Part shown: piece after piece, positions 1-64,000 of the stretch
Layout: each line of letters opens with the position of its first letter
Position numbering within the stretch: position 1 is the first letter of the stretch
Sequence record: OM386663.1
From: Escherichia phage vB_EcoM_ESCO49
Direction: 5' to 3' (one strand)
Length of the DNA: 64,000 nucleotides
Notes under the pieces: generated by a model
What the model was told of the DNA's origin: nothing
Seen by the model: the letters and a program-made list of their open reading frames with translations, nothing else
Database searches by the model: none
Program-made: the position numbers and the translations under genes

Positions 1-463
1 TTCTGATTGGTAATTTAGCCCATCCAATTAGACCATCATCAAATTTAGACTGGTACTTTCCTTTTTTACCCTGTCGCTTCTTATAAACTTTCTCGTTAAC
101 ACAGAATCCATAAGTGCAGAATGACATTACAGAGTTAATAAAATCTGCCCAATCATGCTCCATGTCATCCATTAAAGAATTAAAGAAGTCTGCTCTTTCA
201 AGCATTTTAGGGTCTTGCTCTTTTCCCTTTGGAGGTACGAATCTCCAGTTGACTTTTCTGACAAACATCTTAATAATATTTACAGATGCTGCTACAGCAG
301 GGTCACGCATCATTAATTGGAAAGTTTTAATACTTTCAGGGAACCTTAGTGCCTGACGAGGTTCTTCATAGATTCTTCCATTCTTAACCTTCAGACCCAA
401 AGAACCTACTTCACCCATCCTAAATGGTGGTAAGCTTTCTTGTGTTTCTGTAATATCTGCCAT
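1..463 (-). CDS. putative portal protein, N-terminal part (continues past the window start)
   Basis: Minus-strand ATG at 463..461 behind an AGGTGAG RBS; frame stays open to the window edge (MADITETQESLPPFRMGEV...). Sits directly downstream of the terminase large subunit. Absent from the ORF track because it has no in-window stop. Confidence 0.4.
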   Translation of the reverse strand, partial: MADITETQESLPPFRMGEVGSLGLKVKNGRIYEEPRQALRFPESIKTFQLMMRDPAVAASVNIIKMFVRKVNWRFVPPKGKEQDPKMLERADFFNSLMDDMEHDWADFINSVMSFCTYGFCVNEKVYKKRQGKKGKYQSKFDDGLIGWAKLPIR

Positions 464-479
464 TCTTCTCACCTAGCTA

Positions 480-2096
480 TCAACGTCTAAGCCCCTCATA
501 TGGGTTTCCTCTCACTAAGTCTGTGTGAACACCCATTGATGGTGGCTTGAATAATTTAACTTCATTAAGACTGTTGAAAGCATCACTGGTAGCATCCACT
601 TGGTCATCTTTAGTTTTGCCATCACCACAAAAGCCTTCAAGCTCTTGAAAGTAAGCTTCATTCCAACTACCTCTCAAGACTTTTACAAGTCCAGCTTCAG
701 AAGCAGCAGAAAATCCCGCAAAGCGGGTAACTTTATCTTTATTTGTTGGTTTAGCTCTTGCACGATAGCCTTTCTCGGCAAGTTTCCTGATGAGGGATGT
801 TGCGTAGGATTTACCAGCAGCGCCTGGGTCTTGAGGGATAAAAATACCAGTTCGCTTACCGTCACTTTCAGCAGTCAAATTAATTTGTGTTTCGACTCCA
901 GAGGGTCTATCTCTAAATCTTACTACATCAATGATATAATAGCAACCGTCTTTTTTAGATTTACCCATCTTAACACCTGCTGTCCAGTCTGGATTAGGGT
1001 TAACCTCAGATGGTAAAGTTGCTGCTAAGTCCCATGCTCTAACATCAAATACATCTTCTGGGAGTGAATCAACAATCTCACACCATTGTCTTTGCCAATA
1101 GTTTGAACCTTCTGCACGAGCCTTCCAGTTACCAAAACGAAGTCTTGCAACGTTTACAGGAGTGTTGTTTTCCAACTTACCACGGTACTTAGGTTCTAAG
1201 AAGTCAAGGATTGGGTTATCATCAATCGTACCAGAGATAAAGGTGTATGTTTGAGGAATCTCAAGAGGGAACATTTCAAGAATCTTATCCCTTTCCCAAT
1301 CAGAAACCATCACACCATCATTCATTACATACCAACGAATACGACCACACTTTTCAGGGTCTGGATAACCTTCTTCATCTAAGAATGGTTCTACCCAATC
1401 GTAAATAAAGTGGTCTCTATCTGGGTTCATGGAAATCTTCATGTATGAATCACCTTCAGCACCAGAACGTAGACGGGTTTGTAGGTATGAAATCTGTGAA
1501 GCAGAGAAGTGTGTACCTTCGTCAAAGTAAATAGCTGAGTATTCAATACCCTGATGACCTTCAGCGTGCTTTTCAAGTTCTAGGTAGGTAAACTTGATAG
1601 TTGCCCCAGAAGGGAATGTGATAGTCATTTTCTGCTCGTGAGGAATCCCACCAAACTTACCAAATAGTTTCTTTGCAGCAGGCCATAAACCACCTTGTAA
1701 CTGTGTTGTGTTTCGACGGAAATACACAGCATTATAGTTGGGGTCTTCAATAAATCTTAAAGAGTCCATTAACAATGCGGCAGTCTTACCAGCACCAGCA
1801 GCACCACCATAAAGAACCAAGTCAGCATTAGTGTTTAAAAAAACCTCTTGAGAACCCGGCTGAGGGGCTACATAGTTCTTATCAGTCATCAATTTAAAGA
1901 TGAGGCGAACTTGGTCTGGTGTGTATCTTAATAAAGTCAGAATTTGAGTTGGAAGGAATTTAGAGGGGTCTTTACCGAATGATTTAATAATTTCTTTTAC
2001 TTCATCAGAAAGCCCCAACTCTCCAGCTAGGACTTTCCTAACATCTTCCACTCGCTTCTGCTTAACAGTATTTAAGTCCATTAAGCGCCTCCGCAA
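480..2096 (-). CDS. terL: terminase large subunit
   Basis: 538 aa; Walker A LYGGAAGAGKT near the N-terminus; size and C-terminal acidic nuclease-like region typical of TerL. Confidence 0.8.
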   Translation of the reverse strand: MRRRLMDLNTVKQKRVEDVRKVLAGELGLSDEVKEIIKSFGKDPSKFLPTQILTLLRYTPDQVRLIFKLMTDKNYVAPQPGSQEVFLNTNADLVLYGGAAGAGKTAALLMDSLRFIEDPNYNAVYFRRNTTQLQGGLWPAAKKLFGKFGGIPHEQKMTITFPSGATIKFTYLELEKHAEGHQGIEYSAIYFDEGTHFSASQISYLQTRLRSGAEGDSYMKISMNPDRDHFIYDWVEPFLDEEGYPDPEKCGRIRWYVMNDGVMVSDWERDKILEMFPLEIPQTYTFISGTIDDNPILDFLEPKYRGKLENNTPVNVARLRFGNWKARAEGSNYWQRQWCEIVDSLPEDVFDVRAWDLAATLPSEVNPNPDWTAGVKMGKSKKDGCYYIIDVVRFRDRPSGVETQINLTAESDGKRTGIFIPQDPGAAGKSYATSLIRKLAEKGYRARAKPTNKDKVTRFAGFSAASEAGLVKVLRGSWNEAYFQELEGFCGDGKTKDDQVDATSDAFNSLNEVKLFKPPSMGVHTDLVRGNPYEGLRR

Positions 2097-2102
2097 ATAG
2101 AA

Positions 2103-2303
2103 TTATTCAGAGTCTGTCGCAGTCTCTTCTTTCTTAACTTCGAACTTTTCATCAACAGCATCAAGAAGTGCATCCATAGATGCTTCTTTAATATCAATAC
2201 CTGTTGCTACAGATAATCTATCTGCAATTGCCATGATAGTATTCTGCATAAACTCTAACTTCTTGTTAGCTTCATAAAGTTCTTTATAAACGTTCTCGCT
2301 CAT
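2103..2303 (-). CDS. small hypothetical protein (66 aa)
   Basis: Track ORF 2103..2378 trimmed to the internal ATG at 2303..2301, which has a GGAGA RBS; the upstream part of the track ORF overlaps a terminator hairpin. Confidence 0.4.
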   Translation of the reverse strand: MSENVYKELYEANKKLEFMQNTIMAIADRLSVATGIDIKEASMDALLDAVDEKFEVKKEETATDSE

Positions 2304-2338
2304 TATGTTTTCTCCAAATAATAAATCTTGTTTCCCCT

Positions 2339-2363
2339 TAAAAAAGACGGCACGGAGACCGTC
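2339..2363 (-). terminator. rho-independent terminator at the end of the tRNA transcription unit
   Basis: Hairpin GACGG-CACGGAGA-CCGTC (2346-2363) followed on the minus strand by a U-run (plus-strand A-run 2339-2345). Confidence 0.5.
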
Positions 2364-2525
2364 AAGGAGAAACCACAATGTACGTCAGAGACATACTGTA
2401 TAAGTCTTCCTATAAAGTATAACTCTGTAAAAAAGCCCTGTCTAAAAATACTCTTCGGTAGCGAAAGGAAGAATACTTATAGCAGGGCATTATTATTATT
2501 TTAATTGAGAGAGAGTAAAATAACT

Positions 2526-2601
2526 TGGAGAATCCGAAGGGACTTGAACCCTTATAAACCTGTTTTGCAGACAGGCACATATCCATTTCTGTCACGGATT
2601 C
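2526..2601 (-). tRNA. tRNA-Cys (anticodon GCA)
   Basis: CCA encoded; perfect 7-bp acceptor (2530-2536 with 2595-2601); T-arm AAGGG/ACTTGAA/CCCTT; anticodon stem CCTGT/ACAGG, loop reads CUGCAAA. Confidence 0.75.
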
Positions 2602-2606
2602 GAAAT

Positions 2607-2697
2607 TGGGGGAAGATACCAGACTTGAACTGGTACACCGATTTCTCAGCTACTGGCAGTTTAGCAAACTGCTCCCTTACCTTTAGGGTTAATCTTC
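2607..2697 (-). tRNA. tRNA-Ser (anticodon GCU), type II
   Basis: Perfect acceptor (2611-2617 with 2691-2697); T-arm ACCAG/ACTTGAA/CTGGT; 21-nt variable arm; anticodon loop UUGCUAA. Confidence 0.7.
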
Positions 2698-2699
2698 CA

Positions 2700-3434
2700 T
2701 TATCTCTGTAATGCGCTCTTCATTTCTGGTGTTGCAATAGTATCAATCACACCAGTTTTACAAGCATCATCAAACCAGTCTGGTAAGATACCTGCTAAGA
2801 ACCCATTGATATTCGTTTTAAGGTACTCTGCAATAAGGGCAGCTTCTTCTTCAATCATCTGCACAACTTCATCTGCATAAGCTGTAATCTTTGAGATACC
2901 TTCATTAATCTTACTAACAGCCTGATTAGCTAAATCAGAAACAGTCTCAAGACCCTTATCAATAGCGTCTTGTAAGTCACTTAACACACCATTAACACTG
3001 TCTAGTGTGCTGTTAATCATGTCAATAGCTTGCTGACCATACTCTGTAGCAACACCCATAATACCACTAAATGGTGTACAACCAACTTGTTCTCCTGCTG
3101 CACCCATAACATTGGAGTATCCCTTTGCTACCTGCATACGTGATGAAAACTCATCAATAGACTTTTGACCGTAGTCTGTTAGGGTCTTAGTAGTTGCTGT
3201 AGTGCTTGTAAGGCTTGTTGTAAAGCTGTTTAGAAGGACTGTTGTGAGTCCAGCAGCAACAAGCTTCTCCTTCATTGTAGGGTCTGTTACAGAGCTAATA
3301 GAGCTTACAAGTGATGTAGAGGCAGCTACGGTTCCACCGAGAACTGCTGCACCAGTAATAAGTGGGTTAGAAAACCCTCTACCGGTTTTTAAGAGATTAA
3401 AAATCTCCTTACCTTGTTCTGTCATCTCTTTCAT
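2700..3434 (-). CDS. hypothetical protein (Ala/Ser/Thr/Gly-rich, about 244 aa)
   Basis: Track ORF 2700..3482 trimmed to the ATG at 3434..3432 because the upstream part overlaps a tRNA; low-complexity N-terminal half, helical C-terminal half. Confidence 0.4.
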   Translation of the reverse strand: MKEMTEQGKEIFNLLKTGRGFSNPLITGAAVLGGTVAASTSLVSSISSVTDPTMKEKLVAAGLTTVLLNSFTTSLTSTTATTKTLTDYGQKSIDEFSSRMQVAKGYSNVMGAAGEQVGCTPFSGIMGVATEYGQQAIDMINSTLDSVNGVLSDLQDAIDKGLETVSDLANQAVSKINEGISKITAYADEVVQMIEEEAALIAEYLKTNINGFLAGILPDWFDDACKTGVIDTIATPEMKSALQR

Positions 3435-3450
3435 TAAGCACCTTTGAAAT

Positions 3451-3521
3451 TGGTACTCCATATCGGATTCGAACCGATACATAACACAGATTTTAAGTCT
3501 GGCCTCTCTGCCAATTGGAGT
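3451..3521 (-). tRNA. compact tRNA, anticodon UAA (Leu by anticodon; atypical)
   Basis: CCA encoded; T-arm ATCGG/ATTCGAA/CCGAT; 6 of 7 acceptor pairs; short D-arm; 4-bp anticodon stem, loop CUUAAAA. Fold is non-canonical, so isotype is uncertain. Confidence 0.45.
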
Positions 3522-3531
3522 AATGGAGCAT

Positions 3532-3607
3532 TGGCTGGGGATGTTGGAATTGAACCAACTTCTTCGATTTCAAAGACCGAGGTTTTAACCTTGTAAACTA
3601 ATCCCCT
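3532..3607 (-). tRNA. tRNA-Gln (anticodon UUG)
   Basis: CCA encoded; T-arm GTTGG/AATTGAA/CCAAC; acceptor 3536-3542 with 3601-3607 (1:72 unpaired); anticodon loop CUUUGAA. Confidence 0.6.
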
Positions 3608-3615
3608 TTAAATCT

Positions 3616-4173
3616 TTACTTTCTCAGTGGATGAATAAAGAATGCCAACATAACTCTTTCCCTTGAGAATGCTCTTTCTTCTGGGACAACACTTTTTAGT
3701 TTCCATCCAATATAAATTCTCCAGTAAAACTGTTTACCAAAGATTTTAATTGATGGGATAAAAGCGAATAATCCCCAAGCATTGCTATTCCACATTAGGA
3801 GATAACCAGTCTGATTATCTTCAGGGTCAGAACTTACGCTGATATTACCTTTCCACTTAGTAACATCTTTTACATCTCTTCCTAATACATGGTAAGAGAA
3901 GTTATAAGCTTTGTTTCTCCAGAGCCATCCAACTCTCTGCATGTAGACACCCAGCTTACCAATCTTTCTAATCTTAGCCCATCTTTTAACGTGGCCTTCA
4001 TCACCATCAATCGGGTTGTCATAGGTCTCCATCCATCTGAATCCAAAAGGTAGATGCCCTTTCTTCTCACTGTAGAATGGAACCACGAAAGGTGCTAAGA
4101 TGACTGCTAGGGTTGCTGCAAATGGTTCTAGTAAAGCTAGGAAAATCCATGAAGCATACTTCAAATATCTCAT
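3616..4173 (-). CDS. hypothetical membrane protein embedded in the tRNA cluster
   Basis: 185-aa ORF with a hydrophobic N-terminal segment (WIFLALLEPFAATLAVILAPFVVPF); fills the gap between tRNAs without overlapping them. Confidence 0.35.
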   Translation of the reverse strand: MRYLKYASWIFLALLEPFAATLAVILAPFVVPFYSEKKGHLPFGFRWMETYDNPIDGDEGHVKRWAKIRKIGKLGVYMQRVGWLWRNKAYNFSYHVLGRDVKDVTKWKGNISVSSDPEDNQTGYLLMWNSNAWGLFAFIPSIKIFGKQFYWRIYIGWKLKSVVPEERAFSRERVMLAFFIHPLRK

Positions 4174-4192
4174 CTAAATAGCCTCTTAAAAT

Positions 4193-4270
4193 TGGTGTTC
4201 CAAGACGGATTCGAACCGTCACTAATACAAGGTTTGAGCTTGCATCCTCTGCCAATTGGGATACTGGAAC
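4193..4270 (-). tRNA. tRNA with anticodon CAA (Leu by anticodon; short variable arm)
   Basis: CCA encoded; T-arm GACGG/ATTCGAA/CCGTC; acceptor 4197-4203 with 4264-4270 (one G-U); anticodon stem 5 bp including G-U, loop CUCAAAC. Confidence 0.55.
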
Positions 4271-4271
4271 A

Positions 4272-4346
4272 TGGTACTCACTAAAGGACTTGAACCTTTT
4301 TCTTCATCTTGTAAGGGTGATGTTTTACCATATAAACTAAGCGAGT
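4272..4346 (-). tRNA. tRNA-Val (anticodon UAC)
   Basis: CCA encoded; T-arm AAAGG/ACTTGAA/CCTTT; acceptor with one mismatch; anticodon loop CUUACAA. Confidence 0.6.
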
Positions 4347-4441
4347 GTGAAAGAGGTCTGAAGTTGTGCCGCTAACTCAACTCCGTGGAATTTGTTACGG
4401 TCTTCAGTTGACACCAGCGGTCTTTCACTTGACCTCTGAAT

Positions 4442-4518
4442 TGGTGCTGCTCACAGGACTCGAACCTGCATTTCCATCCTTACAAGGGATGTGTAATAGC
4501 CAATTATACGAAAGCAGC
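4442..4518 (-). tRNA. tRNA-Thr (anticodon UGU)
   Basis: CCA encoded; T-loop ACTCGAA; perfect anticodon stem CATCC/GGATG, loop CUUGUAA; acceptor 6 bp plus G-U. Confidence 0.7.
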
Positions 4519-4524
4519 ATTATT

Positions 4525-4599
4525 TGGAGCATCCAGAGGGAATCGAACCCTCAACCTCAGTTTGGAAGACTGTAATTTTCCCGTTTAAACTATGGATGC
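4525..4599 (-). tRNA. tRNA-Gly (anticodon UCC)
   Basis: CCA encoded; perfect acceptor (4529-4535 with 4593-4599); T-arm GAGGG/AATCGAA/CCCTC; anticodon loop CUUCCAA. Confidence 0.7.
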
Positions 4600-4605
4600 A
4601 CTAAT

Positions 4606-4681
4606 TGGTGGAGAAGCAGGGAATTGAACCCTGTACTTAAGTTTGCAAAACTTATGTTTTAACCATGTAAACTACATCCCC
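4606..4681 (-). tRNA. tRNA-Ala (anticodon UGC)
   Basis: CCA encoded; T-arm CAGGG/AATTGAA/CCCTG; D-stem GUUU/AAAC; perfect anticodon stem UAAGU/ACUUA, loop UUUGCAA. Confidence 0.7.
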
Positions 4682-4687
4682 AATGTT

Positions 4688-4763
4688 TGGTACAGGTGGA
4701 GGGAATTGAACCCATCGTCTTACTGATTAAGAGTCAGCCGCATAACCATTTTGCTACACCTGC
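4688..4763 (-). tRNA. tRNA-Lys (anticodon CUU)
   Basis: CCA encoded; acceptor GCAGGUG/CACCUGU with G1-U72; T-loop UUCAAUU; anticodon stem GCUGA/UCAGU, loop CUCUUAA. Confidence 0.6.
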
Positions 4764-4770
4764 ATTAATT

Positions 4771-4847
4771 TGGTACACCTAGAGAGATTCGAACTCACAC
4801 TGAGCAGATTCTAAGTCTGCTGCCTCTACCAGTTGGGCTATAGGTGC
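4771..4847 (-). tRNA. tRNA with anticodon UAG (Leu by anticodon; short variable arm)
   Basis: CCA encoded; T-arm GAGAG/ATTCGAA/CTCAC; perfect anticodon stem GCAGA/TCTGC, loop CUUAGAA; canonical D-loop AACUGGUAG; 5-nt variable region. Confidence 0.6.
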
Positions 4848-5102
4848 ATTAAACCTTTTTAGAGAACTTCTAAGAACCTAAGCAACAAGGTTCCACAACA
4901 AGCCGTAATAACCTTAGAAGCCCTCTAAAAAGACCTAAAAAGGTCTTTGCATAGTCTTGTTTAATCCGGTGACTAGAACCTTTGGAGAGCTTGATATTAT
5001 CTCTTCTCCGTGACACCTGCTAGGTGCTTTATGAGTGTGTACGACAATACACGCGGGATACCAAAGCAACACCCTAATGAAGCTTGGCTTTAAATCTTAT
5101 TA

Positions 5103-5192
5103 GGCGGTAAGTAAAGGAGTCGAACCCTCACCGTATCTCTACAGTGGCAACTGTTTTCAAGACAGTTTGGCTACCATTAGCCGCTACCTACC
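5103..5192 (-). tRNA. tRNA-Ser (anticodon UGA), type II
   Basis: Acceptor GGUAGGU/ACUUACC; 3-bp D-stem; perfect anticodon stem ACUGU/ACAGU, loop CUUGAAA; about 20-nt variable arm; T-loop UUCGACU; 3' end CC without the final A. Confidence 0.65.
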
Positions 5193-5205
5193 CCTAATAA
5201 GACTT

Positions 5206-5288
5206 TGGCATGGGACGGAGGAGTTGAACCCCTTTGAAACGGTGTTGGAAGCCGTTGCTCATGCCTTAGAGTCTTAACATCGTCCCAT
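5206..5288 (-). tRNA. tRNA, probably Trp (anticodon CCA), 80 nt with enlarged D region
   Basis: CCA encoded; perfect acceptor (5210-5216 with 5282-5288); T-loop AGTTGAA; best anticodon loop UUCCAAC; D region is about 7 nt longer than canonical. Confidence 0.45.
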
Positions 5289-5431
5289 ACTATAATTCGA
5301 AGCTTACCGTATTATCTCAACACTGTAAAGCCCCTTCTCAGATTATTTACATGTTCTGGAAAACATGAGATACAGACCACCTCCCTACAGGAAGACCCGC
5401 TTAGGTCGTCTAAGTAATCTGCTAACTAAAT

Positions 5432-5518
5432 TGGTCGAGGCGGCAGGACTCGAACCCGCATACTCCACTTACTCGGTTAACGTCTGTTTAGAAGACAGAT
5501 GAGATACGCCCCGTAATT
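5432..5518 (-). tRNA. atypical tRNA-like gene (anticodon-type loop UCU; canonical D-arm not foldable)
   Basis: CCA encoded; good acceptor CGGGGCG/CGCCUCG and T-arm GCGGG/UUCGAGU/CCUGC; perfect hairpin UCUGU/ACAGA with loop CUUCUAA; only 7 nt where the D-arm should be and 23 nt between that hairpin and the T-arm. Confidence 0.4.
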
Positions 5519-5850
5519 ATCTTTAAAGACTCTCTTAGAAAGCCCTTAAAGATGCCCACCTTATTAATCATACCGTGGGCTAGTACGCCAAATTCTTTGA
5601 TGAGGGATTGGAAGACCTCACTGGTGTTTAGCCTATCAAGCTACTGCCAGAAAAACATTGTCGTTTGCATTTATTTTAAATTTGCAAAATAGACGCTACG
5701 CAACGAAAACTATTCAGAATATGTACAACAAATTTCCCCACATTGTGTTACGTCTAACGCTCATGTATTGGTGTTTGAATTATACATATTATGAAGTATT
5801 TTAGTTACTATAAAGTGGTCACATCTCAATGTCAACAACTTTATTGAAAT

Positions 5851-5926
5851 TGGTACTGGTAGGTGGAATCGAACCACCGACGTTCCCTTATCAGGGGAGT
5901 GTTATAACCTTCTTAACTATACCAGC
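5851..5926 (-). tRNA. tRNA-Ile (anticodon GAU)
   Basis: CCA encoded; perfect T-arm GGTGG/AATCGAA/CCACC; acceptor with G1-U72; anticodon loop CUGAUAA. Confidence 0.65.
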
Positions 5927-5927
5927 T

Positions 5928-6004
5928 TGGAGGTTCAGATGGGAATCGAACCCACATTCATAGGGCTTATGAGACCCTTGCATTACCTTATCTGCGACTG
6001 AACC
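5928..6004 (-). tRNA. tRNA-Met (anticodon CAU; elongator-type, or Ile2 if lysidinylated)
   Basis: CCA encoded; perfect acceptor (5932-5938 with 5998-6004); T-loop AATCGAA; anticodon stem AGGGU/GCCCU, loop CUCAUAA. Confidence 0.65.
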
Positions 6005-6008
6005 ATTT

Positions 6009-6084
6009 TGGTAGAAGTGGAGGGACTCGAACCCATCGCCTGTCAGATTAAAAGTCTGCCACATCACTATTCTGCTACACTTCC
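6009..6084 (-). tRNA. tRNA-Lys (anticodon UUU)
   Basis: CCA encoded; T-loop ACTCGAA; acceptor with G1-U72; anticodon loop CUUUUAA. Confidence 0.6.
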
Positions 6085-6278
6085 ATTAAATTATCTTTGT
6101 AGATAAGCTACCCAGACTTGCTTAAGGTCTGTAGCGATGTGACTTTTTGGGTTTAAATCTAGAATTTACCCTTTCACCCTTTGTGGTCGCATACTCACAG
6201 GTAAGCTTAATAACTTATCTACAAAGATAATTACCAGACCATTGTTTATCATCTTAACTAGATATCTCATAAAGTGTT

Positions 6279-6366
6279 TGGTGTGCCGTGTAGGAGTCGA
6301 ACCTACCGAGTCTCAATGACAAGGGATTTACAGTCCCCACCGCTACCATCTACGGGATAACGACAC
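6279..6366 (-). tRNA. tRNA-Tyr (anticodon GUA), type II
   Basis: CCA encoded; perfect T-arm GTAGG/AGTCGAA/CCTAC; 3-bp D-stem; anticodon stem GGGGA/UCCCU, loop CUGUAAA; about 15-nt variable arm. Confidence 0.6.
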
Positions 6367-6435
6367 ATCTAATTTCTATTCAGGCTAAGGACTTGCACCT
6401 TACAAATCGGTGAGTAATCGCTTCTCTCCTAAATT

Positions 6436-6512
6436 TGGCGGTTAGTCAGGGATTCGAACCCTGTGCCATTCGCTTAACAGGCGACCGCACATACCTTATG
6501 TGCTTCCTAACC
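6436..6512 (-). tRNA. tRNA-Asn (anticodon GUU)
   Basis: CCA encoded; perfect T-arm CAGGG/ATTCGAA/CCCTG; acceptor 6 bp; anticodon stem UCGC/GCGA, loop CUGUUAA. Confidence 0.6.
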
Positions 6513-6597
6513 ATGTTTAGTATTACCAGACCGTATCTTTCAATTTTTTCTGCTAAAAATTTAATAAATATTGCTGTAAACGGTCTTCTGTAAAATT

Positions 6598-6674
6598 TGG
6601 AGGCGGGTGCAGGAGTCGAACCTGCCGATACCATGCTAATGAGACATGTGAGACGCCCTTTCTCTATACCCGCA
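6598..6674 (-). tRNA. second CAU-anticodon tRNA (Met, fMet or Ile2)
   Basis: CCA encoded; perfect T-arm GCAGG/AGTCGAA/CCTGC; acceptor 6 bp with 1:72 unpaired; anticodon stem CAUGU/GCAUG, loop CUCAUUA. Confidence 0.6.
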
Positions 6675-6804
6675 ATTCTTAATGACCAGACCAAATCTCT
6701 TCTTTGTCCGATTTACCTTCAGATGAATAAGATTAAGTTTGCTGTAATTGGTCTTCTGTCAAAACTGGCGTTCCAGAAGGGATTTGTCTACTGGAACATT
6801 AATT

Positions 6805-6881
6805 TGGTCTCTGTTGGAGGACTTGAACCTCCGGCCTTACCGCCCCAAACGGAACGCTCTACCAAGCTGAGCTAAACAGAG
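6805..6881 (-). tRNA. tRNA-Pro (anticodon UGG)
   Basis: CCA encoded; perfect acceptor (6809-6815 with 6875-6881); perfect T-arm GGAGG/ACTTGAA/CCTCC; anticodon loop UUUGGGG. Confidence 0.65.
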
Positions 6882-7045
6882 ATAAACTTTTCAAACTCTA
6901 TGTAACCACTTTAACACTATTTTTTAGTGGCTGTCAAGAACTTTTTTAAAATATTTTCAGTATCTTAGAAAAGCTCTCGTTTCGTTTCTATGTAGAACAT
7001 ATTAAAGGGTATTAAACACATTGTCAATACCCTTTTTAAAACTTT

Positions 7046-8461
7046 TTACCAGATATAACGGTCAATCATTACTGCTTTGAGCATTACGCTGATTGGGTCA
7101 AACTTCTCACCACCAAGCAGAGCTTTTAAAGTAGCTGGAGAGAAACCAGATACCATTGCTACACCGTTATCCTTAACAGATACTTCGCAAGTACCATTAC
7201 GGTTTGCTAAGTACCAGAATACCAGTTGTGGCATCTCATATCCAGCTTTTTTGTACTTACTCTGAATTTCTTCAAAGTTTGTACGACCGTTAGCTCCATC
7301 AACCTGATTGAACTCCATATCGGAGAATATGATAAGCTTACTTGGCATATCTTTCTGAGTCAAGTTATTTCTTTTACCTGTCTCAAGAATGCGGTCAAAA
7401 GCTGCTTGTAAGTTAGTTGAGCCATATTCAACGTGTCGCATCACCTGACGATGACGGTTTTGTAAATCACCACTCAGTTCGATGAAGTGAGGGTTTGTTG
7501 AATAAACCATCAACTCATTCTTAAAGCAACCTGTATTACGTTCTGCTACATACAAGGCAAGTGATACACCAATATCAAGAGCAGTAATTGAACCAAAATT
7601 CACCCAAGACATTGAGCCTGAAACATCAGACATACATAAGATGTTTTCACCTTCTGCCATCCAGTTTGGTAGTGCCTTCCACTGCTCATTAGCAACATCT
7701 GCATCACCATACTTAACAGATTTAATCACATCATATGGGTAAACAGCACCAGCATTAATCTTAGCCTCACCCTTTGATAAGGACTCTATGTAGGCTTTGT
7801 AGCGTTCTCCATCCTTACGGTTAAACAGCTTTTGGTAACGTGCAGCAGCAAGTGAAGGAATCTTACTGTAGTCAATCTTACCAAACTCGTTAGCAGAGAT
7901 TTTTTGCTCAACTGTATCAGAGAGTGCAGACAACAGTGTGCGGTACTCTTTCTCACTCAAGTTGGCAAACTTGCAGAAACGTTTTACAAACTGCTTATGA
8001 CGTGGTTTGACTCGTGGTAACCACTTGGCTGCCAAACCTGCTGTTGCAGGGTCTAGTAATGCTGCTTCTAAATGCTTGAAGGTATCTGTCTCAAAACGAG
8101 TACCTACGAAGATTTTGAAGTCATCAAAACGACCAAGTTCTGCAATCTTATCCATAATGCGAAGAACCTGTGTAGGCTCTAAAACTTTATCTTCAATCGC
8201 TTGAAGCAAAACAGTTCTGAAGGCTTTACGCTCACCCATACCTTCTCGTACATCTCGCATATGAAGCAAAATACGAACTGCAACATCAACATCCTCACGC
8301 AAAGCTTTGTAGAACAGGTCTGGTAAGAATTCTACATTGCTACGGCTTGAACCAGCAGCTTTGTAAAAGTCTACAAGAGCAGACATTGATGAAGTATGGT
8401 TTACAGCACCATTTTCAGTTCGACCTGCATGAAGGTGCGCATGTTTAAATAACTCGCTCAT
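7046..8461 (-). CDS. vWA-domain protein with MIDAS motif (possibly TROVE/Ro60-like)
   Basis: 471 aa; DxSGS MIDAS motif in ILCMSDVSGSMSW and a second vWA strand LIIFSDMEF; N-terminal about 270-aa helical domain; sits next to the tRNA cluster. The TROVE assignment is recalled architecture, not an alignment. Confidence 0.5.
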   Translation of the reverse strand: MSELFKHAHLHAGRTENGAVNHTSSMSALVDFYKAAGSSRSNVEFLPDLFYKALREDVDVAVRILLHMRDVREGMGERKAFRTVLLQAIEDKVLEPTQVLRIMDKIAELGRFDDFKIFVGTRFETDTFKHLEAALLDPATAGLAAKWLPRVKPRHKQFVKRFCKFANLSEKEYRTLLSALSDTVEQKISANEFGKIDYSKIPSLAAARYQKLFNRKDGERYKAYIESLSKGEAKINAGAVYPYDVIKSVKYGDADVANEQWKALPNWMAEGENILCMSDVSGSMSWVNFGSITALDIGVSLALYVAERNTGCFKNELMVYSTNPHFIELSGDLQNRHRQVMRHVEYGSTNLQAAFDRILETGKRNNLTQKDMPSKLIIFSDMEFNQVDGANGRTNFEEIQSKYKKAGYEMPQLVFWYLANRNGTCEVSVKDNGVAMVSGFSPATLKALLGGEKFDPISVMLKAVMIDRYIW

Positions 8462-8542
8462 ATTTTACTCTCTTCTCTCATTTGTTGTTTGATGTGACAG
8501 ACTCTAGAGTAACTTTGTAGAGCCTGTCAACATCTTTTAAAA

Positions 8543-8914
8543 TTATTTTTTGAGAGTCGCTACAGCAGAGAACGTTGGTTTGTTATCTGTCTGAGACTGA
8601 CCACCGTTATCAGAGGTCTTCTTAGTGTCTGCTGCAAGTGCTTTCATCTCACCTGCTGAGTGAGTAAAGATGGTTTTACCGACCTCAATCATGCTCTTGA
8701 TGGTTACGTCATCTGTGTTTAACCCGAACTCTGCAAGCTTAGCAGCGTCCCTTGTAACAATCGCTTCAAACAACTTTGCAGCAAACTCAGCAGAATTATC
8801 AATGGTCAGTTGAGCTTTTACGAGAGAGCTTTTGTTACGGGAGCCTTTTGGTCTTCCAGATGGGTTTCCAGACTGGCCTTTTTTAAACTGGCCTTTGTTT
8901 GTTCTGTTTTTCAT
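8543..8914 (-). CDS. hypothetical protein with basic Gly/Pro-rich N-terminus
   Basis: 123 aa; N-terminal KGQFKKGQSGNPSGRPKGSRNK motif, helical remainder. Confidence 0.5.
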   Translation of the reverse strand: MKNRTNKGQFKKGQSGNPSGRPKGSRNKSSLVKAQLTIDNSAEFAAKLFEAIVTRDAAKLAEFGLNTDDVTIKSMIEVGKTIFTHSAGEMKALAADTKKTSDNGGQSQTDNKPTFSAVATLKK

Positions 8915-8954
8915 TGGTATGCCTCTTATAAGACCTCTTAAAAGGCTTTTAAGA

Positions 8955-8990
8955 TAAAAGATAGATATCCAGAAAGATATCTATTTAAAT
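8955..8990. promoter_or_regulatory. palindromic operator-like site in a divergent intergenic region
   Basis: Inverted repeat TAGATATC-N6-GATATCTA between the divergent genes ending at 8914 (minus) and starting at 9164 (plus). Confidence 0.3.
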
Positions 8991-9163
8991 AGCCTTTTTA
9001 GAGGAACCTTTTAAGTTATCTTCTAAGTATTTATAAGCCTATACCTTGTCAAGTGCTTTGTCAACAACTTTTTTAACTTGCAATAGTTCTTGACTTGTTG
9101 TATGGATTACTGTACCATCTTACTTAAAGCTGTAGGTCTGCCTTGTTCTACAAAGGAGACTTA

Positions 9164-9325
9164 ATGAGAAAATCAAATAAACCGAAGAAAGGTAAGAATA
9201 CCAATCACTGTAAGGAATCAAAAAGGGTAGAATTAATCTACTATTCATCCTCTGAAATTGGTCTGTACCTGTTCTTTCAAAATTACAGAAGACAAGAGGA
9301 TTATCTATGTGTAGTTCCCAATTAG
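9164..9325 (+). CDS. small basic hypothetical protein
   Basis: Track ORF 9143..9325 trimmed to the second ATG, which follows an AGGAG RBS. Confidence 0.35.
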   Translation: MRKSNKPKKGKNTNHCKESKRVELIYYSSSEIGLYLFFQNYRRQEDYLCVVPN

Positions 9326-9540
9326 AAATCGCAGATATTATAGACTTATATCAAACTGCAAAGAGTCATGGCTATATAACCTCAATTGGAAAGAATAGTC
9401 ACTATGATGCTTTGACTGGAATGTATTTCAGGGCAATGGCTCAATCTAGTGAACAACACTTAATGGTTTCTTCCAGTGAGTTTACTTCGTTTCTCTATTG
9501 CAGCAAAATTATAAACCGCAGGAGAACTGAAAAATGTTAA
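9307..9540 (+). CDS. hypothetical protein
   Basis: 77-aa ORF with AGAGGA RBS; start overlaps the upstream stop. Confidence 0.4.
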   Translation: MCSSQLEIADIIDLYQTAKSHGYITSIGKNSHYDALTGMYFRAMAQSSEQHLMVSSSEFTSFLYCSKIINRRRTEKC

Positions 9541-10124
9541 CAGTAAGTTTTAATTACAATAGTGATGGCTCTGTATCAATTAATTCACCGTATGCAAATG
9601 ACCTATTGAAAGAGTTAGTTAATCAGTGCTGTAGAGGTCTTCACTATGTCCCAACTTCTTTTAAACAGAAGACTATTGCTAATAACTTGATGCGTATAAC
9701 AGTGACGACATCGAATCCAAATTATAACTTTGATAGTGAAAGTCCGTACTCATTAGTTGCGCTTGGAGAGAGCAGCCAATTCAAACTTGTTTGCCACGAC
9801 TCAGAAACATTTCTTAAGGTATTTTCCAGCCTTATCCATAATAATAAGTACAGCTACGTTGATGGTAGTGTAAACTTCTATCCAGCAAACTATACATGTT
9901 TGTTGGTTGATAATATGCGAAAAAGTAAGCAAGAGCCTACAAAAATTTCATTTGATGTGAACTCTAGTCCAGACGCAGAAACAAGTAAGAACTTTGATAT
10001 GAGTTACGCATTGTCACTCAGTAAGAAATCCGAGTTCATTGATTATGTCAATGGATTTGGTTTTAAGTTTGATGAGAGTATGAATCTTAAAAAACTTAAG
10101 AACCTACTTAAGACCAAAACTTAA
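9534..10124 (+). CDS. hypothetical protein
   Basis: 196-aa ORF with AGGAGA RBS; followed by a hairpin terminator. Confidence 0.5.
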   Translation: MLTVSFNYNSDGSVSINSPYANDLLKELVNQCCRGLHYVPTSFKQKTIANNLMRITVTTSNPNYNFDSESPYSLVALGESSQFKLVCHDSETFLKVFSSLIHNNKYSYVDGSVNFYPANYTCLLVDNMRKSKQEPTKISFDVNSSPDAETSKNFDMSYALSLSKKSEFIDYVNGFGFKFDESMNLKKLKNLLKTKT

Positions 10125-10131
10125 GTGTGAA

Positions 10132-10160
10132 TAGGGGCTAATGCCCCTTTAACTATTTAT
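10132..10160 (+). terminator. putative rho-independent terminator
   Basis: Hairpin AGGGGC-TAAT-GCCCCT followed by a T-rich tract. Confidence 0.4.
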
Positions 10161-10171
10161 AAGGGTATTTA

Positions 10172-10546
10172 ATGCAAGCTAAGAGTGCAAAAGACTTTTA
10201 TTGCTTCCTACAAACCTATATCAATTCCGTGCAAAATGGTGAAAGGTACAACCTTAATGATGTTATCCCAACACCTTTGACATGGAGGCTTGATAAATGG
10301 CCTGAAGTAGAAATTACACCAACAAGCGAACAGTGTACCTACAATCCTGAAATCAATCTTCCAGACTCTGAGAATCTATTATATCCAATGTTCCATATTG
10401 TTGGTCTTGGAAGATTTCTTATGGATATCCAGTATGTAATTGGTAAAGATTATAAGGTTAAAGGTATTGTTGTTGGTGATGTATCTCCGCATCACAAAGG
10501 TTATTTTAGACTAAACGCACATTTAGAGGCTAAAAGAAATGATTAA
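10172..10546 (+). CDS. hypothetical protein, paralogous to the N-terminal domain of the next gene
   Basis: 124 aa; shares a conserved block with the 10539..11672 product (FLMDIQYVIGKDYKV versus FFMDLQYAIINDKDV). Confidence 0.5.
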   Translation: MQAKSAKDFYCFLQTYINSVQNGERYNLNDVIPTPLTWRLDKWPEVEITPTSEQCTYNPEINLPDSENLLYPMFHIVGLGRFLMDIQYVIGKDYKVKGIVVGDVSPHHKGYFRLNAHLEAKRND

Positions 10547-11672
10547 AGCAAAGACTTACCCAGACTTCAAAGAGTTTGTGAATGGCTTCGTTGCAAATGT
10601 AAAGGCTGGTAAGAGATATGATTTTAGAACATATCAGGAGGCTATTTTACCGCTTACCTATAGTTCATATTGGCCTGAAGCTGATATTGCAGAAGTTGAG
10701 GAGTTTGACTACGAGCCAGACTACAAAGTTCCATTTAGTGATGAGTTGCTTTACAGCATCGGTGCTCAAATGAGGACTTCTGACTTCTTCATGGACTTAC
10801 AATATGCAATTATCAATGATAAAGACGTTGATACGGTTTATTGTGAATGGTTGGCAAGAGTTAAACCATTCTCAATGCTGAATGCTAAGTTGAAGGATGC
10901 TATCAAGCCACCAGTAATCACTCAGCAGCCAACTAATCAAACAGTAAATGAAGGTGGTACACTTACCCTAAGTGTTGTTGCAACGAATGCTACTGGATAT
11001 CAATGGAAAAAGGATGGTGAGGATATCACTAGTGCCACATCTGCAACCTACACCAAAGAAAGTGCAACCACTGCTGATGCTGGTTCTTATACTTGTGTTG
11101 TGTCTGGAGAGGCTGGTACAAGTGTTACCTCAGATGCGGCAACAGTCACTGTCAACGCACTGCCTGTGATTACACAGCAACCTTCTAGCCAGACCATCAA
11201 TGAGGGTGGAAACATCAGCTTGGAAGTGACTGCAACAGGTGCAACAGGCTATCAGTGGAAGAAAGATGGTTCTGACATTCCTTCGGCTACAGAGGCCACC
11301 TATAGCAAGTCTGGTGCGCTTCCAGCAGATGCAGGTTCATATACTTGCGTTGTAACAGGTGCAGGTGGTTCTGTGGAATCTGATGCTGCAACAGTTACTG
11401 TGAACGCACTTCCAGTAATTACTCAACAGCCAACCAATCAAGAAATCACTGAAGGTGATACCTTAACGCTGAGTGTTGAGGCAACTGGTGCAACAGGTTA
11501 CCAGTGGAAGAAAGGTGAGGAAGACATCCTCGATGCAACTGCTGCAACTTACACCAAAGAAGATGCAACCGCTGCTGATGCAGGAAGCTACACCTGTGTA
11601 GTTACTGGTGCAGGTGGCTCTGTAACATCTGATGCAGCAACAGTTACAGTTAACCCAGCAGGGGAGGCATAA
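10539..11672 (+). CDS. protein with three tandem Ig-like repeats
   Basis: 377 aa; three near-identical about 82-aa repeats (PVITQQP(T/S)NQ...ATGYQWKKDG...AGSYTCVV(T/S)G...DAATVTVN) typical of an Ig I-set-like fold. Confidence 0.6.
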   Translation: MIKAKTYPDFKEFVNGFVANVKAGKRYDFRTYQEAILPLTYSSYWPEADIAEVEEFDYEPDYKVPFSDELLYSIGAQMRTSDFFMDLQYAIINDKDVDTVYCEWLARVKPFSMLNAKLKDAIKPPVITQQPTNQTVNEGGTLTLSVVATNATGYQWKKDGEDITSATSATYTKESATTADAGSYTCVVSGEAGTSVTSDAATVTVNALPVITQQPSSQTINEGGNISLEVTATGATGYQWKKDGSDIPSATEATYSKSGALPADAGSYTCVVTGAGGSVESDAATVTVNALPVITQQPTNQEITEGDTLTLSVEATGATGYQWKKGEEDILDATAATYTKEDATAADAGSYTCVVTGAGGSVTSDAATVTVNPAGEA

Positions 11673-12136
11673 TGCAACTCTCAAGAAAAGGCTTAGAAGC
11701 TATTAAGTTCTTTGAAGGTCTTAAGCTAGAGGCTTACGAAGATTCTGCTGGAATCCCTACAATTGGGTACGGAACAATCCGTATTTCTGGCAAACCTGTT
11801 AAGATGGGTATGAAGATTACCGCTGAACAAGCTGAACAGTATCTTCTTGCAGATGTTGAAAAGTTCGTTGCAGCAGTGAACAAAGCCATCAAGGTTCCAA
11901 CTTCTCAGAATGAGTTTGACGCACTTGTAAGTGAAACATACAACATTGGCATCACAGCTATGCAGGATTCCACATTTATCAAGCGCCACAATGCTGGTAA
12001 TAAGGTCGGTTGTGCAGAAGCTATGCAGTGGTGGAACAAGGTTACAGTCAAAGGTAAGAAGGTCACTTCAAACGGACTGAAAAACAGACGTAGAATGGAA
12101 GCTGACATTTATCTTGACAGTGTATACCCAAAGTAA
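11672..12136 (+). CDS. lysozyme, glycoside hydrolase family 24 (endolysin)
   Basis: 154 aa; GH24 signature FEGLKLEAYEDSAGIPTIGYGT with the catalytic Glu context, as in T4 E and lambda R. Confidence 0.75.
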   Translation: MQLSRKGLEAIKFFEGLKLEAYEDSAGIPTIGYGTIRISGKPVKMGMKITAEQAEQYLLADVEKFVAAVNKAIKVPTSQNEFDALVSETYNIGITAMQDSTFIKRHNAGNKVGCAEAMQWWNKVTVKGKKVTSNGLKNRRRMEADIYLDSVYPK

Positions 12137-12145
12137 TATCTTCAT

Positions 12146-12172
12146 AGGCTCCTTCGGGAGCCTTTTTATTTT
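12146..12172 (+). terminator. rho-independent terminator after the lysozyme gene
   Basis: Hairpin AGGCTCC-TTCG-GGAGCCT followed by TTTTTATTTT. Confidence 0.6.
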
Positions 12173-12186
12173 CTAAGGAGAAAACT

Positions 12187-12585
12187 ATGAAACTTTGGGC
12201 TAGTGACTTTGGAACTTTTAAGTACACTCGTGATGGTTCAATGGTGAGGATTATTGGCAGCCAGATTGTAGTAAGTGGTGATGAGGTTTGTACAAAGTTC
12301 ACTGTAGAGTTAGCTGAACTATCACCTATTACCCGTGCTAAGAATGGGTTTTTCAGGTTCGAGATTTACAAAGTAGATGAGTGCGGTCGGTTCAACCCTC
12401 TTGGAGAGAGTGGATTAGATATTATTTCTGAACACCCATTGACAGCAGAGCAATTGTCAGGTTATTATAAAACTCTACTTGAAAGAGAGTTAGCAACCCA
12501 CGAGTGTGAAGCAAAATATCACATAGAGCGTTGTGAAACACTCAAAGAAAAGATAAAACTAGCAGAGAGAGGTTTTTATGAATAA
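12187..12585 (+). CDS. hypothetical protein
   Basis: 132-aa ORF with AGGAGA RBS, co-oriented with neighbours. Confidence 0.45.
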   Translation: MKLWASDFGTFKYTRDGSMVRIIGSQIVVSGDEVCTKFTVELAELSPITRAKNGFFRFEIYKVDECGRFNPLGESGLDIISEHPLTAEQLSGYYKTLLERELATHECEAKYHIERCETLKEKIKLAERGFYE

Positions 12586-12973
12586 TAACAGTCATATTCA
12601 CGTTAAAGTTGATGTCAGCCGTTACAGCGAAAATGAGGAACTAGACCTGCAAGATGCTATTCTATTTGAGAAGAATGGTAATCTCCATCTGCACTTCGAA
12701 GGTACAAACACATATCTCCACAGATGTCGAGATGATGCAGATGGTTGCCCTGTTTTTGCTTGGTATAATTTAGAGTTCCCTCTTTACGCAATCCACTACC
12801 CAGATGGTGGAGAAGACTGGACAACTCAGTCAATTTTTGATGAGCTTAACGGTGTTCCGGTTGAGCAAGAAGAGCAAGAGCCTGTTGAACTGACCTTCAC
12901 CTTCGTCAAAGAAGAAACGGTTGGTGATTTGTCTGTAACTGAAGCAATTCAAGTCACACAGGTTATTCGTTAA
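12578..12973 (+). CDS. hypothetical protein
   Basis: 131-aa ORF; start overlaps the upstream stop. Confidence 0.45.
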   Translation: MNNNSHIHVKVDVSRYSENEELDLQDAILFEKNGNLHLHFEGTNTYLHRCRDDADGCPVFAWYNLEFPLYAIHYPDGGEDWTTQSIFDELNGVPVEQEEQEPVELTFTFVKEETVGDLSVTEAIQVTQVIR

Positions 12974-13266
12974 TGAGTAAAGTACAGGTTGTTTTCCCTA
13001 TTTGTGACTTCTCACTAGAGCGTGAACTTGACCTGTACGAAGAAATTACTGACGAAATTATCTGGTCTGTTGTAGAAGAGGCTATCAAGAAACTATATGG
13101 TGGCCTCTTAAACCCATCAAGTAAGAAGTTAAGCACTAAGCAAGTAGCTGACCCATATGTTTCATACGATGCCTACAACAAACCTTTTGAGAATACCTGC
13201 TTTGACCTTATGGTAGGTAATAACAAAGTCAACTATTTCTTCGTCAGAGAGTTTAACGATGAGTAA
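12973..13266 (+). CDS. hypothetical protein
   Basis: 97-aa ORF; ATGA stop/start overlap with the upstream gene. Confidence 0.4.
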   Translation: MSKVQVVFPICDFSLERELDLYEEITDEIIWSVVEEAIKKLYGGLLNPSSKKLSTKQVADPYVSYDAYNKPFENTCFDLMVGNNKVNYFFVREFNDE

Positions 13267-13603
13267 GCTCCATGTCACAGTGTACAAAAACTTCTCAGAT
13301 ATCAAAGATTCTTTAACAAATAAGCTTGACTTACAACGTAAAAGGCTCTTTTTAATGTATGACATAGACAACTACGACCATCCTAAAGAGTTTAACTACA
13401 AAGGTGGTACAAAGGTTGTTGAATTTGAAGATTCTGTGACGGTATATGTCAAGCATGACTTACCAGCAAAGGACATAGGGATGTTAGAGTATTACATATT
13501 CAAACATACCGGTATGCGTGGTGAATCTGTTAAGATATCTTCTATAGAAGTTTTTGAGAAACCTAACACACAACTTAAAAAGTATTTAATGAGGAAACTG
13601 TAA
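13259..13603 (+). CDS. hypothetical protein
   Basis: 114-aa ORF overlapping the upstream stop. Confidence 0.4.
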   Translation: MSKLHVTVYKNFSDIKDSLTNKLDLQRKRLFLMYDIDNYDHPKEFNYKGGTKVVEFEDSVTVYVKHDLPAKDIGMLEYYIFKHTGMRGESVKISSIEVFEKPNTQLKKYLMRKL

Positions 13604-14184
13604 TGTCCGAAGAGCAACAGGATATCATTCCACAAGTAACACTGGTACAACATTTTGGAAATATTGAAGGGTGTATTGCACTTTTTCAACCAAGTATCAA
13701 CTCTCCTGCAAAAGTTTGCAAGTTGACTATGAATGTTAACAATATCAGTGTTTGCCTTGTGGAAGAAGTTCAATATTTCAAGTTTAATGACAGAGAGGTT
13801 GATGCTGCACTATTGAAGTATCGAGCAAACCTCGAAAAAGATATTGACCACAAAGGACTTGTAACACTATTTGGTGACCTTCACAAGCTTCTTGAAAAGG
13901 TTATGAAACGCACATATTACATGAATAATGGTTCAATCATCACCACTTTGATTTCACCATGTATTTCAGAGCCAATTTTAACTGATGACGGTGGACACTA
14001 CGTGGTAGCATCAGCAGATTCTGATTGGTGGATGAAGAACACAGCACTTAAAACAGTGATTGATGCTATCAGAGAACACATCCCTACATTTAGTCCGTGG
14101 AAGGGTAAAAGTGATGATTTTATCGCACTGTTGAGTGAAGAGAGTAACAAGCGCAGTGCATTGCTGCCTAAAAAATACTCTTGA
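13603..14184 (+). CDS. hypothetical protein
   Basis: 193-aa ORF; ATGTCCG start overlaps the preceding stop. Confidence 0.45.
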   Translation: MSEEQQDIIPQVTLVQHFGNIEGCIALFQPSINSPAKVCKLTMNVNNISVCLVEEVQYFKFNDREVDAALLKYRANLEKDIDHKGLVTLFGDLHKLLEKVMKRTYYMNNGSIITTLISPCISEPILTDDGGHYVVASADSDWWMKNTALKTVIDAIREHIPTFSPWKGKSDDFIALLSEESNKRSALLPKKYS

Positions 14185-14256
14185 CCGAGTATACAAAACT
14201 GATTATGATGGGAGCTATTGAGAGGTAGTTCCCTTTTTAGTTTCTGGAGAATAGAT

Positions 14257-14802
14257 ATGGCTAAAGTGAAAGAACACGATAAAATTATTTTGTATGTTAA
14301 ACAGAGTCCTTCAAAGAGTGTTGAGGCTGTTGTAACACACATCTCACACAATGGAACAGTTTATTTTCGACCACTGAAGAACTTAGACTTTGACACAACA
14401 CCAAACCACACATTCAGTTCTCCTGCAAGACTGTGTGCAGGGATTGTATACTCAACCGCTGAGATTGAGTCCTTATCTTTCACAGGTGCTTACAAAAACT
14501 TTATAGGGATTGCTTTAAAGGACTCTGAGGAATCTTTTAAATTCTTCATAGAGACCAACAAAGGTTGTTACGCACATGTTATGCCAGTCTATAAGAAAGT
14601 TGACACAGAACTTACAAGCAAGTGCGAAGAGCTTAGTAGTGACCTGAAGGAGCGTAAAACAGCTATTCAGAATACCATTTACATCATTGAGAGGGACCAC
14701 TTAGAAGTTCTTTTCAGAGATATGCTAAAAGCAGGGTTTACCCCAAACGAAATTACAAGAGAAACACAACGCCAGTTCAGAAATGCTATGGTGAAAGAAT
14801 GA
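14257..14802 (+). CDS. hypothetical protein
   Basis: Track ORF 14218..14802 trimmed to the ATG preceded by a GGAGA RBS (MAKVKEHDK...). Confidence 0.45.
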   Translation: MAKVKEHDKIILYVKQSPSKSVEAVVTHISHNGTVYFRPLKNLDFDTTPNHTFSSPARLCAGIVYSTAEIESLSFTGAYKNFIGIALKDSEESFKFFIETNKGCYAHVMPVYKKVDTELTSKCEELSSDLKERKTAIQNTIYIIERDHLEVLFRDMLKAGFTPNEITRETQRQFRNAMVKE

Positions 14803-15017
14803 AAAAATTAACTACAGTTGAAGATTACTACAAACTGTCCTTGTTAGAACAGTATCGCAGAAGCCAGAATATCAGAAAATGCTACGGTAGACACGCTGAA
14901 TGTGACTTTTACCATTGCTATGATGCAGATTTAAAAGGTGTAACACCTAGAGGTAAAGTCCTACAAAGGTTTGTTGACCTTGAATGGAACAAACGATTGA
15001 GAGAGGTTGGAAAATGA
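14799..15017 (+). CDS. hypothetical protein
   Basis: 72-aa ORF; ATGA overlap with the upstream gene. Confidence 0.35.
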   Translation: MKKLTTVEDYYKLSLLEQYRRSQNIRKCYGRHAECDFYHCYDADLKGVTPRGKVLQRFVDLEWNKRLREVGK

Positions 15018-15517
15018 TTTACGAAGAAAGATACAAGATAGATTACCAGAAGACTGGTCATCATGTCTCCCTAAGAGTAACAAAACCGAATGGAGATACC
15101 GGTATCATAGCACATTTTGGTGGTGATTATTGGTACGGTACAGGTTGCTTTGAAGGCTACACTCAAGAATACTTGAAAGCTTTCTACAGAGACTTTACAA
15201 ATGACTACAACAGGCTTGTTGACGAAAAGAATAAGTGCATTAAGCATGAACACCGTGCCAGAGGTTGCCTAAGTATTGTTATGGTACTGGCGTTCTTCTT
15301 AGCAATGTTACTGACAGTATCAGTAATTAGCTGCATAGCTCAAGATTTGACAATTACACAGATTACTGCAAAGCTACATGATATCTGGTACTTGTATGTT
15401 GTTCCTTTAGCTGGTATCATCATCTCACTAATGAGGTTCAGAGTTCATAAGAAACGACTTAAGGACTCTGAAGTTAAACTTGAAGAGGTAAGTAAAGAAT
15501 GCAACCTACAATTATAG
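14984..15517 (+). CDS. hypothetical protein with C-terminal transmembrane segments
   Basis: 177 aa; hydrophobic stretch LSIVMVLAFFLAMLLTVSVISCIA and a second one near the C-terminus. Confidence 0.45.
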   Translation: MEQTIERGWKMIYEERYKIDYQKTGHHVSLRVTKPNGDTGIIAHFGGDYWYGTGCFEGYTQEYLKAFYRDFTNDYNRLVDEKNKCIKHEHRARGCLSIVMVLAFFLAMLLTVSVISCIAQDLTITQITAKLHDIWYLYVVPLAGIIISLMRFRVHKKRLKDSEVKLEEVSKECNLQL

Positions 15518-15593
15518 CTTTATGTGTTCGTTTTGCAATCGCTGAAATGATTAACAAGGCAATCTTAAAAGACGCCTATGGAGAGACTAAGTA

Positions 15594-15818
15594 ATGATTA
15601 AGACACCTGTACCAATTTTTGGATTTCCTTCTATAGAAGAATTTAAAGTTTATCTTGACAAAAACTTCTACAACGAGCAGCCTGTTACTTTACTGAAGAG
15701 TGACTTATCAGAGCTTCTTGATATGATTATCAAGGCAACTCCTGAGAAGGAACCTGAACAGAAAGCTGAGAAGAAGACTAGTAAGAAATCCGATAAGAAG
15801 ACTGAAAAGTCTGAGTAA
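15594..15818 (+). CDS. hypothetical protein with Lys/Glu-rich tail
   Basis: 74-aa ORF with AGGAGA-type RBS. Confidence 0.4.
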   Translation: MIKTPVPIFGFPSIEEFKVYLDKNFYNEQPVTLLKSDLSELLDMIIKATPEKEPEQKAEKKTSKKSDKKTEKSE

Positions 15819-15870
15819 TAACTTAGGGGTTACTTGATAGCCCCTTTGTAGAAACTTAGAAGGTAGCGAA

Positions 15871-16281
15871 ATGAAAATTAAAGAAGTAGTCCAAAAAGCA
15901 ATGCTTGACAACTCAACTAAAGATGAAATGTACAATGATATTTGTGATAAGTTGAATTGCTCAAGACATGCTGCTAAGATTCTTGTGCACTGTTTTATCT
16001 GGGAATGCTCAGAAGCTGGTGAGAATCTAAAAGAACCTGAAGTGAAAACAGTCCCTAAAGTTGGTAATGTATACCGTCTTAAAGACTTCAAGACTGGAAA
16101 GATTGTTGCAAAAGGTGTAGTAGAGTCTGTCTATCATGATGGTAAATACTTACTTAAAATATTTGAATATGATAGCCGCTATACACACTTGTGCGGTCTT
16201 ACATTCTTAGTAACAGAAGAAGACCTCATTAAAAACAATGACAACAAGTTTGCAGTACCAGATTACCAAGTTTTACGATAA
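15871..16281 (+). CDS. hypothetical protein
   Basis: 136-aa ORF with RBS. Confidence 0.45.
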   Translation: MKIKEVVQKAMLDNSTKDEMYNDICDKLNCSRHAAKILVHCFIWECSEAGENLKEPEVKTVPKVGNVYRLKDFKTGKIVAKGVVESVYHDGKYLLKIFEYDSRYTHLCGLTFLVTEEDLIKNNDNKFAVPDYQVLR

Positions 16282-16294
16282 TGGTGTGATAGCT

Positions 16295-16843
16295 ATGGAA
16301 AAAGATAACTTAAAAGAAGTTGAAGGTAACTACCTAGTCCTTGACTGGAGTGATATTCGAGAAGCATTATCCAAAGAAAGCCTTGACATACTGGAGCAGC
16401 TTGTCTTCTCAGTACGACATATCAGAGAAGTTAGGAATGGTAAAGAGCCACTTGAAGGAATCTTTGTAGAGAAGTCTTATCCGTTCTATGAAGACACTTT
16501 ACAGAAAGTTAAAATGTACTTTAAACAGAAGAACCGTAAAGTGGTCACTATGGTATCTCTTGGTGGGCAGAGTATGTCTATTATGGAAGATATCAATCCT
16601 AAGAGACCAAGTAAGGGTGTCTGTATAAAAATCACAGGGCATGAAGAGTATATCTCAATTGATGATTTTAGTGCACTCTGTAATGGTTCTGCTGTCTTTA
16701 ATGGGTTTCACTATGATATCCGAGTGTACCCAATCAAGGGAGATGCTGTTATGATGCAGATATTTGATATCAATGGTGGATTTACTCATTTTTATCAGAC
16801 AACCAAGTCATCATTGAAGACAGTTTTAGAAAGTCTGATTTAA
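16295..16843 (+). CDS. hypothetical protein
   Basis: Track ORF 16238..16843 trimmed to the internal ATG (MEKDNLKEV...) just after the upstream stop. Confidence 0.4.
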   Translation: MEKDNLKEVEGNYLVLDWSDIREALSKESLDILEQLVFSVRHIREVRNGKEPLEGIFVEKSYPFYEDTLQKVKMYFKQKNRKVVTMVSLGGQSMSIMEDINPKRPSKGVCIKITGHEEYISIDDFSALCNGSAVFNGFHYDIRVYPIKGDAVMMQIFDINGGFTHFYQTTKSSLKTVLESLI

Positions 16844-16851
16844 AATATCTT

Positions 16852-16882
16852 AAGAGCCTCCTTAATTGGGGGCTTTTTATTG
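16852..16882 (+). terminator. putative rho-independent terminator ending the plus-strand block
   Basis: GC-rich hairpin GAGCCTCC...GGGGGCT followed by TTTTTATT. Confidence 0.45.
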
Positions 16883-16889
16883 AGTGAAA

Positions 16890-18480
16890 ATTACGAAATT
16901 TATAATTTTTATAAAATTTTATCGGTTGTCCCAACCTCTGGGTCACCATCATACGTGAATAAAATATCTATCCTTCTTAACAACCTTCTTAATCTTACTC
17001 TCTATATAGTTATATAGTACTATATAGTATCTTAGTAACTATCTAGTGGTCTTAATAGCCTCTCTGTATAACCCTTCTAACAAGCCTTCTAACAAGCCCT
17101 CTAAACACTCTTCTAACAAGCCTTCTTAATAACCTATACAATCACCTTAACCATCCCTCTATACCCTCTTAGAAGCTCCTATACACCTCTTAATCTCTAT
17201 GTTACCTATGATACCCTCTATAGGTGTTCACTAGGCACTACTAAGCCTCTATATAGACTGTTTTAACAAACTTAACAGGAATATCTTTACAGACCTTATC
17301 TCACAAGGCCTAACACGGTACTAACAAGGTATCTTATAAACCTGTTTATGCCTGTATTTTAGAAAGACTGTATAGGTAATTATTCAGAATTTTAATTTTT
17401 TTTATAAAATAGGACTGTCAAGTCATTTTTTAGGGTCTTTGAAGGAACTCAAAAATATCTGTCTAGGATGTATATCTGCTTGGTAGCCCTTAACAGCCCT
17501 GTAACATCCCCTTTGCAAAATTTTAAAATATCATTAACAAACTCTTAACAACTCTCTCAAGCTCTTAACATCTCTCCAAAGGTCTTAACAAATTCTTAAT
17601 AGTTTTAACAAGAGGGTAACAAATTTCTAACAAGTGCTGAAAAGGCTTTACAGAATCTTAACAGATGATTAACAAGAGCTAACAAGTTAATTTTTAAGGG
17701 TTATTTTGTTAAGATAATTAACAAGTTCCTAACAAGTATTTAACCTTTTTAACAAGCTATTAACATGGTCACTACTCTTTTCTTATCGTTCCCTTTCTCT
17801 CTTAGTGATTCTCTAAACATACCTTTTAAAAGCTCTCTATAGCTCCTTGTAAGCTCTTTTAAGCCTCTTCCTAGTAATTACACCCCAACTATACAGACAC
17901 CTCTTTATAGAGCTTTACAGGAGCTTTTAAGGCTATGTCAAAGACTCTTACAAGGCTTTTACATGGTATTAACAGAGATTTAACAAGGGGCTAACAAGTT
18001 GCTAACAAGCATAACTATGTAGGGATTGTTAAGAATTTGTTAAAAAGATGTTAAAGGGGCTAGCATTTACGTAACTTTTACGTAACTTTTGAGTAACTTT
18101 ATAGCCCCTATAACATACTTTTAAGACACTATCAAGCCCTTTTTAGTAGTTCACGAGATACTAGTCAGCCTATAAGCTTATACCCTTATAAGGTTCTTTT
18201 AAGCCTCTAGAAAGCTTTATAAAGGGCTTTTAAGGGTGAGGTAATGCAATCCCTTAAGTTATATTGATAAGGCTGTTATAGGGCTTTATAGGGCGTTTTA
18301 GGGGTTGCCCTTCCCTTTCGGGTTATGGGCTTGTATTTAAGGGAAAGATTAGTTGATTTGATAAAAGGCTATAGAATAAGCTATAGAGTTATTGCTTTTT
18401 AAGGTATGGGATAGAGTCTATCGAACCAGTGGGGAGATTCTGGAAAGGTGAGGGAAAGGGTTGTATAAGGATTCGATAGA
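16890..18480. repeat. ORF-free region dense in short direct repeats (TAACAAG/TAACAG family and a triplicated ACGTAACTTTT)
   Basis: About 1.6 kb with no ORF over 60 aa on either strand; more than 25 copies of (C/T)TAACA(A/G)G, mostly in one orientation (for example CTAACAAGCC three times within 17060-17110, clustered copies 17540-17790 and 17960-18010); TACGTAACTTTT repeated around 18070-18105. Confidence 0.6.
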
Positions 18481-18482
18481 CG

Positions 18483-18540
18483 TAAAAAAGCCCCATTTAA
18501 GGGGCTGTATAAAGGTATCTGGGGCTATTTAGCCCCGCTG
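18483..18540 (-). terminator. tandem hairpin terminators ending the small-gene array
   Basis: Hairpins AGCCCC-ATTTA-AGGGGCT and GGGGCT-ATTT-AGCCCC; the first is followed on the minus strand by a U-run (plus AAAAAA 18483-18488). Confidence 0.45.
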
Positions 18541-18546
18541 CGTCGA

Positions 18547-18795
18547 TTAGTTGTAACCTTGTTTGCTGTAGTACAGAGAGATAATCAAGTCACCCCAATA
18601 ATGATAGTGATGCTCATCGTTTAGTGCCTCTTTTACGGCATCTTTCCAAAAGTCATCAGTTGGGTTATAGTCTGGGATAACTTGCTTGATAACTGTCTTC
18701 ACTAAGGAAAAGCATTCATCAGTTCCACCGATATCAAATTTAACATCCAGAGTATAACAGCCATAAGCGTTTACAGTTGCGCGGATAGTTGCCAT
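18547..18795 (-). CDS. small hypothetical protein (array gene 1)
   Basis: Track ORF 18547..18912 trimmed to the ATG at 18795, which follows the conserved leader CCTAAACTGGAGAaTCtAAAA; the track's N-terminal extension translates the conserved hairpin. Confidence 0.5.
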   Translation of the reverse strand: MATIRATVNAYGCYTLDVKFDIGGTDECFSLVKTVIKQVIPDYNPTDDFWKDAVKEALNDEHHYHYWGDLIISLYYSKQGYN

Positions 18796-18912
18796 TTTTA
18801 GATTCTCCAGTTTAGGAAGTAGTTTAAGGACTTTATTTAGTGGGGAGGTCATACCCTCCCCGTTGATTGACAATTTACAGATTTTTGATTGTATCGTCAA
18901 TGTCTTTTTCAA
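18796..18912 (-). promoter_or_regulatory. type A cassette: sigma70-like promoter, 5'UTR hairpin and RBS
   Basis: Minus-strand sense: TTGACG, 17 nt, TAAATT, then hairpin GGGGAGG-GTATGA-CCTCCCC, then CCTAAACTGGAGA RBS and ATG. Confidence 0.5.
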
Positions 18913-19405
18913 TATCTTTTAAAGTTTTTTCTAAGTTCTTGATATTGAAAGATAAGCCCTCTCCCAATGTCTTAGAGTAAACATCAGGGCGCAAGTCATG
19001 CAGTTCGATTTCTTCCACTTCAAAGAGACTAACCAGTTCACCGCTTACATTGTAAGCCATTGAAACAGTATTTACAGGGGCTTTGTAAAACTTGTTCAAC
19101 GACTTGATAGACCGTTCATAAGCCATTTTATAACCGTTTAAAAGGTTTTTAACGTGATTGCGAACGTTTTTACACTCATCTAAGTAAATCCCTAAGAATA
19201 ACGGCAATAACTCCGCTATAGCTTGCATAAAGTGAGAGACCACAACGGTTGCAACATTACGACGATGAACGTAATAAGCCCCTTTTCCTGATTTAGTGAT
19301 AGTTGCAAAGTGTACACCATTGCAGCGAAATTCGTAGGTATCTTTAACAGGTTTAGACATTACAGCATTTGAACGAATGAAGTTGATAGCTTTGAACTTG
19401 TTCAT
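18875..19405 (-). CDS. hypothetical protein (array gene 2)
   Basis: Track ORF 18875..19447 trimmed to the ATG at 19405 that follows the conserved leader GGAGATTCAAAATG. Confidence 0.5.
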   Translation of the reverse strand: MNKFKAINFIRSNAVMSKPVKDTYEFRCNGVHFATITKSGKGAYYVHRRNVATVVVSHFMQAIAELLPLFLGIYLDECKNVRNHVKNLLNGYKMAYERSIKSLNKFYKAPVNTVSMAYNVSGELVSLFEVEEIELHDLRPDVYSKTLGEGLSFNIKNLEKTLKDIEKDIDDTIKNL

Positions 19406-19470
19406 TTTGAATCTCCAGTTTAGGACTTTATTTAGCGGGGAGGTCATCCCTCCCGTTGATTAGTACTTTA
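19406..19470 (-). promoter_or_regulatory. type A cassette (5'UTR hairpin plus RBS)
   Basis: Conserved TTTGAATCTCCAGTTTAGG...GGGGAGGTCATCCCTCCC on the plus strand. Confidence 0.45.
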
Positions 19471-19621
19471 CTTGTTTTGATAGCTGATTGCAAGCAATTT
19501 TTTAAGTTTATCTATAAAGAGTCTTTTAAGTGAATCCCTTTTAGATAAACCCCCTCGAACAAATCTACCAATGTCAAGGGGTGTTGTCAATACTTTTTGA
19601 AAGTTTTTTGTAAGTTATTGA

Positions 19622-19963
19622 TTAACTGATAAATATTTTTTCAGGCTTTACATAGCTGATACGTTGGATTTTTAGTAGGTCATTCCAGATTAATGCGGCA
19701 ATATGAGAATAGCCGGATTCACGTAGAAGCTTCATTGTTTTACTTCTTGTTTCAAATCGGTTTACGTAGTACTCACTATTTAAAACCGTTTTATTGCCTT
19801 CATTGTCCACATGGATAATCTGCATTACTTGAAAGGGGCTTACATCCTCGCCTTTATTCCATTGTTCAAAGTATTTTAGGCACTGCATAGGTGACATCTT
19901 ATCACTAACCTGCGTTGACCAAGATGCGCCAGCTTTATCAGCAATTACGGTTACATAAGCCAT
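19622..19963 (-). CDS. hypothetical protein (array gene 3)
   Basis: 113-aa ORF starting exactly at the conserved leader. Confidence 0.5.
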   Translation of the reverse strand: MAYVTVIADKAGASWSTQVSDKMSPMQCLKYFEQWNKGEDVSPFQVMQIIHVDNEGNKTVLNSEYYVNRFETRSKTMKLLRESGYSHIAALIWNDLLKIQRISYVKPEKIFIS

Positions 19964-20045
19964 TTTTGAATCTCCAGTTTAGGGTTTTATTTAGTGGGGA
20001 GGTCATACCCTCCCCGTTGATTGACAATTTACAGATTTTTATCCG
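19964..20045 (-). promoter_or_regulatory. type A cassette
   Basis: Plus strand TTTTGAATCTCCAGTTTAGGGTTTTATTTAGTGGGGAGGTCATACCCTCCCCGTTGATTGACAATTTACAGATTTTTAT, near-identical to the copy at 18796-18912. Confidence 0.5.
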
Positions 20046-20051
20046 GCTTGT

Positions 20052-20285
20052 CTAGTCTTTTTCAATGATAATTTCATCTTGGCCGTCAACACTGTCAAAA
20101 TAGATTCCGTCGTCATCTTCTGTCTTAAAGTAGCATTTTATATCATCACTTGCGGGATAGTCTTGTCTTGCTATCTGGCAAACTTGAATAGCATTTTCTT
20201 TACTTCCTGAAAACTCCTCAAGCCCTTTAAAGTCGCATGAATACCCATTACAGGTGGAAAGGATGAGATAAACGGTTATAAGCAT
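20052..20285 (-). CDS. small Cys-rich protein with signal-peptide-like N-terminus (array gene 4)
   Basis: 77 aa; MLITVYLILSTCNG hydrophobic N-terminus, acidic C-terminal half. Confidence 0.4.
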   Translation of the reverse strand: MLITVYLILSTCNGYSCDFKGLEEFSGSKENAIQVCQIARQDYPASDDIKCYFKTEDDDGIYFDSVDGQDEIIIEKD

Positions 20286-20348
20286 GATTTAAGCCCCCTA
20301 AATGGCCCTGTACGGGCCTTAAGTTGGAAATTGGTGTCTTTGTATGGT

Positions 20349-20912
20349 TTAGCCTAAAAAGTCGCTCATATTGCGTTCTGTGAGGCTGTTGGTAATTTTG
20401 TCCAGTAGGTCACAATACACAGAGCTATCACCGCTATTCTGTACAATTTTTGCAATACTCAACAAATCATCGTCAATATAGCCCAAATTGCGGTTAGTTG
20501 TATCAGGTACAAAGAAAGGCGCATACATCGCACTAAAATTCGCGGAGTGGATACCAACAATCCAATTTTTATCAAAGTAACCTGTAAAGCTGGCGATGTC
20601 GCTCATATTGTCACAAGAATAATCGTCCTCAAGTTCTTCCTCTGGGATATCCATCTCAATTACAATCACTTCCTGCGTTTCCATTTGGAAAGCTGCCGTA
20701 ATAAGCCCCGACTCTAAAGCATTTTGAATGCAGCGTTCACGGATGTAAGAAGCTTCTTCATCTTCCAGGCATTCCGTTTTGATAATCTTATCCATCGGGT
20801 AAACGTAAAAACAATCATCCATGTAAGAGCAGTTCCAGATACCCTCCGGCTTGTCGCCACCTTTAAGCAGGTTTACAAAGTTTTTCAGAGTAGTGCCGTG
20901 ATAGCATTTCAT
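20349..20912 (-). CDS. hypothetical acidic protein (array gene 5)
   Basis: 187-aa ORF starting at the conserved leader. Confidence 0.5.
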   Translation of the reverse strand: MKCYHGTTLKNFVNLLKGGDKPEGIWNCSYMDDCFYVYPMDKIIKTECLEDEEASYIRERCIQNALESGLITAAFQMETQEVIVIEMDIPEEELEDDYSCDNMSDIASFTGYFDKNWIVGIHSANFSAMYAPFFVPDTTNRNLGYIDDDLLSIAKIVQNSGDSSVYCDLLDKITNSLTERNMSDFLG

Positions 20913-20997
20913 TTTTGAATCTCCAGTTTAGGATTTAGTGGTAAAGCTCTTTATCTGGGGCTTACTATATCGAACTATAAGCCCCTTGTAAAGTACT
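20913..20997 (-). promoter_or_regulatory. type B cassette: promoter embedded in a hairpin, plus RBS
   Basis: Minus-strand sense: TTTACA, 17 nt, TATAGT within hairpin GGGGCTTA-13 nt-TAAGCCCC, then ...ACCACTAAATCCTAAACTGGAGATTCAAAAATG. Confidence 0.5.
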
Positions 20998-21201
20998 TTA
21001 TTTGTTATTTTTTACAACTTTTAAAACTGCAAGATAGCCTAAGCAATAGGAATCACCAAAGAGAGTCCTACCCATGAAAGAATCTTCTTTAATATCCTTT
21101 GCAGTGACAGTTTTTTCTACGCCGTGGGAAAGGACTACATCACCAACTTTAATGTCTTTGATGTGTGTAGTTTCAATGGTTAAACCGTTAATAATAGCCA
21201 T
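20998..21201 (-). CDS. small hypothetical protein (array gene 6)
   Basis: 67-aa ORF starting at the conserved leader. Confidence 0.45.
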   Translation of the reverse strand: MAIINGLTIETTHIKDIKVGDVVLSHGVEKTVTAKDIKEDSFMGRTLFGDSYCLGYLAVLKVVKNNK

Positions 21202-21295
21202 TTTTGAATCTCCAGTTTAGGGTTTTATTTAGTGGGGAGGTCATACCCTCCCCGTTGATGTGTAATTTAATCTATCTAAAAACCAGTGTCAACAA
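21202..21295 (-). promoter_or_regulatory. type A cassette with clear TTGACA-17-TAAATT promoter
   Basis: Minus-strand sense: TTGACACTGGTTTTTAGATAGATTAAATTACACATCAACGGGGAGGGTATGACCTCCCC...GGAGATTCAAAAATG. Confidence 0.55.
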
Positions 21296-21300
21296 AATTT

Positions 21301-21705
21301 TTAGAGTTCTGCATAAATTGCATCACAGACATCACGAAAATCGTGATTTGTCAAATTACGCTGTAACCAAGTGGCGAAAAAATCAGCGATTGCATAATTG
21401 GCATCATACTCGACGGATAGCCATACTTTAACAGCAAATCGAAACATCTTTAAATCAAGCTCTTTATTCATTACCTTTGATTTGCCTAACATGTCGGACA
21501 TTTCATATTGTGCGCCGTCTAGCGTGATACCTGCTGCAACGTCAGCCAATGAACTTTTTACGTTTTTAACGTCTAAAATAACGCTTTGAATCTTTCCGAT
21601 AATGTTGTGCAATGTTTCATCTGGCGCTGCTGATGTCATCACATTAATCCGGTTGACGGTCAAACGTGCTTTTAAGATAGATAATTCACGGTTATTAATA
21701 GCCAT
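21301..21705 (-). CDS. hypothetical protein (array gene 7)
   Basis: 134-aa ORF starting at the conserved leader. Confidence 0.5.
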   Translation of the reverse strand: MAINNRELSILKARLTVNRINVMTSAAPDETLHNIIGKIQSVILDVKNVKSSLADVAAGITLDGAQYEMSDMLGKSKVMNKELDLKMFRFAVKVWLSVEYDANYAIADFFATWLQRNLTNHDFRDVCDAIYAEL

Positions 21706-21790
21706 TTTTGAATCTCCAATTTAGGATTTAGTGGTAAAGCTCTTTATCTGGGGCTTACTATATCGAACTATAAGCCCCTTGTAAAGTACT
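21706..21790 (-). promoter_or_regulatory. type B cassette
   Basis: Near-identical to 20913-20997. Confidence 0.5.
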
Positions 21791-22063
21791 TTAAACTAAA
21801 TGCAGCTTTTTGCCTTTTACCATGATGTAACTTGATGCGCTATTGCTACAAACATCCTGATAAATTCTGCGCAAACGCCCTTTATAGTGTACTTTCCAGC
21901 TGGTTGGAATCTTTTTACCGTATCCCGTAGCAGTTTTTTGGAATCCTGCAAGTTGCCAATTCAAAATATGCTGTTCAGCTTGTAAATCCTCAAAGTGCAT
22001 TATGCCGTTCACATAGTGGCGTAGGGTTACGTTTAAGGTGCGACCGTTGTTAGTAGTATACAT
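21791..22063 (-). CDS. hypothetical protein (array gene 8)
   Basis: Track ORF 21791..22126 trimmed to the ATG at 22063 after the leader GGAGATTCAAAAATG. Confidence 0.5.
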   Translation of the reverse strand: MYTTNNGRTLNVTLRHYVNGIMHFEDLQAEQHILNWQLAGFQKTATGYGKKIPTSWKVHYKGRLRRIYQDVCSNSASSYIMVKGKKLHLV

Positions 22064-22145
22064 TTTTGAATCTCCTAGTTTAAGGGTTTTATTTAGTGGG
22101 GGGTTATCGCCCCCGTTGATGTGCAATTTAATCTATCTAAAAACC
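22064..22145 (-). promoter_or_regulatory. type A cassette (variant hairpin GGGGGGTTATCGCCCCC)
   Basis: Same architecture as 21202-21295, with TTGACACTGGTTTTTAGATAGATTAAATTGCACATCAACGGGGGC. Confidence 0.5.
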
Positions 22146-22149
22146 AGTG

Positions 22150-22482
22150 TCAAGCATTTTGTTTTCGTTTGCTCATTTCTTGAGCAATTACAGCGTAGTA
22201 GTCTTTTAAGTCACTGGTATTTAAAGCATTTATCAGGGAATTATAATCATCAACTAACTGAAAATCATCTTTGAAGATGTCACTAATCTGGTATGTTCTC
22301 GCTTTAAATCTGAAGCTCATCTCTAGCCGCTTTATTTGCTCATCACTTAAACGCTCCAGGAAGCTCATTACAAGGCTATTATTAACCTGTTGTGTGATAG
22401 CCTTATCTGCTAAATTATAGGCTTTATATGCCTTATACAGCGCGAAAATGGCTATAATGGCGGTGACGCCGGTCATTAACAT
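22150..22482 (-). CDS. small membrane protein (array gene 9)
   Basis: 110 aa; N-terminal transmembrane helix LMTGVTAIIAIFALYKAY; its ATG overlaps the stop of a 26-codon upstream ORF. Confidence 0.5.
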   Translation of the reverse strand: MLMTGVTAIIAIFALYKAYKAYNLADKAITQQVNNSLVMSFLERLSDEQIKRLEMSFRFKARTYQISDIFKDDFQLVDDYNSLINALNTSDLKDYYAVIAQEMSKRKQNA

Positions 22483-22645
22483 GGTGTTTCCTCTTTGAAA
22501 TCAATTTTATTAAGTGACTTGCTTAGATTTTCACGGACCTTATTTGATAATTTCATTTTTTGAATCTCCAGTTTAGGATTTAGTGGTAAAGCTCTTTATC
22601 TGGGGCTATCTTATCAGCTTGATAACCCCGTGTAAAAAGGTCTAT

Positions 22646-23158
22646 TTAGTCCTTAAAGATATTCATCACTGAATCTTTTAATGCTTCCAATTGCTCCAGT
22701 ACTTCAGATTCTGCGCCTGAATTGCTCACTTCCTCTTTTAGTCTATCCTCTAAATCAACGCCGTCACTATAACACCAATCAAAAGCATAACCAAGATAAA
22801 AACTTTCTAAAACCGTTTTGCCGTTTACATCTACAACTTTCGCGGCAAGGATGTATTCTGAAGCCTCTAAATCTCTTTCTAGTTCTTCCTGTAAGCTGAC
22901 ATAAGCCTCTTTTGATGGATTTTCCCGGCCCTGTTTTGCATAGTCACTTGAAAGCTGTTTAAGGCTATAATTTAAAGGGATTGCATATTTAAAGGCATTA
23001 TGACGATAGTTGGGGTTTTTAATAGTCACGCCGCCTTGATGGTCGTCTGTAAACTCCCAATCAGCAAGATTATGGCTTGACTCGTAGCAGTTTACCGCTT
23101 CATAGATGATTGAAAATTTTTCTTTTACAACTTCAAAAGTAGCGTCTACAGTTTTCAT
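22646..23158 (-). CDS. hypothetical protein (array gene 10)
   Basis: 170-aa ORF starting at the conserved leader. Confidence 0.5.
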   Translation of the reverse strand: MKTVDATFEVVKEKFSIIYEAVNCYESSHNLADWEFTDDHQGGVTIKNPNYRHNAFKYAIPLNYSLKQLSSDYAKQGRENPSKEAYVSLQEELERDLEASEYILAAKVVDVNGKTVLESFYLGYAFDWCYSDGVDLEDRLKEEVSNSGAESEVLEQLEALKDSVMNIFKD

Positions 23159-23244
23159 TTTAGAATCTCCAGTTTAGGGGTTTAGTGATAAAGCTCTTTA
23201 TCTGGGGCTTACTATATCGAACTATAAGCCCCTTGTAAAGTACT
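23159..23244 (-). promoter_or_regulatory. type B cassette
   Basis: Near-identical to 20913-20997. Confidence 0.5.
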
Positions 23245-23628
23245 TTATTTGTTAATTTTGAAAATTGTCACATAGCCATCGCTCCCGATAATTTGAGATA
23301 CTCCAGCTTTTTCTACTGAATAGCCCATATTCTCAAGATGATAAACAGCATCATCATAACCATATGCGCCGCCCTGATAACGTCTCTTATCACATCTTAT
23401 CAGGTTTTTACCACGTCCTGCAAGTGCATTTAGTACGGCTTTTTCACTTGAAAGCGTACCATCTAACATTGTTGCCGTGTAGTGGTTGATTCTGTTCCCG
23501 TTAATATCATACTTAAAATTGAACGAGTGAACAACAACTATTTTATCGTTAAATTTTTCATCAAGCGCCTTCTCTAATACATTACGGAAATTTTCTTTAT
23601 TGATGAATTTAGGTGCACGATATGCCAT
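23245..23628 (-). CDS. hypothetical protein (array gene 11)
   Basis: 127-aa ORF starting at the conserved leader. Confidence 0.5.
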   Translation of the reverse strand: MAYRAPKFINKENFRNVLEKALDEKFNDKIVVVHSFNFKYDINGNRINHYTATMLDGTLSSEKAVLNALAGRGKNLIRCDKRRYQGGAYGYDDAVYHLENMGYSVEKAGVSQIIGSDGYVTIFKINK

Positions 23629-23716
23629 TTTTGAATCTCCTAGTTTAAGGTTGTTGATAAAGCTCTTTATCTGGGGCTTAAGATATCAACTTTTAAGCCC
23701 CTTGTAAAGTACTTTA
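23629..23716 (-). promoter_or_regulatory. type B cassette (variant)
   Basis: Hairpin GGGGCTTAAGATATCAACTTTTAAGCCCC within the same architecture. Confidence 0.45.
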
Positions 23717-23923
23717 TTAGATATCGTAGTAATAAACTGCTGTCTGTCTTATGTGCTTTCTTGTGTTTCTTGTAAGGTAGCAATTAGAGTTTATAGCCGT
23801 TTCTACATAATTGCAATAGTCAGACTCTGAAATTCTGGACCATGCGCCGCAAATTTGCATGTAAAAACGTTTTACATTTGTGTTAACGTTAGTTGTGACC
23901 ATCAATTCACGACCGTATAGCAT
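23717..23923 (-). CDS. small hypothetical protein (array gene 12)
   Basis: 68-aa ORF starting at the conserved leader. Confidence 0.45.
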   Translation of the reverse strand: MLYGRELMVTTNVNTNVKRFYMQICGAWSRISESDYCNYVETAINSNCYLTRNTRKHIRQTAVYYYDI

Positions 23924-24159
23924 TTTTAGATTCTCCTAGTTTAAGGCTATCGGGCTTATCGCCCTGTCTGATGCAAATACTAGATAACCCCGTTCAAATA
24001 GTCAATAAAATTTTTAAAAATATTTTTGGCAAAAATGTAATGAAACGGGTGCGCGCGAATACCACAAAACAGAACACAAATCAAGAATTATTTTTCAATC
24101 CGCTACAAATTTTTCTGTTGACTTTTCTTTTCGGATGTGGTAGCCTTGTGAGAAATGGC

Positions 24160-24370
24160 GACATCCCCACCTACACCCACCTACCTGCACAATTCTAAAA
24201 TGATTTTTCTTGCCCGACCTGATTTTTCTCTGCACGTTTTGAAAATGAAAAAGCTCTTTGGAGATTACCTGCACAGTTTGAAAATGAATTTTCTCTTTGG
24301 AGTTCAAGATTTTCTCTACAGATTTCTCTATAGAAATATACCTGCACAATTCTGAAATGAAAAAGCCCTC
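24160..24370. repeat. three direct repeats of about 22 bp, ACCTGCACA(A/G)TT(C/T)(T/G)AAAATGA
   Basis: Copies at about 24184-24205, 24271-24292 and 24342-24363 in an intergenic region; track ORFs here are repeat artefacts. Confidence 0.5.
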
Positions 24371-24434
24371 CTTACCTGAAAAAATCTACCAGATAAGAAA
24401 GGCTTAGTCTATTGTGAATATTATACAGAGTTTC

Positions 24435-25220
24435 TTAGTTCTTTGCGTCTAAGAAGGTTACTTCCGGTGAAGAGAAGACCGTCTCAATATCCTCATCAGT
24501 TCTTGCATAGATGTATGTATCTGCATCACTGCCAAATGTTACAGCTATCCTGTGATTGCTCTTCGACAGGTGGGTAACTAGAGCGTTACTTAGAGACATC
24601 TTTTCAACCGGAGGGTTACTTTGATGTATCTTACCTTTTCTTCGTCTGAAGAGGGTAACTGTATTGTCCGTGAACACAACTACACCTGCAAAGTATTCTG
24701 GTTCACAGTAGTTTTTCCAACCTGAGTGTAACTCGTTGTACATCTCTGTCTCGTAGACATACAGATAAACATCTACGCTCTTCATAACCTGATTGATGAT
24801 AACTGTGACAGCTTGAGGGTCCAGCCCACCGATACCTGCACCAATCATAGGTAGGCCAACCTTCTTCAACTGGTTAACTTCACAGTATCTGTTAAGTTGC
24901 TTCAAAGATGACTCTAAAGCACTGTATCGGGCGTCTTTACCAGTCTTAAGCTGAGTGTAAAGGTTAGCTATACGACCTTGTTTTAAACGTGCTACAGAGA
25001 AGTTACCCAGTAAATTTTCACAGGGTTTGTGGCCTATACCACCTGCATAGATGTAAACTTCTGTATCGGTCTCATATGCTTTTGGGTAAAGTTTAGAAAT
25101 CTTGTCAGCGATACCTGCACCCATTAAATTCATACAGTTGCAACCGTGACCAATGATGTCAAACTTACCTTTATCAAAGGCGTCAAAGATATCACCATTG
25201 ATGATTTTTACAATACCCAT
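24435..25220 (-). CDS. macro-domain protein (TARG1/DarG type, ADP-ribose binding or hydrolysing)
   Basis: 261 aa; N-terminal IINGDIFDAFDKGKFDIIGHGCNCMNLMGAGIADKISKLYP matches the NC..MGxGIA...YP pattern of TARG1/DarG-type macro domains (pattern recall, no alignment run). Confidence 0.5.
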   Translation of the reverse strand: MGIVKIINGDIFDAFDKGKFDIIGHGCNCMNLMGAGIADKISKLYPKAYETDTEVYIYAGGIGHKPCENLLGNFSVARLKQGRIANLYTQLKTGKDARYSALESSLKQLNRYCEVNQLKKVGLPMIGAGIGGLDPQAVTVIINQVMKSVDVYLYVYETEMYNELHSGWKNYCEPEYFAGVVVFTDNTVTLFRRRKGKIHQSNPPVEKMSLSNALVTHLSKSNHRIAVTFGSDADTYIYARTDEDIETVFSSPEVTFLDAKN

Positions 25221-25421
25221 TTAACATCTCTCCCAAGATTCTTTATCTTCTGAAGGCTTTACACGTTGCCCTTCGTGGTCTACCCAGATGCACCCACAGC
25301 CTTCACAGATTACTGGCATTGCATAACCAGCTTTAAAGTCATCTTCAGTGATAAGACCTTTTAAGTCACCTGTATCACGTCCAAACATTTCGATAGAACA
25401 GTCTTTGCAGAAGTCAGCCAT
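25221..25421 (-). CDS. small Cys-rich (zinc-binding-like) protein
   Basis: 66 aa with CxxC ... CEGCGC cysteine pairs. Confidence 0.4.
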   Translation of the reverse strand: MADFCKDCSIEMFGRDTGDLKGLITEDDFKAGYAMPVICEGCGCIWVDHEGQRVKPSEDKESWERC

Positions 25422-25433
25422 ACAATATACACC

Positions 25434-25661
25434 TTATAGTTCGGTTTCTCGTAATTCTTTACCTTCATCATAGAAGCATTTATAGAATGTGTCTATAGAG
25501 ATTCTGGCAAAGGTGAGGTCTTCAAAGTATTCCTCTGGAGTTGTCCCTGTAAAACTAAAACTGTCGAGGCTGTAAAATGGTATCACTGTGTCGTGACTCA
25601 CGAAAACACATGCTGACGTGACTTCTCCAGTATCTTTGTCAATTACCTCTAGAGCTTTCAT
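25434..25661 (-). CDS. hypothetical protein
   Basis: 75-aa ORF co-oriented in a tight operon. Confidence 0.4.
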   Translation of the reverse strand: MKALEVIDKDTGEVTSACVFVSHDTVIPFYSLDSFSFTGTTPEEYFEDLTFARISIDTFYKCFYDEGKELRETEL

Positions 25662-25962
25662 AGCTTACCTTTTCGGTTAGTTCATATAAATCAACATGCT
25701 CAATACTGTCAATGTTGATATCAATCTTTTTGAAACGTTCTATCACTTCGTTGGCAGTCATCCATATCAGACACCAATGATTCTTGATGGATTCTTCAAG
25801 AAGGTCAACACAATCTTTAAAGGTTTTTGTATCACTCCTTGTTCCAACTACTGCAATTGTCCCATATAGCCACTTACCATTGTCATAAGTTACTTGTGCT
25901 ACACCAACCTCTTTACCTTTCTCGTAGTAAACAGCTACAAAGTCTCTTCCATTAATCTGCAT
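25639..25962 (-). CDS. hypothetical protein
   Basis: 107-aa ORF. Confidence 0.4.
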   Translation of the reverse strand: MQINGRDFVAVYYEKGKEVGVAQVTYDNGKWLYGTIAVVGTRSDTKTFKDCVDLLEESIKNHWCLIWMTANEVIERFKKIDINIDSIEHVDLYELTEKVSYESSRGN

Positions 25963-25964
25963 AG

Positions 25965-26234
25965 TTACTTCCTCGTTTTAAGAACTGCTAAGATTTCTTT
26001 AGAGTCTGGTAAGAACCATGTGTAGTGATTTTCTTTGATTTCTGGATGAGTGTCAACCTTTATTTTGCACTCTTTACCAACATGCTTAAGCTGTGCTGTG
26101 ACACCTTGCATAAAGATATGGCACATCACATTATCCATAATGGTTGGTGAGAAATCAATTCGCATATAAGTTTCTTTTGGTCGTGGTAACAGTAAGTAAC
26201 CCTCTACATAGAAAGTATCTTGGTTCTCTGTCAT
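25965..26234 (-). CDS. hypothetical protein
   Basis: 89-aa ORF. Confidence 0.4.
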   Translation of the reverse strand: MTENQDTFYVEGYLLLPRPKETYMRIDFSPTIMDNVMCHIFMQGVTAQLKHVGKECKIKVDTHPEIKENHYTWFLPDSKEILAVLKTRK

Positions 26235-26500
26235 TGCTGCTTATTCCCTAGTAAAATCATGTCAATAAGGTTGTTAGCTTTGATTGTGCACTGGTAAAAG
26301 CCGTCACGATAGAACTCAAGTGCTGCTGCTACATCACTGCCTGTGTTGCCTTTGATGATATACCGTGACTCTTCTTGAGTGTACTTATCACTCTCACTTA
26401 CTTGGGAGTTTTTGAATGTACTGCTCACTTTGTTCGTTGAACACCCTGACATAATTATCAGTAACACAAACATTATAAAACTCTGGCTTAGTTTTTTCAT
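26231..26500 (-). CDS. outer-membrane lipoprotein, o-spanin-like (Rz1-like)
   Basis: 89 aa; signal peptide with lipobox LIIMSGC; overlaps the 3' part of the upstream i-spanin-like gene in another frame. Confidence 0.55.
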   Translation of the reverse strand: MKKLSQSFIMFVLLIIMSGCSTNKVSSTFKNSQVSESDKYTQEESRYIIKGNTGSDVAAALEFYRDGFYQCTIKANNLIDMILLGNKQQ

Positions 26501-26741
26501 ATGTTAGTACCTCTTTTGTATGCTTATTCTTAGCAAGCACATCTTTCAAATCATTTTTGTAATTGGTGCTCAGTGTGGCTAACCCTTCCTGATAAGCATC
26601 TTTAGCAACACTTATGAGCTTCTGATTGTTTAGCTCAGCTTCAGCAACTTGATAGTCTCTGTAAGAGTATCCTCCCCAGACACCTGCCCCAACTAAGAAA
26701 ACAATTATGAAAGTGGCTTGACAGAACTCTTTAAATGTCAT
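26394..26741 (-). CDS. i-spanin-like protein (Rz-like)
   Basis: 115 aa; N-terminal transmembrane helix FIIVFLVGAGVWGGY followed by a coiled-coil-like region; overlaps the lipoprotein gene. Confidence 0.5.
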   Translation of the reverse strand: MTFKEFCQATFIIVFLVGAGVWGGYSYRDYQVAEAELNNQKLISVAKDAYQEGLATLSTNYKNDLKDVLAKNKHTKEVLTYEKTKPEFYNVCVTDNYVRVFNEQSEQYIQKLPSK

Positions 26742-26759
26742 TTAACAATCTCCTGAAAT

Positions 26760-26785
26760 GAAAAAGGCTCCCGAAGGAGCCTGTA
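26760..26785 (-). terminator. rho-independent terminator
   Basis: Hairpin AGGCTCC-CGAA-GGAGCCT; on the minus strand it is followed by a U-run (plus AAAAA 26760-26764). Confidence 0.5.
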
Positions 26786-26793
26786 TCTTAACC

Positions 26794-27258
26794 TTAACCG
26801 AGGACTTTAGCAAGGATATTCGCAGCCATCGAAGAGGCTTTTGCAGCAGCAACTACGCCAGCTTTGATAGCACTATCCTTGATAGCAGATACCGTTGCAG
26901 CATCAGTAAAGAGATAAGTAGTTGTTTTAGAACCACTTGTAAAGGAAAGCATAAGAGCAGTTTCCAGATTGAAAGAGCGATACGGAGCACCTTCTTTAAC
27001 GATACCTTCAGCACCTAACTCTGAAGCCATACCCATATCATAGATAGTCATCAGGTTTTCTTTGTGTGCAGTCGTTGAACCAGCACCTTTGACGTGTTTC
27101 TTAACATTCAGAAGAGCACGATACTCCCGGATGTTACCGTCTGCTTTTACATTGACAGCACGGAAGATTTTACCTTCAAAGTTGCTCTTGATAATGTTAC
27201 GAACTACTTCAGATTTGTTTGCTGTAACGTCCAGTGCTACCGTAATGATACTGTTCAT
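26794..27258 (-). CDS. hypothetical protein
   Basis: 154-aa ORF, Ala-rich C-terminus. Confidence 0.45.
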   Translation of the reverse strand: MNSIITVALDVTANKSEVVRNIIKSNFEGKIFRAVNVKADGNIREYRALLNVKKHVKGAGSTTAHKENLMTIYDMGMASELGAEGIVKEGAPYRSFNLETALMLSFTSGSKTTTYLFTDAATVSAIKDSAIKAGVVAAAKASSMAANILAKVLG

Positions 27259-27267
27259 AAGTTTCTC

Positions 27268-27963
27268 TCAATGTTTAACTAACATGGTTTTAATGTGTGG
27301 AAGGATTCTGTTTACCTTCTGCACATTCTTCTCTGTATCTTCTATAAAACATACTATATTAAAGTAAGGCAGAATGCAAGACTGAATCATCCTCACTTTC
27401 AAACTTTCTGCACTTATAGAGTTAGCCCCAAAACCACGCATAAAAAGCATGTAGTCATGCTCTATGTAATGCCTTAAAAACATCTCAGTAGGTATTCTCT
27501 GAGATTCACCCCTCGCTGTCAAGAGTCCAATGGCAGCATGGTTGGCAATTGCATCAATAATATTGAAAACATACGTTGGTTTTGCACTTACAGAGTCAAG
27601 CAAATTAGTGTACTGTGAAAATGAACCATCAATCAGTTCCGTTGAGCAATCTTCGTGATTAAAATTTGTAAGGACACCATCAATATCTGCTAAGATGAGG
27701 TTACCTTTTTCTACAAGGTCTTTATTGACTATGACTAAACTGTCACGTCTTACACCTATAGATTGCCCCGTCTCTTTATCCACAACGTTCACAATCGGTT
27801 CTGAAGTGTGGAACTCTTCAAGTGAACATACAACTTCTCTTGCAGTGTCTTCAAAATCCCTACACTGTTCTGGAGTCCATACACCGGAATCAAGACCTAA
27901 CTCATGAGGGTGTAAGTCATAAGCATGACACAGTACTTCATCAGACTTTCTTAATTTTTTCAT
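27268..27963 (-). CDS. HAD-superfamily phosphatase (possible 5'-deoxynucleotidase)
   Basis: 231 aa; HAD motif I ILADIDGVLTNF (DxDG). Confidence 0.5.
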   Translation of the reverse strand: MKKLRKSDEVLCHAYDLHPHELGLDSGVWTPEQCRDFEDTAREVVCSLEEFHTSEPIVNVVDKETGQSIGVRRDSLVIVNKDLVEKGNLILADIDGVLTNFNHEDCSTELIDGSFSQYTNLLDSVSAKPTYVFNIIDAIANHAAIGLLTARGESQRIPTEMFLRHYIEHDYMLFMRGFGANSISAESLKVRMIQSCILPYFNIVCFIEDTEKNVQKVNRILPHIKTMLVKH

Positions 27964-28489
27964 GGTTTACCTTAGAAATGTTTGTTGCAAATTCACATTG
28001 AGCAATAACTTTCATGTTGTTATAGACATCTTGAGAATATTTCTTAGCTTTAGGGATTCTGTACGAATACCCAGCATTATATGATGCTAAAACTTTTTGT
28101 AAAGTCTTCTTTGACTTTGGCTGACCATGCACCTTTGTCCAAAACTCAAGTTCTTTGTGCGTTTCCTTTGCAGCATAGTCAAAATCTTTTAAGAGTTTCT
28201 TTTTAGCCACATTAGGACTAATTTTGTTACGCTTTACAACAGTCTTCAAGTGATTCTGGAAAATACCATAGTCGTGGGTCTTTTTATTCTCTACCTTCAG
28301 ACCTAACTCTGACTCTTGTAAGGCTATAGCTGCTAGAGTAATACCCCAGCCTTTCCCCATATTATTCTCACCATACTGGTAAGCTTTTAACATGTTTACT
28401 TTTTGGCTAATTGATAGCTCTGGGCAGTCAACTGCATAAGATAAGTGTGCTGTAAACATTAAGCACAAACCTAGAATCAATTTCTTCAT
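27941..28489 (-). CDS. secreted lytic transglycosylase-like protein
   Basis: 182 aa; N-terminal signal peptide MKKLILGLCLMFTAHLSYA; ALQESELGL...YGIFQN resembles the SLT catalytic Glu and G(L/I)(M/F)Q motif. Confidence 0.45.
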   Translation of the reverse strand: MKKLILGLCLMFTAHLSYAVDCPELSISQKVNMLKAYQYGENNMGKGWGITLAAIALQESELGLKVENKKTHDYGIFQNHLKTVVKRNKISPNVAKKKLLKDFDYAAKETHKELEFWTKVHGQPKSKKTLQKVLASYNAGYSYRIPKAKKYSQDVYNNMKVIAQCEFATNISKVNHEKIKKV

Positions 28490-28589
28490 TGGTTCTCCTG
28501 TTTAGTTTATCGTGACAACAATTATACAGCACTCTGCACAAAATACAAATAAAAAAGGCCGCCGAAGCAGCCTTTTAAGAAATTACTTA

Positions 28590-29699
28590 TTAGATTTCAC
28601 GTTTACGTTGGGAGATAAGTTCTCCAGCAGTACCAACGATGACATGTAAAGCTTCAGTCTTGCCATCCCATGCTTTCAGCACTTTACGTTGATTATCAAC
28701 GATTGCTGCAACTTCATAACGAGACGAGCGCATCTTCATATCGTTGTAATCAGTTGGTACGGATACAACGTCTCGTGGATGGACACGAACCTTCAGAATT
28801 GTGTCACCTGAGAAGCAACGAACATAATCCCAAGCACCAACATGAAGACCTTGAGAGCAAGTCACGTTACGATTATTATCAACCATCCAACGTGGCATTT
28901 CTACAATGTTACCCAAATCATTAGGTACTCTGTGGGTGTGGGAGTCAACCAGCTTGCCTTCACGAGTAGATACTTTCTTCCAACCAATGATGTAGCCTTC
29001 TTCATCAATTTCAACATCAAGGTGAGATACAAAGCCCCAAAGTTGTTCTACAGAGTCTTTAGATGGGTTTTCCATCAGTTTTTCGAAGAACATCACGAGG
29101 CGTTCAAAACCTTTATCTCCAGTCTTCATCATGTGAAGAATACGGTCAACCAGAGTAGAACGCATCTCAACAGCACCGTAGAATAGCTTGTCACCTTTGA
29201 TTGTGATAGCGCCCTGAGTGAAGTTTTCGATAGACTTACGAATATTCATCAGTTCAAATGCTTTCTTGAACTCACCTTTCACAACATGAACTACAATCTC
29301 TTGATAGTTCGGATGAGTAGACTCAACAATTTCAGATTCTGAACCATAAGTCATAATTACAGAATCACCAGTAATCATGTACTCAATATTGTCATCTTTC
29401 TGCATAGCTTCATGCAGTTTATTTACCGGAGCTTTCTGTACAGACTCTTTAACGACCTTTTCAACTTGTTTGCCAGATTTCTTTTTAAAGGTCTTAGCAA
29501 CTTGCTTCAAAGTCTTCGTAGCTGGTGTAGAAGTCGCCTTCTTTTTCCCTTTTAAGGTTGCTTCATGACGCTCTACAGCACGACCAACTGAACGGGTTGA
29601 AGTATTAAATTTCTGTGCAATAGCTGTTTTAGTCAGCTTACCTTCTTTAACCAGTTTGTAAATTTCTGCGTCAATCTGTGCTTTAGTTTTAGTAGTCAT
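28590..29699 (-). CDS. rIIB: rIIB-like protein
   Basis: 369 aa; C-terminal region matches T4 rIIB as recalled (LFY...RSGLVDRIL, CSQGLHV, KVRVHPRDVVSVPTDYNDMKMR); lies directly downstream of the rIIA-like gene. Confidence 0.75.
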   Translation of the reverse strand: MTTKTKAQIDAEIYKLVKEGKLTKTAIAQKFNTSTRSVGRAVERHEATLKGKKKATSTPATKTLKQVAKTFKKKSGKQVEKVVKESVQKAPVNKLHEAMQKDDNIEYMITGDSVIMTYGSESEIVESTHPNYQEIVVHVVKGEFKKAFELMNIRKSIENFTQGAITIKGDKLFYGAVEMRSTLVDRILHMMKTGDKGFERLVMFFEKLMENPSKDSVEQLWGFVSHLDVEIDEEGYIIGWKKVSTREGKLVDSHTHRVPNDLGNIVEMPRWMVDNNRNVTCSQGLHVGAWDYVRCFSGDTILKVRVHPRDVVSVPTDYNDMKMRSSRYEVAAIVDNQRKVLKAWDGKTEALHVIVGTAGELISQRKREI

Positions 29700-29778
29700 C
29701 TTATTACTCTCTCTTGTTAGTTAATCAATCAATTTGTGAGGCTATTCTAAGGGGCTTTGAAGCCCCTTGTCAAACACT

Positions 29779-32145
29779 TTAATCGTAAATTGTTGTACCT
29801 TCTGGAACACATTTCACATTAAAGCCTAAAAACTTACTCACTTCGATAGGTGATACCTTATTCCAATCTAAGTGTGAAAGCAAGAAGTTTTCTTGTTTTC
29901 TTTTTGAAAGATAGTTTGTCAGCTTGATAACCATGCGGTCACCTGCTTTCTTAATCTTTTTGTACAGTTTTGTGTCATTATCAAGGCATGACTTCAAATC
30001 CTGAAGAACACTGATAGTGTAAGTGTATGCAAACGGTGCAGCCACATACTGAATCTTACCAAACATTGCCTCAACAGCATCTTCATTCCCTTCTAAGAAG
30101 ATTGTCTTAATAGTATCCCTTGAATAACAATACCCGCGAGAAATCTTCCTGTTATTGAACGTAAAGTTTCTGGCAATAATCCTACTGCTTGTAAGGTCGA
30201 GGACACCATCCATGTAGATGCGTGTCATATACCTGTTATGGTTAATCCAATGAACATCAGTTAAGCTGTCGTTCAAGAGCTTCTCATCTACTTCAATCCA
30301 GTCTTCTGGTATCTTTTTCCAATTTGCTTTTCGGAAAACATAGACTGTCTTACCTGTAACATTAGCAACTGACTTAGCTACATCCTCTGGAGATGAGCAA
30401 AAACATCTACCATCAACTGTGTCACCTACTGCCTTAATATAAAGCTGAGGCTCTTCAATTGTGTCTAAGTCTTCTGACACCTCTTTGTATGAAGCTTTAG
30501 TTTCTGCTGGAACAGCTTTCCAGAGTTTTACAACACCTCTTACAGCTTCTTTACGCTGATAGTGATGTTCCTTATCAGACATCTTCACAATCTTTAACAA
30601 GCTTTTATCAAGTTTGTGCAGATTGATTAAGTCATCTAGCTCTTTCTCTGTAGAGAATACAAAGACAATACCATTGTATCTGTGAAACAGATTTGACTCA
30701 CTGGCGTAGTCTCGACATGCACCACGCAAAATTTGATTGCGTCCTACAGTCTTCTCAGTACCGTTTTTATTGCGACGGTCATTAATCACGAACAAAAACT
30801 GTTCAATTTGGCTTTTACGCATTGCACCAAAGATATTGAACATGCTTGCCTCTTGAGTGTAGGAAAGTGCTGTTACACGAATCTTACTCTCTAAAGAGTT
30901 GAACTTGACATAAGCAACTGGGTCATAAAGATAATCTACTTTAGGGATATTGTTCCCGTTCCTATCAACCTTAATATTGCCTTTACCGTCACGTTCATAA
31001 ATGACTGAGCCGTCTTCTGCGTAGATAATTCCACGACGAATGTTTAACAATTCTTCTTCCAGAGAATCAAGCTTAACGCCTCCCCACTCTAGCTTTGGAC
31101 ACACAGCATTAAACATCTCTCGTGAGTTCAAACGTAACTCTGCATAAGCCTGTGCAGCATCCATGAGTGTAGGTTGGCTATTAACTTTCTTGATAACATC
31201 CTTTGTAATTGCTTCAGTTATCTTTTTGGTAGCCTCGATGATAACATTTTTTGTCGTATCATTCATCTGCAATGCTTCACGAGAAGCTGCTATAGCAACT
31301 GAACCAATAGGCATGTAGATGTTTACAAGGTCTACGCTCCTACGGAAAAACTCTGGCAAGACTTTGAAGAAATCATCACCAAGTAATGCTTCCATGTTCA
31401 CTGGATAGGCAATATTACCCATCACCACATTAAACTCTATCCTATTACCACTAGAACGCCAGCTTTGCTTATGAATCATGGCATCATAAACACCTTCTTC
31501 ACGGGCAATGACGTTCATATCTGCTAATACATCGTCGTACTCAATATTACTTTCTGGTTTTACAGCAAAGTATGAGTACACATTTCCAGCTTCTTCAAAG
31601 AACTTTGAGATACGGTGGTCAGCAACTGCCACACGTACAGCTAAACCATTAGGTTCTTTTGTTGGGTTAGTGGTCAGCTTAGTTACTTGAGGGATACCAT
31701 TCTCAAGATAAACAGAGTACTTATTAACAACACCATCAACATAGCTAGATACTGTGAATGACTGAGCAATTGCAAATGGGGATTTTGAGCCGATACCCAT
31801 TGCACCAATGTAGTCATTAGAGTCATTCTTCGTAGAAGCCCCGTAGTTTAGGTACAAACTCATAACTTTATCATGAGTCAATCCAGTTCCAAAATCACGA
31901 ACTTCAAAGTAAGGCTCAAAACGAGTAGGTAAATGCACATGGAACGGGATATTCTCTTTTCCAGCTTCTTTCTGAGCATCTACTGCATTGCATGACAGTT
32001 CACGAATCACTGCCCTTTCTTTAAATGTGTATACACCAGAACTCAGAAGGCTGAACATTTCAGGTGTCATTGTAATCTGTGCTTGAGATGTCTCCAAAGA
32101 AGTTGAACTCTTAATCACTTCTGCGTGGTCATTTACCATGCGCAT
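29779..32145 (-). CDS. rIIA: rIIA-like protein (GHKL/Bergerat-fold ATPase N-terminus)
   Basis: 788 aa; N-box ERAVIRELSCNAVDA, G1 box RDFGTGL and G2 NDYIGAMGIGSKSPF, as in T4 rIIA. Confidence 0.75.
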   Translation of the reverse strand: MRMVNDHAEVIKSSTSLETSQAQITMTPEMFSLLSSGVYTFKERAVIRELSCNAVDAQKEAGKENIPFHVHLPTRFEPYFEVRDFGTGLTHDKVMSLYLNYGASTKNDSNDYIGAMGIGSKSPFAIAQSFTVSSYVDGVVNKYSVYLENGIPQVTKLTTNPTKEPNGLAVRVAVADHRISKFFEEAGNVYSYFAVKPESNIEYDDVLADMNVIAREEGVYDAMIHKQSWRSSGNRIEFNVVMGNIAYPVNMEALLGDDFFKVLPEFFRRSVDLVNIYMPIGSVAIAASREALQMNDTTKNVIIEATKKITEAITKDVIKKVNSQPTLMDAAQAYAELRLNSREMFNAVCPKLEWGGVKLDSLEEELLNIRRGIIYAEDGSVIYERDGKGNIKVDRNGNNIPKVDYLYDPVAYVKFNSLESKIRVTALSYTQEASMFNIFGAMRKSQIEQFLFVINDRRNKNGTEKTVGRNQILRGACRDYASESNLFHRYNGIVFVFSTEKELDDLINLHKLDKSLLKIVKMSDKEHHYQRKEAVRGVVKLWKAVPAETKASYKEVSEDLDTIEEPQLYIKAVGDTVDGRCFCSSPEDVAKSVANVTGKTVYVFRKANWKKIPEDWIEVDEKLLNDSLTDVHWINHNRYMTRIYMDGVLDLTSSRIIARNFTFNNRKISRGYCYSRDTIKTIFLEGNEDAVEAMFGKIQYVAAPFAYTYTISVLQDLKSCLDNDTKLYKKIKKAGDRMVIKLTNYLSKRKQENFLLSHLDWNKVSPIEVSKFLGFNVKCVPEGTTIYD

Positions 32146-32331
32146 AATACTTTCCTCTTAGTTTACTGTTAAATTACTTATTAAACATTCTACCAGAACC
32201 ACCACACATAGGGCAACAACCTGCTCTTGTATAACCTTCTCCATTACAGTAGTAACATCTCTTGTGCTCTGCATAGTACTTGCAAAGAAGGTAAACAAAA
32301 ACTGCTACACTACCAAGTGACAGTAAAATTT

Positions 32332-32667
32332 CTATCCAATATGCTTGCATGACTCACCTCTCATATTTTTGTAAAGGATAAAGCTTCTGTCATGGACGAT
32401 ACTTGTAGATACTGCAAAGTTACTTTCAAGCATCTGTTTGTTTGGATTGTAGAAGCTTTCTTTAAACTCGTCAAGCGCAAATTGGTGATGTTGTGGAAGA
32501 CCTTTTACACAGATTTTTATTGTGATTGCTGCTGCAATCTTGCCAGTCAGTTCTTCTTTAGCTGCTACTAAAATTTTGTTAAGAAACTTTTCACCATCTT
32601 CAGGTTTTTTAATGTTTTCCCAACGTTCTTCTAGGACAATGTTAATGTTCAACTCTTTGATTTTCAT
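32332..32667 (-). CDS. hypothetical protein
   Basis: 111-aa ORF. Confidence 0.45.
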   Translation of the reverse strand: MKIKELNINIVLEERWENIKKPEDGEKFLNKILVAAKEELTGKIAAAITIKICVKGLPQHHQFALDEFKESFYNPNKQMLESNFAVSTSIVHDRSFILYKNMRGESCKHIG

Positions 32668-32683
32668 AGTCTTCTCCAGAAAT

Positions 32684-32710
32684 TAAAAAGGCTCCCGTAG
32701 GAGCCTCTTA
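32684..32710 (-). terminator. rho-independent terminator downstream of the NAMPT-like gene
   Basis: Hairpin AGGCTCC-CGTA-GGAGCCT; U-run follows on the minus strand (plus AAAAA 32684-32688). Confidence 0.5.
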
Positions 32711-32720
32711 TCATATACTT

Positions 32721-34502
32721 TTAAAGCTGCTTGTCAATAATATTTCGAATATCACCAAGAGTTGTGTAACCGAACTGCTCAGAGTCGCTAAAGACTAAAC
32801 GTAAAGCACAAGCTGGGTGGTCAAGTACGTCTGCAAAACTCTGGAATCCATAGCCATCTACAGCTTTCAGCTTATCACCATCCCACATAGGTGCTACACC
32901 ACCAAAGGCAGACTTCTTAACACCACTATCTGTTTTAGGGTCTTTTGCAAGCATAATCTCTTTACCACCAATGCTTGCAAGAGTTGCTTTGACAGCAAAT
33001 GCAAAGGTGTCACGAGTCATGTACTGGTAAGTGTAAGAGCCTACACCAAATACTACGTTAGAGCTTGCAAAACCCATTTCATACAGACGATTCAGGATTT
33101 CGTTTGCACGTTCCAGCGTGATAGAGTCACCATAGATAAGGCCGATGTGCTCATCCAGTACCTTAAACCCTTTAGAGTTAATAGTTCCCCCAAAGATGTT
33201 GTACAGTGTCTTAATAGCTCCATCAATTTCAGCTACAGGACGTGTTACAACATTTGCAGAACCAACCATATAAGCATTCTTCAACATCACCGTATCAGCA
33301 ACTTCAAAGTCTTCTCTGTCAACAACCATTTCGTAGCCTTCTGACAGTAGCCATCCAGCAATACCATAGTCGATGTTTTCAAGCTTCATGTTCAGAACAG
33401 CATTCAACATTGTGTCGCTGGCTTCCAGCTTGCTTAGGTGCTCGTAATAAGCCTTCTTAGCACATTCTAAGTGGATTGCTTTATAACCTGTGACAATATG
33501 TACAGGGTCTCCAGAGTCAGGACGAATTACCAGTTTGCCATCACGTTCCATAATTTCTTTACGAAGTGCTGGTAAAATTTCTGACACAGCTCTCCAGAAG
33601 TTATAAGTGTCTGAAACAATACTTGCAATACCAGTTGGGTAAGTTTCTGTTAAGAAACGACGGAAGGTTTGCAACTCACCTTTAAATCGTCTTTCTTCTT
33701 CAACCAACTCGTTACCACCTTCCCAAGCAATGTTTGCACACATTACAGAGTGTTCAGTGGCTGGTACAGAGCTTCCAATATCAGAGATTGGATAGGTCTG
33801 CCCATAGATACGTTTAGCCGTGTATACAGCAGGGAAGCTATCAGTCCCTTTAAAGCTGGTTAAGTGGCCTACAGCATTGAATGCGTCATCAGTAAAGCCT
33901 GACATACCACGCATAGCAAAGTCATGGCACTGATAAGGTAAATGCAAGTCATTGTCGCAAGTAAGGTCAGCCCACTTCTTACAGATACGTTTGTAGTGTA
34001 ATGCAATAGTAGCAATGGTGCAAGCTTTCCAAATCTCAGCAGAGAAAGCATCCTCCAGATACCCTGCTACCCAATGGAAACCTGAAACAGTGTTCTGGAA
34101 GACAATCATTGGGACACGCATCGGGACAACTGTGCCTTCTTCTACAGCGTATACTTCAACCGGTAGATAACCTAAGTCGTGAAGTGCTTCCCAATGCTCT
34201 CGACCGATAGCATCTTTACCCAGAACACCATTCATGACTTCTAAGATTTCGTCAACTGCTTCTTTTTTATCACGTTCAAAGAAAGTGGCGTTCCAGTGGT
34301 CTATTAAGTAATCTTTAACAAAACGTTGAATACCAAAAGCCACTACACCATCAATTGCTAAGGGGCTGTTAAACCATTTATCACTACGTGGTGTCAGGTT
34401 GAACATCAAGTATTCTGTTGCACTAGGGTACTGGTAAACATGACCAGATTTGTAAGCATCTGCGTTTAAACCTGCTGGTACTGCATAAAGTGATTTAGTC
34501 AT
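32721..34502 (-). CDS. nicotinamide phosphoribosyltransferase-family protein (NadV or Namat-like)
   Basis: 593 aa; NAMPT-like N-terminus (DAYKSGHVYQYP) and full NAMPT length; directly downstream of a Prs-like gene. Confidence 0.7.
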   Translation of the reverse strand: MTKSLYAVPAGLNADAYKSGHVYQYPSATEYLMFNLTPRSDKWFNSPLAIDGVVAFGIQRFVKDYLIDHWNATFFERDKKEAVDEILEVMNGVLGKDAIGREHWEALHDLGYLPVEVYAVEEGTVVPMRVPMIVFQNTVSGFHWVAGYLEDAFSAEIWKACTIATIALHYKRICKKWADLTCDNDLHLPYQCHDFAMRGMSGFTDDAFNAVGHLTSFKGTDSFPAVYTAKRIYGQTYPISDIGSSVPATEHSVMCANIAWEGGNELVEEERRFKGELQTFRRFLTETYPTGIASIVSDTYNFWRAVSEILPALRKEIMERDGKLVIRPDSGDPVHIVTGYKAIHLECAKKAYYEHLSKLEASDTMLNAVLNMKLENIDYGIAGWLLSEGYEMVVDREDFEVADTVMLKNAYMVGSANVVTRPVAEIDGAIKTLYNIFGGTINSKGFKVLDEHIGLIYGDSITLERANEILNRLYEMGFASSNVVFGVGSYTYQYMTRDTFAFAVKATLASIGGKEIMLAKDPKTDSGVKKSAFGGVAPMWDGDKLKAVDGYGFQSFADVLDHPACALRLVFSDSEQFGYTTLGDIRNIIDKQL

Positions 34503-34547
34503 CTTTTAATCTCTCTCAAAATGGGGTTTTTAAGCCCCTATAAAGTT

Positions 34548-35453
34548 TTAATCAAGGTTTGCTACAGTAACTTGACCATAATGTGTTAAGCCACGGTCTT
34601 TAGCTTCCCCTAAAGAGTTTGTAGTGTAGATATGGTCAATGCCATTGTCAAGAAGGTTTTCAACATCTTTAGAGAAGATACCATGTGTTACATAAAGTTC
34701 CACACGTTTTGCACCTGCTTCACGAAGATGTTTCGCTGCTTCTATGAAGGTTCGACCACCATCACAAATATCATCAAGAATCATGACAGTTTTATCTGTC
34801 AAATCAACATCATCAAGGATTCGCATACCAGTTATTTCACCAGTCTTAAGGTTGCGTACTTTAGACATTGTGATATATGGTTTATCCACCTCTTTAGCAG
34901 TCTCTGCAATCTTCTTAGAAGCACCTGCATCTGGGGCTACTAAGTAATCAATCAGAGGGTCATTTGCATAGTGGACTGCAATCTCCTTTTGAGGAATACT
35001 TTGGAAGCAGTTGAAAAGGTTATCTGGAACGTAACTATGAGGGTCAACTGCACAGACTGCATCAAAACCCATTGCATTAACCTGTTGTGCAAACACTTTC
35101 AAAGCTGCTGCATCACCTTTAAACATGTGACGGTCGTAACGTGCATTTGGCAAATAGTAAAAGATAGCAGTCTTCATAGCAAACTTATGAGGTACTAAAT
35201 CATCAATTGCTTCTTTAGCAAGTGCCACAGCAAACAATGTGTCCTTGTCATAGCCTTTTACAATAATAACCACATTGTTGATGGATGATGCTGCATAAGC
35301 AGTAAAATCAACAAGCTCTTGTGAAAAGTGTCCACCAATCTCACCAGAAGGGAACTGGATGATGTTAAACTCTTCTTCATGAGACCCTTTTGTCGGTGAA
35401 TGAATTATAACACGAATCGATGTCTTCATAGTTTTCCCTCTCTTTATTCCCAA
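34548..35453 (-). CDS. ribose-phosphate pyrophosphokinase (Prs)-family protein (possible ADP-ribose pyrophosphokinase, Adps-like)
   Basis: 301 aa; phosphoribosyltransferase binding loop VMILDDICDGGRTF; Prs-like two-domain length. Confidence 0.65.
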   Translation of the reverse strand: MGIKRGKTMKTSIRVIIHSPTKGSHEEEFNIIQFPSGEIGGHFSQELVDFTAYAASSINNVVIIVKGYDKDTLFAVALAKEAIDDLVPHKFAMKTAIFYYLPNARYDRHMFKGDAAALKVFAQQVNAMGFDAVCAVDPHSYVPDNLFNCFQSIPQKEIAVHYANDPLIDYLVAPDAGASKKIAETAKEVDKPYITMSKVRNLKTGEITGMRILDDVDLTDKTVMILDDICDGGRTFIEAAKHLREAGAKRVELYVTHGIFSKDVENLLDNGIDHIYTTNSLGEAKDRGLTHYGQVTVANLD

Positions 35454-35851
35454 ATAACCTTTCTACGCTTTATCTGGATAATGTTCTTTTTACAATATTC
35501 GATAGCTTCATCTATTGACCCAAAACTTTCCTTCTCCACAAAGAAGCGAACTTCACCATCTTGTATCTTTTGTTCTTCGGCTGTTGGCTCTTCAAGTATT
35601 TTACTTGATACTTCTCTGTTAATCTGCATTACATACTCGAAAGAGTTCTTCTTGTACCCAACTATTTTAATGTAACCCCTCTGGCGAAGACGATTGAACC
35701 GAGTTGACTTGTTTGTCTTGGATACATCTGGAAATTCCTTGTCATGGATACTACGTATCTGTGAGCAAGTAAATGTTTTATCATAACCAAACTCATTATA
35801 CAGGACTTTTAACAGTTCAATCATAACATCACTCCCAAATAACTTTTGCAT
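35444..35851 (-). CDS. paralogue A2 of a four-gene winged-helix-like family
   Basis: Track ORF 35444..35896 trimmed to MQKLFGSDVMIELLKVLYNEFGYDKTF, matching paralogue 36315..36737; shared C-terminal motif EAIEYCKKNIIQIKRRKVIWE. Confidence 0.5.
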   Translation of the reverse strand: MQKLFGSDVMIELLKVLYNEFGYDKTFTCSQIRSIHDKEFPDVSKTNKSTRFNRLRQRGYIKIVGYKKNSFEYVMQINREVSSKILEEPTAEEQKIQDGEVRFFVEKESFGSIDEAIEYCKKNIIQIKRRKVIWE

Positions 35852-36293
35852 GTTTAACTTTAATAAGATGCTCTTTGCAGTGCTCAATAGCTTCATCTAG
35901 TGTTTTAAACATAACATCCGCGATAAAGTATCTTACGTCAGGTTGTACATCAACATCTTTAACCTCAGATAAGTTTGATTTTTGTGAACTCCCCAACTCT
36001 TCACGCGTGTTATTTAGCATCCTTGACAGTTGTATGTGCTTCTCCATAAAGGCTCGATTTAATTGATTAATACTTAGTCTACCTTTGCTTTTTACCTGCC
36101 CTACAGTCAGCAGTACACCAGACTGTCTTAACATTGTTAGATACCCACGGGTATTACTGATTGACTGGCCTCGTATAAAAAGGCTATTCTCTCTTAATGC
36201 GTCAATTGCTTCGTTAGAGTCAAAAGTGTTTTCTGTCCCGAAGGTTTTGTATAAAATCTCTATTACGTGCTTCTGTAAATTGCAAAAAATCAT
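35829..36293 (-). CDS. paralogue B2 of the same family
   Basis: MIFCNLQKHVIEILYKTFGTENTFDSNEAIDAL... matches 36715..37167; C-terminus EAIEHCKEHLIKVKHAKVIWE. Confidence 0.5.
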   Translation of the reverse strand: MIFCNLQKHVIEILYKTFGTENTFDSNEAIDALRENSLFIRGQSISNTRGYLTMLRQSGVLLTVGQVKSKGRLSINQLNRAFMEKHIQLSRMLNNTREELGSSQKSNLSEVKDVDVQPDVRYFIADVMFKTLDEAIEHCKEHLIKVKHAKVIWE

Positions 36294-36314
36294 AGTGTAT
36301 TCCTAATCAAATGT

Positions 36315-36737
36315 TTAAACTTCTTCCCAAACAATACGCTTTCTTTTTGTTTGGATAACCGTTCTCTTACAATGCTCAACTGCTGCCTCCATACTGGTAA
36401 AGTGTATGTCACCTATGAAGTATCCTACTTCACCTACACTAACCTCTTCATCCTTTTGTTGATGGCCATTACAATTTAGAAGCACATTTTTAGCTTTGCT
36501 TTCATTGATTCTCATAAGATACTCATTATTAAATCCTGTCGCTCCAACAACACTAATGTACCCACTTTTACGTAATCTGTGAGACCAATTAGCTTTATCC
36601 CTGATTGAAGCATGTGGTAGATATTTATTAAAAACCTTAGTTAGTTGTGAGCCAGAAAATGTTTTATCATAGCCAAAATTTATATACAGAACCTTCAGAA
36701 GCTCAAACATGTTATTACTCCCAAATAATTTTTGCAC
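36315..36737 (-). CDS. paralogue A1
   Basis: MQKLFGSNNMFELLKVLYINFGYDKTF...; C-terminus EAAVEHCKRTVIQTKRKRIVWEEV. Confidence 0.5.
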   Translation of the reverse strand: MQKLFGSNNMFELLKVLYINFGYDKTFSGSQLTKVFNKYLPHASIRDKANWSHRLRKSGYISVVGATGFNNEYLMRINESKAKNVLLNCNGHQQKDEEVSVGEVGYFIGDIHFTSMEAAVEHCKRTVIQTKRKRIVWEEV

Positions 36738-37167
36738 GTTTTACTTTGATAATATACTTTTTGCAGTGTTCAACAGCATCTTGGAGTGTATCAAACATCA
36801 ACTCACCAATAAAGAATTTTATGTCTGGAGACACACCTACACCACTTAAGTCTTTTTGCTGCTCTTCACGTTGGTTTCGTGGCTCTTTAAGTAAATAGTC
36901 TAGCTGAATGTGCTTCTCAATAAAACCTCTATTTAATTGGTTGATGAGCATCCTCCCTTGTTGCTTAATCTGTCCTACCACGATGAGCACACCCCACTTT
37001 CTCATCTGAGTCAAGTAGTACCTGATGTTTGCTATTGGCTGTTTTTTGATGTAATCACTTCCTTCTTGTAGGGCTTCAATAGCTTCATTTGAGTCAAATG
37101 TGTTATCTGTCCCAAACTTATTGTATAGAATCTCAATAATTCTTTTTTGGAAGCTGCAAAAAATCAT
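36715..37167 (-). CDS. paralogue B1
   Basis: MIFCSFQKRIIEILYNKFGTDNTFDSNEAIEAL...; C-terminus DAVEHCKKYIIKVKRAKIIWE. Confidence 0.5.
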   Translation of the reverse strand: MIFCSFQKRIIEILYNKFGTDNTFDSNEAIEALQEGSDYIKKQPIANIRYYLTQMRKWGVLIVVGQIKQQGRMLINQLNRGFIEKHIQLDYLLKEPRNQREEQQKDLSGVGVSPDIKFFIGELMFDTLQDAVEHCKKYIIKVKRAKIIWE

Positions 37168-37176
37168 AATTTTCTC

Positions 37177-37455
37177 TCAATCAAAAGTTACGTTTGTTAC
37201 TGCCATTGCAGATTTGCATTTTACAGGGTCTACAACGTGATAAAGTACACTACAGTTACCTGTGCTGTCTGGTACAGGCTTTACCCATTGCTGCTTTATA
37301 GTTGGTTCTCCTAAGTCTTTGTAAGAGCCGTCTGTAAAATTGTTTACCATCTCAAGTGCAATTGGTTCTGGGACATGACCACGTATCATGTACATTTCAC
37401 AACCATTACCACCATCGCTGACTAGTGGTAAAATCTCCCACTTTTCTTTAGCCAT
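37177..37455 (-). CDS. hypothetical protein
   Basis: 92-aa ORF. Confidence 0.4.
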   Translation of the reverse strand: MAKEKWEILPLVSDGGNGCEMYMIRGHVPEPIALEMVNNFTDGSYKDLGEPTIKQQWVKPVPDSTGNCSVLYHVVDPVKCKSAMAVTNVTFD

Positions 37456-37963
37456 TGTAAGTCGCCCTATAAACTGTCTCGAACTTCAACAGGAGAGATA
37501 TTGCCAAATCTGTATAGTTGTTGTCAAGCACATCTGGCATATTATTTTTGATATATTTCTCTTGCTCTTCATAGGTCATCTTAGGAGTGCTTAGAAGGTT
37601 ATCTCCTTGCTTCTGGTTATCAAGTTTAGTCTGGATAAACCAGTTTGCACAGTGATGCTCACCACCCTTTGTAACAGGTTTGTGGTGGCCTAATGTGAAG
37701 GATTGACTACCTGTGTATCTGCAAAGTTTATTGAGTACTGTAATGGTGTTCTTCACAACAAAACATTCATACAGGTTGTCTATGGTGTAGTGTGGGTAGT
37801 AGCGGAATAGTGCTCTTTCACGAGTGCTATCACGATTCCAGAGAATCATGTGATTAGAGTTTGAAGGGTCATATTGGTGGGAGTCAATGAACTCTTGGCG
37901 TTCCTCAAAGCTGAGTCTTAACACTGACATTGCAGCAGAACGTTTCAGGTTTGACAGGTACAT
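37448..37963 (-). CDS. putative HNH-type endonuclease
   Basis: 171 aa; GHHKPVTKGGEHHCANWFIQTKLDNQKQG resembles an HNH core (His-His ... Asn ... His). Weak call. Confidence 0.35.
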   Translation of the reverse strand: MYLSNLKRSAAMSVLRLSFEERQEFIDSHQYDPSNSNHMILWNRDSTRERALFRYYPHYTIDNLYECFVVKNTITVLNKLCRYTGSQSFTLGHHKPVTKGGEHHCANWFIQTKLDNQKQGDNLLSTPKMTYEEQEKYIKNNMPDVLDNNYTDLAISLLLKFETVYRATYNG

Positions 37964-38014
37964 ATTATCTCCAAAATAAAAAGGGAACCTTTACAGTTCC
38001 CTTATAGTATTTGT

Positions 38015-38335
38015 TTACTGAGCTACTTTCAAGATGCTTGTGAACGAGATTTCACTCTCATCCATAAACTCTTTTGCTTCTCCAGTAACTTTTACAAAGT
38101 TATCTAGGCAGAGAATCTTCTTATCTTTCTTGCTGTAGGTTAGCTTAACCTTTTCAATATCTTTCTTAGAGCTTTCCTCTTCATTAAAGAGCTTTACAGC
38201 TTCTTTGAATGGGAGGTATGAGCCATCATCATCGCTAATAAAACCTGTACCACAATAGTAGAAGTTATATTCTTTAGCCATAAACTGGCACAGTACGAAA
38301 ATCTGTAATTTGCGAGTGTTATAAACTTTACCCAT
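38015..38335 (-). CDS. hypothetical protein
   Basis: 106-aa ORF. Confidence 0.4.
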   Translation of the reverse strand: MGKVYNTRKLQIFVLCQFMAKEYNFYYCGTGFISDDDGSYLPFKEAVKLFNEEESSKKDIEKVKLTYSKKDKKILCLDNFVKVTGEAKEFMDESEISFTSILKVAQ

Positions 38336-38337
38336 GA

Positions 38338-38679
38338 TTATTTAGCCTTCTTATTACGTTTATGGTTACGAGCTTTCTTAGCTGCTCGTTTAATAGCTGC
38401 TGCACCAGACGGACGGTGGGCTTGTTTCTTACCACCTTTATCACGGCCTACATAGATACTTTTCATAACCTCATTAGCCAGCTTCTCCTCCATCTTAAAG
38501 TTCTGCATAAGATGAGTCACATCAACACCAGTGAGCATACCTAATGAAGCTAGTGCTGCTTTTACTTTTGATTTAAAACTATTCCAGAGTCCCATTTCAT
38601 ATCTCTCTCTCAATCTTTTCACAAATGTTTTAAGTTCTCCTTCAGTGACACCAATGGTTAAGTTTGTTCTGTAGAACAT
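38338..38679 (-). CDS. hypothetical protein with basic C-terminal tail
   Basis: 113 aa; C-terminus RPSGAAAIKRAAKKARNHKRNKKAK. Confidence 0.4.
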   Translation of the reverse strand: MFYRTNLTIGVTEGELKTFVKRLRERYEMGLWNSFKSKVKAALASLGMLTGVDVTHLMQNFKMEEKLANEVMKSIYVGRDKGGKKQAHRPSGAAAIKRAAKKARNHKRNKKAK

Positions 38680-38720
38680 TGTAAAGTGGTCTTTACCGAT
38701 AACCTACTTTACAACGAGAT

Positions 38721-39206
38721 TTACTCTGCTCTCCACTGGCAATCACCTTGCCATCCATACTCTTTTCTCCAGAGGTTTTGGTTATCAGAACCACGATATG
38801 GTTTAGCTGTTGGTTTAGATAAATCATACTTGCCATCAATCACCACGTCAATGTATTTCATCACATCAAGGTGAATTTTTTCGTGTAGTTGAAAACCTGT
38901 CCAAAGCCATATAGACTTCTCTGGATAAACAGTTTTAATACGTTTACATATATTGGTAACCTCTTGAATATTTCTATCATCCAGAGGTTCTCCACCAAGT
39001 ATTGACAAACCACTGACAGCATTATCACCCATTAGTTGGATGATTCCGTAGAGGTTTGCATAAGTAAACTCTTTACCAGCATTAAACTTCCAAGACTCCC
39101 TGTTAAAGCAGCCTTCGCAGTGATGCTTACAACCAGCTACGAAGAGGCTTACACGAACCCCTTCACCATTAGCTGTGTCAAATGGTCTAATCTCCATGTA
39201 ATTCAT
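38721..39206 (-). CDS. nrdG: anaerobic ribonucleotide reductase activating protein (radical SAM)
   Basis: 161 aa; CxxxCxxC cluster in VAGCKHHCEGCFN; immediately downstream of nrdD. Confidence 0.75.
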   Translation of the reverse strand: MNYMEIRPFDTANGEGVRVSLFVAGCKHHCEGCFNRESWKFNAGKEFTYANLYGIIQLMGDNAVSGLSILGGEPLDDRNIQEVTNICKRIKTVYPEKSIWLWTGFQLHEKIHLDVMKYIDVVIDGKYDLSKPTAKPYRGSDNQNLWRKEYGWQGDCQWRAE

Positions 39207-39270
39207 CTAGTCACCTCACCAATAAAAAGGTGGTGTAAGCCTATCAAGGCCCACACCACCTTGTCAAGTT

Positions 39271-41415
39271 TTACATAGAAACCCTATCCTTAATTTCTGC
39301 CATCTTAGCGTCATTCATTCGAGACTGACCTTTAATTTTTGTGAATGACAAGTACCCGCACACCCTGTTAATCACAGAGATATCGTGTGAATGACAAACC
39401 TCACATTCTTCAACATCAGCCTTTGGTCTGTTACCACAATGTTCACAGATTGCTAAGTCAAAGTTAAGTCCCTGATAGAAACCTTTCAACATCCCTCTGG
39501 TAATACAACTTTTAAGTGCTGATAAGTTTTCTGGATTAGCCACCCTTACATACTGGATTCTGCCGCCTCTACAGATATGGAAGAATGGCTCTTCTAAGTC
39601 CTGCTTCTCAAATGGTGTAATGTCTGCTGCAACATTCATATGGAAACTATTTGTAAAGTATTCCTTATCAGAAACACCTTTGATAACGCCAAACATATCT
39701 CTGAACTGTTTTAGCTGAGTTCCACAAAGTGATTCTGCTGGAGTGCCATATACCGCATACAAGAAGCCATCTTCGTTCTTAAACTCTTCAGTTTTCATGT
39801 TAATGTATGCCAGAACATCATATGCAAAACTACAGCTTCCAACTTCATGGAGTCGTTTACCCTCAGCAAGAACAGATAGCTCATCAAGCGCAGTAACCCC
39901 AAAAGAGGCTGTGAAAGATTTCACGATATCCCAACCAACCTTATCAGTAGGCTTCTTAGTCCCTTTGTACAGACCACCTTGCGTAAATGCAAGAGGGTTA
40001 GAACTTGCTGGCATATTAGCAATCATTTCGTAACGTTTCTTGTGGAAGCTGCGAATCATCTCTAGGTACTTATCAAGCTCTTTCCAGAAATCTAAACCAT
40101 TCTCTTTAGAATACTGGTAAATCATTGGTAAGTTCAAAGATACAGCACCAATGTTAGCACGACCAACGTAGAACTCTTCCCCATTCTCGTTAAAATATGG
40201 AGATAAGAAGGCTCTGCAACCCATCGGGGAAATTACCTTACCAGAACGCTCAAAAGCCTCTGCTACAGCACCATGACCAGATACACTTAAGAAATCTGGA
40301 TACATTGCTTTAGAGCAACACTCAATGGCTTTACTGTACAGGTGTCCTTGACAGATATTCTCATCGTGTCTCTTCTGGTCATAAATATAAACCAGTTTAG
40401 GGAATACAACAGGCTTCTTGCTCTTACCTTGTCCATTCATACGAACATCTAGGAGGGTACTTGCAATCATGTATTGTAGTCGGTTATCTTCATTGGCCAT
40501 ATCTGAGTCAAGTAACCCGAATGTCAAAGTTGTGAATGCAAAATCCCCACGGCTACAAGGCACAGTGTTTAGTTTCATTTCAAGTGACTGGAAACCTTGA
40601 GTCAGTTCAATCTGTAGCTGCTCCATGACATAATTGTGGTAATGTTCTTTAGGAATACCATAAGATGCTGCTTTCTCAGCATGATAGCGTAGAGACTTCT
40701 TAGCATATGGCACAAGTACCTTATCAATCTCTGCTAAAGTAAAACCACCAAATTGCTGTGCAGTTGCTGAAAGAACTACATCACCAATAACCTGTAATGC
40801 CGACAGTACAGACTTCGGTTCACAATATTCGATGCCAGACATTTCAAAGCCACCTTTCAGGACTTTACCAATGTCAAACAGACAACAGTTGATACCACCG
40901 AAAATTAGGTCTCTTAAATCATGGATATAGATAAACCCTTTTTCAATGGCTTCAAGTTCCTCTGGTGTTAAATGGTACTGTTTAAAGATTTCTTTAGTCA
41001 GATAACCACGAATAATTGAGCCTTTTGTAGAAATTAAACTGCTGTCAAAGTTAGCATTCTCTCTGTCACCTAAGAAGAGTGTATCTTTGGTCTTCTGGTA
41101 AAGTTCATCCCAATTTTGAGCAACTTCTTTACGGTAATTTCTATATGTTGAGTAAGACTCATAAATCTCGTGATTGACTTCTGCCAAAGCACCCTCAACA
41201 ATACTGTGAATATCATTTACTGAAATGAGTAAATTATTCTGCTTAGTGGATTTTACCAGAACCCTCATAAATGCTGACTCAAGAGCTTGGGTAACATCTG
41301 GCGGGAGTTCTTTATACCCAACCCTATTAGCTGACTTTGTGACTGCTGTTAAAACTTTTTTGATATCAGGTTCTTCGAGTGAGCCATTCTTTTTAATAAT
41401 CTGTACTTTGTTCAT
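39271..41415 (-). CDS. nrdD: anaerobic ribonucleoside-triphosphate reductase
   Basis: 714 aa; C-terminal Zn-ribbon CEHCGN...CEVCHSHD and glycyl-radical region RVCGYLS. Confidence 0.8.
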   Translation of the reverse strand: MNKVQIIKKNGSLEEPDIKKVLTAVTKSANRVGYKELPPDVTQALESAFMRVLVKSTKQNNLLISVNDIHSIVEGALAEVNHEIYESYSTYRNYRKEVAQNWDELYQKTKDTLFLGDRENANFDSSLISTKGSIIRGYLTKEIFKQYHLTPEELEAIEKGFIYIHDLRDLIFGGINCCLFDIGKVLKGGFEMSGIEYCEPKSVLSALQVIGDVVLSATAQQFGGFTLAEIDKVLVPYAKKSLRYHAEKAASYGIPKEHYHNYVMEQLQIELTQGFQSLEMKLNTVPCSRGDFAFTTLTFGLLDSDMANEDNRLQYMIASTLLDVRMNGQGKSKKPVVFPKLVYIYDQKRHDENICQGHLYSKAIECCSKAMYPDFLSVSGHGAVAEAFERSGKVISPMGCRAFLSPYFNENGEEFYVGRANIGAVSLNLPMIYQYSKENGLDFWKELDKYLEMIRSFHKKRYEMIANMPASSNPLAFTQGGLYKGTKKPTDKVGWDIVKSFTASFGVTALDELSVLAEGKRLHEVGSCSFAYDVLAYINMKTEEFKNEDGFLYAVYGTPAESLCGTQLKQFRDMFGVIKGVSDKEYFTNSFHMNVAADITPFEKQDLEEPFFHICRGGRIQYVRVANPENLSALKSCITRGMLKGFYQGLNFDLAICEHCGNRPKADVEECEVCHSHDISVINRVCGYLSFTKIKGQSRMNDAKMAEIKDRVSM

Positions 41416-41436
41416 TATTGCCCCTTTACATTCTAA

Positions 41437-41462
41437 AAAGGTCTCCGAAGAGACCCTTTCAT
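41437..41462. terminator. hairpin terminator
   Basis: GGTCTC-CGAA-GAGACC flanked by A-run and T-run. Confidence 0.45.
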
Positions 41463-41463
41463 T

Positions 41464-41670
41464 TTAAATCTTTTTAGAAAACTTCGCAAAGAGTTCTCTT
41501 AGTTTTTCAGTGATACCTAACTGTATCTCTAATATTTCAAAGATAACCCATAGTAACATGGCTCCAAACAACGAACCTTGTTCAAAGTCAGTAAATAGGT
41601 TAACAATAAACATACCAATCACAATAGCTGGTGCATCAACAACCAAACCTTCCCAAATGCGTTTAAGCAT
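41464..41670 (-). CDS. small membrane protein
   Basis: 68 aa with two hydrophobic segments. Confidence 0.4.
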   Translation of the reverse strand: MLKRIWEGLVVDAPAIVIGMFIVNLFTDFEQGSLFGAMLLWVIFEILEIQLGITEKLRELFAKFSKKI

Positions 41671-41905
41671 TATTCACCTCTGCCATAAAATTCTGTAGCG
41701 TCCCAACAGGTTTTAGGTTTTGTCCATCAGTTTTCATGATGAATGGCATCTGACGAACTGGCATCTGTGCAATATCCATTAGTTCTGATAGCTCATAATC
41801 CTGCCCTAACATTCTCACAACATGGTCAATACCACGAGCTTTTGCAAAATTCTTTGCAGTCTCACACTGAGGGCATCCAGTTTTGGAGTAAATTACATAA
41901 GTCAT
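41663..41905 (-). CDS. glutaredoxin-like protein (NrdH/NrdC-like)
   Basis: 80 aa; CPQC active-site motif in YSKTGCPQCETAK; adjacent to nrdB. Confidence 0.7.
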   Translation of the reverse strand: MTYVIYSKTGCPQCETAKNFAKARGIDHVVRMLGQDYELSELMDIAQMPVRQMPFIMKTDGQNLKPVGTLQNFMAEVNNA

Positions 41906-43038
41906 TAAGGAACCTCTAAAAATCCACTATTCAAATCGTCTACAACAGTATTCAATAGGTACGCACCGTTCTGTTGCTCCTGATTAGCATTCTGCTCTTT
42001 ATCAATTTCCATCTTCTTAATCATGTACTTCAAAGGTGGTTCTTTAGGAGCTACAAAATCTCTTTGAATACCAAACATATCATACAGCGGGGCAGCATTA
42101 TAGTAAACCCACTCATGAAGAAGCTTTGTATTTAAGCCAACTACAGCACGTCCTTCGGAGAAGATATAATACGACCATTTCTCTTCACTTTCAACTACTT
42201 CATCTAAGATTACTTTAATCTCTGGAAGAATTTGTTGAAAGGCTTTCTGCCACTCATCGTCTCTTAAAGTTTCTTTTAAAACTTCAATATCAATTTTAGT
42301 GTGAAGGATTTCGTCAAGCATAATTTTCTGGACAGCTTGAGCAATACCCTGAAATTTATCTTGAGCATCAAGTGCAAAGGTACATGCAAAGGATGCCATA
42401 AAAGATATACCTTCCAGTGCAGTCACTGCAAATAGACCTTTCAGAATCACTTTATGGAAGTGTAAAGGGTCTTTGTCCAGAAGTGAGTCACGCACATAAC
42501 TCAGACGATAGTTTATACCTTCATCCAGTAATTCTTCAAGAACACGATTCACAGTTTTTAATCGGTCTTGCACAGCAACATTCTGGTTAATCTCATCTAA
42601 GATTGTTTCAGGGTTTTTAATACATTGTCTTACAATCTCTGAGTAAGTAAGAGCATGTAGGTTTTCAATCTCAGACTGCTTCATAATTGCAGTTGCATAG
42701 ATGTCATCAGAGATAAATGGTGCAAAGGCAAATGCCAAGCTCTTAGCAACTTGAGTGTCTGCTTCCCATTGCCACTTAAGAATCTCAAGCATTACACCTG
42801 ACATAGATGCTGGAACACTCTCAAAATCAAGACGTGATTGTTCAAAAGGGAACTCATCTTCTGACCAGTCTTGTGCTTTTTGTTGTTTATAAAGTTCAAA
42901 GATTTTTGGGTAGTGCTTGTTAAGTGAGTCAAAAGTTTTTCTCTCACCACCTAAAAAGATTGGGTGCTGGTTAATCATAGTGTGATTTCTCCTTTCTTTA
43001 TCATTTCTGAGGCTTGTTTTCTGTCTAAAACTTCCCAA
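41905..43038 (-). CDS. nrdB: ribonucleotide reductase class I beta subunit
   Basis: 377 aa; ferritin-like fold with conserved Glu/His iron ligands and C-terminal Tyr region; downstream of nrdA. Confidence 0.8.
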   Translation of the reverse strand: MGSFRQKTSLRNDKERRNHTMINQHPIFLGGERKTFDSLNKHYPKIFELYKQQKAQDWSEDEFPFEQSRLDFESVPASMSGVMLEILKWQWEADTQVAKSLAFAFAPFISDDIYATAIMKQSEIENLHALTYSEIVRQCIKNPETILDEINQNVAVQDRLKTVNRVLEELLDEGINYRLSYVRDSLLDKDPLHFHKVILKGLFAVTALEGISFMASFACTFALDAQDKFQGIAQAVQKIMLDEILHTKIDIEVLKETLRDDEWQKAFQQILPEIKVILDEVVESEEKWSYYIFSEGRAVVGLNTKLLHEWVYYNAAPLYDMFGIQRDFVAPKEPPLKYMIKKMEIDKEQNANQEQQNGAYLLNTVVDDLNSGFLEVP

Positions 43039-43232
43039 TTTTCTTTGTTGAACATCTCATAAGGTCTTGCGTAGACTTTACCATCTGCTGTAGAGATGTA
43101 AGAGATACCAGCAACCCATGAGTCATCCTTTTGTTTTATCATCATATCTGTGCTACTCACATAGTACATCGTTTTCCGAGGCTTGTGAAGCAAGTATATA
43201 GGCCGCTCATGTTTTTCTATTAAATCTTTCAT
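42975..43232 (-). CDS. small hypothetical protein between nrdA and nrdB (uncertain)
   Basis: Track ORF 42975..43316 trimmed to an internal ATG; overlaps the nrdB start, so it may be spurious. Confidence 0.25.
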   Translation of the reverse strand: MKDLIEKHERPIYLLHKPRKTMYYVSSTDMMIKQKDDSWVAGISYISTADGKVYARPYEMFNKENWEVLDRKQASEMIKKGEITL

Positions 43233-43287
43233 GGTCTTTCCAAAGTTATTTTTAGAGGGTCTTTTACGACCCTCATAGTTGTTAAAA

Positions 43288-45522
43288 CTAAACACCACAA
43301 CCCTCGCAATAAGCATCTTGCAGTGCAGATTTACCTACACCAATGCGACTGTTAAGGTAGTACATGGTTTTCATACCTACCGAGTTGGCATAAATCATGT
43401 ACTTCAAAGCTTGAGCCAATGATACCTTCTTAGACTTTGCATAGTCAACATAGAAATCTGAAGAGATAGCTTGACCAGTGAACTTTTGAACAATTGCATA
43501 ACAATCAATCAGGTCAAAGGTGTCAATATCCCAAGCAATTTCATAAACATACTTCAACTCTTCATAATCTGGAACAATAAACAGCACGTTACCAGTTGCA
43601 GACTTTTTAGTTAAAATAAAGTCACGAATTGGGTACAAGCCATTTGTCGTATTAGTTGCTAGTGAAGAACTCTCATTAGGCATGTAAGCTTCTAATACAG
43701 AGTTTCGGATTCCACCATTTTCTTTGATACGTTGTGCTAAGTCATCCCAATCATATCGTAGTTTTGCATCATGCTTTTCATCAATCTTCTTGTTAGCTGT
43801 TTTTGGAGGAACCCAGCCTTCAGGATACTTAGTGAACTTCATGTACTCTGGAACACCACGCTCTCTAGCAAGTCTCAGAGAGGCTTCATGCAGATAGTAA
43901 GAGTGCATCTCTGCAAGTTCATGAAGCTTCGTCTTACCTGCTCGTGAAGAGTAGTTCACGTAGTTCTTCGCAAGGTAATGAGCCACATTTGTAAGGCCAA
44001 TCCCAACAGAACGACGCTTCTGTACATGGTTACGCATCGACGGATACGGATAATCCATAAGGTCAATAACGGAATCAACCATTGCAAGAGCATAATAAGC
44101 AACGTCAGCGTATTCATCTTCTGAAATTCTCCCTGCAACCAAACTAGCTAGGAAGCAAAGAGCCACCTCACCATCCTCTTTCACAGCATCGTCTCTGTAA
44201 AGGTCTGTCTCTTTCTCAAAACCATACACTGGCAACACAATTTCCATACAAAGATTTGACATCTTCAATGGCTCTTTAAATGGTGTATGTGTGTTCGCAT
44301 TGTTAGTGAAGAATGGATACACACGACCTGTAGCATAACGCTGTTGGATAAACAGCTTAGCAATTTCACGAGCCTTTACCCGTCTGTGCTTAACTCCTGA
44401 ATGTACTGCGTGACCAACTGCCATAGCAAACTCATCAGCAGATGCTGTGTAGAACATGTCATAGAGTTTTGGTGCATCTTTGTAAGAGAATAGCAACCAA
44501 TCTGTATCATACTGAACACACTGCCAGAAATAATCGTTTGTGCCGAAGGAGTAGTCCATCTCATTAATACGCTTAGAAGGAACCGTTGTAGGGTGCTTCA
44601 AACGCAGTAAATCTTCAATCTGCGGGTCTAGAGCAGTGTAGAAGTTATTAGCTGAACCACCACGGCTCTTCTGTTTGTTTGCCTCTACAGATGAACGTAC
44701 AAGCTTGTAATAAGGTAGTTTACCCATGTGCTCAATCGTATTTTGACGGATACCATCACCAATAGTGCGAGTCTCCATCAGCATACCGATACCAGCTTGC
44801 TTCGTAGTCATATCATAAGCAACCTTTGCAGCAATACCAAGTGATTCAGCAGTGTCATTCGCCTTAATCAAACAGCATGACGCATAACCTGATTTAGTTG
44901 CTCTTAAACCATTTAAATAAGGCGTAGGAGCGTTAATCTTCAGGTCAGATAGGTAAGTGTACAGCTTGATAACATCTTGTAACCTACGGTGCTTTGGTTG
45001 CTTCTCAAAGGCTTTCATAGCCATACCCATAAACATAAACTGTGGTGACTCAAAAAGTCTTCCAGTTTTAATATCACGGATACCATACTTGTCTCTGAAC
45101 TGTTTCAAGACTGCATAACCGTAAGAGATATCTTTTGAGTGTACGATGTAACCTTGCAGGTATTCAAGCTCTTCCTGTGAATAATCCATCTTCTCCCAAA
45201 GTCCTGCTCTCTCCATATTTTTAACGAAGGTAATCAGCGTAGGAACCTTAGTAAAGCCTCCAAAGGCTTCTTTGTAGATAATACCCAAAAGTAGCCGTCC
45301 AGCCATATCTGAGTATTCTTGAGTTTGTTTATCAACACAAACATCAATCATGGCTTGGTGCATCTCTTTTGTAGTGCAACCTTCATAGATACGTTTCATA
45401 GCTTCCATAGTGACTTCTGACCAGATAATTCCACGTTTATCTGCCCATGATGCCCACTTATTCAGTCTTTCTGGGTCAAAGCTTACTACTGTACCGTTTG
45501 ATTTTTTAATTGTCTTAATCAT
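43288..45522 (-). CDS. nrdA: ribonucleotide reductase class I alpha subunit
   Basis: 744 aa; ATP-cone-like N-terminus, active-site region NLCMEI, C-terminal CEGC redox pair. Confidence 0.85.
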   Translation of the reverse strand: MIKTIKKSNGTVVSFDPERLNKWASWADKRGIIWSEVTMEAMKRIYEGCTTKEMHQAMIDVCVDKQTQEYSDMAGRLLLGIIYKEAFGGFTKVPTLITFVKNMERAGLWEKMDYSQEELEYLQGYIVHSKDISYGYAVLKQFRDKYGIRDIKTGRLFESPQFMFMGMAMKAFEKQPKHRRLQDVIKLYTYLSDLKINAPTPYLNGLRATKSGYASCCLIKANDTAESLGIAAKVAYDMTTKQAGIGMLMETRTIGDGIRQNTIEHMGKLPYYKLVRSSVEANKQKSRGGSANNFYTALDPQIEDLLRLKHPTTVPSKRINEMDYSFGTNDYFWQCVQYDTDWLLFSYKDAPKLYDMFYTASADEFAMAVGHAVHSGVKHRRVKAREIAKLFIQQRYATGRVYPFFTNNANTHTPFKEPLKMSNLCMEIVLPVYGFEKETDLYRDDAVKEDGEVALCFLASLVAGRISEDEYADVAYYALAMVDSVIDLMDYPYPSMRNHVQKRRSVGIGLTNVAHYLAKNYVNYSSRAGKTKLHELAEMHSYYLHEASLRLARERGVPEYMKFTKYPEGWVPPKTANKKIDEKHDAKLRYDWDDLAQRIKENGGIRNSVLEAYMPNESSSLATNTTNGLYPIRDFILTKKSATGNVLFIVPDYEELKYVYEIAWDIDTFDLIDCYAIVQKFTGQAISSDFYVDYAKSKKVSLAQALKYMIYANSVGMKTMYYLNSRIGVGKSALQDAYCEGCGV

Positions 45523-45540
45523 TTTCGAATCCTACAGATG

Positions 45541-45566
45541 AAAAGAGCCTCCGAAGAGGCTCCCTA
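45541..45566 (-). terminator. rho-independent terminator
   Basis: Hairpin GAGCCTC-CGAA-GAGGCTC; U-run on the minus strand. Confidence 0.45.
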
Positions 45567-45568
45567 GT

Positions 45569-45907
45569 TTAAATCTTGAAAATTTGCTCATTCTGCCACA
45601 TATCGTAAAACTTATCACTTACTTTTGTGACTGAAGAGGTGTGCATACAATTCAGGGAGAACCATGATGATGTATTATCATCCCTAAGTGTTTCAAGTTT
45701 TTGTGTAGCGTTCACATCCATGTCTGCAACAACGTAATTACCTCGCATCTTGCAAACAATTCTTCCAAACAAGATTGCACTTCTGCCTCTTCGGTCATCA
45801 CAGTACATAACTGTGTCTCCGTGCTTGATGTCTTGTCCGATACTGTCAACACCTAACTTAGCACCTGAGATGATGTCATCATAAGATAGCTTTTTTGTTT
45901 TAGACAC
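45569..45907 (-). CDS. hypothetical protein
   Basis: 112-aa ORF. Confidence 0.45.
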   Translation of the reverse strand: MSKTKKLSYDDIISGAKLGVDSIGQDIKHGDTVMYCDDRRGRSAILFGRIVCKMRGNYVVADMDVNATQKLETLRDDNTSSWFSLNCMHTSSVTKVSDKFYDMWQNEQIFKI

Positions 45908-46232
45908 GGTATTTCTCCAAGTTTCTTTTCAGATACAGCCAACCATAGTCAGTCCTTTCTACACCCATAAAGAGCGGAGCCATCACAACTTTACCAAAAG
46001 TATTCCTGTGTTGGCAGATTTCAAAAGAATACTCTTTTTCAATGTCAATCCCGTATTTGTACAGGACTGCTTTTAAAACTTGTTCATTATCCAGAAGTGT
46101 ATCTGGAGTCTCACCATACTTTTCAAGTAACGGGTCATTCATAAACACCGTCATAGAAATATTGTAGTTTGAGAAGTGGCTCTTCTGAGCCACACCCTCT
46201 TTATTAATGTTCTGTGAATCCATTATAACCAA
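45900..46232 (-). CDS. hypothetical protein
   Basis: 110-aa ORF. Confidence 0.45.
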   Translation of the reverse strand: MVIMDSQNINKEGVAQKSHFSNYNISMTVFMNDPLLEKYGETPDTLLDNEQVLKAVLYKYGIDIEKEYSFEICQHRNTFGKVVMAPLFMGVERTDYGWLYLKRNLEKYRV

Positions 46233-46959
46233 CCCCTTTTAACCAGCACTTCAGGTTATTAGCATCATAATTCAGTTTCGGGTATGAGGTTACATGGAAC
46301 TGCTCACCATCATAGTAGACAATATCTGCAATCCATAGTCCATTCTCTTTACAGAAATCTTTATCTGCTTTAGAGGTAATTGGATTAACTTCTACAAAAC
46401 CATCTACACCCAAATCCTTTAAGCTACCTACAAGACCTTTGCAGATAACGCATGTCTCAGATACTACCACAAAAAGTTCTTGGCTTTCAAGTTCTACAAT
46501 GTATTCACCAAGCTGTACTTTAGGGAGATTCGATTGCTTCATAATCTTCCCATCTGCTGCACGAACAATCGCATACCACTCTTTACTATCAACTACTGAC
46601 ATTCTGATAGTACACTCTTGACCAGTACGCTTTTCAATGTCTGCAAGACGTTTTAAAGCTTCTTCATAGTCATCTGTGTACTTCAGGTCGTTATTATGGC
46701 AAACAGCTTCCATAGCACCATTATGGTCATGTTGTGACAGGTAAATCAAACCGTCAAGAACATATTGCAAATCTGCCTGAGCATCCAGTGTCTCAATGGG
46801 GTCTTTCTCTTCAATTGCTTTTACAAGCTCTTTTGCTTCTTCAAGCATACACAGAGATTGAGATTTTAAAGATTCCCAATACTCATCACTATAAGGTTGC
46901 TTTTGAGTGTTCCCACAACGAAGGTTCCAGTTTTTTACTGATTCTCTTGAGTTAAACAT
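46204..46959 (-). CDS. hypothetical two-domain protein (N-terminal MazG-like region possible; C-terminal CxxC region)
   Basis: 251 aa; N-terminal helical EEAKELVKAIEE...DAQADLQYVLDGLIYL; C-terminal SETCVICKG. Weak call. Confidence 0.3.
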   Translation of the reverse strand: MFNSRESVKNWNLRCGNTQKQPYSDEYWESLKSQSLCMLEEAKELVKAIEEKDPIETLDAQADLQYVLDGLIYLSQHDHNGAMEAVCHNNDLKYTDDYEEALKRLADIEKRTGQECTIRMSVVDSKEWYAIVRAADGKIMKQSNLPKVQLGEYIVELESQELFVVVSETCVICKGLVGSLKDLGVDGFVEVNPITSKADKDFCKENGLWIADIVYYDGEQFHVTSYPKLNYDANNLKCWLKGVGYNGFTEH

Positions 46960-47198
46960 TCGGACTCCTTAAAATATTTGTTAACCTTTAGCTCTCGTGT
47001 TTCAATATATTCTAGATGCTCACGTAGCTCTTGACGTTTAAGCATTAGGTGCTGTATTTGAGATTCAACAGCTTCAACTTCTTTAATTATTGACTCTCTA
47101 GCATTTGCAAGGATGCGCTCAAGTTCTTCAATCTTGCTGTCAACTTTTGCTACATGACTCACAGCTTTGCTTTTGTTAAACATTTTATTCTCTCTCAA
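46935..47198 (-). CDS. small coiled-coil protein
   Basis: 87 aa, heptad-like pattern. Confidence 0.4.
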   Translation of the reverse strand: MRENKMFNKSKAVSHVAKVDSKIEELERILANARESIIKEVEAVESQIQHLMLKRQELREHLEYIETRELKVNKYFKESECLTQENQ

Positions 47199-47204
47199 TA
47201 GTTA

Positions 47205-47702
47205 TCAAGCACAATTTGCTTTCATTACCTTGTGGATTCTTTTTTCAGCATCTTCATAAGTTTCTTTAGTAATAAACTTAATTGCTGCAATATTGGCATT
47301 GTAGAAGAGTCTGAGCTTCGAGTCAATCCTTTTTGTCATTACATCGAATTTATGTTGAAGGTTTGCTTCACCATAGACTAGGCCACCTTTTGTGTAGTAG
47401 GTCTGAATAATGTAAAAGTCAAAAAATTCTTTCCCAAAGCTCTCAATATCTTTTTTAATATACTCAGAAGAGGTTTCGTAAGTCATCCAATCGCTTTCCT
47501 TAGTGACTATCTTCTTCCGAGTCTTACCAGCAACTTTTCTTTTGGTCACGCTATTAAACTGTTTCCTTCCTATATAATATTGTCCAGTCTTCTTACAGTG
47601 TACTAAATAGACAAAGCCAAAATGTTTAGTGGGGTCAACTTCCCCACATAAAGATACCCAATGACCATAGGTGGGGCAATTGCCAAATCCTTTAATCTTC
47701 AT
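47205..47702 (-). CDS. GIY-YIG domain nuclease
   Basis: 165 aa; GFVYLVHCKKTGQYYIGRK matches the GIY-(x10)-YIG core. Confidence 0.55.
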   Translation of the reverse strand: MKIKGFGNCPTYGHWVSLCGEVDPTKHFGFVYLVHCKKTGQYYIGRKQFNSVTKRKVAGKTRKKIVTKESDWMTYETSSEYIKKDIESFGKEFFDFYIIQTYYTKGGLVYGEANLQHKFDVMTKRIDSKLRLFYNANIAAIKFITKETYEDAEKRIHKVMKANCA

Positions 47703-48732
47703 TCATACACGGCTCCCAATTATATTTCTTGAAAGAGAAATCGTCTTTCTTATTTCTTTCCTGATAAGCTAAGAAAAAGTGTTGCTGCATTAACTCTAAG
47801 GGTGTTCTGGTAATTGTTTGACCATCCCACGAGACATAAGTGTACGACTCTTTCTTAGCATAAAGCTCATAAATTGCATCAAGACACTCTTTGTAAGTGG
47901 TTTTACCTTCAAGGGCTTTCATTACAGTAGCCTTACCAACGCCCTTTAAACCAAAATAATTATCCGCGTTATCACCAGCCACAGCTTGATAACAAAGGAA
48001 TTTGAAACCTACACCAACTGTCTTCTTAGCTTTTGGTGTTGATTTTATTGGGCAATCCCAAATTTCACCAACGTTGTTATCAGCAATGAAAATCAAAGGT
48101 GACTTTTCATAGGTCATATCAATGCAGTAAGTCCCTTCAGCTTGGCGAAGGTCTTTATCAATACTCATTAAGGCAGCCTTTTTACCCATCTTTTCAGCTT
48201 TAGCAATAACGATAGAGTCAGCTTCAAATCCATCAAGAATTAGTTTGAACTCTGGTCTTGACAGAAGATATTCACGACAAGCAACTAAGTGTGTTGGTGT
48301 GACAGCATCTTTGCGGTTACCTTGATATTGGTGCTCAAGACCTTTAATGTCTTTATGCTTATGCACACCTTTCTCTGTTAAATAGCCTACCCAAGTTCTC
48401 TCTTTACCAACAACCTTAAGCCATTCCTGAAGCACCTGTTGAGTAGCCATGATAGCTTCTTTTTCACTCTTAGCTTCTTTCCAAGTCTGTCTTTCCCATT
48501 CATCTTCATCAAATGTCAGGCCAAGCTCTTCCACAAGGATTCTCTGGTCTGCTAACCATCTTGCAGCATCTTTCGCATTATCAAATGGCTCAGACTCTTC
48601 TGCTGTGAGTTTATTGACGTATTTATATTTTGCTTTCTCAACTACACAAGCACCTTTATAGGCAATACTGTCAGAGTCAATAAAGACGTGTGTAACTGAA
48701 TCGGGAAGTTTTGTTAATGTGTACTTCTCCAT
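47692..48732 (-). CDS. 5'-3' exonuclease / flap endonuclease (FEN family, RNase H-like)
   Basis: 346 aa; acidic N-terminal active-site cluster VFIDSDSIAYKG and H3TH-type motif AGDNADNYFGLKGVGKATVMKAL. Confidence 0.6.
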   Translation of the reverse strand: MEKYTLTKLPDSVTHVFIDSDSIAYKGACVVEKAKYKYVNKLTAEESEPFDNAKDAARWLADQRILVEELGLTFDEDEWERQTWKEAKSEKEAIMATQQVLQEWLKVVGKERTWVGYLTEKGVHKHKDIKGLEHQYQGNRKDAVTPTHLVACREYLLSRPEFKLILDGFEADSIVIAKAEKMGKKAALMSIDKDLRQAEGTYCIDMTYEKSPLIFIADNNVGEIWDCPIKSTPKAKKTVGVGFKFLCYQAVAGDNADNYFGLKGVGKATVMKALEGKTTYKECLDAIYELYAKKESYTYVSWDGQTITRTPLELMQQHFFLAYQERNKKDDFSFKKYNWEPCMNED

Positions 48733-48794
48733 TATGGCTCTCCATATGAAAAAGCCCCATACTGAGTACAGGGCTTTAAAGTAACTTTTAGAGA

Positions 48795-49649
48795 TTAGTC
48801 TTCTGTATCGAAGTCTTCATCTTCTTCGTCATCTGGGTCTGGCAAATCTTCTTCATCATCATCAGAATCATTCGAAGGTTTGTGGTCTGTTGCGTCTTCT
48901 TCAGTGATTTCACCGTTATCTTCAACACCATCAAGACCAAGCATAGCCAGTTCATCTTCATCCAGTTCAGGTTCACCATTAGCACCGTTACCACCAGCGT
49001 AAGGTACAAGAGTATCAATGATAAACTGTTCCTGAATAGGTTTTGTCAGAACATTGTTCTCAAAAGTGTAGAAGTGAGTAGAAAGAATCACACTACCAAA
49101 AGAACCGTTACCAACTGCAATATCTGGATGAATTACATCATAGTTCTTGTCATCTTCATGTTTATCAGATGCTTGAGCTTTGATTTTCTTCATCGGCTGT
49201 TTAACAGCTACACGCTTACCATTTACTTCTTCAATCAGCATTACAGGGAATGACTGTTTAGCTGTCCATACAGCACCATCTTTATAAGCTGCTGCACGAC
49301 TTACTTTCAAGATGTGGTAAGTGTCTGCTTCAAAAGGTGGTTTACAACCAAACTTCTCTTCGAAGTCATCTGCATCAACTGCTTCAGTAGTGACTTTATC
49401 CCAACCTTCTGGGTTCTTCTTAGACTTAGTAAACTCTTTAAATAGTTTGTTACCGTCTTCTGCCAGAATTGATACGCTGTAGTTACAGTCTTTGCCTGGG
49501 AATTTCTTATCAATAGACTTACCTTTCCCCGGACGTGGTGAAGTGTTCAGGTAATAAAACCAGACATCTTTCAGCAGGTAACGCAGAGTTTGACGTTCAG
49601 TACCATTGTACTTCTCTACCGGAGCTTTCATTTTAACAACTTTAGACAT
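48795..49649 (-). CDS. single-stranded DNA-binding protein with acidic C-terminal tail
   Basis: 284 aa; C-terminus DDDEEDLPDPDDEEDEDFDTED; located beside primase-helicase and FEN genes. Confidence 0.5.
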   Translation of the reverse strand: MSKVVKMKAPVEKYNGTERQTLRYLLKDVWFYYLNTSPRPGKGKSIDKKFPGKDCNYSVSILAEDGNKLFKEFTKSKKNPEGWDKVTTEAVDADDFEEKFGCKPPFEADTYHILKVSRAAAYKDGAVWTAKQSFPVMLIEEVNGKRVAVKQPMKKIKAQASDKHEDDKNYDVIHPDIAVGNGSFGSVILSTHFYTFENNVLTKPIQEQFIIDTLVPYAGGNGANGEPELDEDELAMLGLDGVEDNGEITEEDATDHKPSNDSDDDEEDLPDPDDEEDEDFDTED

Positions 49650-49868
49650 TATTTTAAACCTCTATCTCAATTTATGAAGAGTACCAATTCTAATTTGTTG
49701 ACACTCTATTGTCAAATACTAATTACTGGAAGTTGTGCTTATCTTTAGAAGCTGCTTTACGTGCAGTTTTTCCAGTTCTTACACGTTTTTCTTCATAGTA
49801 TTTTGCTGGTTTTCCAGCAGTGGCTTTTAAGGAATCCCCAAAAACTTTTTCAAATGCTTTAGAGTGTT

Positions 49869-50162
49869 TCATGATATTCTCCGATATACTTGATATTCAA
49901 ACACGTTTTCTTTCATTATAAACAGCCAGCTAATGTTATGCTGATGCAGCGCAATGACGACTGTAATCATGTTCTGGTGGAAATCTTCTTTTGCCTCAAC
50001 TTCCCCATCGCATTTCATGAGGAGCATTCTATAGAACCTATCAAGCTTTGTCAAACACTCTTCCTGAAATTTATTTAAACTTTTTTCTTCAAAGAAGGGT
50101 GTGAACCCCTCTCTTTTATAACTATCACTCAGTTTCGAATGGGCAGTCATCTGCATCCTCAC
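49869..50162 (-). CDS. hypothetical protein
   Basis: 97-aa ORF. Confidence 0.4.
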   Translation of the reverse strand: MRMQMTAHSKLSDSYKREGFTPFFEEKSLNKFQEECLTKLDRFYRMLLMKCDGEVEAKEDFHQNMITVVIALHQHNISWLFIMKENVFEYQVYRRIS

Positions 50163-52116
50163 TTAATACAGGTGGAATCGTTGAGCTTTGACGCTGCTCT
50201 TCAGTATAGACTTCACCAGTATCACGGTCAAACACTTCATCCTCATAATGTGGCAGAGAGTCATCGTAATGGTCTTCAGCTTCACCAATACCAAACTGTT
50301 GGCGAATATTCTCTGCTGCACCATCAATGTCAACTCCACAACCAGATGCTTTGATAAGACGCCCTGTATCTGGATTGTACCAAGTATGACCAGCAATACC
50401 AGTTGACTTACCGTGACGACGACACTTAGTTAACTTGATTTTTGTCAAGTTTTTCTTAACAGGGTCTGGGTCAACCTTGTTACGCATTAACAGAATGTTG
50501 TTCATAGAAATCTGGAAATACGCACCAGAGCCTTTAATATCCTCTTCAGAGATATCTCCACCTTCAGAGTTAGCCTTCTGACCACCTGCACTCTTACGAA
50601 CGTGACAGACGTTTACCTGTGCATACTGGTAGCGTTTGCAACGACGCAATAGCTCAGATAAAACTTCCTCTTCATCCGTATCTGAACGTGACAGAGCCAA
50701 CGTAATAGGGTCAAGAATAATAATCTTACAGTCTAAGCTGTTAACAAGATAGTCAACAAACTCCAGCAAGTTATCTTGGTCAATTGCCCCTTGATGGTCT
50801 ACGATGTGGATACGACGACCTTTAGATAGTTCTGCGTGTGCTTCCTTCAATTCATCCCAATCACGTTCGTCATAAGGAATCTCAGAAATCTGCTTACTCA
50901 GGTGGATTGCACAGAGCATCTCCATCAACTCTTCATAGGTATCTTCTACAGGAATTACACCAATGTTGTAATCGGTATCTTTCCAAGCAGTATAAATCAT
51001 TTCACGAGTGTATGCAGATTTACCCACTGAAGATGGTGCTGCCAGAGTTGTAATCTCACCTAAACCATAACCACCATAAGTCAGCCTGTTCAAATCTCCG
51101 AAAGACTCTGGGAAAGGAATCAATGGAATCTGACCACGATTCTTCATTGCCTCAAAACCATCTGCAAAGTTCTTGATACCAGCAGGACAGTAACGAGGTG
51201 CATTGTAGATACGCTGCTTAAACCCTTCCAGAACTGTATCTTTCTCTTTATAGAACTTTGTCCACCACTCGTTAAGGTCTTTTACACCTTCTGGATACTG
51301 GAATAAACGAACCTTCTCAATAGGTAGGATACCAGCAGCCTCTTTAGTGGCTTTAGCACCTGCTTCATCGTTATCAAAGCACAAGTAAATCTCATCAAAT
51401 GATGTGATGTACTGATAGTTATCCTTGATAGACTTGATGTTTGCACCTGATGGAACAGATACGTGACAGTAATTCTTACGACGAGACTTGTCCTTAATCG
51501 CAAGAGAAGTCATATAGATTGCTGTCGCACATTCCATCTCACCTTCCCAGATGAATAGACGGTTACCACCTTCTGGAGCAATCCATGAACCGAACATTGC
51601 CAGTTCACCTTTAATGTCTCCAACACCACCTGAGAAGTCTTTTAGCTTACCGCGTAGGTGCTCTTTTGGATGGTCTTCTGGATAACGATGACGTACACGG
51701 TAACCGACGTGCTCTAGCTTACCATCTTCATTACGTTTGTAAGTTGGATAGAAATGCGCATCAATTTCACCATCACTGTCAATGTCAACCTTGATACCTA
51801 AGCGTTCAAGGACTTTTGCAGGAATCTTCCTGTCTTTCAAGTCCATTGCTTCAAGGTTTTCTTTCACATCGTCTAAATCCATTCCACGGAAAGTACGGTT
51901 TTTATTGTCTGAACCAGTAGAATAAGTGCTCACGATTTGTCCTTTATCAAAATCCCACTCTGGGAAACCTTTGTTACAACTAAAGCAAGTCATCGAATAA
52001 GAATCATCGTCATGATGATAGATTGAACCAGCATCTGATGAACCACAACGTGGACATGCACAATGACCAATAAACTGACCAGCCTCTTTCAATTTACGAC
52101 CTTTAGACATTAGCAC
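50125..52116 (-). CDS. bifunctional DNA primase/helicase (T7 gp4-like)
   Basis: 663 aa; N-terminal Zn-ribbon CPRCGSS...CFSCNKG, TOPRIM-like middle region, C-terminal DnaB-type Walker A AAPSSVGKSAY. Confidence 0.75.
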   Translation of the reverse strand: MLMSKGRKLKEAGQFIGHCACPRCGSSDAGSIYHHDDDSYSMTCFSCNKGFPEWDFDKGQIVSTYSTGSDNKNRTFRGMDLDDVKENLEAMDLKDRKIPAKVLERLGIKVDIDSDGEIDAHFYPTYKRNEDGKLEHVGYRVRHRYPEDHPKEHLRGKLKDFSGGVGDIKGELAMFGSWIAPEGGNRLFIWEGEMECATAIYMTSLAIKDKSRRKNYCHVSVPSGANIKSIKDNYQYITSFDEIYLCFDNDEAGAKATKEAAGILPIEKVRLFQYPEGVKDLNEWWTKFYKEKDTVLEGFKQRIYNAPRYCPAGIKNFADGFEAMKNRGQIPLIPFPESFGDLNRLTYGGYGLGEITTLAAPSSVGKSAYTREMIYTAWKDTDYNIGVIPVEDTYEELMEMLCAIHLSKQISEIPYDERDWDELKEAHAELSKGRRIHIVDHQGAIDQDNLLEFVDYLVNSLDCKIIILDPITLALSRSDTDEEEVLSELLRRCKRYQYAQVNVCHVRKSAGGQKANSEGGDISEEDIKGSGAYFQISMNNILLMRNKVDPDPVKKNLTKIKLTKCRRHGKSTGIAGHTWYNPDTGRLIKASGCGVDIDGAAENIRQQFGIGEAEDHYDDSLPHYEDEVFDRDTGEVYTEEQRQSSTIPPVLSEDADDCPFETE

Positions 52117-52303
52117 CTCTTCGTTGTAGTTCTACCTTCAGTCCATTTTCAATCTTGTTCAGTTCATGAATTTCATCTGCAATCTCTTTCCTTCGTGATT
52201 CAACTCTCTTAAGACGTTCAATCATTACCTCATTGGAAAGAGATGAGAGTTCCACTAAACGGTGGTCAATAACTTTAAAATTGTCTTTTACTCTCATCTT
52301 CAT
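52103..52303 (-). CDS. small hypothetical protein
   Basis: 66-aa helical ORF. Confidence 0.4.
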   Translation of the reverse strand: MKMRVKDNFKVIDHRLVELSSLSNEVMIERLKRVESRRKEIADEIHELNKIENGLKVELQRRGANV

Positions 52304-52311
52304 TCTCTCTT

Positions 52312-53055
52312 TTAAATCTTCAGGATAGCTCTTAGCTTGCCCTCAAGGTCTTCAATAGTACCATTATTATGAATAATGTCACGCTCATATTTTGTAGAAA
52401 TGCCATTTTCTGAGACATGTGATGAAACTTTGTCCACATTGTCTCTTTTTACTTCAATAGTTTGGTGTGCAAATCTACTCAACCACTCAGCTTCAGAGTC
52501 AAATCTTAAATCACTGATTAAAACAACACCTTCTTGATTTCTAAGTGAGCACATTTCATAGAATCTAACCATTCGTTTTTCGAGGTCTTTAGCCCAGAAC
52601 TTGTCACCCATAACTTTACGGATAACTTCAGTGCCCCAAATCTGTTGAATTTGTCTTGATGAGAATTTATACTTTTTGCTAAACCCCAGACGTGTCAATA
52701 GAGTCGGTTTAGCAACCTTCTTAAGCTCCATGATTAATCGTCCGGTTAACTCTGACATAAGCTTAAAATCCATATGGTAACGTTCACCTTTGAAGGTGAA
52801 CTCCGTAGCTTCGGTAACTTTTAACATTAGTTCAGGATATGATAAGTCAAAAACCTGTGGAGTCTCTTTAGTTTCACCATACAGGTCATTCCAAGTCAAG
52901 TCAAATATCTTTGATGCAGATAGTTTAAGGTTGTCTGCAAAGGCCATTACTTCAACATTGTAGCCATACTCATCCTCTAAGATGTTCTTCACAATAGAAC
53001 ATGAGGTGTCTTTTCCAGAACGTGCCTTTCCAGTAAATGCAATGATTTTACTCAT
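52312..53055 (-). CDS. deoxynucleoside monophosphate kinase (T4 gp1-like)
   Basis: 247 aa; N-terminal P-loop IAFTGKARSGKDT resembles T4 gp1 (FLSGVKRSGKDT). Confidence 0.65.
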   Translation of the reverse strand: MSKIIAFTGKARSGKDTSCSIVKNILEDEYGYNVEVMAFADNLKLSASKIFDLTWNDLYGETKETPQVFDLSYPELMLKVTEATEFTFKGERYHMDFKLMSELTGRLIMELKKVAKPTLLTRLGFSKKYKFSSRQIQQIWGTEVIRKVMGDKFWAKDLEKRMVRFYEMCSLRNQEGVVLISDLRFDSEAEWLSRFAHQTIEVKRDNVDKVSSHVSENGISTKYERDIIHNNGTIEDLEGKLRAILKI

Positions 53056-53116
53056 TTTATCTCCCTTAATTACTAAAAAGCCCCCAACTAAGGAGGCTTG
53101 TAAGATTTATAAAGGC

Positions 53117-53917
53117 TTAGTGCAGTTGCTCAGCAGACTCTTTTTCAGCCATAGCTGAGAGTTGCTTCACAAAATCATCACCGAAGTTAATGCGCAGTTT
53201 CTCTTCAATGATTGAAGCACCAATGTTCACCAAAACATCATTGATTGCTTGCATACTAACACCACCAGTCATCTCCTCAATGAACTCCATACTCACACCC
53301 ATCATCTGTGAAAGTTGGATTAGTGCAACGATATTCATCATTGTAGAGATAGCTGGAATCATCAGTGCAACTTTCACCTGAAGTGGCTCTATATCAGCTA
53401 CAAAGTCATTCTCAACAGCTTCTTTCAAAGATTCTTTAGTTTGCTGGACAATCTCCTTGATTCGTGGGTTTAGTTCTTCTACACCCCAATCAAGCTTTTC
53501 ATATCGTGACAGCTTTTCTTCCATACGCTTCTCAAGAACAGCCATAACAGCACTTGTTGATGAGATAAGTGTATCAATAATGAAATCAGTGTCCTTAGTC
53601 AGCAACAGTTCCTTATCTTCGTCTGACATCCTGATATAGTCATTCTTTTGCATTTCATAAAAAATGAACTCAGCAAGTGCATCAACACCAACCGCAATAG
53701 ATGCCAGAGCAAGTGTAGTGTCTGTCAACATCATGTTAACCTGTTCTGCAAAAGCATCGTTATCAGACTTGTCTTTAGGCAGATTGTAGCTTGCAGGCAT
53801 AAACTGTTCTGTGTAGTTGTTTCCACGAAGAATCATAGCCATACTTTCTACGGCATTGATTAAGAACGCTTCGTCAATACCCTTTTCTTCAAGCATCTTT
53901 TCTACATCGATATTCAT
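53117..53917 (-). CDS. hypothetical protein
   Basis: 266-aa ORF. Confidence 0.45.
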   Translation of the reverse strand: MNIDVEKMLEEKGIDEAFLINAVESMAMILRGNNYTEQFMPASYNLPKDKSDNDAFAEQVNMMLTDTTLALASIAVGVDALAEFIFYEMQKNDYIRMSDEDKELLLTKDTDFIIDTLISSTSAVMAVLEKRMEEKLSRYEKLDWGVEELNPRIKEIVQQTKESLKEAVENDFVADIEPLQVKVALMIPAISTMMNIVALIQLSQMMGVSMEFIEEMTGGVSMQAINDVLVNIGASIIEEKLRINFGDDFVKQLSAMAEKESAEQLH

Positions 53918-53918
53918 A

Positions 53919-54341
53919 TTATTTCTCTCTCAGTTGGTTAAGTTTCTTTCTAGAACATTTTAAGTTTTCGGATGAAGAAAAGTCAAGTGTCTTTTCAGAA
54001 CGTGGATAATAGTGCCTATCCCAAGAAGTTTCAACATCATTAATCAGTGACGCTAGATTACACAGGTCTGTACCACTTTGCAACCTCTTTTTAAGAGAAT
54101 CTAGTAAAGCAACTGTGTCTTTAGCTTTACGTCTCGCTGTAGCAACATCTTTCATATGCTCAAATACAGAGCATTTTAAGTCATCTTCATAGTTTTCAGA
54201 TAACTCTATTTCATGTTGTATATCAACCATTCTCCTGTGATGGTGAGCATATTCCCGTTGAGCAGCAATGTCAAGTTCTTCCAACTTCTGCAAAGCTCTA
54301 ACAAAGTCAGCTATGTCTGGGTGAACAAACATTTTCTGCAT
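53919..54341 (-). CDS. hypothetical protein
   Basis: 140-aa ORF. Confidence 0.45.
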   Translation of the reverse strand: MQKMFVHPDIADFVRALQKLEELDIAAQREYAHHHRRMVDIQHEIELSENYEDDLKCSVFEHMKDVATARRKAKDTVALLDSLKKRLQSGTDLCNLASLINDVETSWDRHYYPRSEKTLDFSSSENLKCSRKKLNQLREK

Positions 54342-54598
54342 GTAAGCCTCTTTTAAGTAACTATTAAGTTTTAATCTTTTATCTTAACGTATTCTATACG
54401 TTATACTTTAAAGCTTTTTAAAAGCTATTAAATAATCTTTTAAGAGTTTTAAAGTATCTGTATAGTTAAACTGTTAAGTAACCTTTTAAGTAAAAACCCA
54501 CTTCGCAAAGATTAACACCTTGTCAAGTACATTGTCAACTTGCTTTTTATAATTTTTTGCAGTAATGTATGAGGTTAATGATTGTAGAGGGAGTAAAA

Positions 54599-57298
54599 AT
54601 GGAAAACGTAGATTTTAAAAACTTACATTTAGTTGGCGATACAGAAACTGATGGTTTGCTCCTTGAGTTCACTAAAGTGCACGTAATGGCTTTCGCAGAC
54701 TATAAATCTGACGATGAAGAGCCACCTGTATGGGTCTTTACAGATGAGCCTATCCTCGGTCACAAGTACACTAAGTACATCAAGGGTGGTTTGCGTGAAG
54801 GTGTTGAGTTTGCGTTAAAGGCAAAACGTCTTTGCATCCATAACGGTCTAGGTTATGACTGGTGGGTTTTCAATCACATTGCACCGGATTTATGGAACTT
54901 TGATAATCCAAAGTGTAAGCCGTGGAGTAATTTCTTTCAGGATTCTCTTATCCAGTCCCGTGTTCAGTGGATGGATAGACCAACTCCAAAGGGTTATAAA
55001 GGTGCTCATGGCTTGGCTGCATGGGGTGCTCGTGTTGGTGTTCGTAAACCAGAGATTGAGCATTGGGGTGTGTGGAATGCAGAAATCTTCACTCGTGTTG
55101 TAGAAGATATCCGTATTAACGCCAAAACTAAACGGGCACTTGATAATGAATATCTCAAGCTTAAGAAGTGTGGCATAGACACTTATGAAACCTACATGCG
55201 AGCTAAAGAAACATCTTTCTGGATGAGTCAACAAGCTATCAATGGTTGGAAAGCTGATAAAGAGCTTATGGAGTTCCATGTGAAGGAACTTGACAAGTTG
55301 ACTAATGAGCTTGCTTCAGAGGTTGAACCACATCTACCTCCAACTATTAAGACTAAAGGTAAAGTCACTGGAGAAGAGTTTGCAAAAGCTTGGAATGAGT
55401 ATGTTGAAACATTTGGTCATGCAGATGGACTGAAAAGAATTACCAAGTACCCTAAGACAAAGTATCGTCAGCAGGTACGTAACGGTGAGATGCAAACATA
55501 CGAAATCAAACCATTTGGTAAGCCAACTACAAAGATTTTTAACATTGAAAAGAGAAATTGCTATACACCAACCAACTCTGTAACTGGTGAAGAGTACAAG
55601 GAAGGTTTTGTAGCAATGAAGGATGCTCGTGCAATTTGCAATGAGTTGAATGCAAAGATTGGTAAGAAGTGCAAAGACTGGAAGCCAGTAAAAACAGTCA
55701 AAACTGTGAAGTATTATAACAGCCACGTTGTTAACCACTTTGAACTTGAGTCAAGTCGCTACACAGGTTTGATTGATGCACCATATACACCAATTGAGTT
55801 TGAAGTTTCTCGTATGACTCAGGTAGCAGTTGTTAAAGACTACTTGAAATCAGTTGGTTGGATTCCAGATGACTGGAACTACAAGAAAGACTCAGACGGT
55901 CGCCCTGTCAAAGTTTGTCGTTTCAAAGACAATAAAAAGATGATTACAAAACATCCTAAGTGGCAGGAGATGGTTGAACGGTGTGGTTTGAGTTATGTTG
56001 AACATGAAGGTGTACAGTACATTGAGCATAACTGGTCTGTGAAGAAATACACAGATTTGCTTGAACCTTGCTTAATCCGTACTTCACCAAAACTTACTGA
56101 ATCATCTTATGACACGATTGAAGGTGAGCTTGGACAGAAGATTGCGAAATACTACACTTTGATGCACAGACGCAGAACTATTGAGAACTCAAAGGATGAT
56201 GAAAAAGGTTGGTTAAACCAGATTCGTCCCGATGGTCGCCTTAGTGCTGGTGCAATGGTGTTTGGTACTTCAACTGGACGTATGACACAATATGGTATTG
56301 TAAACGTACCATCTGGTGCTGCTGTCTATGGAGCACCTATGAGGGAGGTTTGGATTTGTGAGGAAGGGACTAATGTTGTCTCTGTTGATATGAACTCAGC
56401 CCAGCTAGTTCTTCTTTGTAACTTTATGGGTGATAAAGAGTTCACTAAAGCGGTAACGCAAGGTAAAGAAGAGATTGAGTTCATTCGTCAAGAAGATGGA
56501 CGCTATTACTGTAAACATTTTGATGAGTACCTCAATCCAGAGATTGATAAGTACCTTCGCTATGACTCTGAGAATGACCTGTACGTTGTCTATTCAGGGA
56601 CTGATGCACATACACTGAACAGTATCTACTTTAGCTTGAACGATGAGCAGGACATCTTGACTTGTCGAGCTACTCAGGATGAGAACCTTCTTCATGAGAT
56701 TAGCAAAGGTCGTAAGAAAGCTAAGAATGGTATCTATGCACTGCTGTTCGGTGCAGGTGACGAGAAGTTTGCTAAGACGATTAAAGCTGCAACTACTCAG
56801 GAAGGTGCGCTAACTAAACAGACTTACTTTATTCGTTTGCCTAAAATTAAGAAGCTGTTAGATGACTTGGAAGCTGACTACAAAGCAACTAAAAAGGCAC
56901 TTGAAGAGGTATTTGGTAAGACTGCTGCAATTTCTAAAGGGGGTTTTGTAAAGGTTGCTGGAGCTTGGTTGTGGTGTAAATCTCCACATAAGTTATTGAA
57001 TTATTTGCTCATGGGTTCGGAAAGTCAGATTCAGAACGAGGCAATTAACCTTGCTTGTAGAAGAGCATGTGAAGAAGGATTGACAAAATTAAATGGACGA
57101 AAACCAGCAATCGGTGCTAGGCTTTTGCTGGCATACCACGATGAAAACAGTTGGGAATGCCCAGAAAGTATGACTCAAGAAGTTAAAGCCATAACTGACT
57201 GGATGTATGGTCAGGCATCTAAGAATTTAGGTTTGAAGAGTGAGACGCTTGTAACTGGCACAGGTAAGGTTGGTAAGAGCTGGTATGAGGTACACTAA
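54599..57298 (+). CDS. DNA polymerase, family A, with 3'-5' exonuclease domain
   Basis: Track ORF trimmed to the ATG after an AGGGAG RBS; Exo I motif GDTETDGL; polymerase motifs A (VSVDMNSAQL), B (RKKAKNGIYALLFGAG) and C (YHDENSWE). Confidence 0.85.
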   Translation: MENVDFKNLHLVGDTETDGLLLEFTKVHVMAFADYKSDDEEPPVWVFTDEPILGHKYTKYIKGGLREGVEFALKAKRLCIHNGLGYDWWVFNHIAPDLWNFDNPKCKPWSNFFQDSLIQSRVQWMDRPTPKGYKGAHGLAAWGARVGVRKPEIEHWGVWNAEIFTRVVEDIRINAKTKRALDNEYLKLKKCGIDTYETYMRAKETSFWMSQQAINGWKADKELMEFHVKELDKLTNELASEVEPHLPPTIKTKGKVTGEEFAKAWNEYVETFGHADGLKRITKYPKTKYRQQVRNGEMQTYEIKPFGKPTTKIFNIEKRNCYTPTNSVTGEEYKEGFVAMKDARAICNELNAKIGKKCKDWKPVKTVKTVKYYNSHVVNHFELESSRYTGLIDAPYTPIEFEVSRMTQVAVVKDYLKSVGWIPDDWNYKKDSDGRPVKVCRFKDNKKMITKHPKWQEMVERCGLSYVEHEGVQYIEHNWSVKKYTDLLEPCLIRTSPKLTESSYDTIEGELGQKIAKYYTLMHRRRTIENSKDDEKGWLNQIRPDGRLSAGAMVFGTSTGRMTQYGIVNVPSGAAVYGAPMREVWICEEGTNVVSVDMNSAQLVLLCNFMGDKEFTKAVTQGKEEIEFIRQEDGRYYCKHFDEYLNPEIDKYLRYDSENDLYVVYSGTDAHTLNSIYFSLNDEQDILTCRATQDENLLHEISKGRKKAKNGIYALLFGAGDEKFAKTIKAATTQEGALTKQTYFIRLPKIKKLLDDLEADYKATKKALEEVFGKTAAISKGGFVKVAGAWLWCKSPHKLLNYLLMGSESQIQNEAINLACRRACEEGLTKLNGRKPAIGARLLLAYHDENSWECPESMTQEVKAITDWMYGQASKNLGLKSETLVTGTGKVGKSWYEVH

Positions 57299-57359
57299 TT
57301 AGTATTGACAAGGTGCTCAGGGAAGAGTACCTTATACTATATCTTGTATAGGAGGGCTT

Positions 57360-57578
57360 ATGACACTTTCAGAGATTGAAGTTCAGTTGCAATGTGCTGG
57401 TTATTCTCAAAAAGAGATTGAAGGAATGTTTATTGTTCTTTGCAGTGGTTCTAGAAATTTGAAGGTAAGTCCTGAATTTCTTCGTCGAGTAGATATCTTT
57501 ATTGCTGGAGGCAAAATTGCAAAAGACAAGACAGGGTACTTAAAAGGTGAACGTGTAGACATCGAGAATTTGCTATGA
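57360..57578 (+). CDS. small protein, paralogue 1 (shared C-terminal GGKIAKD(K/R)TG.LKGER.DI motif)
   Basis: 72 aa; C-terminus IAGGKIAKDKTGYLKGERVDIENLL matches the 57766..57999 product. Confidence 0.5.
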   Translation: MTLSEIEVQLQCAGYSQKEIEGMFIVLCSGSRNLKVSPEFLRRVDIFIAGGKIAKDKTGYLKGERVDIENLL

Positions 57579-57784
57579 GCCACCGTGGAAGAACCCATGC
57601 AGCGATGATGAAAGGTGCTTCAAAGGAAACTATCAAGAATCGTAAACAGAAGTTGTTTGAGAGAATGAACAGGTTAATTGACAATTCATCTCTTTCAGGT
57701 TCTGAGAAGGTTTTCTTGAAAGGTAATCTGAAAAGCATTGCACAAGAACTTATTGACATTGAGTATTGGAGACATCAAAAATGA
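57575..57784 (+). CDS. small basic hypothetical protein
   Basis: 69-aa ORF between the two paralogues; ATGA overlaps on both sides. Confidence 0.4.
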   Translation: MSHRGRTHAAMMKGASKETIKNRKQKLFERMNRLIDNSSLSGSEKVFLKGNLKSIAQELIDIEYWRHQK

Positions 57785-57999
57785 CACTTGCAGACGTTAT
57801 TCAGCAACTTCACGACAATTGCTACACTCCAGAGATGATTCAGGAGATGCCCATTGTAGTGATGCCTAGTAAGTTTGTAAAAGCTTTTAATGGTGATGCT
57901 TTAAGGTCTGCGCATATCCTTATTGTTGACGGTAAGATTGCAAGAGACCGTACAGGAGTCCTTAAGGGTGAACGTATTGATATTCTGGAGTTGATATGA
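57766..57999 (+). CDS. small protein, paralogue 2
   Basis: 77 aa; C-terminus VDGKIARDRTGVLKGERIDILELI. Confidence 0.5.
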   Translation: METSKMTLADVIQQLHDNCYTPEMIQEMPIVVMPSKFVKAFNGDALRSAHILIVDGKIARDRTGVLKGERIDILELI

Positions 58000-58265
58000 A
58001 TAGACTGTATAGTCTCTGGAGAAGTATTATGTGGAAAGCAGTAATTGCACTTGGTGTTATTTTTCTATCTGGCTGCAATCCTTCTTATGAAGATAAAAAT
58101 GCTTCTTACAGTCTCCCACCAGAGATGCAAGATTGCATAGTCTATGAGTTATATGGTGATACTACAAGTAGAGATATTGTTGTTGTAAGATGTCCAAACT
58201 CTCAAACAACAACATCTTATAGCTATGGCAAAAATGGCCAATCACATACTACGGTTATTGAGTGA
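57996..58265 (+). CDS. putative lipoprotein
   Basis: 89 aa; signal peptide with lipobox FLSGC. Confidence 0.45.
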   Translation: MNRLYSLWRSIMWKAVIALGVIFLSGCNPSYEDKNASYSLPPEMQDCIVYELYGDTTSRDIVVVRCPNSQTTTSYSYGKNGQSHTTVIE

Positions 58266-58272
58266 GGTTTTC

Positions 58273-58482
58273 ACGATGGAAGTCCTAGTAAACTATATCT
58301 ATCGTTATGATGTTGTTCACTCCACTACAACCATAGCTCAACGTAATCCAATCGTCCCACGAGAAGGTGAGTTTGTTCGCATTGAGGGTTGGACTTACAC
58401 TGTGGAAAGCATCATTCATAAGTTTGATGTTGCTGGCGATGTTCAAGTTATCGACGTAGAAATTGGTAGTAAGAGAAAATGA
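58273..58482 (+). CDS. small hypothetical protein
   Basis: Track ORF 58225..58482 trimmed to the ATG after a GAGG RBS. Confidence 0.35.
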   Translation, partial: TMEVLVNYIYRYDVVHSTTTIAQRNPIVPREGEFVRIEGWTYTVESIIHKFDVAGDVQVIDVEIGSKRK

Positions 58483-59579
58483 CAACACTGTACAAACAAA
58501 ATAAAGATGGCTCTTTCAACGTCTGGTCATGTACTGCTGTAGGTGATAAAGTTATTACAACCTACGGTAAAGAAAATGGCAAGATGATGTTTGAAGAGTA
58601 TACAGCAGAACCTAAAAACATCGGTAAAAAGAATGAGCGTAACGCTGAACAGCAAGCTCTCTTTGAAGTTGCTGCTAAGTATAAAAAGCAAGTTGACCGT
58701 AAAGGGTATGCTTACACAAAAGAGTCTGCACAGAATACTGAAAAGGTAGGTGTACAGCTTGCTCATGATGCTGCAAAGGTTAGTCATGCAAAGTATCTGA
58801 AGTTCCCTGCTGATGCCCAACCAAAACTTGATGGTGTCCGTTGTAGAATTTCAAGAGATGCTGATTCAGTCAGTTTCACAGCTTATTCTCGTGAGAATAC
58901 TGTTTACAACGTTCCAGCAGAACTAATTCCAGATTTGCTTTTGTTGCTTAAATTACATCCACAAGTTGAAGACTTTGATGGTGAGATTTATGCTCATGGT
59001 TGGGACTTAGAAGATATTGTGTCTATGGTTAAGAATGCTGACAATCCAGACCGTCACCTGCTTAAATTCTACTGGTATGATATCTGTGACAATTCAAAAT
59101 CTTGGCCTGAGCGTCGTGAAGTTATTGATAACTCACCCATTGTTGAACTTGGGGATACCTGTAGAGTTGTTCCTGTACAGACTGTCCGTGTAAATTCTTG
59201 GGAAGAGTTTGATGAAGCTCACGATAAGTGGGTTGAAGCTAAGTTTGAAGGTGCAATGTACCGTTCAATCTCTGAAGACTCCTTCTATGAGTGTTGTCAC
59301 CGTTCATACTTCTTGATTAAGCACAAGAAGATGCACACTGAAGAGTTTAAAGTGACTGGTGTCAAGACCGATAAGCGTGGTCATGGTAAGTTCGTTGTAG
59401 AGACTCTTCCTAACGTCTTTGTAGATGTCTCATGGAAGACTACTCATGAGAAGAAACAGTATCTTGCTGAACATCCTGAAGAGTTTATCGGGAAACCTTT
59501 AACGGTTCAGTTCCAGAAGATGACTCGTAAGGGTTCTTTACAGTTTCCTGTTGGCCTCGTTATTCGAGATTATGAATAA
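58479..59579 (+). CDS. ATP-dependent DNA ligase
   Basis: 366 aa; adenylation motif I KLDGVR in AQPKLDGVRCRI; T7-ligase-like size. Confidence 0.75.
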   Translation: MTTLYKQNKDGSFNVWSCTAVGDKVITTYGKENGKMMFEEYTAEPKNIGKKNERNAEQQALFEVAAKYKKQVDRKGYAYTKESAQNTEKVGVQLAHDAAKVSHAKYLKFPADAQPKLDGVRCRISRDADSVSFTAYSRENTVYNVPAELIPDLLLLLKLHPQVEDFDGEIYAHGWDLEDIVSMVKNADNPDRHLLKFYWYDICDNSKSWPERREVIDNSPIVELGDTCRVVPVQTVRVNSWEEFDEAHDKWVEAKFEGAMYRSISEDSFYECCHRSYFLIKHKKMHTEEFKVTGVKTDKRGHGKFVVETLPNVFVDVSWKTTHEKKQYLAEHPEEFIGKPLTVQFQKMTRKGSLQFPVGLVIRDYE

Positions 59580-59861
59580 AAGTTGTTGACATAAAAAATT
59601 TGGTGAGTATACTGAGCAGCATAAACCAACGGGTACTCACCAGCATCACTTAAGAGTCTTTTAAGAGGGTTTTTAAGTGATGTCCAGTGTTGTATGGTTT
59701 GGTATGGTTTGGTAAGGTAGGGTTTGGTAAAGTATGGAAGGATGGCAGTAGCCTTATAAAAAATCTGCCAAGTAAGCTATAAAATCTGTTGACAAGTCAG
59801 GTGTTATAGCTTATTTTTATACTCAATGTAATACAAAATTTAATATAACTTTGAGGTCATT

Positions 59862-60245
59862 ATGAAAAAGATTTTATTAGCTGCTGCAATGGTTATGGCA
59901 ATGAATTTACCAGTCAATGCAACAGAACTTCCAAATGTGAACTTATCAGGTGTTCCAGAAGACACTTGCCAGATTGTTAAAGGTGTTGCTCTATATAAAG
60001 GTGAGCTACTTAAACCAATCTCTGAAGAGTCTTTAACAGAGATGACTGATAAGGTGACTGACTACCAGTATCGCGTTCTTGCAGAGTATTTCCTGCAATC
60101 TGCAAATATTAAAGAGAAACACCATGATGATATTGATGTACAGGTTATGCTCAATCATCGTATCCAGTTTAAAGAAGATTTGATGCAAAAAGCTATGTAT
60201 GGTGTTGAGTATTTCTTAGAAAACAGAAGCTGCACAGGTATTTGA
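59862..60245 (+). CDS. secreted hypothetical protein
   Basis: 127 aa; N-terminal signal peptide MKKILLAAAMVMAMNLPVNA. Confidence 0.45.
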   Translation: MKKILLAAAMVMAMNLPVNATELPNVNLSGVPEDTCQIVKGVALYKGELLKPISEESLTEMTDKVTDYQYRVLAEYFLQSANIKEKHHDDIDVQVMLNHRIQFKEDLMQKAMYGVEYFLENRSCTGI

Positions 60246-60246
60246 T

Positions 60247-60459
60247 ATGGCTCTTAAAAAGTTACATCCCAGAAGCGGTTATGGTAAGATAATTGACGAT
60301 ACAGACGGCTTTACAGTCTTTACAGTTATCTGTCAAGATGATTCACAGATTGAAAAGACTCTTGATGATTATCTTAACGATGAACGTGAAAAGGTTAGGG
60401 CTACAAACATAGACTCACTGATTGACACTTCACGCAAACGGAAGAAGAAAGATGAATGA
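60247..60459 (+). CDS. hypothetical protein
   Basis: 70-aa ORF. Confidence 0.4.
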   Translation: MALKKLHPRSGYGKIIDDTDGFTVFTVICQDDSQIEKTLDDYLNDEREKVRATNIDSLIDTSRKRKKKDE

Positions 60460-60751
60460 GGTTTTTGACCCTTATGCCCCACAAGATGATTGGGAGGCTG
60501 ATAGAGAGGCTGAAATGGAGAGTTATATTTGTCCAATGGATGTAGACGAAATGAGAGACTTCGTTGCACATCGTTTTAAGAGAGAGATTAAATCCAGAGG
60601 TCTTTCTCAAGAGCAAGTTGCTAAAATTTGTGGTATCTCTCAGGCTCGTGTATCCAACATAATCCATCTCACTGGTAACGTCTCCCTTGAGTATATGTTG
60701 GAAGTGTGTGAAAAATTTGGTGTTAATTTCAATTTAAGGTTGGCAGATTAA
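60422..60751 (+). CDS. HTH (XRE-like) DNA-binding protein
   Basis: 109 aa; helix-turn-helix LSQEQVAKICGISQARVSNIIH. Confidence 0.55.
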   Translation: MTLHANGRRKMNEVFDPYAPQDDWEADREAEMESYICPMDVDEMRDFVAHRFKREIKSRGLSQEQVAKICGISQARVSNIIHLTGNVSLEYMLEVCEKFGVNFNLRLAD

Positions 60752-60752
60752 T

Positions 60753-61112
60753 ATGAAACGTGAAAACATTATCTACTCTGAAAACTTCGCATTAGGCTTT
60801 TACGGTGCACCTACTCACCTTGAAAAGTATTATGGTGTAAAGATTCTTTCCAATCTCATTATGGCTTACAAAGATGGTAAGATTAAGCACACTGAGAAGA
60901 AACGTGTCATGGGTTATATGGCTGTAGGTTCAGCAATCTCGAACATTAAGCTGGAAACAACTAGCAGTCAGATTGTGAAAGACCACTTCATCAAAGAGCT
61001 TTACCAGAATCTTGATGGTGTAGATGTTCAGGCTGTTTGGCTGGATGTTGATGGTCATAACTACACAAGTTTTGTTTTCAAAAACGATGACATTAAGTGC
61101 TTGTTCCCATAA
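60753..61112 (+). CDS. hypothetical protein
   Basis: 119-aa ORF. Confidence 0.45.
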   Translation: MKRENIIYSENFALGFYGAPTHLEKYYGVKILSNLIMAYKDGKIKHTEKKRVMGYMAVGSAISNIKLETTSSQIVKDHFIKELYQNLDGVDVQAVWLDVDGHNYTSFVFKNDDIKCLFP

Positions 61113-61125
61113 TAGGTGATTAGCT

Positions 61126-61641
61126 ATGATTGATATCTTCTTACAAGATGCTCATGCAGATTTCCTTAAAGAGATGCTTAAAAAGTTTATGGCTTCACAG
61201 TATGAGAATGAAACATCTTTTAAAATAGTTACATGTGGCGATGAAGCTGGTTTTGTTGAGATTGAACATGAAGGTACTGGAAAGACTGTTTGTAAGCTAC
61301 CTGATAGTATGTTCTCTAACACATTCTTAACAAAGACTAGTATAAATGTTAAGCTTGTACCGCAGATTGAAACATACTCTGGTACAGATTACCCTAAAGG
61401 TTTCAAGTCACTGATGAAGTATTTCTTAGATGACTTTGTGAGTAATCTTATGAGGGAGGTAAAAGAAAGTCGTACAGTGTTAACTGTAGAGAATATGGGA
61501 GGCACTATAAGGGTTACTTCTGACTGTTTTGTTATGAACCTCTTCGACTTCGTTCCTAAGAACTTTGATGGAATTCTGGATGAAGAAGATGACTGTGTAG
61601 ACTTTATATTGGTTCTTGAACCAGTTTTTGAGGTTAAATAG
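61126..61641 (+). CDS. hypothetical protein
   Basis: 171-aa ORF. Confidence 0.45.
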   Translation: MIDIFLQDAHADFLKEMLKKFMASQYENETSFKIVTCGDEAGFVEIEHEGTGKTVCKLPDSMFSNTFLTKTSINVKLVPQIETYSGTDYPKGFKSLMKYFLDDFVSNLMREVKESRTVLTVENMGGTIRVTSDCFVMNLFDFVPKNFDGILDEEDDCVDFILVLEPVFEVK

Positions 61642-61902
61642 ATGAAAATTGAACACTGCTATGGGTCTGACGGAACACCTATCCGATGTCCACATTGTGG
61701 GTGTACAGACTTACAAGGTGAGGTAAGTGAAATAGTCAACGGTCATATTGCTGAAGAGAGTACAAGGTGTACAGGATGTAATGAAATCATTGCTTTCTGG
61801 GCTTATGGTTCATACCAACCTACACCACACTTAATCTACCATAGCAATAAAGCTGTGAAGAATGTTATCAACTGGTTTATTAAGAAAGGATTTACAAAAT
61901 GA
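61642..61902 (+). CDS. small zinc-ribbon protein
   Basis: 86 aa; CPHCGC ... CTGC cysteine pairs. Confidence 0.4.
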   Translation: MKIEHCYGSDGTPIRCPHCGCTDLQGEVSEIVNGHIAEESTRCTGCNEIIAFWAYGSYQPTPHLIYHSNKAVKNVINWFIKKGFTK

Positions 61903-62444
61903 TTAAATTAATCTTTGCAAGTGGTGAAAATGGAGAGTTTGGTACTCCAACTGGTATGCCGTGGCCTCGACATAAGCAAGATATGCAAGAGTTTAAGAGA
62001 CTCACTAAAGACAACTTAGTAGTTATGGGTAATGAGACTTTTAAGACTCTAGGTAGTAAGCCTTTACCAGAACGTGAAAATCTTATCTTAACAAACTCTG
62101 TTCCATATTTGGGTATAGACTTTGACAAAGACGATGTAATGTATGCTAAGGCTAGTAAAGAGTCCTTTGGAGCATTTTTGAAGTATCTTGATAGCTCTAT
62201 TGATGAAGATGTCTTTGTAATTGGTGGTGCAGGTGTTCTTGTCGATGCTTTGCCGTATGCTGGTGTAGTTTTCCATACAGTTTTCCATAAAGTTACTGAA
62301 GAGGCCACTGTGTATTTACCTTTTGAAAACTTCTTCGATAAACTGTATGATAGCCGTGTATTTGCAAAGGTGCAGTCAAGACCCTCAGATGATGGTAAAG
62401 CAACCTTTGAGATTTATGTTCCACAAGTAAAAGGACACTTTTGA
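61899..62444 (+). CDS. frd: dihydrofolate reductase
   Basis: 181 aa; DHFR N-terminus LIFASGENGEFGTPTGMPW and NADPH-binding GGAGVL; directly upstream of thymidylate synthase. Confidence 0.75.
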   Translation: MIKLIFASGENGEFGTPTGMPWPRHKQDMQEFKRLTKDNLVVMGNETFKTLGSKPLPERENLILTNSVPYLGIDFDKDDVMYAKASKESFGAFLKYLDSSIDEDVFVIGGAGVLVDALPYAGVVFHTVFHKVTEEATVYLPFENFFDKLYDSRVFAKVQSRPSDDGKATFEIYVPQVKGHF

Positions 62445-62445
62445 T

Positions 62446-63345
62446 ATGTCACAAGCTGATTTGAGTTATAAAAATATCCTGAACCATGTTTTATCAGTCG
62501 GTGAACTGCGTACTACACGAACTGGAGATGTTATCTCTGCATTTGCTCCACCACAATTTCGTTTTGATATGAGAACTGGTTTCCCACTCTTAACATCTAA
62601 ACAGGTGTTTACACGGCAAGTTATTGGGGAAGCTTTATGGTTCCTGAATGGTGAGAATAAGCTTGGTGAACTCCGTTATCGTACTTGGGGTGAAAATGAT
62701 GGGGAACGCTGGACTATCTGGTCAGATGATTTTAAACGTTGGTTAAGCTCTAACTATTCTTCTGAACAAGACTGGTTAGAAGATGCAGGTGGTAGAATCT
62801 ACGGGGTTCAGTGGAGAAACTTTGAAGGTCATAATGGTTGTGTTGTAGACCAGTTAGAGACCTTAGTAACGAAGATGAAGGGTGATATCACAGACCGTTA
62901 CATGCTTGTTAATGCTTGGAATGCAGCAGACATTGCAGCCAACTCGATGGCTTTAGCACCTTGTCATGTTCTGTTTCAGATTTATATCACTAACGAAGGT
63001 GAAGTTGACTTACAATGGTATCAACGCTCTGTAGACACCTTTTTAGGACTTCCGTTTAACATTGCATCTTATGGTTTTATTCTGGAAGTTCTTTGCAAGA
63101 TGACTGGATACACTCCACGGTACTTGATAGGTGTCTTTGGAGATACTCAGATTTATCAGAACCATATGAAGCAGGTTTATGAACTGATGAACAATGAAGA
63201 GTTTCATGCACCTACTTTTGAGATTGGTGTGCAGCTTAATACTCTAAGTGATTTAAAACATCTTACTGCAAGTGATTTTATTGGTGGCATTAACAACTAC
63301 CAACATGCAGGAAAGATTGAAGCACCTTTGTCAGTAGGTAAGTAA
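62446..63345 (+). CDS. thyA: thymidylate synthase (ThyA type)
   Basis: 299 aa; conserved active-site region LAPCH and folate-binding regions. Confidence 0.8.
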   Translation: MSQADLSYKNILNHVLSVGELRTTRTGDVISAFAPPQFRFDMRTGFPLLTSKQVFTRQVIGEALWFLNGENKLGELRYRTWGENDGERWTIWSDDFKRWLSSNYSSEQDWLEDAGGRIYGVQWRNFEGHNGCVVDQLETLVTKMKGDITDRYMLVNAWNAADIAANSMALAPCHVLFQIYITNEGEVDLQWYQRSVDTFLGLPFNIASYGFILEVLCKMTGYTPRYLIGVFGDTQIYQNHMKQVYELMNNEEFHAPTFEIGVQLNTLSDLKHLTASDFIGGINNYQHAGKIEAPLSVGK

Positions 63346-63349
63346 AACA

Positions 63350-63380
63350 AAAAAGGCTCCCGTAAAAAGGAGCCTTAAAA
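63350..63380. terminator. bidirectional rho-independent terminator
   Basis: Hairpin AGGCTCC-CGTAAAA-GGAGCCT flanked by A-run and T-run, between convergent genes. Confidence 0.55.
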
Positions 63381-63388
63381 TTTTATTT

Positions 63389-63754
63389 TCAGTGTTCTTC
63401 TGTATTCTTCTCAGTAATAGCTTGGAGGGCTGATACTGATTGAGCCAGATTATTCACACTGTCAGAGAATTTATCAAGAGTTTTGGTAAGTTTTGCGTTT
63501 TCACCCTTAACATTCTCTAACTGAACTTTCTGGTTCTCCATCCCTAACTGAAGCAGTCTCATGTCAGACTGTAAATCACGAATAGCTGAATAGTTACTAC
63601 TTGTGTAATTATCCAACTGTTGTAACTTTGTTTTGACAGACACCTCTTGTTTACCACTTGACACTTGCATGGTGGTATACATTCCGATAACACTAAAAAT
63701 ACCAACTACAATTGCACCAATATTGTTTTTAAAAGCTTCCTCTAGCCACTTCAT
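63389..63754 (-). CDS. membrane-anchored coiled-coil protein
   Basis: 121 aa; N-terminal transmembrane helix IGAIVVGIFSVIGMY then heptad-rich region. Confidence 0.45.
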   Translation of the reverse strand: MKWLEEAFKNNIGAIVVGIFSVIGMYTTMQVSSGKQEVSVKTKLQQLDNYTSSNYSAIRDLQSDMRLLQLGMENQKVQLENVKGENAKLTKTLDKFSDSVNNLAQSVSALQAITEKNTEEH

Positions 63755-63949
63755 TTATTTCTCCCCCTTAAAAGCTTTTTCTAAGTTGTCTACGAACTCA
63801 TCATCAATAGGTGTGTCTGTTTTACTCGCAAGATATCTTGCAAGCTTAAAGAACACTTTCTCAATCATGTATTCACTTAGAAGGGATAAAATGAGTTTCC
63901 AGAAGAAACTACCTAGATTTTTTAGAAGAATTGCTAGGATTGTAGGCAT
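63755..63949 (-). CDS. small membrane protein (holin-like topology)
   Basis: 64 aa; hydrophobic N-terminal half and charged C-terminus. Confidence 0.35.
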   Translation of the reverse strand: MPTILAILLKNLGSFFWKLILSLLSEYMIEKVFFKLARYLASKTDTPIDDEFVDNLEKAFKGEK

Positions 63950-64000
63950 TTAATCACCTCATCAGCCAAGATGGTGAGAATACCCATAAAGAATATTAAC

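What the first reader, a model, noticed from the sequence alone, without database searches (positions are those of the whole stretch)
24160..24370. Three spaced direct repeats between the small-gene array and the macro-domain gene
Three copies of ACCTGCACA(A/G)TT(C/T)(T/G)AAAATGA about 70-85 bp apart, each followed by similar AAAAGC/TTTTCTCT context. This looks like a tandemly duplicated regulatory unit or iteron set. The three overlapping track ORFs here are probably repeat artefacts.
Basis: seen in the sequence. Interest (0 to 1): 0.5.

Follow-up and report, generated by a model that had tools for sequence, protein, structure and literature searches.

The report
Four conserved protein-binding boxes in phage
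In this Felix O1-like phage genome, the three repeats belong to a unique four-copy array of a 23-bp two-part DNA box that is non-coding and kept across a whole phage subfamily, so it is most likely a docking site for an unidentified regulatory or replication protein.

Summary
The three copies lie at 24183-24203, 24267-24287 and 24340-24360 (0.04 expected by chance).

The window is a Felixounavirus genome and local genes are on the minus strand. Read in that sense, the unit is a 23-nt box, T-TCATTTy-N6-GTGCAGGTA. The array sits in a 511-nt non-coding region, after the intrinsic terminator of the macro-domain operon (24405-24363) and upstream of the sigma-70 promoter of the first small gene (24005-23977).

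A matrix built only from other genomes scores the four boxes at 31-34 bits. The next best site in 64 kb scores 17. The 22 kb of Felix O1 outside the window has none.

Arrays of three to five boxes follow the macro gene in five Ounavirinae lineages. The two half-boxes are 93-98% identical between genera, while the N6 spacer is at the neutral level (56%).

No overlapping ORF is conserved or shows codon periodicity. The array has no RNA structure and is not the terminal repeat (17480-18052).

A weaker fifth box overlaps a promoter 4.2 kb upstream.

Best reading: binding sites for an unidentified sequence-specific DNA-binding protein, probably a transcription regulator. Origin iterons are the main rival.

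The parts
24339..24361 (-). Box A (first in the direction of transcription): TTCATTTCAGAATTGTGCAGGTA. Its T-rich left half is also the U-tail of the preceding terminator. It overlaps a sigma-70-like TTTTCA-17-TATATT.
Evidence: Scores 33.5 bits with a matrix built from other genomes.
24266..24288 (-). Box B: TTCATTTTCAAACTGTGCAGGTA, with the A-type left flank GAAAAT.
Evidence: 34.2 bits.
24227..24249 (-). Box C: TTCATTTTCAAAACGTGCAGAGA.
   Evidence: 30.8 bits. It belongs to the repeat finder family D1. It is present in all related genomes.
24182..24204 (-). Box D: ATCATTTTAGAATTGTGCAGGTA, with the A-type left flank GAAAAA.
Evidence: 32.3 bits.
24363..24405 (-). Intrinsic terminator of the macro-domain operon: a 17-bp stem and 9-nt loop, followed by a U-tail that runs into box A.
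   Evidence: Folds at -24.9 kcal/mol with z = -5.6. It corresponds to terminator t13 of Felix O1 (PMC3185647 Table 2) and is annotated as a terminator in phage Tribble. The 5' arm differs between genera but still pairs with the 3' arm.
24305..24334 (-). Second motif: two direct copies of TCT(A/G)TAGAGAAA between boxes A and B. A related copy lies at 24116-24103.
   Evidence: In Mooglevirus-like genomes the same half-site forms an inverted repeat. In Hafnia phage Zyzzx it follows the last box instead.
24127..24181 (-). Hypervariable tract after box D. In this window it is G-rich in the gene sense (GGTAGGTGGGTGTAGGTGGGG...). Many relatives carry a polypyrimidine mirror repeat here instead.
   Evidence: Felix-versus-Moogle identity is only 0.45 here. 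The two alleles are visible.
24075..24126 (-). Conserved non-coding block AAAAGTCAACAGAAAAATTTGTAGCGGATTGAAAAATAATTCTTGATTTGTG.
   Evidence: Felix-versus-Moogle identity is 0.85. The AAAAGTCAAG part is also present in Hafnia phage Zyzzx.
23977..24040 (-). AT-rich upstream region plus the canonical sigma-70 promoter (TTGACT-17-TAGTAT) of the first small gene, whose ATG is at 23923.
   Evidence: Promoter scan. GC falls to 0.25 here. TTGAC and TAGTAT are invariant across genera.
28532..28554 (-). Isolated fifth box TTTTATTTGTATTTTGTGCAGAG. It lies directly after a terminator (28576-28553) and 7 nt upstream of a perfect TATAAT, at the head of the operon that ends just before the array.
   Evidence: (8.6 bits). 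The half-boxes and the TATAAT are conserved in Felix-like and Moogle-like genomes, while the spacer and the linker vary.

Best explanation
The repeats are a unique array of four operator-like DNA boxes. Each has two conserved halves, TCATTTy and GTGCAG(GTA), about one helical turn apart. All four point in the direction of transcription. They sit in the non-coding control region between the terminator of the macro-domain operon and the promoter of the first small early gene.

Shown:
- The region is non-coding.
- It has no stable RNA fold.
- The halves of each box are under strong purifying selection, while the spacer and the distances between boxes drift.

Inferred:
- Each box is bound by one unidentified sequence-specific DNA-binding protein. 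A phage-encoded protein is more likely, because no such array was found in enterobacterial chromosomes.
- That protein controls host RNA polymerase at terminator/promoter junctions. The fifth box overlaps the -35 and spacer of a real promoter at the head of the same operon. Box A overlaps a weak sigma-70-like promoter.
- The four-box cluster would then act as a cooperative, high-occupancy operator, or as a set of factor-dependent start sites. It would set the timing of transcription entering the small-gene region.
For: - The boxes are real and unique. A matrix built without the window scores them at 30.8-34.2 bits, against 17.1 for the next best site and 15.1 for the best shuffle. The 22 kb of Felix O1 that the window lacks has none.
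- Three to five boxes, in the same orientation, follow the macro gene in Felixounavirus, Mooglevirus, Kolesnikvirus, Hafnia phage Zyzzx and a distant contig.
- Erwinia phages match the 551-nt query only across the boxes.
- Felix-versus-Moogle identity is 0.93 for the left half and 0.98 for GTGCAG. It is 0.56 for the spacer and 0.57 for third codon positions of the macro gene.
- There is no conserved ORF and no codon periodicity.
- The array folds no better than shuffles (z = +0.9 and +1.75) and has no meaningful Rfam match (best E 0.57, all far below gathering scores).
- The fifth box lies between a terminator and a perfect TATAAT and shows the same conservation pattern.
- In Felix O1, RT-PCR of the ORF14 amplicon, which covers boxes B to D, peaks at 25 min, whereas the flanking ORF13 and ORF16 peak at 5 min (PMC3185647 Table 3 and supplement).
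Against: - No binding protein was identified. The ten neighbouring proteins have no DNA-binding Pfam domain.
- The fifth box was not found in the two Kolesnikvirus loci examined.
- The boxes lie 180-350 nt upstream of the next canonical promoter, which is far for a classical operator.
- A -10-like TAnnnT at a fixed distance from the box occurs only in Felixounavirus copies 1, 2 and 4.
- The RT-PCR evidence is an end-point assay, and the one-step kit with both primers present is presumably not strand-specific.
- Nothing here separates a transcriptional role from a replication role.
Confidence: 0.5

Rival explanations
1. The boxes are iterons of a phage replication origin. An unknown initiator binds the four direct repeats and opens the nearby AT-rich DNA. 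Alternatively, transcripts starting in the array prime the T7-like replisome, as at the T7 primary origin.
For: - The cluster is unique in the genome.
- It consists of four direct repeats of about 23 bp with a two-part conserved core.
- An AT-rich stretch with GC 0.25 lies about 140 nt downstream.
- A tract prone to unusual DNA structure lies next to it.
- Felix O1 has a T7-like primase-helicase and DNA polymerase, and no origin has been mapped (PMC3185647).
Against: - Cumulative GC skew shows no inflection near 24 kb and simply follows gene orientation.
- Box spacing is not phased with the helix and differs between genera: 73/39/45, 37/37/39 and 55/43/53 nt.
- No initiator gene is recognisable nearby.
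- By my own comparison with the consensus TTWTNCACA, the DnaA-box resemblance is only 5 of 8 here.
- The fifth box sits inside a promoter, which fits a transcription factor better.
Confidence: 0.2
2. The repeats are plain tandem sigma-70 promoters, or relics of duplicated terminator/promoter junctions. They would restart transcription after the terminator without needing any special factor, like the clustered early promoters of T7.
For: - Box A gives TTTTCA-17-TATATT.
- Felixounavirus copies 1, 2 and 4 have TAnnnT 3 nt after GTGC.
- The boxes follow a strong terminator and point the same way as the genes.
- Box A and the fifth box both begin in a terminator tail.
Against: - The invariant bases TCATTTT and GTGC are not the sigma-70 consensus.
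- The -10-like hexamers are not conserved in Mooglevirus, Kolesnikvirus or the distant contig.
- Scans in other genera find promoter-like matches in different registers and on different strands, at only 2-4 against 1.1-1.7 expected.
- The phage's other promoter-like sequences are canonical TTGACA types.
- A strong canonical promoter already serves the next gene.
- Relics would not keep four copies with 93-98% identical halves across genera.
Confidence: 0.15
3. The repeats act at the RNA level, as repeated binding sites in an unstructured leader or non-coding transcript for an RNA-binding protein.
For: - All boxes lie in the sense orientation.
- The region is transcribed in Felix O1.
- The array is unusually unstructured.
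Against: - A strong terminator lies directly upstream.
- There is no Rfam match and no covarying structure.
- The fifth box lies upstream of its promoter's -10 element, so it would not be transcribed from that promoter.
Confidence: 0.07
4. The repeats are a coding duplication inside a small protein gene, namely one of the overlapping 36-84 aa ORFs (ORF14 of the Felix O1 paper).
For: - A 50-aa ORF is open in all Felixounavirus genomes examined.
- Several records annotate small hypothetical proteins here.
- The ORF14 RT-PCR was positive.
Against: - Annotators chose different frames and boundaries.
- No ORF survives in Mooglevirus, Kolesnikvirus or Hafnia phage, although the boxes do.
- There is no excess of variation at third codon positions.
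- The 50-aa ORF starts at GTG inside box A, about 20 nt from the nearest Shine-Dalgarno-like sequence, which is too far.
- There are no family hits.
- RefSeq does not annotate ORF14.
Confidence: 0.03

Closest known systems
Iterons of plasmid and phage replication origins (lambda ori O-protein sites, P1 RepA, F RepE)
   Same: Four to five direct repeats of about 19-23 bp lie in a non-coding region near AT-rich DNA. They are unique in the replicon, and conservation is confined to the protein-contact bases.
   Different: No initiator gene is recognisable. Spacing is irregular and not conserved. There is no skew inflection. A fifth copy sits inside a promoter. All copies point in the direction of transcription. 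This comparison rests on my own knowledge of these systems.
T4 MotA boxes at middle promoters (sigma appropriation)
   Same: At the fifth copy, a phage-specific box occupies the -35 and spacer region upstream of a good sigma-70 -10 element. This is how MotA boxes replace the -35.
   Different: There are only five boxes per genome rather than dozens. Four of them lack a properly placed -10. No MotA or AsiA homologue is known in Felix O1 (PMC3185647). The sequence is unrelated.
T7 clustered early promoters A1-A3, and the T7 primary origin (tandem promoters 1.1A/1.1B plus an AT-rich region)
   Same: Tandem, co-oriented repeats of about 23 bp lie at the start of a transcription unit, with AT-rich DNA downstream. 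The replisome is T7-like.
   Different: The conserved bases do not match a known polymerase recognition sequence. No phage RNA polymerase is encoded.
Terminase recognition arrays (lambda cosB R sites, SPP1 pacL boxes)
   Same: Three to four short repeats with irregular spacing are bound by a small DNA-binding subunit.
   Different: The experimentally mapped terminal repeat of the relative UAB_Phi87 maps to 17480-18052, which is 6.1 kb away.
Non-coding repeat region of the phage T5 injection-stop signal
   Same: A repeat-rich non-coding block lies about 7-8% of the genome length from a terminal repeat. Small host-promoter-driven genes lie between it and the end.
   Different: Two-step DNA transfer has never been reported for Felix O1-like phages. 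The resemblance is positional only and is recalled from memory.

Membership tests
Iteron-type replication origin | Three or more direct repeats of 17-23 bp with conserved contact bases | tested here: met
   Four boxes score 30.8-34.2 bits, and their half-boxes are 93-98% conserved between genera.
Iteron-type replication origin | Adjacent AT-rich unwinding element | tested here: inconclusive
   GC falls to 0.25 at 23970-24029, about 140 nt downstream. That stretch is also the upstream element of a sigma-70 promoter.
Iteron-type replication origin | Cognate initiator gene, usually adjacent | tested here: not met
   The ten neighbouring proteins give no replication-initiator or DNA-binding Pfam hit. 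Their PHROG families are of unknown function, apart from 'phosphatase' for the macro protein.
Iteron-type replication origin | Strand-composition switch at the origin | tested here: not met
   Cumulative GC skew changes at about 9, 17 and 54 kb, where gene orientation flips, and not at 24 kb.
Iteron-type replication origin | Replication actually starts there | not testable with these tools
   This needs marker-frequency or nascent-strand mapping in infected cells.
Sigma-70 promoter | -35 and -10 hexamers 16-18 nt apart, conserved among relatives | tested here: not met
   Only box A passes the scan in this window. TAnnnT at a fixed offset occurs in 14 of 57 distinct units, all from Felixounavirus-type arrays plus copy 1 of two Mooglevirus-like genomes. 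Other genera give matches in other registers and on other strands, near the chance level.
Protein-coding tandem duplication | An open frame conserved among relatives, with a third-position excess of substitutions | tested here: not met
   No ORF is shared across genera. Variable sites by codon position are 12/16/11, 27/23/25, 23/22/25 and 6/11/10.
Structured non-coding RNA | A fold more stable than shuffled sequence, or a match to a curated family | tested here: not met
   z = +0.91 on the minus strand and +1.75 on the plus strand. The only Rfam hits are at chance level, far below the gathering scores.
CRISPR array | Near-identical repeats with regular spacing and unique spacers of similar length | tested here: not met
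   Spacing is 73, 39 and 45 nt. The repeats differ in their internal 6 nt, and the inter-box DNA is itself conserved.
Direct terminal repeat or packaging site | Coincides with, or adjoins, the physical genome ends | tested here: not met
   The 608-bp terminal repeat sequenced for UAB_Phi87 aligns to window 17480-18052 at 83% identity.
Intrinsic terminator (24405-24363 only) | Stable GC-containing hairpin followed by a U-run, at the end of an operon | tested here: met
   It folds at -24.9 kcal/mol with z = -5.6 and has a UUUUUCAUUU tail. It corresponds to Felix O1 t13.

The most novel reading that the evidence does not exclude
The four boxes, together with the adjacent tract prone to unusual DNA structure and the AT-rich DNA, are the so far unmapped replication origin of Felix O1-like phages. 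A new, unrecognised initiator would bind them. A still more remote reading is that they mark a T5-like boundary about 7-8% of the genome from the terminal repeat, separating the terminal cassette of small host-takeover genes from the rest of the genome.
Probability: 0.2. Interest if true: 0.65.

Novelty: new variant of a known kind. Interest (0 to 1): 0.5.

Why it matters
Felix O1 is a classic Salmonella typing phage, and its relatives are widely used for biocontrol and therapy. The genome paper states that it is not known how its transcription is temporally regulated, and no replication origin has been mapped.

A unique box array conserved across the subfamily, plus one copy inside a promoter, gives a concrete handle on this question. 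The box can be used as bait to identify the protein that binds it. It can also be mutated to test for effects on gene timing or on replication.

In practical terms, the small 'hypothetical proteins' annotated across this region in many GenBank records should be removed.

Tried and rejected
- **Terminal repeat or packaging site.** Several IMG/VR contigs end just beyond box D, which suggested a genome end. The published UAB_Phi87 terminal repeat maps 6 kb away. The contig ends are Nextera adapter junctions at a mirror repeat.
- **Coding.** Rejected.
- **Structured RNA or a known RNA family.** Rejected.
- **CRISPR.** The spacing is irregular.
- **GC-skew evidence for an origin.** None found.
- **General phage promoter class.** The motif is confined to this cluster, and the other intergenic regions carry canonical TTGACA-type promoter-like sequences.
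- **Host chromosomal counterpart.** A two-box pattern scan of 185,579 species' genomes gave 35 hits. None was labelled as an enterobacterium, and I did not inspect them further. The metagenome scan added only more Ounavirinae contigs and unrelated repeats.
- **Host-factor sites.** I compared the box by eye with sigma-54, sigma-E, CRP, FNR, MarA, IHF, Fur, OmpR, NtrC, LexA, RfaH ops and DnaA sites from memory. None fits all copies. The DnaA box matches 5 of 8 positions here and 7 of 8 in Erwinia phages. These are leads only, not tests.
- **Literature.** I found no transcript-start or RNA-seq data for Felixounavirus. The PhageMaP paper on Bas63 reports no intergenic data for this locus.
- **Candidate binder among neighbouring genes.** None recognisable.

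Full report
**Context**

The 551 nt around the finding match 292 phage records. Almost all are Felix O1-like phages (Ounavirinae), and the best match is 96% identical. The genes here lie on the minus strand:
- The macro-domain or 'phosphatase' gene is 24435-25220 (Pfam Macro).
- The next gene is a 68-aa small gene at 23717-23923.

The 511 nt between them hold no gene in the Felix O1 RefSeq annotation, where the corresponding gap is 7916-8422.

**The observation**

Shuffles give 0.04 on average. A fourth copy at 24227-24249 was missed.

On the gene-sense strand the common unit is T-TCATTTy-N6-GTGCAGGTA. I built a position matrix from 36 distinct units taken from other genomes, excluding the window. 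It scores the four boxes at 33.5, 34.2, 30.8 and 32.3 bits. The next best site in 64 kb scores 17.1, and the best score in 20 shuffles is 15.1.

Felix O1 has the same four boxes, at 7988, 8061, 8100 and 8145. The 22 kb of its genome that the window lacks contain nothing above 8.2 bits. The array is therefore unique in the genome.

**Anatomy, read in the direction of transcription**

1. A strong intrinsic terminator lies at 24405-24363 (-24.9 kcal/mol, z = -5.6). It is terminator t13 of the Felix O1 paper.
2. Its U-tail forms the left half of box A.
3. Two copies of a second motif, TCT(A/G)TAGAGAAA, follow (24334-24305).
4. Boxes B, C and D come next.
5. A hypervariable tract follows (24181-24127).
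6. Then comes a conserved block, AAAAGTCAAC...TTCTTGA (24126-24075).
7. An AT-rich stretch and the canonical promoter TTGACT-17-TAGTAT follow (24005-23977).
8. A conserved leader runs to the ATG at 23923.

**Conservation**

All 27 IMG/VR loci whose macro protein is at least 64% identical that reach the whole array carry four boxes, with start-to-start spacings of 72-77, 39-41 and 43-45 nt; a 28th, chimeric locus (L019) is cut off after box C. Other lineages also carry arrays:
- Erwinia phage phiEa104 (Kolesnikvirus) has four boxes at 37, 37 and 39 nt, ending in GTGCATAG.
- Hafnia phage Zyzzx has four, ending in GTGCTTATAA.
- A distant 88-kb contig, with about 40-58% amino-acid identity in neighbouring genes, has four to five.

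In every case the array follows the macro gene in the sense orientation. Genomes with a different macro variant carry three boxes. Erwinia phages align to the query only across the boxes. The Felix O1 paper notes that similarity to phiEa21-4 is otherwise confined to 27-46 and 61-86 kb.

Felix-versus-Moogle identity, by part:

| Part | Identity |
|---|---|
| Left half-box | 0.93 |
| GTGCAG | 0.98 |
| Internal 6-nt spacer | 0.56 |
| DNA between boxes | 0.70 |
| Macro gene, codon positions 1 / 2 / 3 | 0.74 / 0.80 / 0.57 |

Two near-invariant halves about one helical turn apart, a neutral spacer and drifting distances between boxes are what a two-part protein-binding site looks like.

**Not coding**

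- Four ORFs of 36-84 aa overlap the array.
- Annotators of Tribble, Meda and ULIM9 each called different ones.
- The Felix O1 paper called a 70-aa ORF14 at 8042-8254. RefSeq does not annotate it.
- No ORF is shared between genera.
- Among 22 distinct Felixounavirus sequences, variable sites are flat across codon positions.
- Pfam and PHROGs give nothing meaningful.

**Not structured RNA**

The array folds worse than shuffled sequence on both strands, with z = +0.91 and +1.75. Rfam gives only chance-level hits.

**Not the genome end**

Three IMG/VR contigs end or start about 45 nt beyond box D, which raised this possibility. Felix O1-like phages do have terminal repeats of 581-608 bp. However, the repeat sequenced for UAB_Phi87 aligns to window 17480-18052. 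That is 6.1 kb from the array.

**Promoter or operator?**

Box A matches TTTTCA-17-TATATT, and Felixounavirus copies 1, 2 and 4 have TAnnnT 3 nt after GTGC. This feature is absent in most other lineages. Scans there find matches in other registers or on the other strand, near the chance level. The phage's other intergenic regions carry canonical TTGACA-type promoter-like sequences. Resemblance to a sigma-70 promoter is therefore not the conserved property.

The isolated fifth box at 28554-28532 is informative. It begins in the tail of a terminator (28576-28553) and ends 7 nt before a perfect TATAAT. In Felix-like and Moogle-like genomes its two halves and the TATAAT are conserved, while the spacer and the linker vary. 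The box there overlaps the -35 and spacer of a real promoter. That promoter heads the operon (ORF3 to the macro gene) which ends at the terminator just before the array.

This favours a transcription factor, either a repressor or a factor that replaces -35 recognition.

Felix O1 RT-PCR showed the ORF14 amplicon, which spans boxes B to D, peaking at 25 min. The flanking ORF13 and ORF16 peaked at 5 min. This is weak evidence, and presumably not strand-specific, for separately timed transcription.

**Origin?**

In favour are the uniqueness of the cluster, its direct repeats, the nearby AT-rich DNA (GC 0.25) and the T7-like replisome with no known origin. Against are the lack of a skew inflection, the lack of helical phasing, the absence of a recognisable initiator, and the fifth box sitting in a promoter.

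**Verdict**

This is a real, unique, subfamily-conserved, non-coding array of protein-binding-type boxes. I found no description of it in the Felix O1 genome paper, which lists other direct repeats. I put the DNA-level binding-site reading at about 0.75 overall.

| Reading | Probability |
|---|---|
| Transcription control | about 0.5 |
| Origin iterons | about 0.2 |
| Plain tandem promoters or relics | about 0.15 |
| RNA-level sites | 0.07 |
| Coding | 0.03 |

Noticed in passing
window 17480-18052: This is the homologue (83% identity over 608 columns) of the experimentally sequenced 608-bp direct terminal repeat of Felixounavirus UAB_Phi87, so the physical genome ends fall here. The segment is packed with TTGTTAA/CTTAACA repeats, at 11 per 300 nt against 3 or fewer elsewhere in the window.
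   Followed up: partly
L012/L036 end, L014/L037 end, L040 start, L047/L051, and L052 (VpaE1_ev035) about 288-320 in gene sense. The equivalent window position is about 24127-24181.: Many relatives carry a perfect polypyrimidine mirror repeat, CCCCTCTCCCCCTC-TTA-CTCCCCCTCTCCCC, about 20 nt after box D. Independent assemblies break exactly at its centre. Nextera adapter is fused on both sides with a 9-nt overlap (CTCTTACTC), which is the footprint of a Tn5 insertion. GenBank record LR699048 carries an adapter scar (CTGTCTCTAGAGACAG) at the same site. This looks like an extreme tagmentation hotspot at DNA prone to triplex formation. The window has a different, G-rich allele here.
   Followed up: partly
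window 28532-28576 (minus strand): A terminator (Felix O1 t2) is followed at once by a fifth, weaker box and a perfect TATAAT. Box A and this site share the same layout: terminator tail, then 6-7 variable nt, then TGTGCAG. The Felix O1 terminator t5 also ends in CTTTTTCATTT.
   Followed up: partly
window 24305-24334 and 24103-24116; L025 about 3895-3925: The half-site AGAAATCTG occurs as direct repeats in Felix-like genomes. In Mooglevirus-like genomes it forms a 9-bp inverted repeat (AGAACTCTG-GA-CAGATTTCT). In Hafnia phage Zyzzx it follows the last box rather than the first. This may be a second protein-binding motif.
   Followed up: no
window 19400-24000 (minus strand): The small genes form cassettes with nearly identical leaders (CCTAAACTGGAGATTCAAAAATG). 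Their hairpins double as TTTACA-17-TATAGT promoter-like sequences. These correspond to the 57-bp and 39-bp direct repeats listed in the Felix O1 paper.
   Followed up: no
window 24363-24379: The 3' arm of the terminator (CAGGTAAGGAGGGC) is invariant between genera, while the 5' arm changes and still pairs with it. The arm contains GGTAAG, which I recall as the E. coli BREX recognition site, and a strong Shine-Dalgarno-like AAGGAGG with no start codon at a usable distance.
   Followed up: no
L019 4008-4198 (IMG/VR contig 3300045988_004180, 3' end): Phage sequence stops just after box C. It continues as E. coli mukE/mukB DNA at 100% identity, so this contig end is a phage-host chimera. The other end of the same contig starts at the mirror-repeat adapter junction.
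   Followed up: yes
window 45518-45540 (+ strand): This is the only other site scoring above the shuffle maximum (17.1 bits, AATCATTTTCGAATCCTACAGATG). It lacks GTGC and is probably a chance match.
   Followed up: no
window 8915-9142 and 54342-54568: Two divergent intergenic regions carry paired TTGACA...CTTGACAAGG promoter-like elements and many CTTAAAAG/CTTTTAAG repeats. The same short repeat also flanks the terminal-repeat region.
   Followed up: no
window 2526-6881 (minus strand): A cluster of 19 tRNA genes, including two tRNA-Met, three tRNA-Leu and two each of Ser and Lys. This is typical of Felix O1-like phages.
   Followed up: no

What the first reader, a model, noticed from the sequence alone, without database searches (positions are those of the whole stretch)
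24435..25220. Phage-encoded TARG1/DarG-type macro domain: possible reversal of ADP-ribosylation
The N-terminal 140 aa carry the NC..MGxGIA...YP signature of TARG1/DarG-type macro domains, which remove ADP-ribose from protein or DNA. A free-standing copy in a phage early region is a candidate counter-measure to ADP-ribosylating defences such as DarT, and fits the nearby NAD+/ADP-ribose genes. The C-terminal 120 aa are unassigned.
Basis: partly seen in the sequence, partly recalled or inferred. Interest (0 to 1): 0.65.

Follow-up and report, generated by a model that had tools for sequence, protein, structure and literature searches.

The report
Felix O1-type phage ADP-ribose-removing macrodomain protein

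Summary
The ORF at 24435-25220 (minus strand, 261 aa) is real. It is the ortholog of Felix O1 ORF13, in a Felixounavirus window. Residues 1-157 form a confidently predicted macrodomain (Pfam Macro above threshold; AF2 pLDDT 91.5). The best structural matches are TARG1, DarG, Poa1p and BT1257. Its closest characterised relative is T4 Tk.4 (35% identity, E 2e-23), named AdfM in a 2025 preprint after its knockout made T4 sensitive to DarTG2. The DarG/TARG1 catalytic lysine is absent. An invariant Gln (Q90, motif NLYTQ) takes its place, as in T4 Tk.4 and in Streptomyces SCO6735. SCO6735 removes ADP-ribose from thymidine in DNA and needs its Gln to do so. The most likely function is therefore anti-DarT2 de-ADP-ribosylation of phage DNA, inferred and not tested here. 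Residues 158-261 form a well-predicted beta-rich domain found only in Ounavirinae-like phages. It diverges about twice as fast as the macrodomain and matches no sequence family or solved fold. The NARP1 NAD+-rebuilding genes lie 7.5 kb away in a separate transcription unit. In some Vibrio phages and viral contigs, a macro gene of this family sits between the two NARP1 genes, which hints at a link. Verdict: a new member of a known kind, of modest interest.

The parts
24435..25220 (-). Whole CDS (261 aa plus stop). Ortholog of Felix O1 ORF13 / Felix01p025. GenBank relatives are annotated 'phosphatase', 'O-acetyl-ADP-ribose deacetylase' or 'macro domain-containing protein'.
   Evidence: phrog_335 E 4e-113
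24750..25220 (-). Macrodomain, aa 1-157, ALC1-like class, T4 Tk.4/AdfM family
   Evidence: Pfam Macro. BLASTP to T4 Tk.4: 35% identity, E 2e-23. AF2 plus Foldseek: TARG1 TMt 0.82-0.87, Taq DarG 0.81, BT1257 0.82, Poa1p 0.77. Family profile against PDB sequences: 1e-14 to 2e-17.
25134..25148 (-). H25-G-C-N28-C29. N28 aligns with DarG N22 and SCO6735 N27, the Asn that positions the catalytic residue. H25, G26, N28 and C29 are invariant in 27 homologs.
   Evidence: role of the Asn from PMC9411070
25107..25124 (-). M33-G-A-G-I-A38, the glycine-rich ADP-ribose-binding loop of macrodomains
24951..24965 (-). N86-L-Y-T-Q90. Q90 occupies the position of DarG K80, TARG1 K84 and SCO6735 Q85. N86, T89 and Q90 are invariant in the family.
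   Evidence: TARG1 alignment; profile alignments to Mtb DarG (NFPTK), SCO6735 (NMIGQ) and BT1257 (NMIGQ); invariance; Gln also present in the Vibrio-phage and IMG/VR homologs
24825..24851 (-). P124-M-I-G-A-G-I-G-G132, the second glycine-rich (phosphate-binding) loop. G131 stands where TARG1 D125 stands.
24438..24749 (-). C-terminal domain, aa 158-261: one helix, six beta strands, one helix. Restricted to Ounavirinae-like phages, fast-evolving, with no family or fold assignment.
25230..25234 (-). Shine-Dalgarno GGGAG, 9 nt upstream of the ATG and inside the end of the upstream 66-aa ORF
   Evidence: read
24353..24405 (-). Intrinsic terminator just after the stop codon: 17-bp stem followed by UUUUUCAUUU. 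The macro gene is the last gene of its transcription unit.
   Evidence: MFE -25.8 kcal/mol, z -3.0

Best explanation
The gene encodes a two-domain early protein of a Felix O1-like phage. The N-terminal domain is a catalytically competent macrodomain of the T4 Tk.4/AdfM family. It binds ADP-ribose in the cleft formed by the HGCNC, MGAGIA and PMIGAGIGG loops. It most likely cleaves the bond between ADP-ribose and a thymine base in single-stranded phage DNA, releasing free ADP-ribose. This would undo the modification written by DarT2-type toxins and let replication proceed. The chemistry would be the Gln-type variant described for SCO6735, in which Q90, held by N28, positions the distal ribose and a water molecule is the nucleophile. 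It would not be the lysine mechanism of DarG and TARG1. The C-terminal domain is a lineage-specific accessory module of unknown role. What is shown here: the fold, family membership, active-site residues, domain limits and gene context. What is inferred: the substrate (ADP-ribosylated DNA), the anti-DarT2 role and the catalytic mechanism.
For: Macro fold at high confidence, with TARG1, DarG, Poa1p and BT1257 as the best structural matches. 35% identity and E 2e-23 to T4 Tk.4 over the whole macrodomain, with a shared NLYTQ motif. T4 tk.4 was the single hit in a transposon screen against DarTG2, and its clean knockout sensitised T4; the authors named it AdfM. A Lys-type phage macrodomain, PhiKZ AdfM, removes DarT2 ADP-ribose from DNA in vitro. 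SCO6735 has Gln at the same position as Q90, hydrolyses thymidine-linked ADP-ribose on DNA, is dead as Q85A and nearly dead as N27S. N28, Q90 and the glycine loops are invariant across 27 homologs down to 30% identity, which argues for a working active site. The gene stands alone, has its own SD sequence and terminator, and lies in the minus-strand block that also holds rIIA/rIIB and NARP1.
Against: No Ounavirinae macro protein has been assayed, and I found no report of DarTG2 tested on these phages. The T4 result is genetic and comes from a preprint, with no biochemistry on a Gln-type phage enzyme. At 35% identity to Tk.4, substrate specificity may differ. Poa1p (a small-molecule ADP-ribose-1''-phosphatase) and TARG1 (a protein de-ADP-ribosylase) are about as close in sequence and structure as DarG and SCO6735. 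SCO6735 itself also acts on protein substrates. The C-terminal domain is unexplained.
Confidence: 0.5

Rival explanations
1. Helper of NAD+ reconstitution. The macrodomain would act on small ADP-ribose derivatives: ADP-ribose-1''-phosphate (and through it the ADPR-cyclic-phosphate that forms from ADPR-PP), O-acetyl-ADP-ribose, or defence signalling molecules built on ADP-ribose. It would return free ADP-ribose to the phage's NARP1 pathway (Adps plus Namat), which rebuilds NAD+.
For: Poa1p, an ADP-ribose-1''-phosphatase, is among the closest solved relatives (profile E 1e-16; TMt 0.77). The window carries NARP1 at 32721-35453 on the same strand, the pathway shown experimentally in the Felixounavirus Bas63. 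ADPR-cyclic-phosphate does accumulate as a breakdown product of ADPR-PP in Bas63 infection. In Vibrio phages Achelous and Ceto and in IMG/VR contigs L061/L062 and L064, a Gln-type macro gene of this family lies between Adps and Namat. In Achelous and Ceto its start overlaps the Adps stop. These macro proteins are only 26-50% identical to each other.
Against: Only 5 of 54 non-Ounavirinae NARP1 loci have such a macro gene within 10 kb, which is close to what a common myovirus gene would give by chance. In the window the two are 7.5 kb apart, with terminators between them. T4 has Tk.4 but one search shows no Adps or Namat gene beside it. Poa1p has Ser, not Gln, at the key position. No cyclic phosphodiesterase was identified here to open ADPR-cP.
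Confidence: 0.2
2. Eraser of ADP-ribose on protein or RNA rather than DNA. The enzyme would counter other ADP-ribosyltransferase defences or toxins (for example mRNA- or protein-modifying ARTs), or reverse modifications made during infection.
For: TARG1, a protein de-ADP-ribosylase, is the top sequence and structure match to the single protein. SCO6735 also removes ADP-ribose from auto-modified PARP1. Macrodomains are present in about 41% of myoviruses, more widely than any one defence would predict (PMC9503650).
Against: The TARG1 Lys/Asp dyad used for ester-linked protein substrates is absent. No ART, RNA ligase or Tpt1 is annotated in Felix O1, so a role in reversing the phage's own modification has no support. 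The only genetic phenotype known for this family is against DarTG2.
Confidence: 0.2
3. Non-catalytic ADP-ribose binder. The macrodomain would only bind ADP-ribose or a derivative, acting as a sponge or sensor, and the C-terminal domain would carry the real effector or partner-binding function.
For: The classical catalytic lysine is missing. The two domains are predicted as one rigid unit (pTM 0.89).
Against: The Gln plus Asn pair needed for catalysis in SCO6735 is invariant in the family. Macro-only members such as T4 Tk.4 give a phenotype without any C-terminal domain.
Confidence: 0.07

Closest known systems
T4 Tk.4 = AdfM (anti-DarT factor macrodomain), bioRxiv 10.1101/2025.11.20.689424
   Same: Same sequence family: 35% identity and E 2e-23 across the whole macrodomain. 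Same HGCNC, MGxG, NLYTQ and IGAGIG motifs. A free-standing early phage gene.
   Different: Tk.4 is 155 aa and consists of the macrodomain only. The window protein carries an extra 104-aa C-terminal domain. Function has been shown genetically for T4 only.
Streptomyces coelicolor SCO6735 (PDB 5E3B) and Bacteroides BT1257 (2FG1), Gln-type ALC1-like macrodomains
   Same: Gln at the position of the DarG/TARG1 catalytic Lys, plus the conserved Asn. Profile E 1.3e-16 and 2e-17. SCO6735 cleaves thymidine-linked ADP-ribose on DNA.
   Different: These are cellular proteins. Their motif is NMIGQHG rather than NLYTQ, and SCO6735 has a longer mobile loop. They have no C-terminal domain of the phage type.
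DarG antitoxin of DarTG2 (Taq 5M31/5M3E, Mtb 5M3I) and chimallivirus AdfM (PhiKZ gp104)
   Same: Macro fold (TMt 0.79-0.81). The expected substrate is ADP-ribosyl-thymidine in ssDNA. The two-part layout of macrodomain plus a second domain superficially resembles DarG.
Human TARG1/OARD1 (4J5Q/R/S) and yeast Poa1p (6LFQ)
   Same: Best single-sequence and Foldseek matches, and the same ALC1-like/Poa1p-like class.
   Different: TARG1 K84 and D125 correspond to Q90 and G131 here. Poa1p has Ser at the Gln position.

Membership tests
Macrodomain superfamily (Pfam PF01661) | Sequence match above Pfam's gathering threshold | tested here: met
   32.6 bits against a cut-off of 22, E 8.7e-8, aa 25-141, profile positions 2-117 of 118
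Macrodomain superfamily (Pfam PF01661) | Three-layer alpha/beta macro fold with glycine-rich ADP-ribose-binding loops | tested here: met
   AF2 pLDDT 91.5. 240 PDB macrodomain chains at Foldseek E <= 1e-3, with TMt up to 0.87. MGAGIA and IGAGIGG loops conserved.
ALC1-like class (TARG1, DarG, SCO6735, Poa1p-like) | Closest sequence and structure relatives fall in this class rather than among MacroD-type or PARG-type domains | tested here: met
   The top 13 Foldseek hits are TARG1, DarG and Poa1p. The profile hits at 1e-14 to 2e-17 are BT1257, Poa1p, SCO6735, DarG and TARG1 only.
DarG/TARG1 lysine-type hydrolases | Catalytic lysine (DarG K80 / TARG1 K84) | tested here: not met
   Q90 aligns with TARG1 K84 and Mtb DarG K80 (NLYTQ against NFPTK). 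Gln is invariant in the family.
DarG/TARG1 lysine-type hydrolases | TARG1 Asp125 partner of the dyad | tested here: not met
   G131 aligns with D125. DarG and SCO6735 also lack this Asp (PMC9411070).
DarG antitoxin of a DarTG2 system (NCBIfam NF048014 equivalog) | Full-length match above the curated cut-off, including the DarT-binding C-terminal domain | tested here: not met
   48.4 bits against a cut-off of 250. The match covers protein aa 6-161 on profile positions 3-151 of 338. PADLOC DarG likewise matches aa 20-160 only.
DarG antitoxin of a DarTG2 system (NCBIfam NF048014 equivalog) | Adjacent darT toxin gene | tested here: not met
   The neighbouring ORFs are small phage proteins of unknown function (PHROGs) with no Pfam domain. 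Relatives have no darT annotated.
Gln-type ALC1-like macrodomains (SCO6735/BT1257 type) | Gln at the catalytic-Lys position, plus the Asn that locks it | tested here: met
   Q90 aligns with SCO6735 Q85 and N28 with N27 in the profile alignment. The roles of these residues are from PMC9411070.
AdfM (T4 Tk.4-type anti-DarT factor) | Homology to T4 Tk.4 across the macrodomain | tested here: met
   35% identity, E 2e-23, aa 3-157 against 2-152. tblastn hits tk.4 genes of many T4-like phages at about 34% identity.
AdfM (T4 Tk.4-type anti-DarT factor) | Protects the phage from DarTG2 and removes ADP-ribose from DarT2-modified DNA | not testable with these tools
   This needs plaque assays on DarTG2 hosts and in vitro de-ADP-ribosylation. 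No published test on Ounavirinae was found.
NARP1 operon accessory gene | Conserved operonic linkage with Adps and Namat | tested here: inconclusive
   The macro gene is embedded between Adps and Namat in Achelous, Ceto, L061/L062 and L064. However, only 5 of 54 diverse NARP1 loci have it within 10 kb. In the window it lies 7.5 kb away in a different transcription unit.

The most novel reading that the evidence does not exclude
The Ounavirinae protein may be more than a plain Tk.4-type eraser. Its fast-evolving, fold-orphan C-terminal domain could be a specificity module that binds a variable host factor. That factor could be the ADP-ribosylating toxin itself, by analogy with DarG's second domain but not homologous to it. 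The ADP-ribose released by the macrodomain could also be fed to the phage's own NARP1 enzymes. Together, macro and NARP1 would then form a 'repair and recycle' circuit: the modification is removed from DNA and the spent NAD+ is rebuilt. The embedding of a macro gene of this family between the NARP1 genes in some Vibrio phages and viral contigs would be the genomic trace of that coupling.
Probability: 0.15. Interest if true: 0.65.

Novelty: new member of a known kind. Interest (0 to 1): 0.35.

Why it matters
If the protein does erase DarT2 marks, the roughly 250 sequenced Felix O1-like phages carry a ready-made anti-DarTG2 factor. Many of these phages are candidates for Salmonella and E. coli biocontrol, so this bears on host-range prediction. 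It would also be a second phage lineage, after the T-even phages, that uses the Gln-type chemistry so far characterised only in SCO6735. The unassigned C-terminal domain and the occasional insertion of a macro gene inside NARP1 operons are small, testable leads. They bear on how phages combine removal of ADP-ribose marks with NAD+ rebuilding. None of this changes current concepts: the macrodomain has been annotated in these genomes for years, and the anti-DarT role of phage macrodomains was published in 2025-2026.

Tried and rejected
1. DarG membership was rejected. The score is far below the NCBIfam cut-off, the catalytic Lys is absent, there is no DarT neighbour, and the C-terminus does not match.

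2. No identity could be found for the C-terminal domain.
- Pfam gave nothing.
- PHROGs matched only its own family, phrog_335.
- phmmer against 1.84 billion representatives found 2 close relatives.
- A profile search of 5.8 billion proteins returned one 54-aa fragment. It did not return even the proteins the profile was built from, so I treat it as uninformative.
- BFVD returned only the SUSP2 homolog.
- The afdb50 library was unavailable.

3. A nucleic-acid-binding role for the C-terminal domain, judged from charge, was rejected. Net charge ranges from -4 to +3 among homologs, and the RRRKGK patch is not conserved.

4. General macro-NARP1 linkage was tested on 80 IMG/VR Adps loci. It is not general: 5 of 54 loci outside the Ounavirinae.

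5. Reversal of the phage's own ADP-ribosylation, or clean-up after RNA repair, has no support. No ART, RNA ligase or Tpt1 is annotated in Felix O1. The 'polynucleotide kinase' neighbour shows only a weak HAD_PNKP match in relatives.

6. The PhageMaP Bas63 essentiality paper does not mention this gene.

Full report
**What the window is**

The region around the finding is 92-96% identical over about 4 kb to many Felixounavirus genomes, such as Escherichia phage vB_EcoM_ESCO50 and Salmonella phage HMD-P8. In all, 257 phage records match. The window also holds 19 tRNA genes, rIIA/rIIB-sized ORFs and the two NARP1-type genes. This is a Felix O1-like myovirus of the subfamily Ounavirinae.

**The observation**

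- An ORF of 261 aa lies exactly at 24435..25220, on the minus strand, with an ATG start.
- A GGGAG Shine-Dalgarno sequence lies 9 nt upstream of the ATG. The ATG abuts the stop codon of a 66-aa Cys-rich ORF.
- Immediately after the stop there is a 17-bp hairpin followed by a U-run. The gene therefore ends a minus-strand transcription unit.
- That unit appears to begin after the terminator-like hairpin at 26782-26765. It contains the spanin pair and four small ORFs of unknown function.

**It is a macrodomain**

- Pfam Macro is matched above its gathering score (32.6 bits against 22; E 8.7e-8; 116 of 118 profile positions).
- PADLOC DarG (2.2e-13) and NCBIfam DarG (7.6e-13) match the macro part only.
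- PHROGs places the whole protein in phrog_335, 'phosphatase' (4e-113).
- An AlphaFold2 model built on 27 homologs is confident throughout (mean pLDDT 91.5, pTM 0.89).
- Its best Foldseek matches among solved structures are human TARG1 (target-normalised TM 0.82-0.87), Thermus and Mycobacterium DarG macrodomains (0.79-0.81), BT1257 (0.82) and yeast Poa1p (0.77). Viral nsP3/Mac1 domains rank further down.

**Which family within that class**

- GenBank relatives already call the gene 'phosphatase', 'O-acetyl-ADP-ribose deacetylase' or 'macro domain-containing protein'.
- Felix O1 ORF13 carries the old note 'hypothetical 17.5 kD protein in tk-vs intergenic region', which marks it as a homolog of T4 Tk.4.
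- I fetched T4 tk.4 and compared the two proteins directly: 35% identity, E 2e-23, across the whole macrodomain.
- A tblastn of the macrodomain finds 2855 phage records, including tk.4 genes of many T4-like phages at about 34% identity.

**The active site**

- In alignments of 27 and 14 homologs, the invariant residues include H25, G26, N28, C29, G36, A38, P46, G72, N86, T89, Q90, P124, G127 and G129.
- The phmmer alignment to TARG1 puts Q90 opposite K84 and G131 opposite D125.
- A family profile aligned to PDB sequences puts NLYTQ opposite Mtb DarG NFPTK (K80), SCO6735 NMIGQ (Q85), BT1257 NMIGQ and Poa1p CLFTS.
- The lysine that DarG and TARG1 use is therefore absent. A strictly conserved glutamine takes its place, and T4 Tk.4 has the same NLYTQ.
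- The SCO6735 study gives the context (PMC9411070):
  - Gln85 is the structural equivalent of DarG K80 and TARG1 K84.
  - SCO6735 removes thymidine-linked ADP-ribose from DNA.
  - Q85A is inactive, and N27S (the equivalent of N28 here) is almost inactive.
  - The authors propose a water-mediated mechanism in which Gln positions the substrate.
It does not refute the function, because a Gln-type branch with the same activity exists.

**Function, by inference**

- A 2025 preprint reports that tk.4 was the single significant hit when a T4 transposon library was challenged with DarTG2, and that a clean tk.4 knockout became DarTG2-sensitive. The authors named it AdfM.
- A 2026 paper shows that a Lys-type macrodomain of chimalliviruses (PhiKZ gp104, also named AdfM) removes DarT2-made ADP-ribose from DNA and is needed to resist DarTG2.
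- Together with SCO6735, this makes de-ADP-ribosylation of thymine in phage ssDNA the best-supported function for the window protein. I give it 0.5.
- That figure reflects several gaps. Nothing has been tested in Ounavirinae. Identity to Tk.4 is only 35%. Poa1p and TARG1 are about as close as DarG and SCO6735.

**The C-terminal domain (aa 158-261)**

- It is predicted with confidence in the full-length model and with moderate confidence alone (pLDDT 78). The layout is one helix, six strands and one helix.
- It has no Pfam match.
- phmmer against 1.84 billion representatives finds only two close relatives.
- tblastn finds it in 246 phage records. Nearly all are Felixounavirus-type Escherichia, Salmonella, Shigella and Citrobacter phages. 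At 46-53% identity it also matches Citrobacter phage Maleficent, Shigella phages KPS64 and Sf13, and phiSUSP1.
- More distant two-domain homologs (33% identity overall) sit in metagenomic contigs with the same gene order: Namat, rIIA-sized ORF, rIIB, an SLT-domain protein, HAD_PNKP, macro. The fusion is therefore old within this phage group.
- The domain keeps only 15-23% identity where the macro part keeps 39-52%. Its net charge varies from -4 to +3.
- I therefore see no basis for a nucleic-acid-binding assignment. Fast divergence is compatible with a partner-binding role, but that is speculation.

**The NAD+ genes**

- ORFs at 34548-35453 and 32721-34502 carry the Prs-like and NAPRTase/NAMPT domains.
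- They correspond to the Adps and Namat genes (genes 79-80) of Bas63, the Felixounavirus in which NARP1 was discovered.
- They lie 7.5-10 kb upstream of the macro gene, on the same strand but in a different transcription unit.
- Vibrio phages Achelous and Ceto have a macro gene of this family between Adps and Namat, with its start overlapping the Adps stop. Those macro proteins are Gln-type (NVYGQ).
- To see whether this is general, I fetched 80 IMG/VR loci around Adps homologs and searched them for Namat and the macro profile:
  - All 19 of the 26 Ounavirinae loci that extended far enough contained the macro gene at about +9.5 kb.
  - Of 54 other loci, only 5 had one within 10 kb. Three of these were sandwiched in the operon (L061 and L062, which are identical, and L064).
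  - The sandwiched macro proteins are 26-50% identical to one another and all carry the Gln.
- Linkage with NARP1 is therefore real in a few lineages but not general. It supports a minority rival hypothesis (0.2): the enzyme supplies free ADP-ribose to NARP1, or recovers it from ADPR-1''-phosphate derived from the ADPR-cyclic-phosphate side product.
- The papers on NARP1, Namat and NARP3 that I read do not mention a macrodomain.

**Other rivals**

- Erasing ADP-ribose from protein or RNA is possible (0.2). SCO6735 is dual-specific and TARG1 is the top match. However, the TARG1 dyad is missing, and Felix O1 has no annotated ADP-ribosyltransferase, RNA ligase or Tpt1.
- A purely binding, non-catalytic role is unlikely (0.07), because the Gln and Asn residues are invariant.

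**Comparison and novelty**

The protein works like, and by homology belongs with, the Tk.4/AdfM family of phage macrodomains. Chemically it belongs with the Gln-type SCO6735 group. It is not a DarG: it falls below the cut-off, lacks the Lys, has no DarT neighbour and has an unrelated C-terminus. The macrodomain has long been annotated in these genomes. The anti-DarT role of phage macrodomains was published in 2025-2026, and macrodomains are known to occur in about 41% of myoviruses. What is not described in the sources I could read is the Ounavirinae-specific C-terminal domain and the occasional embedding of this macro family inside NARP1 operons. I rate the finding a new member of a known kind, with interest 0.35.

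Noticed in passing
window 24185-24360 (minus strand): Four tandem copies of TCATTTYNRAAHYGTGCAG lie in the 500-bp non-coding stretch downstream of the macro gene. They occur nowhere else in the 64 kb (0.02 expected by chance). They sit between the macro terminator and a sigma70-like promoter, TTGACT-17-TAGTAT, at 24005-23977. They could be binding sites or tandem phage promoters; their function is unknown.
   Followed up: partly
window 25221-25421 (minus strand): A 66-aa Cys-rich ORF (CxxC ... CxxCxC, zinc-ribbon-like) has its stop codon directly against the macro start codon. It belongs to phrog_2210 (unknown function) and has no Pfam hit. Whether it co-occurs with the macro gene outside the Ounavirinae was not examined.
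   Followed up: no
L004 4129-7135 (Vibrio phage Achelous), L005 4135-7149 (Vibrio phage Ceto), L061 6178-9241, L064 9920-12821: A Gln-type macro gene of the same family sits between the two NARP1 genes (Adps and Namat). In Achelous and Ceto its start overlaps the Adps stop. The embedded macro proteins are only 26-50% identical to one another. The NARP1, Namat and NARP3 papers I read do not mention this.
   Followed up: partly
window 32721-35453 (minus strand); L001 14656-17833: The NARP1 genes Adps and Namat are adjacent in the window. In ESCO50 and Felix O1 an HNH homing endonuclease gene is inserted between them. The Ounavirinae IMG/VR loci show both states, with Namat starting about 50 nt or about 500 nt after Adps.
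   Followed up: partly
window 27941-28489 (minus strand) and Felix O1 ORF3: A homolog of T4 Vs.1 ('20.7 kD protein in vs-regB region', SLT-like) lies about 3 kb from the Tk.4 homolog. In T4, tk.4, vs and vs.1 are adjacent. This may be a remnant of shared gene order between T4-like and Felix O1-like early regions.
   Followed up: no
hits H50 (Microbacterium phage Pumpernickel) and H63 (Big4); protein P0026: Other architectures occur in this macro family. In Microbacterium phages the macro match lies inside a gene annotated as ADP-ribosyltransferase. A 339-aa metagenomic protein combines the macrodomain with Pfam PF20274.
   Followed up: no
window 2526-6881 (minus strand): A cluster of 19 tRNA genes, typical of Felix O1-like phages.
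   Followed up: no
(tool behaviour): The profile search with the C-terminal alignment A2 returned only a 54-aa fragment. It did not return the full-length proteins the profile was built from, so this negative result should not be relied on.
   Followed up: no

What the first reader, a model, noticed from the sequence alone, without database searches (positions are those of the whole stretch)
26231..28489. Second lytic-enzyme locus: overlapping spanin pair next to a signal-peptide transglycosylase, far from the GH24 lysozyme
The Rz-like gene (26394-26741) overlaps the Rz1-like lipoprotein gene (26231-26500). Two genes upstream is a secreted SLT-like protein, which would be a second muralytic enzyme in addition to the lysozyme at 11672 on the other strand. 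Either the phage has two endolysins or one enzyme serves entry or superinfection functions. No clear holin lies beside either locus.
Basis: partly seen in the sequence, partly recalled or inferred. Interest (0 to 1): 0.4.

Follow-up and report, generated by a model that had tools for sequence, protein, structure and literature searches.

The report
Felix O1-type spanins plus Vs.1-like transglycosylase
This stretch of a Felix O1-like phage holds an already catalogued overlapping spanin gene pair and, separately, an exported peptidoglycan-cutting enzyme that is the counterpart of phage T4's uncharacterised Vs.1 protein, so it is ordinary and not a second lysis cassette.

Summary
The window is a Felixounavirus, 98.9% identical to Escherichia phage ESCO50.

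**Spanins.** The 115-aa i-spanin (26394-26741, minus) and the 89-aa o-spanin lipoprotein (26231-26500, minus) overlap by 107 nt. Both frames are under selection. Homologues 28-35% identical sit in canonical lysis cassettes of other phages. The pair is already annotated in GenBank and listed as "overlapped" by Kongari et al. 2018.

**SLT-like protein (27941-28489).** It is a real GH23-fold protein:
- Glu59 is invariant in 152 of 152 family members.
- It has a cleavable signal peptide.

It is the orthologue of T4 Vs.1 (32% identity, E 2e-16). This family occurs in 2,142 phage records and has had a marginal SLT assignment since 2006, with no function that I could find.

**Not one unit.** Two unrelated genes and a terminator separate the SLT gene from the spanins, and another terminator precedes the SLT gene. 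The rIIB-SLT-phosphatase-h154 block persists in a relative that has no spanins there, and in Pectobacterium phage Wc4-1 the spanins follow the GH24 endolysin instead.

Scattered lysis genes and the missing holin are already published for this genus. The verdict is already known and of low interest. The one open question is what Vs.1-family enzymes do.

The parts
27941..28489 (-). Vs.1-family exported GH23 (SLT-like) lytic transglycosylase, 182 aa. The signal peptide is residues 1-19 (nt 28489-28433), with a predicted cleavage after S-Y-A19. The catalytic Glu59 codon is at 28315-28313. Motifs are E59-S60, G75-I-F-Q78 and S136-Y-N-A-G140.
   Evidence: - Pfam SLT E 9e-4, 19.2 bits, below the 21.3-bit cutoff; 14 of 15 relatives hit SLT, best 8e-12.
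- Invariant E59, Y137, G140 and Y151 in 152 sequences.
- AF2 model pLDDT 84.7.
- 32% identity to T4 Vs.1, E 2e-16.
28553..28576 (-). Intrinsic-terminator-like hairpin between rIIB and the SLT gene. A TATAAT box at 28526-28521, seen by eye with only a weak -35, follows it.
   Evidence: Terminator scan and sequence reading. The promoter scan did not call the promoter-like site.
27268..27963 (-). 'Polynucleotide kinase' of the annotations, 231 aa. It resembles only the HAD 3'-phosphatase half of T4 PseT (DIDGVL motif) and has no P-loop. It overlaps the SLT gene by 23 nt.
   Evidence: phrog_3970 E 2e-133. BLASTP to T4 PseT aligns only with residues 158-289.
26794..27258 (-). Conserved 154-aa protein of unknown function (phrog_2267). 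It is syntenic with the SLT and phosphatase genes across Ounavirinae.
   Evidence: It is 61% identical to SunLIRen gp8, and a homologue sits in the same position in L015.
26765..26782 (-). Intrinsic-terminator-like hairpin immediately upstream of the i-spanin gene.
   Evidence: It is also annotated as a terminator in phage Meda.
26394..26741 (-). i-spanin (Rz-like), 115 aa. It has an N-terminal transmembrane segment at about residues 6-26, a mostly helical periplasmic domain and a single periplasmic Cys92.
   Evidence: - phrog_1152 'Rz-like spanin' E 1e-41.
- Annotated as i-spanin in ESCO50, Meda and Maleficent.
- AF2 helices at 39-59, 65-80, 85-92 and 95-111, pLDDT 62.9.
- Conserved motif F-x-N-x-C-x-[ST]-[DP]-x-Y-x-x-x-[FY]-N-E in distant homologues.
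26231..26500 (-). o-spanin (Rz1-like) outer-membrane lipoprotein precursor, 89 aa. The lipobox is I-M-S-G-C20 (Cys codon 26443-26441) with Ser at +2. The mature protein is 70 aa, has no proline and has one further Cys (C71).
   Evidence: -.
- Annotated as O-spanin at the same coordinates in Meda and Maleficent.
- Homologues 28-35% identical, each with a lipobox and a conserved C-terminal motif, in six other phages.
26394..26500 (-). The 107-nt dual-coding overlap of the i-spanin 3' end and the o-spanin 5' end ('overlapped' architecture).
   Evidence: Reduced divergence and loss of third-position bias. Felix01 is listed under 'Overlapped' in PMC6139136.
11672..12136 (+). GH24 phage lysozyme, 154 aa, with no signal or transmembrane segment. 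It is the genus' experimentally supported endolysin.
   Evidence: - PF00959 E 6.7e-41 and phrog_7 endolysin.
- The paper on the CL1 phage lysin reports an expressed, purified N-acetylmuramidase validated by turbidimetric assay. Its domain class matches this gene; I did not align the two sequences.

Best explanation
The interval holds two functionally separate things inside a block of accessory genes that resembles the T4 early region, in a Felix O1-like myophage.

**(1) A two-component spanin pair in the overlapped architecture.**
- The i-spanin is anchored in the inner membrane by its N-terminal transmembrane segment. Its helical domain extends into the periplasm.
- The o-spanin is exported, lipidated on Cys20 and sorted to the outer membrane, because residue +2 is Ser and not Asp.
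- The two proteins bind through their periplasmic domains. Each probably forms a disulfide-linked homodimer through its single conserved periplasmic Cys.
- Once the holin-released GH24 endolysin (11672-12136) has removed the peptidoglycan meshwork, the complex fuses the inner and outer membranes. This is the last step of lysis.

**(2) A Sec-exported, signal-peptide-cleaved, single-domain GH23 lytic transglycosylase.**
- It is orthologous to T4 Vs.1.
- It is probably made from its own promoter after the rIIB terminator, and it reaches the periplasm without any holin.
- There it most likely cleaves MurNAc-GlcNAc bonds through Glu59 in a limited, non-lethal way.
- It acts as an accessory wall-remodelling factor, not as the lysis endolysin.

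**Shown here:** gene structure, dual coding, lipobox, signal peptide, catalytic motifs, fold, homology and synteny.

**Inferred:** membrane topology, disulfides, enzymatic activity, expression timing and biological role.
For: **Identity of the window**
- 98.9% identical to ESCO50. 252 Felixounavirus-type records cover at least 80% of the region.

**Spanins**
- phrog_1152 E 1e-41 for the i-spanin.
- Annotated as i-/o-spanin in ESCO50, Meda and Maleficent.
- Catalogued as overlapped spanins in PMC6139136.
- Dual-coding signature in the overlap.
- o-spanin homologues with a lipobox and a conserved Cys motif overlap an upstream TMD-helical gene in SunLIRen, EP335, Wc4-1, Isfahan and VLCpiS10a.
- In Wc4-1 the pair directly follows an endolysin 44% identical to this phage's GH24 lysozyme.
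- In VLCpiS10a it lies in a cassette with an annotated holin, and in Isfahan directly after a gene annotated as a TIGR02594-family protein.

**SLT-like protein**
- E59 152/152, S60 147/152, Y137, G140 and Y151 152/152. An N-terminal hydrophobic segment is present in 139 of 148.
- A-x-A-type cleavage sites are conserved in the alignment.
- 14 of 15 relatives hit PF01464.
- The family profile hits EtgA, E 7e-4.
- T4 Vs.1 match, E 2e-16.
- 2,142 phage records carry a match, and 1,265 50%-identity clusters match.

**Separation of the two**
- Terminators.
- The rIIB-SLT-HAD phosphatase-h154 block occurs without spanins in L015.
- In T4, vs.1 (about 62 kb) and pseT.3/pseT.2 (about 135 kb) are far apart.
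Against: - This protein's own Pfam SLT score (19.2 bits) is below the gathering cutoff (21.3), and a single-sequence search of the PDB found nothing.
- No enzymatic or genetic data for any Vs.1-family member were found in the library.
- The i-spanin model has low confidence (pLDDT 62.9). My heptad score could not demonstrate a coiled coil.
- The mature o-spanin has no proline, unlike lambda Rz1. T4 PseT.2 also lacks a proline-rich region (PMC6139136).
- Expression timing is inferred only from terminators and a by-eye -10 box.
- SLT and the spanins stay within about 1-2.5 kb of each other in Felixounavirus, Mooglevirus and Kolesnikvirus, so some functional link cannot be excluded.
- No holin has been identified, so the lysis pathway of this genus is incompletely understood.
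Confidence: 0.78

Rival explanations
1. The exported SLT-like enzyme is a second, holin-independent endolysin. It works with the nearby spanins as an alternative lysis module, which would explain why no holin can be found in Felix O1-like phages.
For: - It has a signal peptide and intact catalytic motifs.
- It lies 1.2 kb from the spanins in Felixounavirus and Mooglevirus, and within 2.5 kb in Kolesnikvirus.
- No holin has been identified in the genus (PMC6486253, PMC4837284).
Against: - T4 carries the orthologue Vs.1, yet T4 lysis is accounted for by T and E (PMC6832632). Loss of e blocks lysis (own knowledge, not checked here).
- Terminators and two unrelated genes separate SLT from the spanins.
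- The SLT block exists without spanins in L015.
- In Wc4-1 the spanins follow the GH24 endolysin.
- The GH24 lysozyme has no export signal. On the standard model of canonical endolysins, it therefore still needs a holin.
Confidence: 0.08
2. The Vs.1-like enzyme serves phage-phage or phage-host conflict and not lysis. It could alter or trim the peptidoglycan of the infected cell to hinder superinfecting phages, or it could counter an envelope-associated host defence.
For: - It sits among accessory genes of the T4 early-region type (rIIA, rIIB, macro-domain phosphatase, HAD phosphatase).
- It is exported independently of lysis.
- It is conserved in 2,142 records of virulent phage groups including Tevenvirinae, Ackermannviridae-type phages and Ounavirinae.
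Against: - There is no match to any PADLOC defence model.
- No literature supports this role.
- Known T4 superinfection functions are assigned to Imm and Sp (own knowledge), not to Vs.1.
Confidence: 0.12
3. The 89-aa lipoprotein is not a spanin. Instead it is a receptor-masking or superinfection-exclusion lipoprotein, like T5 Llp or Cor.
For: - The mature protein is proline-free and larger than lambda Rz1.
- Its best PHROG (phrog_4180) has no assigned function, and the match to a spanin PHROG is weak (E 2.5e-4).
Against: - In every homologue examined it overlaps the 3' end of a gene with a transmembrane segment and a helical domain.
- In three unrelated phages that pair lies next to an endolysin-type gene or an annotated holin.
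- The pair carries co-conserved Cys motifs.
Confidence: 0.02

Closest known systems
Felix O1 / FO1a / UAB_Phi87 overlapped two-component spanins (Kongari et al. 2018, PMC6139136; GenBank i-/o-spanin annotations in Meda, Maleficent, ESCO50)
   Same: It is the same gene pair. The o-spanin is 95-100% identical across Felixounavirus records, with the same coordinates and the same 107-nt overlap.
   Different: Nothing of substance. ESCO50 annotates the o-spanin from an internal Met (73 aa, starting MSGC...), which removes the signal peptide.
T4 PseT.3 / PseT.2 spanins
   Same: - The sizes are similar (117 and 99 aa).
- The o-spanin lacks a proline-rich region.
- The genes lie far from the endolysin and holin, next to the pseT-type gene among accessory genes (PMC6139136).
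   Different: - There is no detectable sequence similarity beyond the signal peptide.
- The T4 genes are in the separated architecture and lie upstream of pseT.
- In T4 the o-spanin has two Cys and the i-spanin has none. Here each subunit has one.
T4 Vs.1 (conserved T4-like ORF with marginal SLT similarity; Nolan et al. 2006, PMC1524935)
   Same: - 32% identity over the full length, E 2e-16.
- Same length (181 versus 182 aa) and an N-terminal signal peptide.
- E-S, G-x-F-Q and S-Y-N-x-G motifs are shared.
   Different: - The genomic neighbours differ: regB and vs in T4, rIIB and the HAD phosphatase here.
- The Felix O1 clade has an extra Cys22/Cys165 pair. I suggest, but did not test, that these form a disulfide.
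Specialised small lytic transglycosylases of secretion systems (EtgA; by recall also IagB, IpgF and VirB1) and family 1 housekeeping LTs (Slt70, MltC, MltE, MltF)
   Same: - The family profile hits EtgA.
- It is a small single-domain protein with a Sec signal, a single catalytic Glu followed by Ser, and an AYNxG-type motif.
   Different: - Every context I examined is a phage. The 'Campylobacter' homologue is on a jumbo-phage contig that carries chimallin.
- No secretion-system partner is present.
- The residue after the catalytic Glu that might serve as a second acid (D73) is not conserved in A1. From memory, EtgA uses a second acidic residue.

Membership tests
Two-component spanin (i-spanin / o-spanin) | The i-spanin has a single N-terminal transmembrane segment, with the rest of the protein periplasmic. 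| tested here: met
   Hydrophobic segment at residues 6-24, KD19 1.75, the only one in the protein. It is conserved in homologues. The orientation was not tested.
Two-component spanin (i-spanin / o-spanin) | The i-spanin periplasmic domain is alpha-helical with coiled-coil propensity. | tested here: inconclusive
   AF2 predicts helices at 39-59, 65-80, 85-92 and 95-111, but at pLDDT 62.9. A home-made heptad score did not beat shuffles, and it also failed for the positive control T4 PseT.3.
Two-component spanin (i-spanin / o-spanin) | The o-spanin has a lipoprotein signal (lipobox Cys) and a residue at +2 that allows outer-membrane sorting. | tested here: met
   MKK, hydrophobic core, I-M-S-G-C20, Ser21. 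A lipobox is present in all six distant homologues, with Ser, Thr or Met at +2 and never Asp. Processing itself is not testable here.
Two-component spanin (i-spanin / o-spanin) | The o-spanin gene is embedded in, overlapping or immediately after the i-spanin gene. | tested here: met
   107-nt overlap with a dual-coding signature. The same arrangement is seen in six other phages.
Two-component spanin (i-spanin / o-spanin) | At least one periplasmic Cys is available for homotypic intermolecular disulfides. | tested here: met
   i-spanin C92 and o-spanin C71, both within motifs conserved down to 27-35% identity. Disulfide formation itself is not testable here.
Two-component spanin (i-spanin / o-spanin) | Association with lysis genes, or functional complementation of lambda Rz/Rz1. 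| tested here: met
   Association holds through homologues: Wc4-1 has endolysin then i-spanin then o-spanin, VLCpiS10a has an annotated holin in the cassette, and Isfahan has a TIGR02594-family gene directly upstream. Complementation is not testable with these tools.
GH23 / Pfam SLT family 1 lytic transglycosylase | Catalytic Glu in an E-S motif. | tested here: met
   E59 152/152 and S60 147/152 in the family alignment.
GH23 / Pfam SLT family 1 lytic transglycosylase | Downstream G-L-M-Q-type and A-Y-N-x-G-type motifs. | tested here: met
   G75 144/152; Q78 is Q in 77 and H in 66; S136-Y137-N138-x-G140, with Y and G 152/152.
GH23 / Pfam SLT family 1 lytic transglycosylase | Score above Pfam's gathering threshold. 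| tested here: inconclusive
   This protein scores 19.2 bits against a 21.3-bit cutoff. 14 of 15 relatives match at E <= 0.01, best 8.2e-12.
GH23 / Pfam SLT family 1 lytic transglycosylase | Goose-lysozyme / SLT fold. | tested here: met
   [not shown]
GH23 / Pfam SLT family 1 lytic transglycosylase | Produces 1,6-anhydro-MurNAc products from peptidoglycan. | not testable with these tools
   Needs purified protein and muropeptide analysis.
T4 Vs.1 family | Full-length sequence similarity, the same size and an N-terminal signal peptide. | tested here: met
   BLASTP E 2e-16, 32% identity over residues 1-155, 182 versus 181 aa. tblastn hits fall on genes labelled vs.1 in JS10 and Acj9.
Canonical (holin-dependent) endolysin | A cytoplasmic enzyme without an export signal, usually in a cassette with a holin. 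| tested here: not met
   The SLT-like protein has a signal peptide and no holin neighbour. The GH24 lysozyme at 11672 meets the first criterion.
SAR (signal-anchor-release) endolysin | An uncleaved, weakly hydrophobic N-terminal transmembrane domain of about 18-20 or more residues. | tested here: not met
   The h-region is only about 13 residues (L4-L16) and is followed by S-Y-A|V. A-x-A-type sites are conserved in relatives. This was judged by inspection; no dedicated predictor was available.

The most novel reading that the evidence does not exclude
Vs.1-family proteins form a very widespread class of phage-encoded lytic transglycosylases that are exported through Sec. They are found in 2,142 phage records and 1,265 clusters at 50% identity, and I found no function reported for any member. 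Their real job may be neither endolysis nor entry. In Felix O1-like phages, where no holin has ever been identified, the enzyme could pre-condition or locally open the sacculus during infection. That role could be wall remodelling, a superinfection barrier or defence evasion. It could also contribute to a non-canonical route to lysis.
Probability: 0.2. Interest if true: 0.55.

Novelty: already known. Interest (0 to 1): 0.17.

Why it matters
For annotation it matters little. The spanins, the scattered lysis genes and the missing holin of Felix O1-like phages are already in GenBank records and in print.

What this check adds:
- The 'putative lysin' or 'hypothetical protein' next to rIIB is the Felix O1 counterpart of T4 Vs.1.
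- The family's catalytic Glu and its export signal are essentially invariant.
- The enzyme should not be counted as an endolysin or as part of a lysis cassette.

If someone determined what this exported enzyme does, the answer would apply to thousands of T4-like, Vi1-like, Felix O1-like and jumbo phages used in therapy and biocontrol.

Tried and rejected
- **Single-sequence phmmer of the SLT-like protein against the PDB:** no hits. Only the family profile reached EtgA and g-type lysozyme.
- **NCBIfam:** nothing meaningful for any of the locus proteins.
- **PADLOC defence models:** no hit for six locus proteins.
- **BLASTP of the spanins against T4 PseT.3 and PseT.2:** no similarity beyond the signal peptide. 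The shared neighbourhood with a pseT-type gene is therefore a resemblance and not homology of the spanins.
- **Home-made heptad (coiled-coil) score:** it did not discriminate even for T4 PseT.3, so I discarded it as a test.
- **Holin hunt:** every window ORF with a hydrophobic segment was listed. Six candidates (41464-41670, 14984-15517, 22150-22482, 63389-63754, 32174-32350, 3616-4173) match only PHROGs of unknown function or a DUF. In the two regions I searched against phage records they are labelled 'membrane protein' at most.
- **Was the 154-aa gene before Rz a diverged endolysin?** Wc4-1 has its endolysin in that position relative to the spanins. I rejected the idea: the Wc4-1 endolysin matches the window's GH24 lysozyme and not h154.
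- **Do bacterial Vs.1-like proteins point to a secretion-system origin?** I rejected this for the one case checked. The 'Campylobacter coli' homologue lies on a 214-kb contig that carries chimallin, which marks it as a jumbo phage.
- **Literature on Vs.1 function:** only the 2006 comparative-genomics remark was found. The T4 genome review (PMC150520) is not held.
Full report
**What the window is.** Megablast of 25900-28700 finds 257 phage records. 252 of them cover at least 80% of the query, and the best is Escherichia phage vB_EcoM_ESCO50 at 98.9% identity. Felix O1 itself is 96.1% identical. The window is therefore a Felixounavirus (Ounavirinae) genome segment.

All genes from 24.4 to 32.1 kb are on the minus strand. 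In transcription order they are:

| Gene | Coordinates | Size |
|---|---|---|
| rIIA | 29779-32145 | 788 aa |
| rIIB | 28590-29699 | 369 aa |
| SLT-like protein | 27941-28489 | 182 aa |
| 'polynucleotide kinase' | 27268-27963 | 231 aa |
| unknown (h154) | 26794-27258 | 154 aa |
| Rz-like | 26394-26741 | 115 aa |
| Rz1-like | 26231-26500 | 89 aa |
| unknown (h89) | 25965-26234 | 89 aa |
| three small ORFs | 25221-25962 | 66-107 aa |
| macro-domain protein | 24435-25220 | 261 aa |

**Checking the observation.**
- The Rz-like protein has one hydrophobic segment (residues 6-24) and no other.
- The Rz1-like ORF begins MKKLSQSFIMFVLLIIMSGC. It has a positively charged n-region, a hydrophobic core, a lipobox ending in Cys20 and Ser at +2. 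A GAGG ribosome-binding site lies 9 nt upstream of the ATG.
- The genes overlap by 107 nt.

That both frames are real is shown by substitution patterns against Citrobacter phage Maleficent:

| Region | Divergence | Changes at codon positions 1/2/3 |
|---|---|---|
| Rz-only | 22.4% | 14/10/30 |
| Overlap | 12.1% | 4/5/4 |
| Rz1-only | 26.4% | 9/6/28 |

The lysozyme at 11672-12136 (+) is a GH24 phage lysozyme (PF00959, E 6.7e-41).

**The spanins.**
- The i-spanin matches phrog_1152 'Rz-like spanin' over its whole length (E 1e-41).
- The two genes are annotated as i-spanin and o-spanin in ESCO50, Meda and Maleficent.
- Kongari et al. 2018 list Felix01, FO1a and UAB_phi87 among the 'overlapped' two-component spanins (PMC6139136).

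Independent support comes from distant homologues. tblastn with the o-spanin finds 371 records, including 114 below 60% identity. I examined six of these: SunLIRen, EP335, Maleficent, Wc4-1, Isfahan and VLCpiS10a.
- In each, the homologous frame starts inside the 3' end of an upstream gene that has a transmembrane segment and a helical domain.
- Each carries a lipobox.
- Each ends in a conserved motif of the form L-E-[FW]-[WY]-x-D-x-[YF]-x-x-C-...-N-x-L-[IV]-D.
- The upstream protein carries F-x-N-x-C-x-[ST]-[DP]-x-Y-x-x-x-[FY]-N-E.

In Pectobacterium phage Wc4-1, also an Ounavirinae, the pair directly follows an endolysin that is 44% identical to this window's GH24 lysozyme. In Klebsiella phage VLCpiS10a it lies in a cassette with an annotated holin. 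In Proteus phage Isfahan it directly follows a gene annotated as a TIGR02594-family protein.

An AF2 model of the i-spanin is helical in its periplasmic part but has low confidence (pLDDT 62.9). My own heptad score was uninformative even for T4 PseT.3, so a coiled coil is not demonstrated.

The mature o-spanin has no proline. That differs from lambda Rz1 but parallels T4 PseT.2, which lacks a proline-rich region (PMC6139136).

**The SLT-like protein.** On its own it falls just under Pfam's SLT threshold (19.2 against 21.3 bits), and it finds nothing in the PDB by sequence.

Relatives settle the matter:
- In an alignment of 15 homologues, E59, G63, Q78, Y137, N138, G140 and Y151 are invariant. 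All full-length members have an N-terminal hydrophobic segment, and the closer relatives show A-x-A-type cleavage sites.
- 14 of the 15 hit PF01464, best E 8.2e-12.
- The family profile hits EtgA (E 7e-4) and goose-type lysozymes in the PDB.

tblastn against phages finds 2,142 records. Most are T4-like phages, where the hit lies on the gene labelled vs.1. Direct comparison with T4 Vs.1 gives 32% identity and E 2e-16 at the same length.

An exhaustive HMM search finds 1,265 clusters at 50% identity. In an alignment of 150 of them plus T4 Vs.1 and the query:
- the catalytic Glu is present in 152 of 152;
- Ser60 in 147;
- Tyr137, Gly140 and Tyr151 in 152;
- 139 of 148 have a hydrophobic N-terminus.

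One homologue is labelled as Campylobacter coli, but it lies on a 214-kb contig that encodes chimallin, so it is a jumbo phage.

[quoted passage not shown] Searches for functional work found none.

**Are the SLT gene and the spanins one locus?** The evidence says no.
- Intrinsic-terminator-like hairpins lie after rIIB (28576-28553) and directly before the i-spanin gene (26782-26765). The second is also annotated as a terminator in Meda.
- Two unrelated genes lie between SLT and the spanins. One is a homologue of only the HAD phosphatase half of T4 PseT.
- The order rIIB-SLT-phosphatase-h154 is kept in Erwinia phage SunLIRen, with three extra genes before the spanins.
- The same order is kept in a metagenomic relative (L015), where no lipobox ORF and no spanin pair follows.
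- In Wc4-1 the spanins are at the endolysin locus.
- In T4, vs.1 and the spanins pseT.3/pseT.2 are about 73 kb apart.

The block looks like a shared set of accessory genes of the kind found in the T4 early region: rIIA, rIIB, vs.1, a pseT-like phosphatase and a tk.4-like macro domain. In some Ounavirinae lineages the spanins happen to reside in it.

**Endolysin, holin and what is already published.**
- A paper on phage CL1, a Felixounavirus in this collection, reports an expressed and purified N-acetylmuramidase lysin validated by turbidimetric assay (PMC9156722). Its domain class matches the window's GH24 gene. I did not align the two sequences.
[quoted passage not shown] - My own scan found several small membrane proteins but none with a holin-family match.
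- T4 lysis from within is described in terms of T and E (PMC6832632). I take this as indirect evidence that a Vs.1-type enzyme is not the endolysin.

**Most likely mechanism.**
- *Spanins.* The i-spanin is anchored in the inner membrane and the lipidated o-spanin in the outer membrane. They form a complex across the periplasm that fuses the two membranes once the GH24 endolysin has cleared the peptidoglycan.
- *Vs.1-like enzyme.* It is exported by Sec, cleaved after Ala19 and released as a soluble periplasmic lytic transglycosylase that uses Glu59. It acts in a limited way as an accessory wall-remodelling factor.
- *Status of the steps.* The gene-level steps are shown here. Topology, processing, activity, timing and role are inferred.

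**Verdict.** The interpretation as a second lysis locus, or a second endolysin, is not supported. Everything except the role of the Vs.1-family enzyme is already known. Interest is low.

Noticed in passing
window 24180-24375 (intergenic, between the macro-domain gene at 24435-25220 and the small gene at 23717-23923): A cluster of about four direct repeats of roughly 30 nt. On the transcribed minus strand they read ...TCATTTT(C/A)(A/G)AA(T/C)TGTGCAGGTA. The core TACCTGCACARTT has three exact copies, and they occur only here in the 64-kb window. A strong sigma-70-like promoter (TTGACT-17-TAGTAT) lies just downstream on the minus strand, at about 24005-23977. A TGTGCAG word also lies upstream of the SLT gene (about 28539-28533). 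The function is unknown.
   Followed up: partly
window 27268-27963 (-): The gene annotated 'polynucleotide kinase' across the genus resembles only the HAD 3'-phosphatase half of T4 PseT (DIDGVL versus DVDGTL) and has no P-loop. It is probably a phosphatase and not a kinase. In phage Meda the gene is split by a confirmed stop codon (PMC6486253).
   Followed up: partly
L001 (ESCO50) 6332-6553, equivalent to window 26231-26452: In the closest relative's GenBank record the o-spanin starts at an internal Met (73 aa, beginning MSGC...). That removes the signal peptide. The 89-aa start at 26500 has the ribosome-binding site and the MKK n-region.
   Followed up: yes
window 41464-41670 (-), 14984-15517 (+), 22150-22482 (-), 63389-63754 (-), 32174-32350 (-): These are small conserved membrane proteins with no assigned function. 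One is 68 aa with two transmembrane segments and a charged C-terminus, next to the glutaredoxin gene. One is 177 aa with two C-terminal transmembrane segments, 3 kb downstream of the lysozyme. Two have a single N-terminal transmembrane segment followed by a helical tail. They are the obvious candidates for the genus' unidentified holin or antiholin.
   Followed up: partly
L010 (Pectobacterium phage Wc4-1) 2794-3776: In this Ounavirinae member the same lysozyme family and the same spanin family form a contiguous cassette of endolysin, i-spanin and o-spanin. The scattered arrangement in Felix O1-like phages therefore looks like the result of a rearrangement within the subfamily.
   Followed up: partly
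window 25965-26234 (-): An 89-aa ORF (phrog_4391, function unknown) starts 4 nt before the o-spanin stop codon (ATGA overlap), which suggests translational coupling with the spanin pair. It is conserved in Meda and Maleficent.
   Followed up: no
window 10539-11672 (+): A 377-aa protein with three Ig-like domains (PHROG 'tail protein' and Hoc-like decoration matches) ends exactly where the lysozyme gene starts, sharing nucleotide 11672.
   Followed up: no
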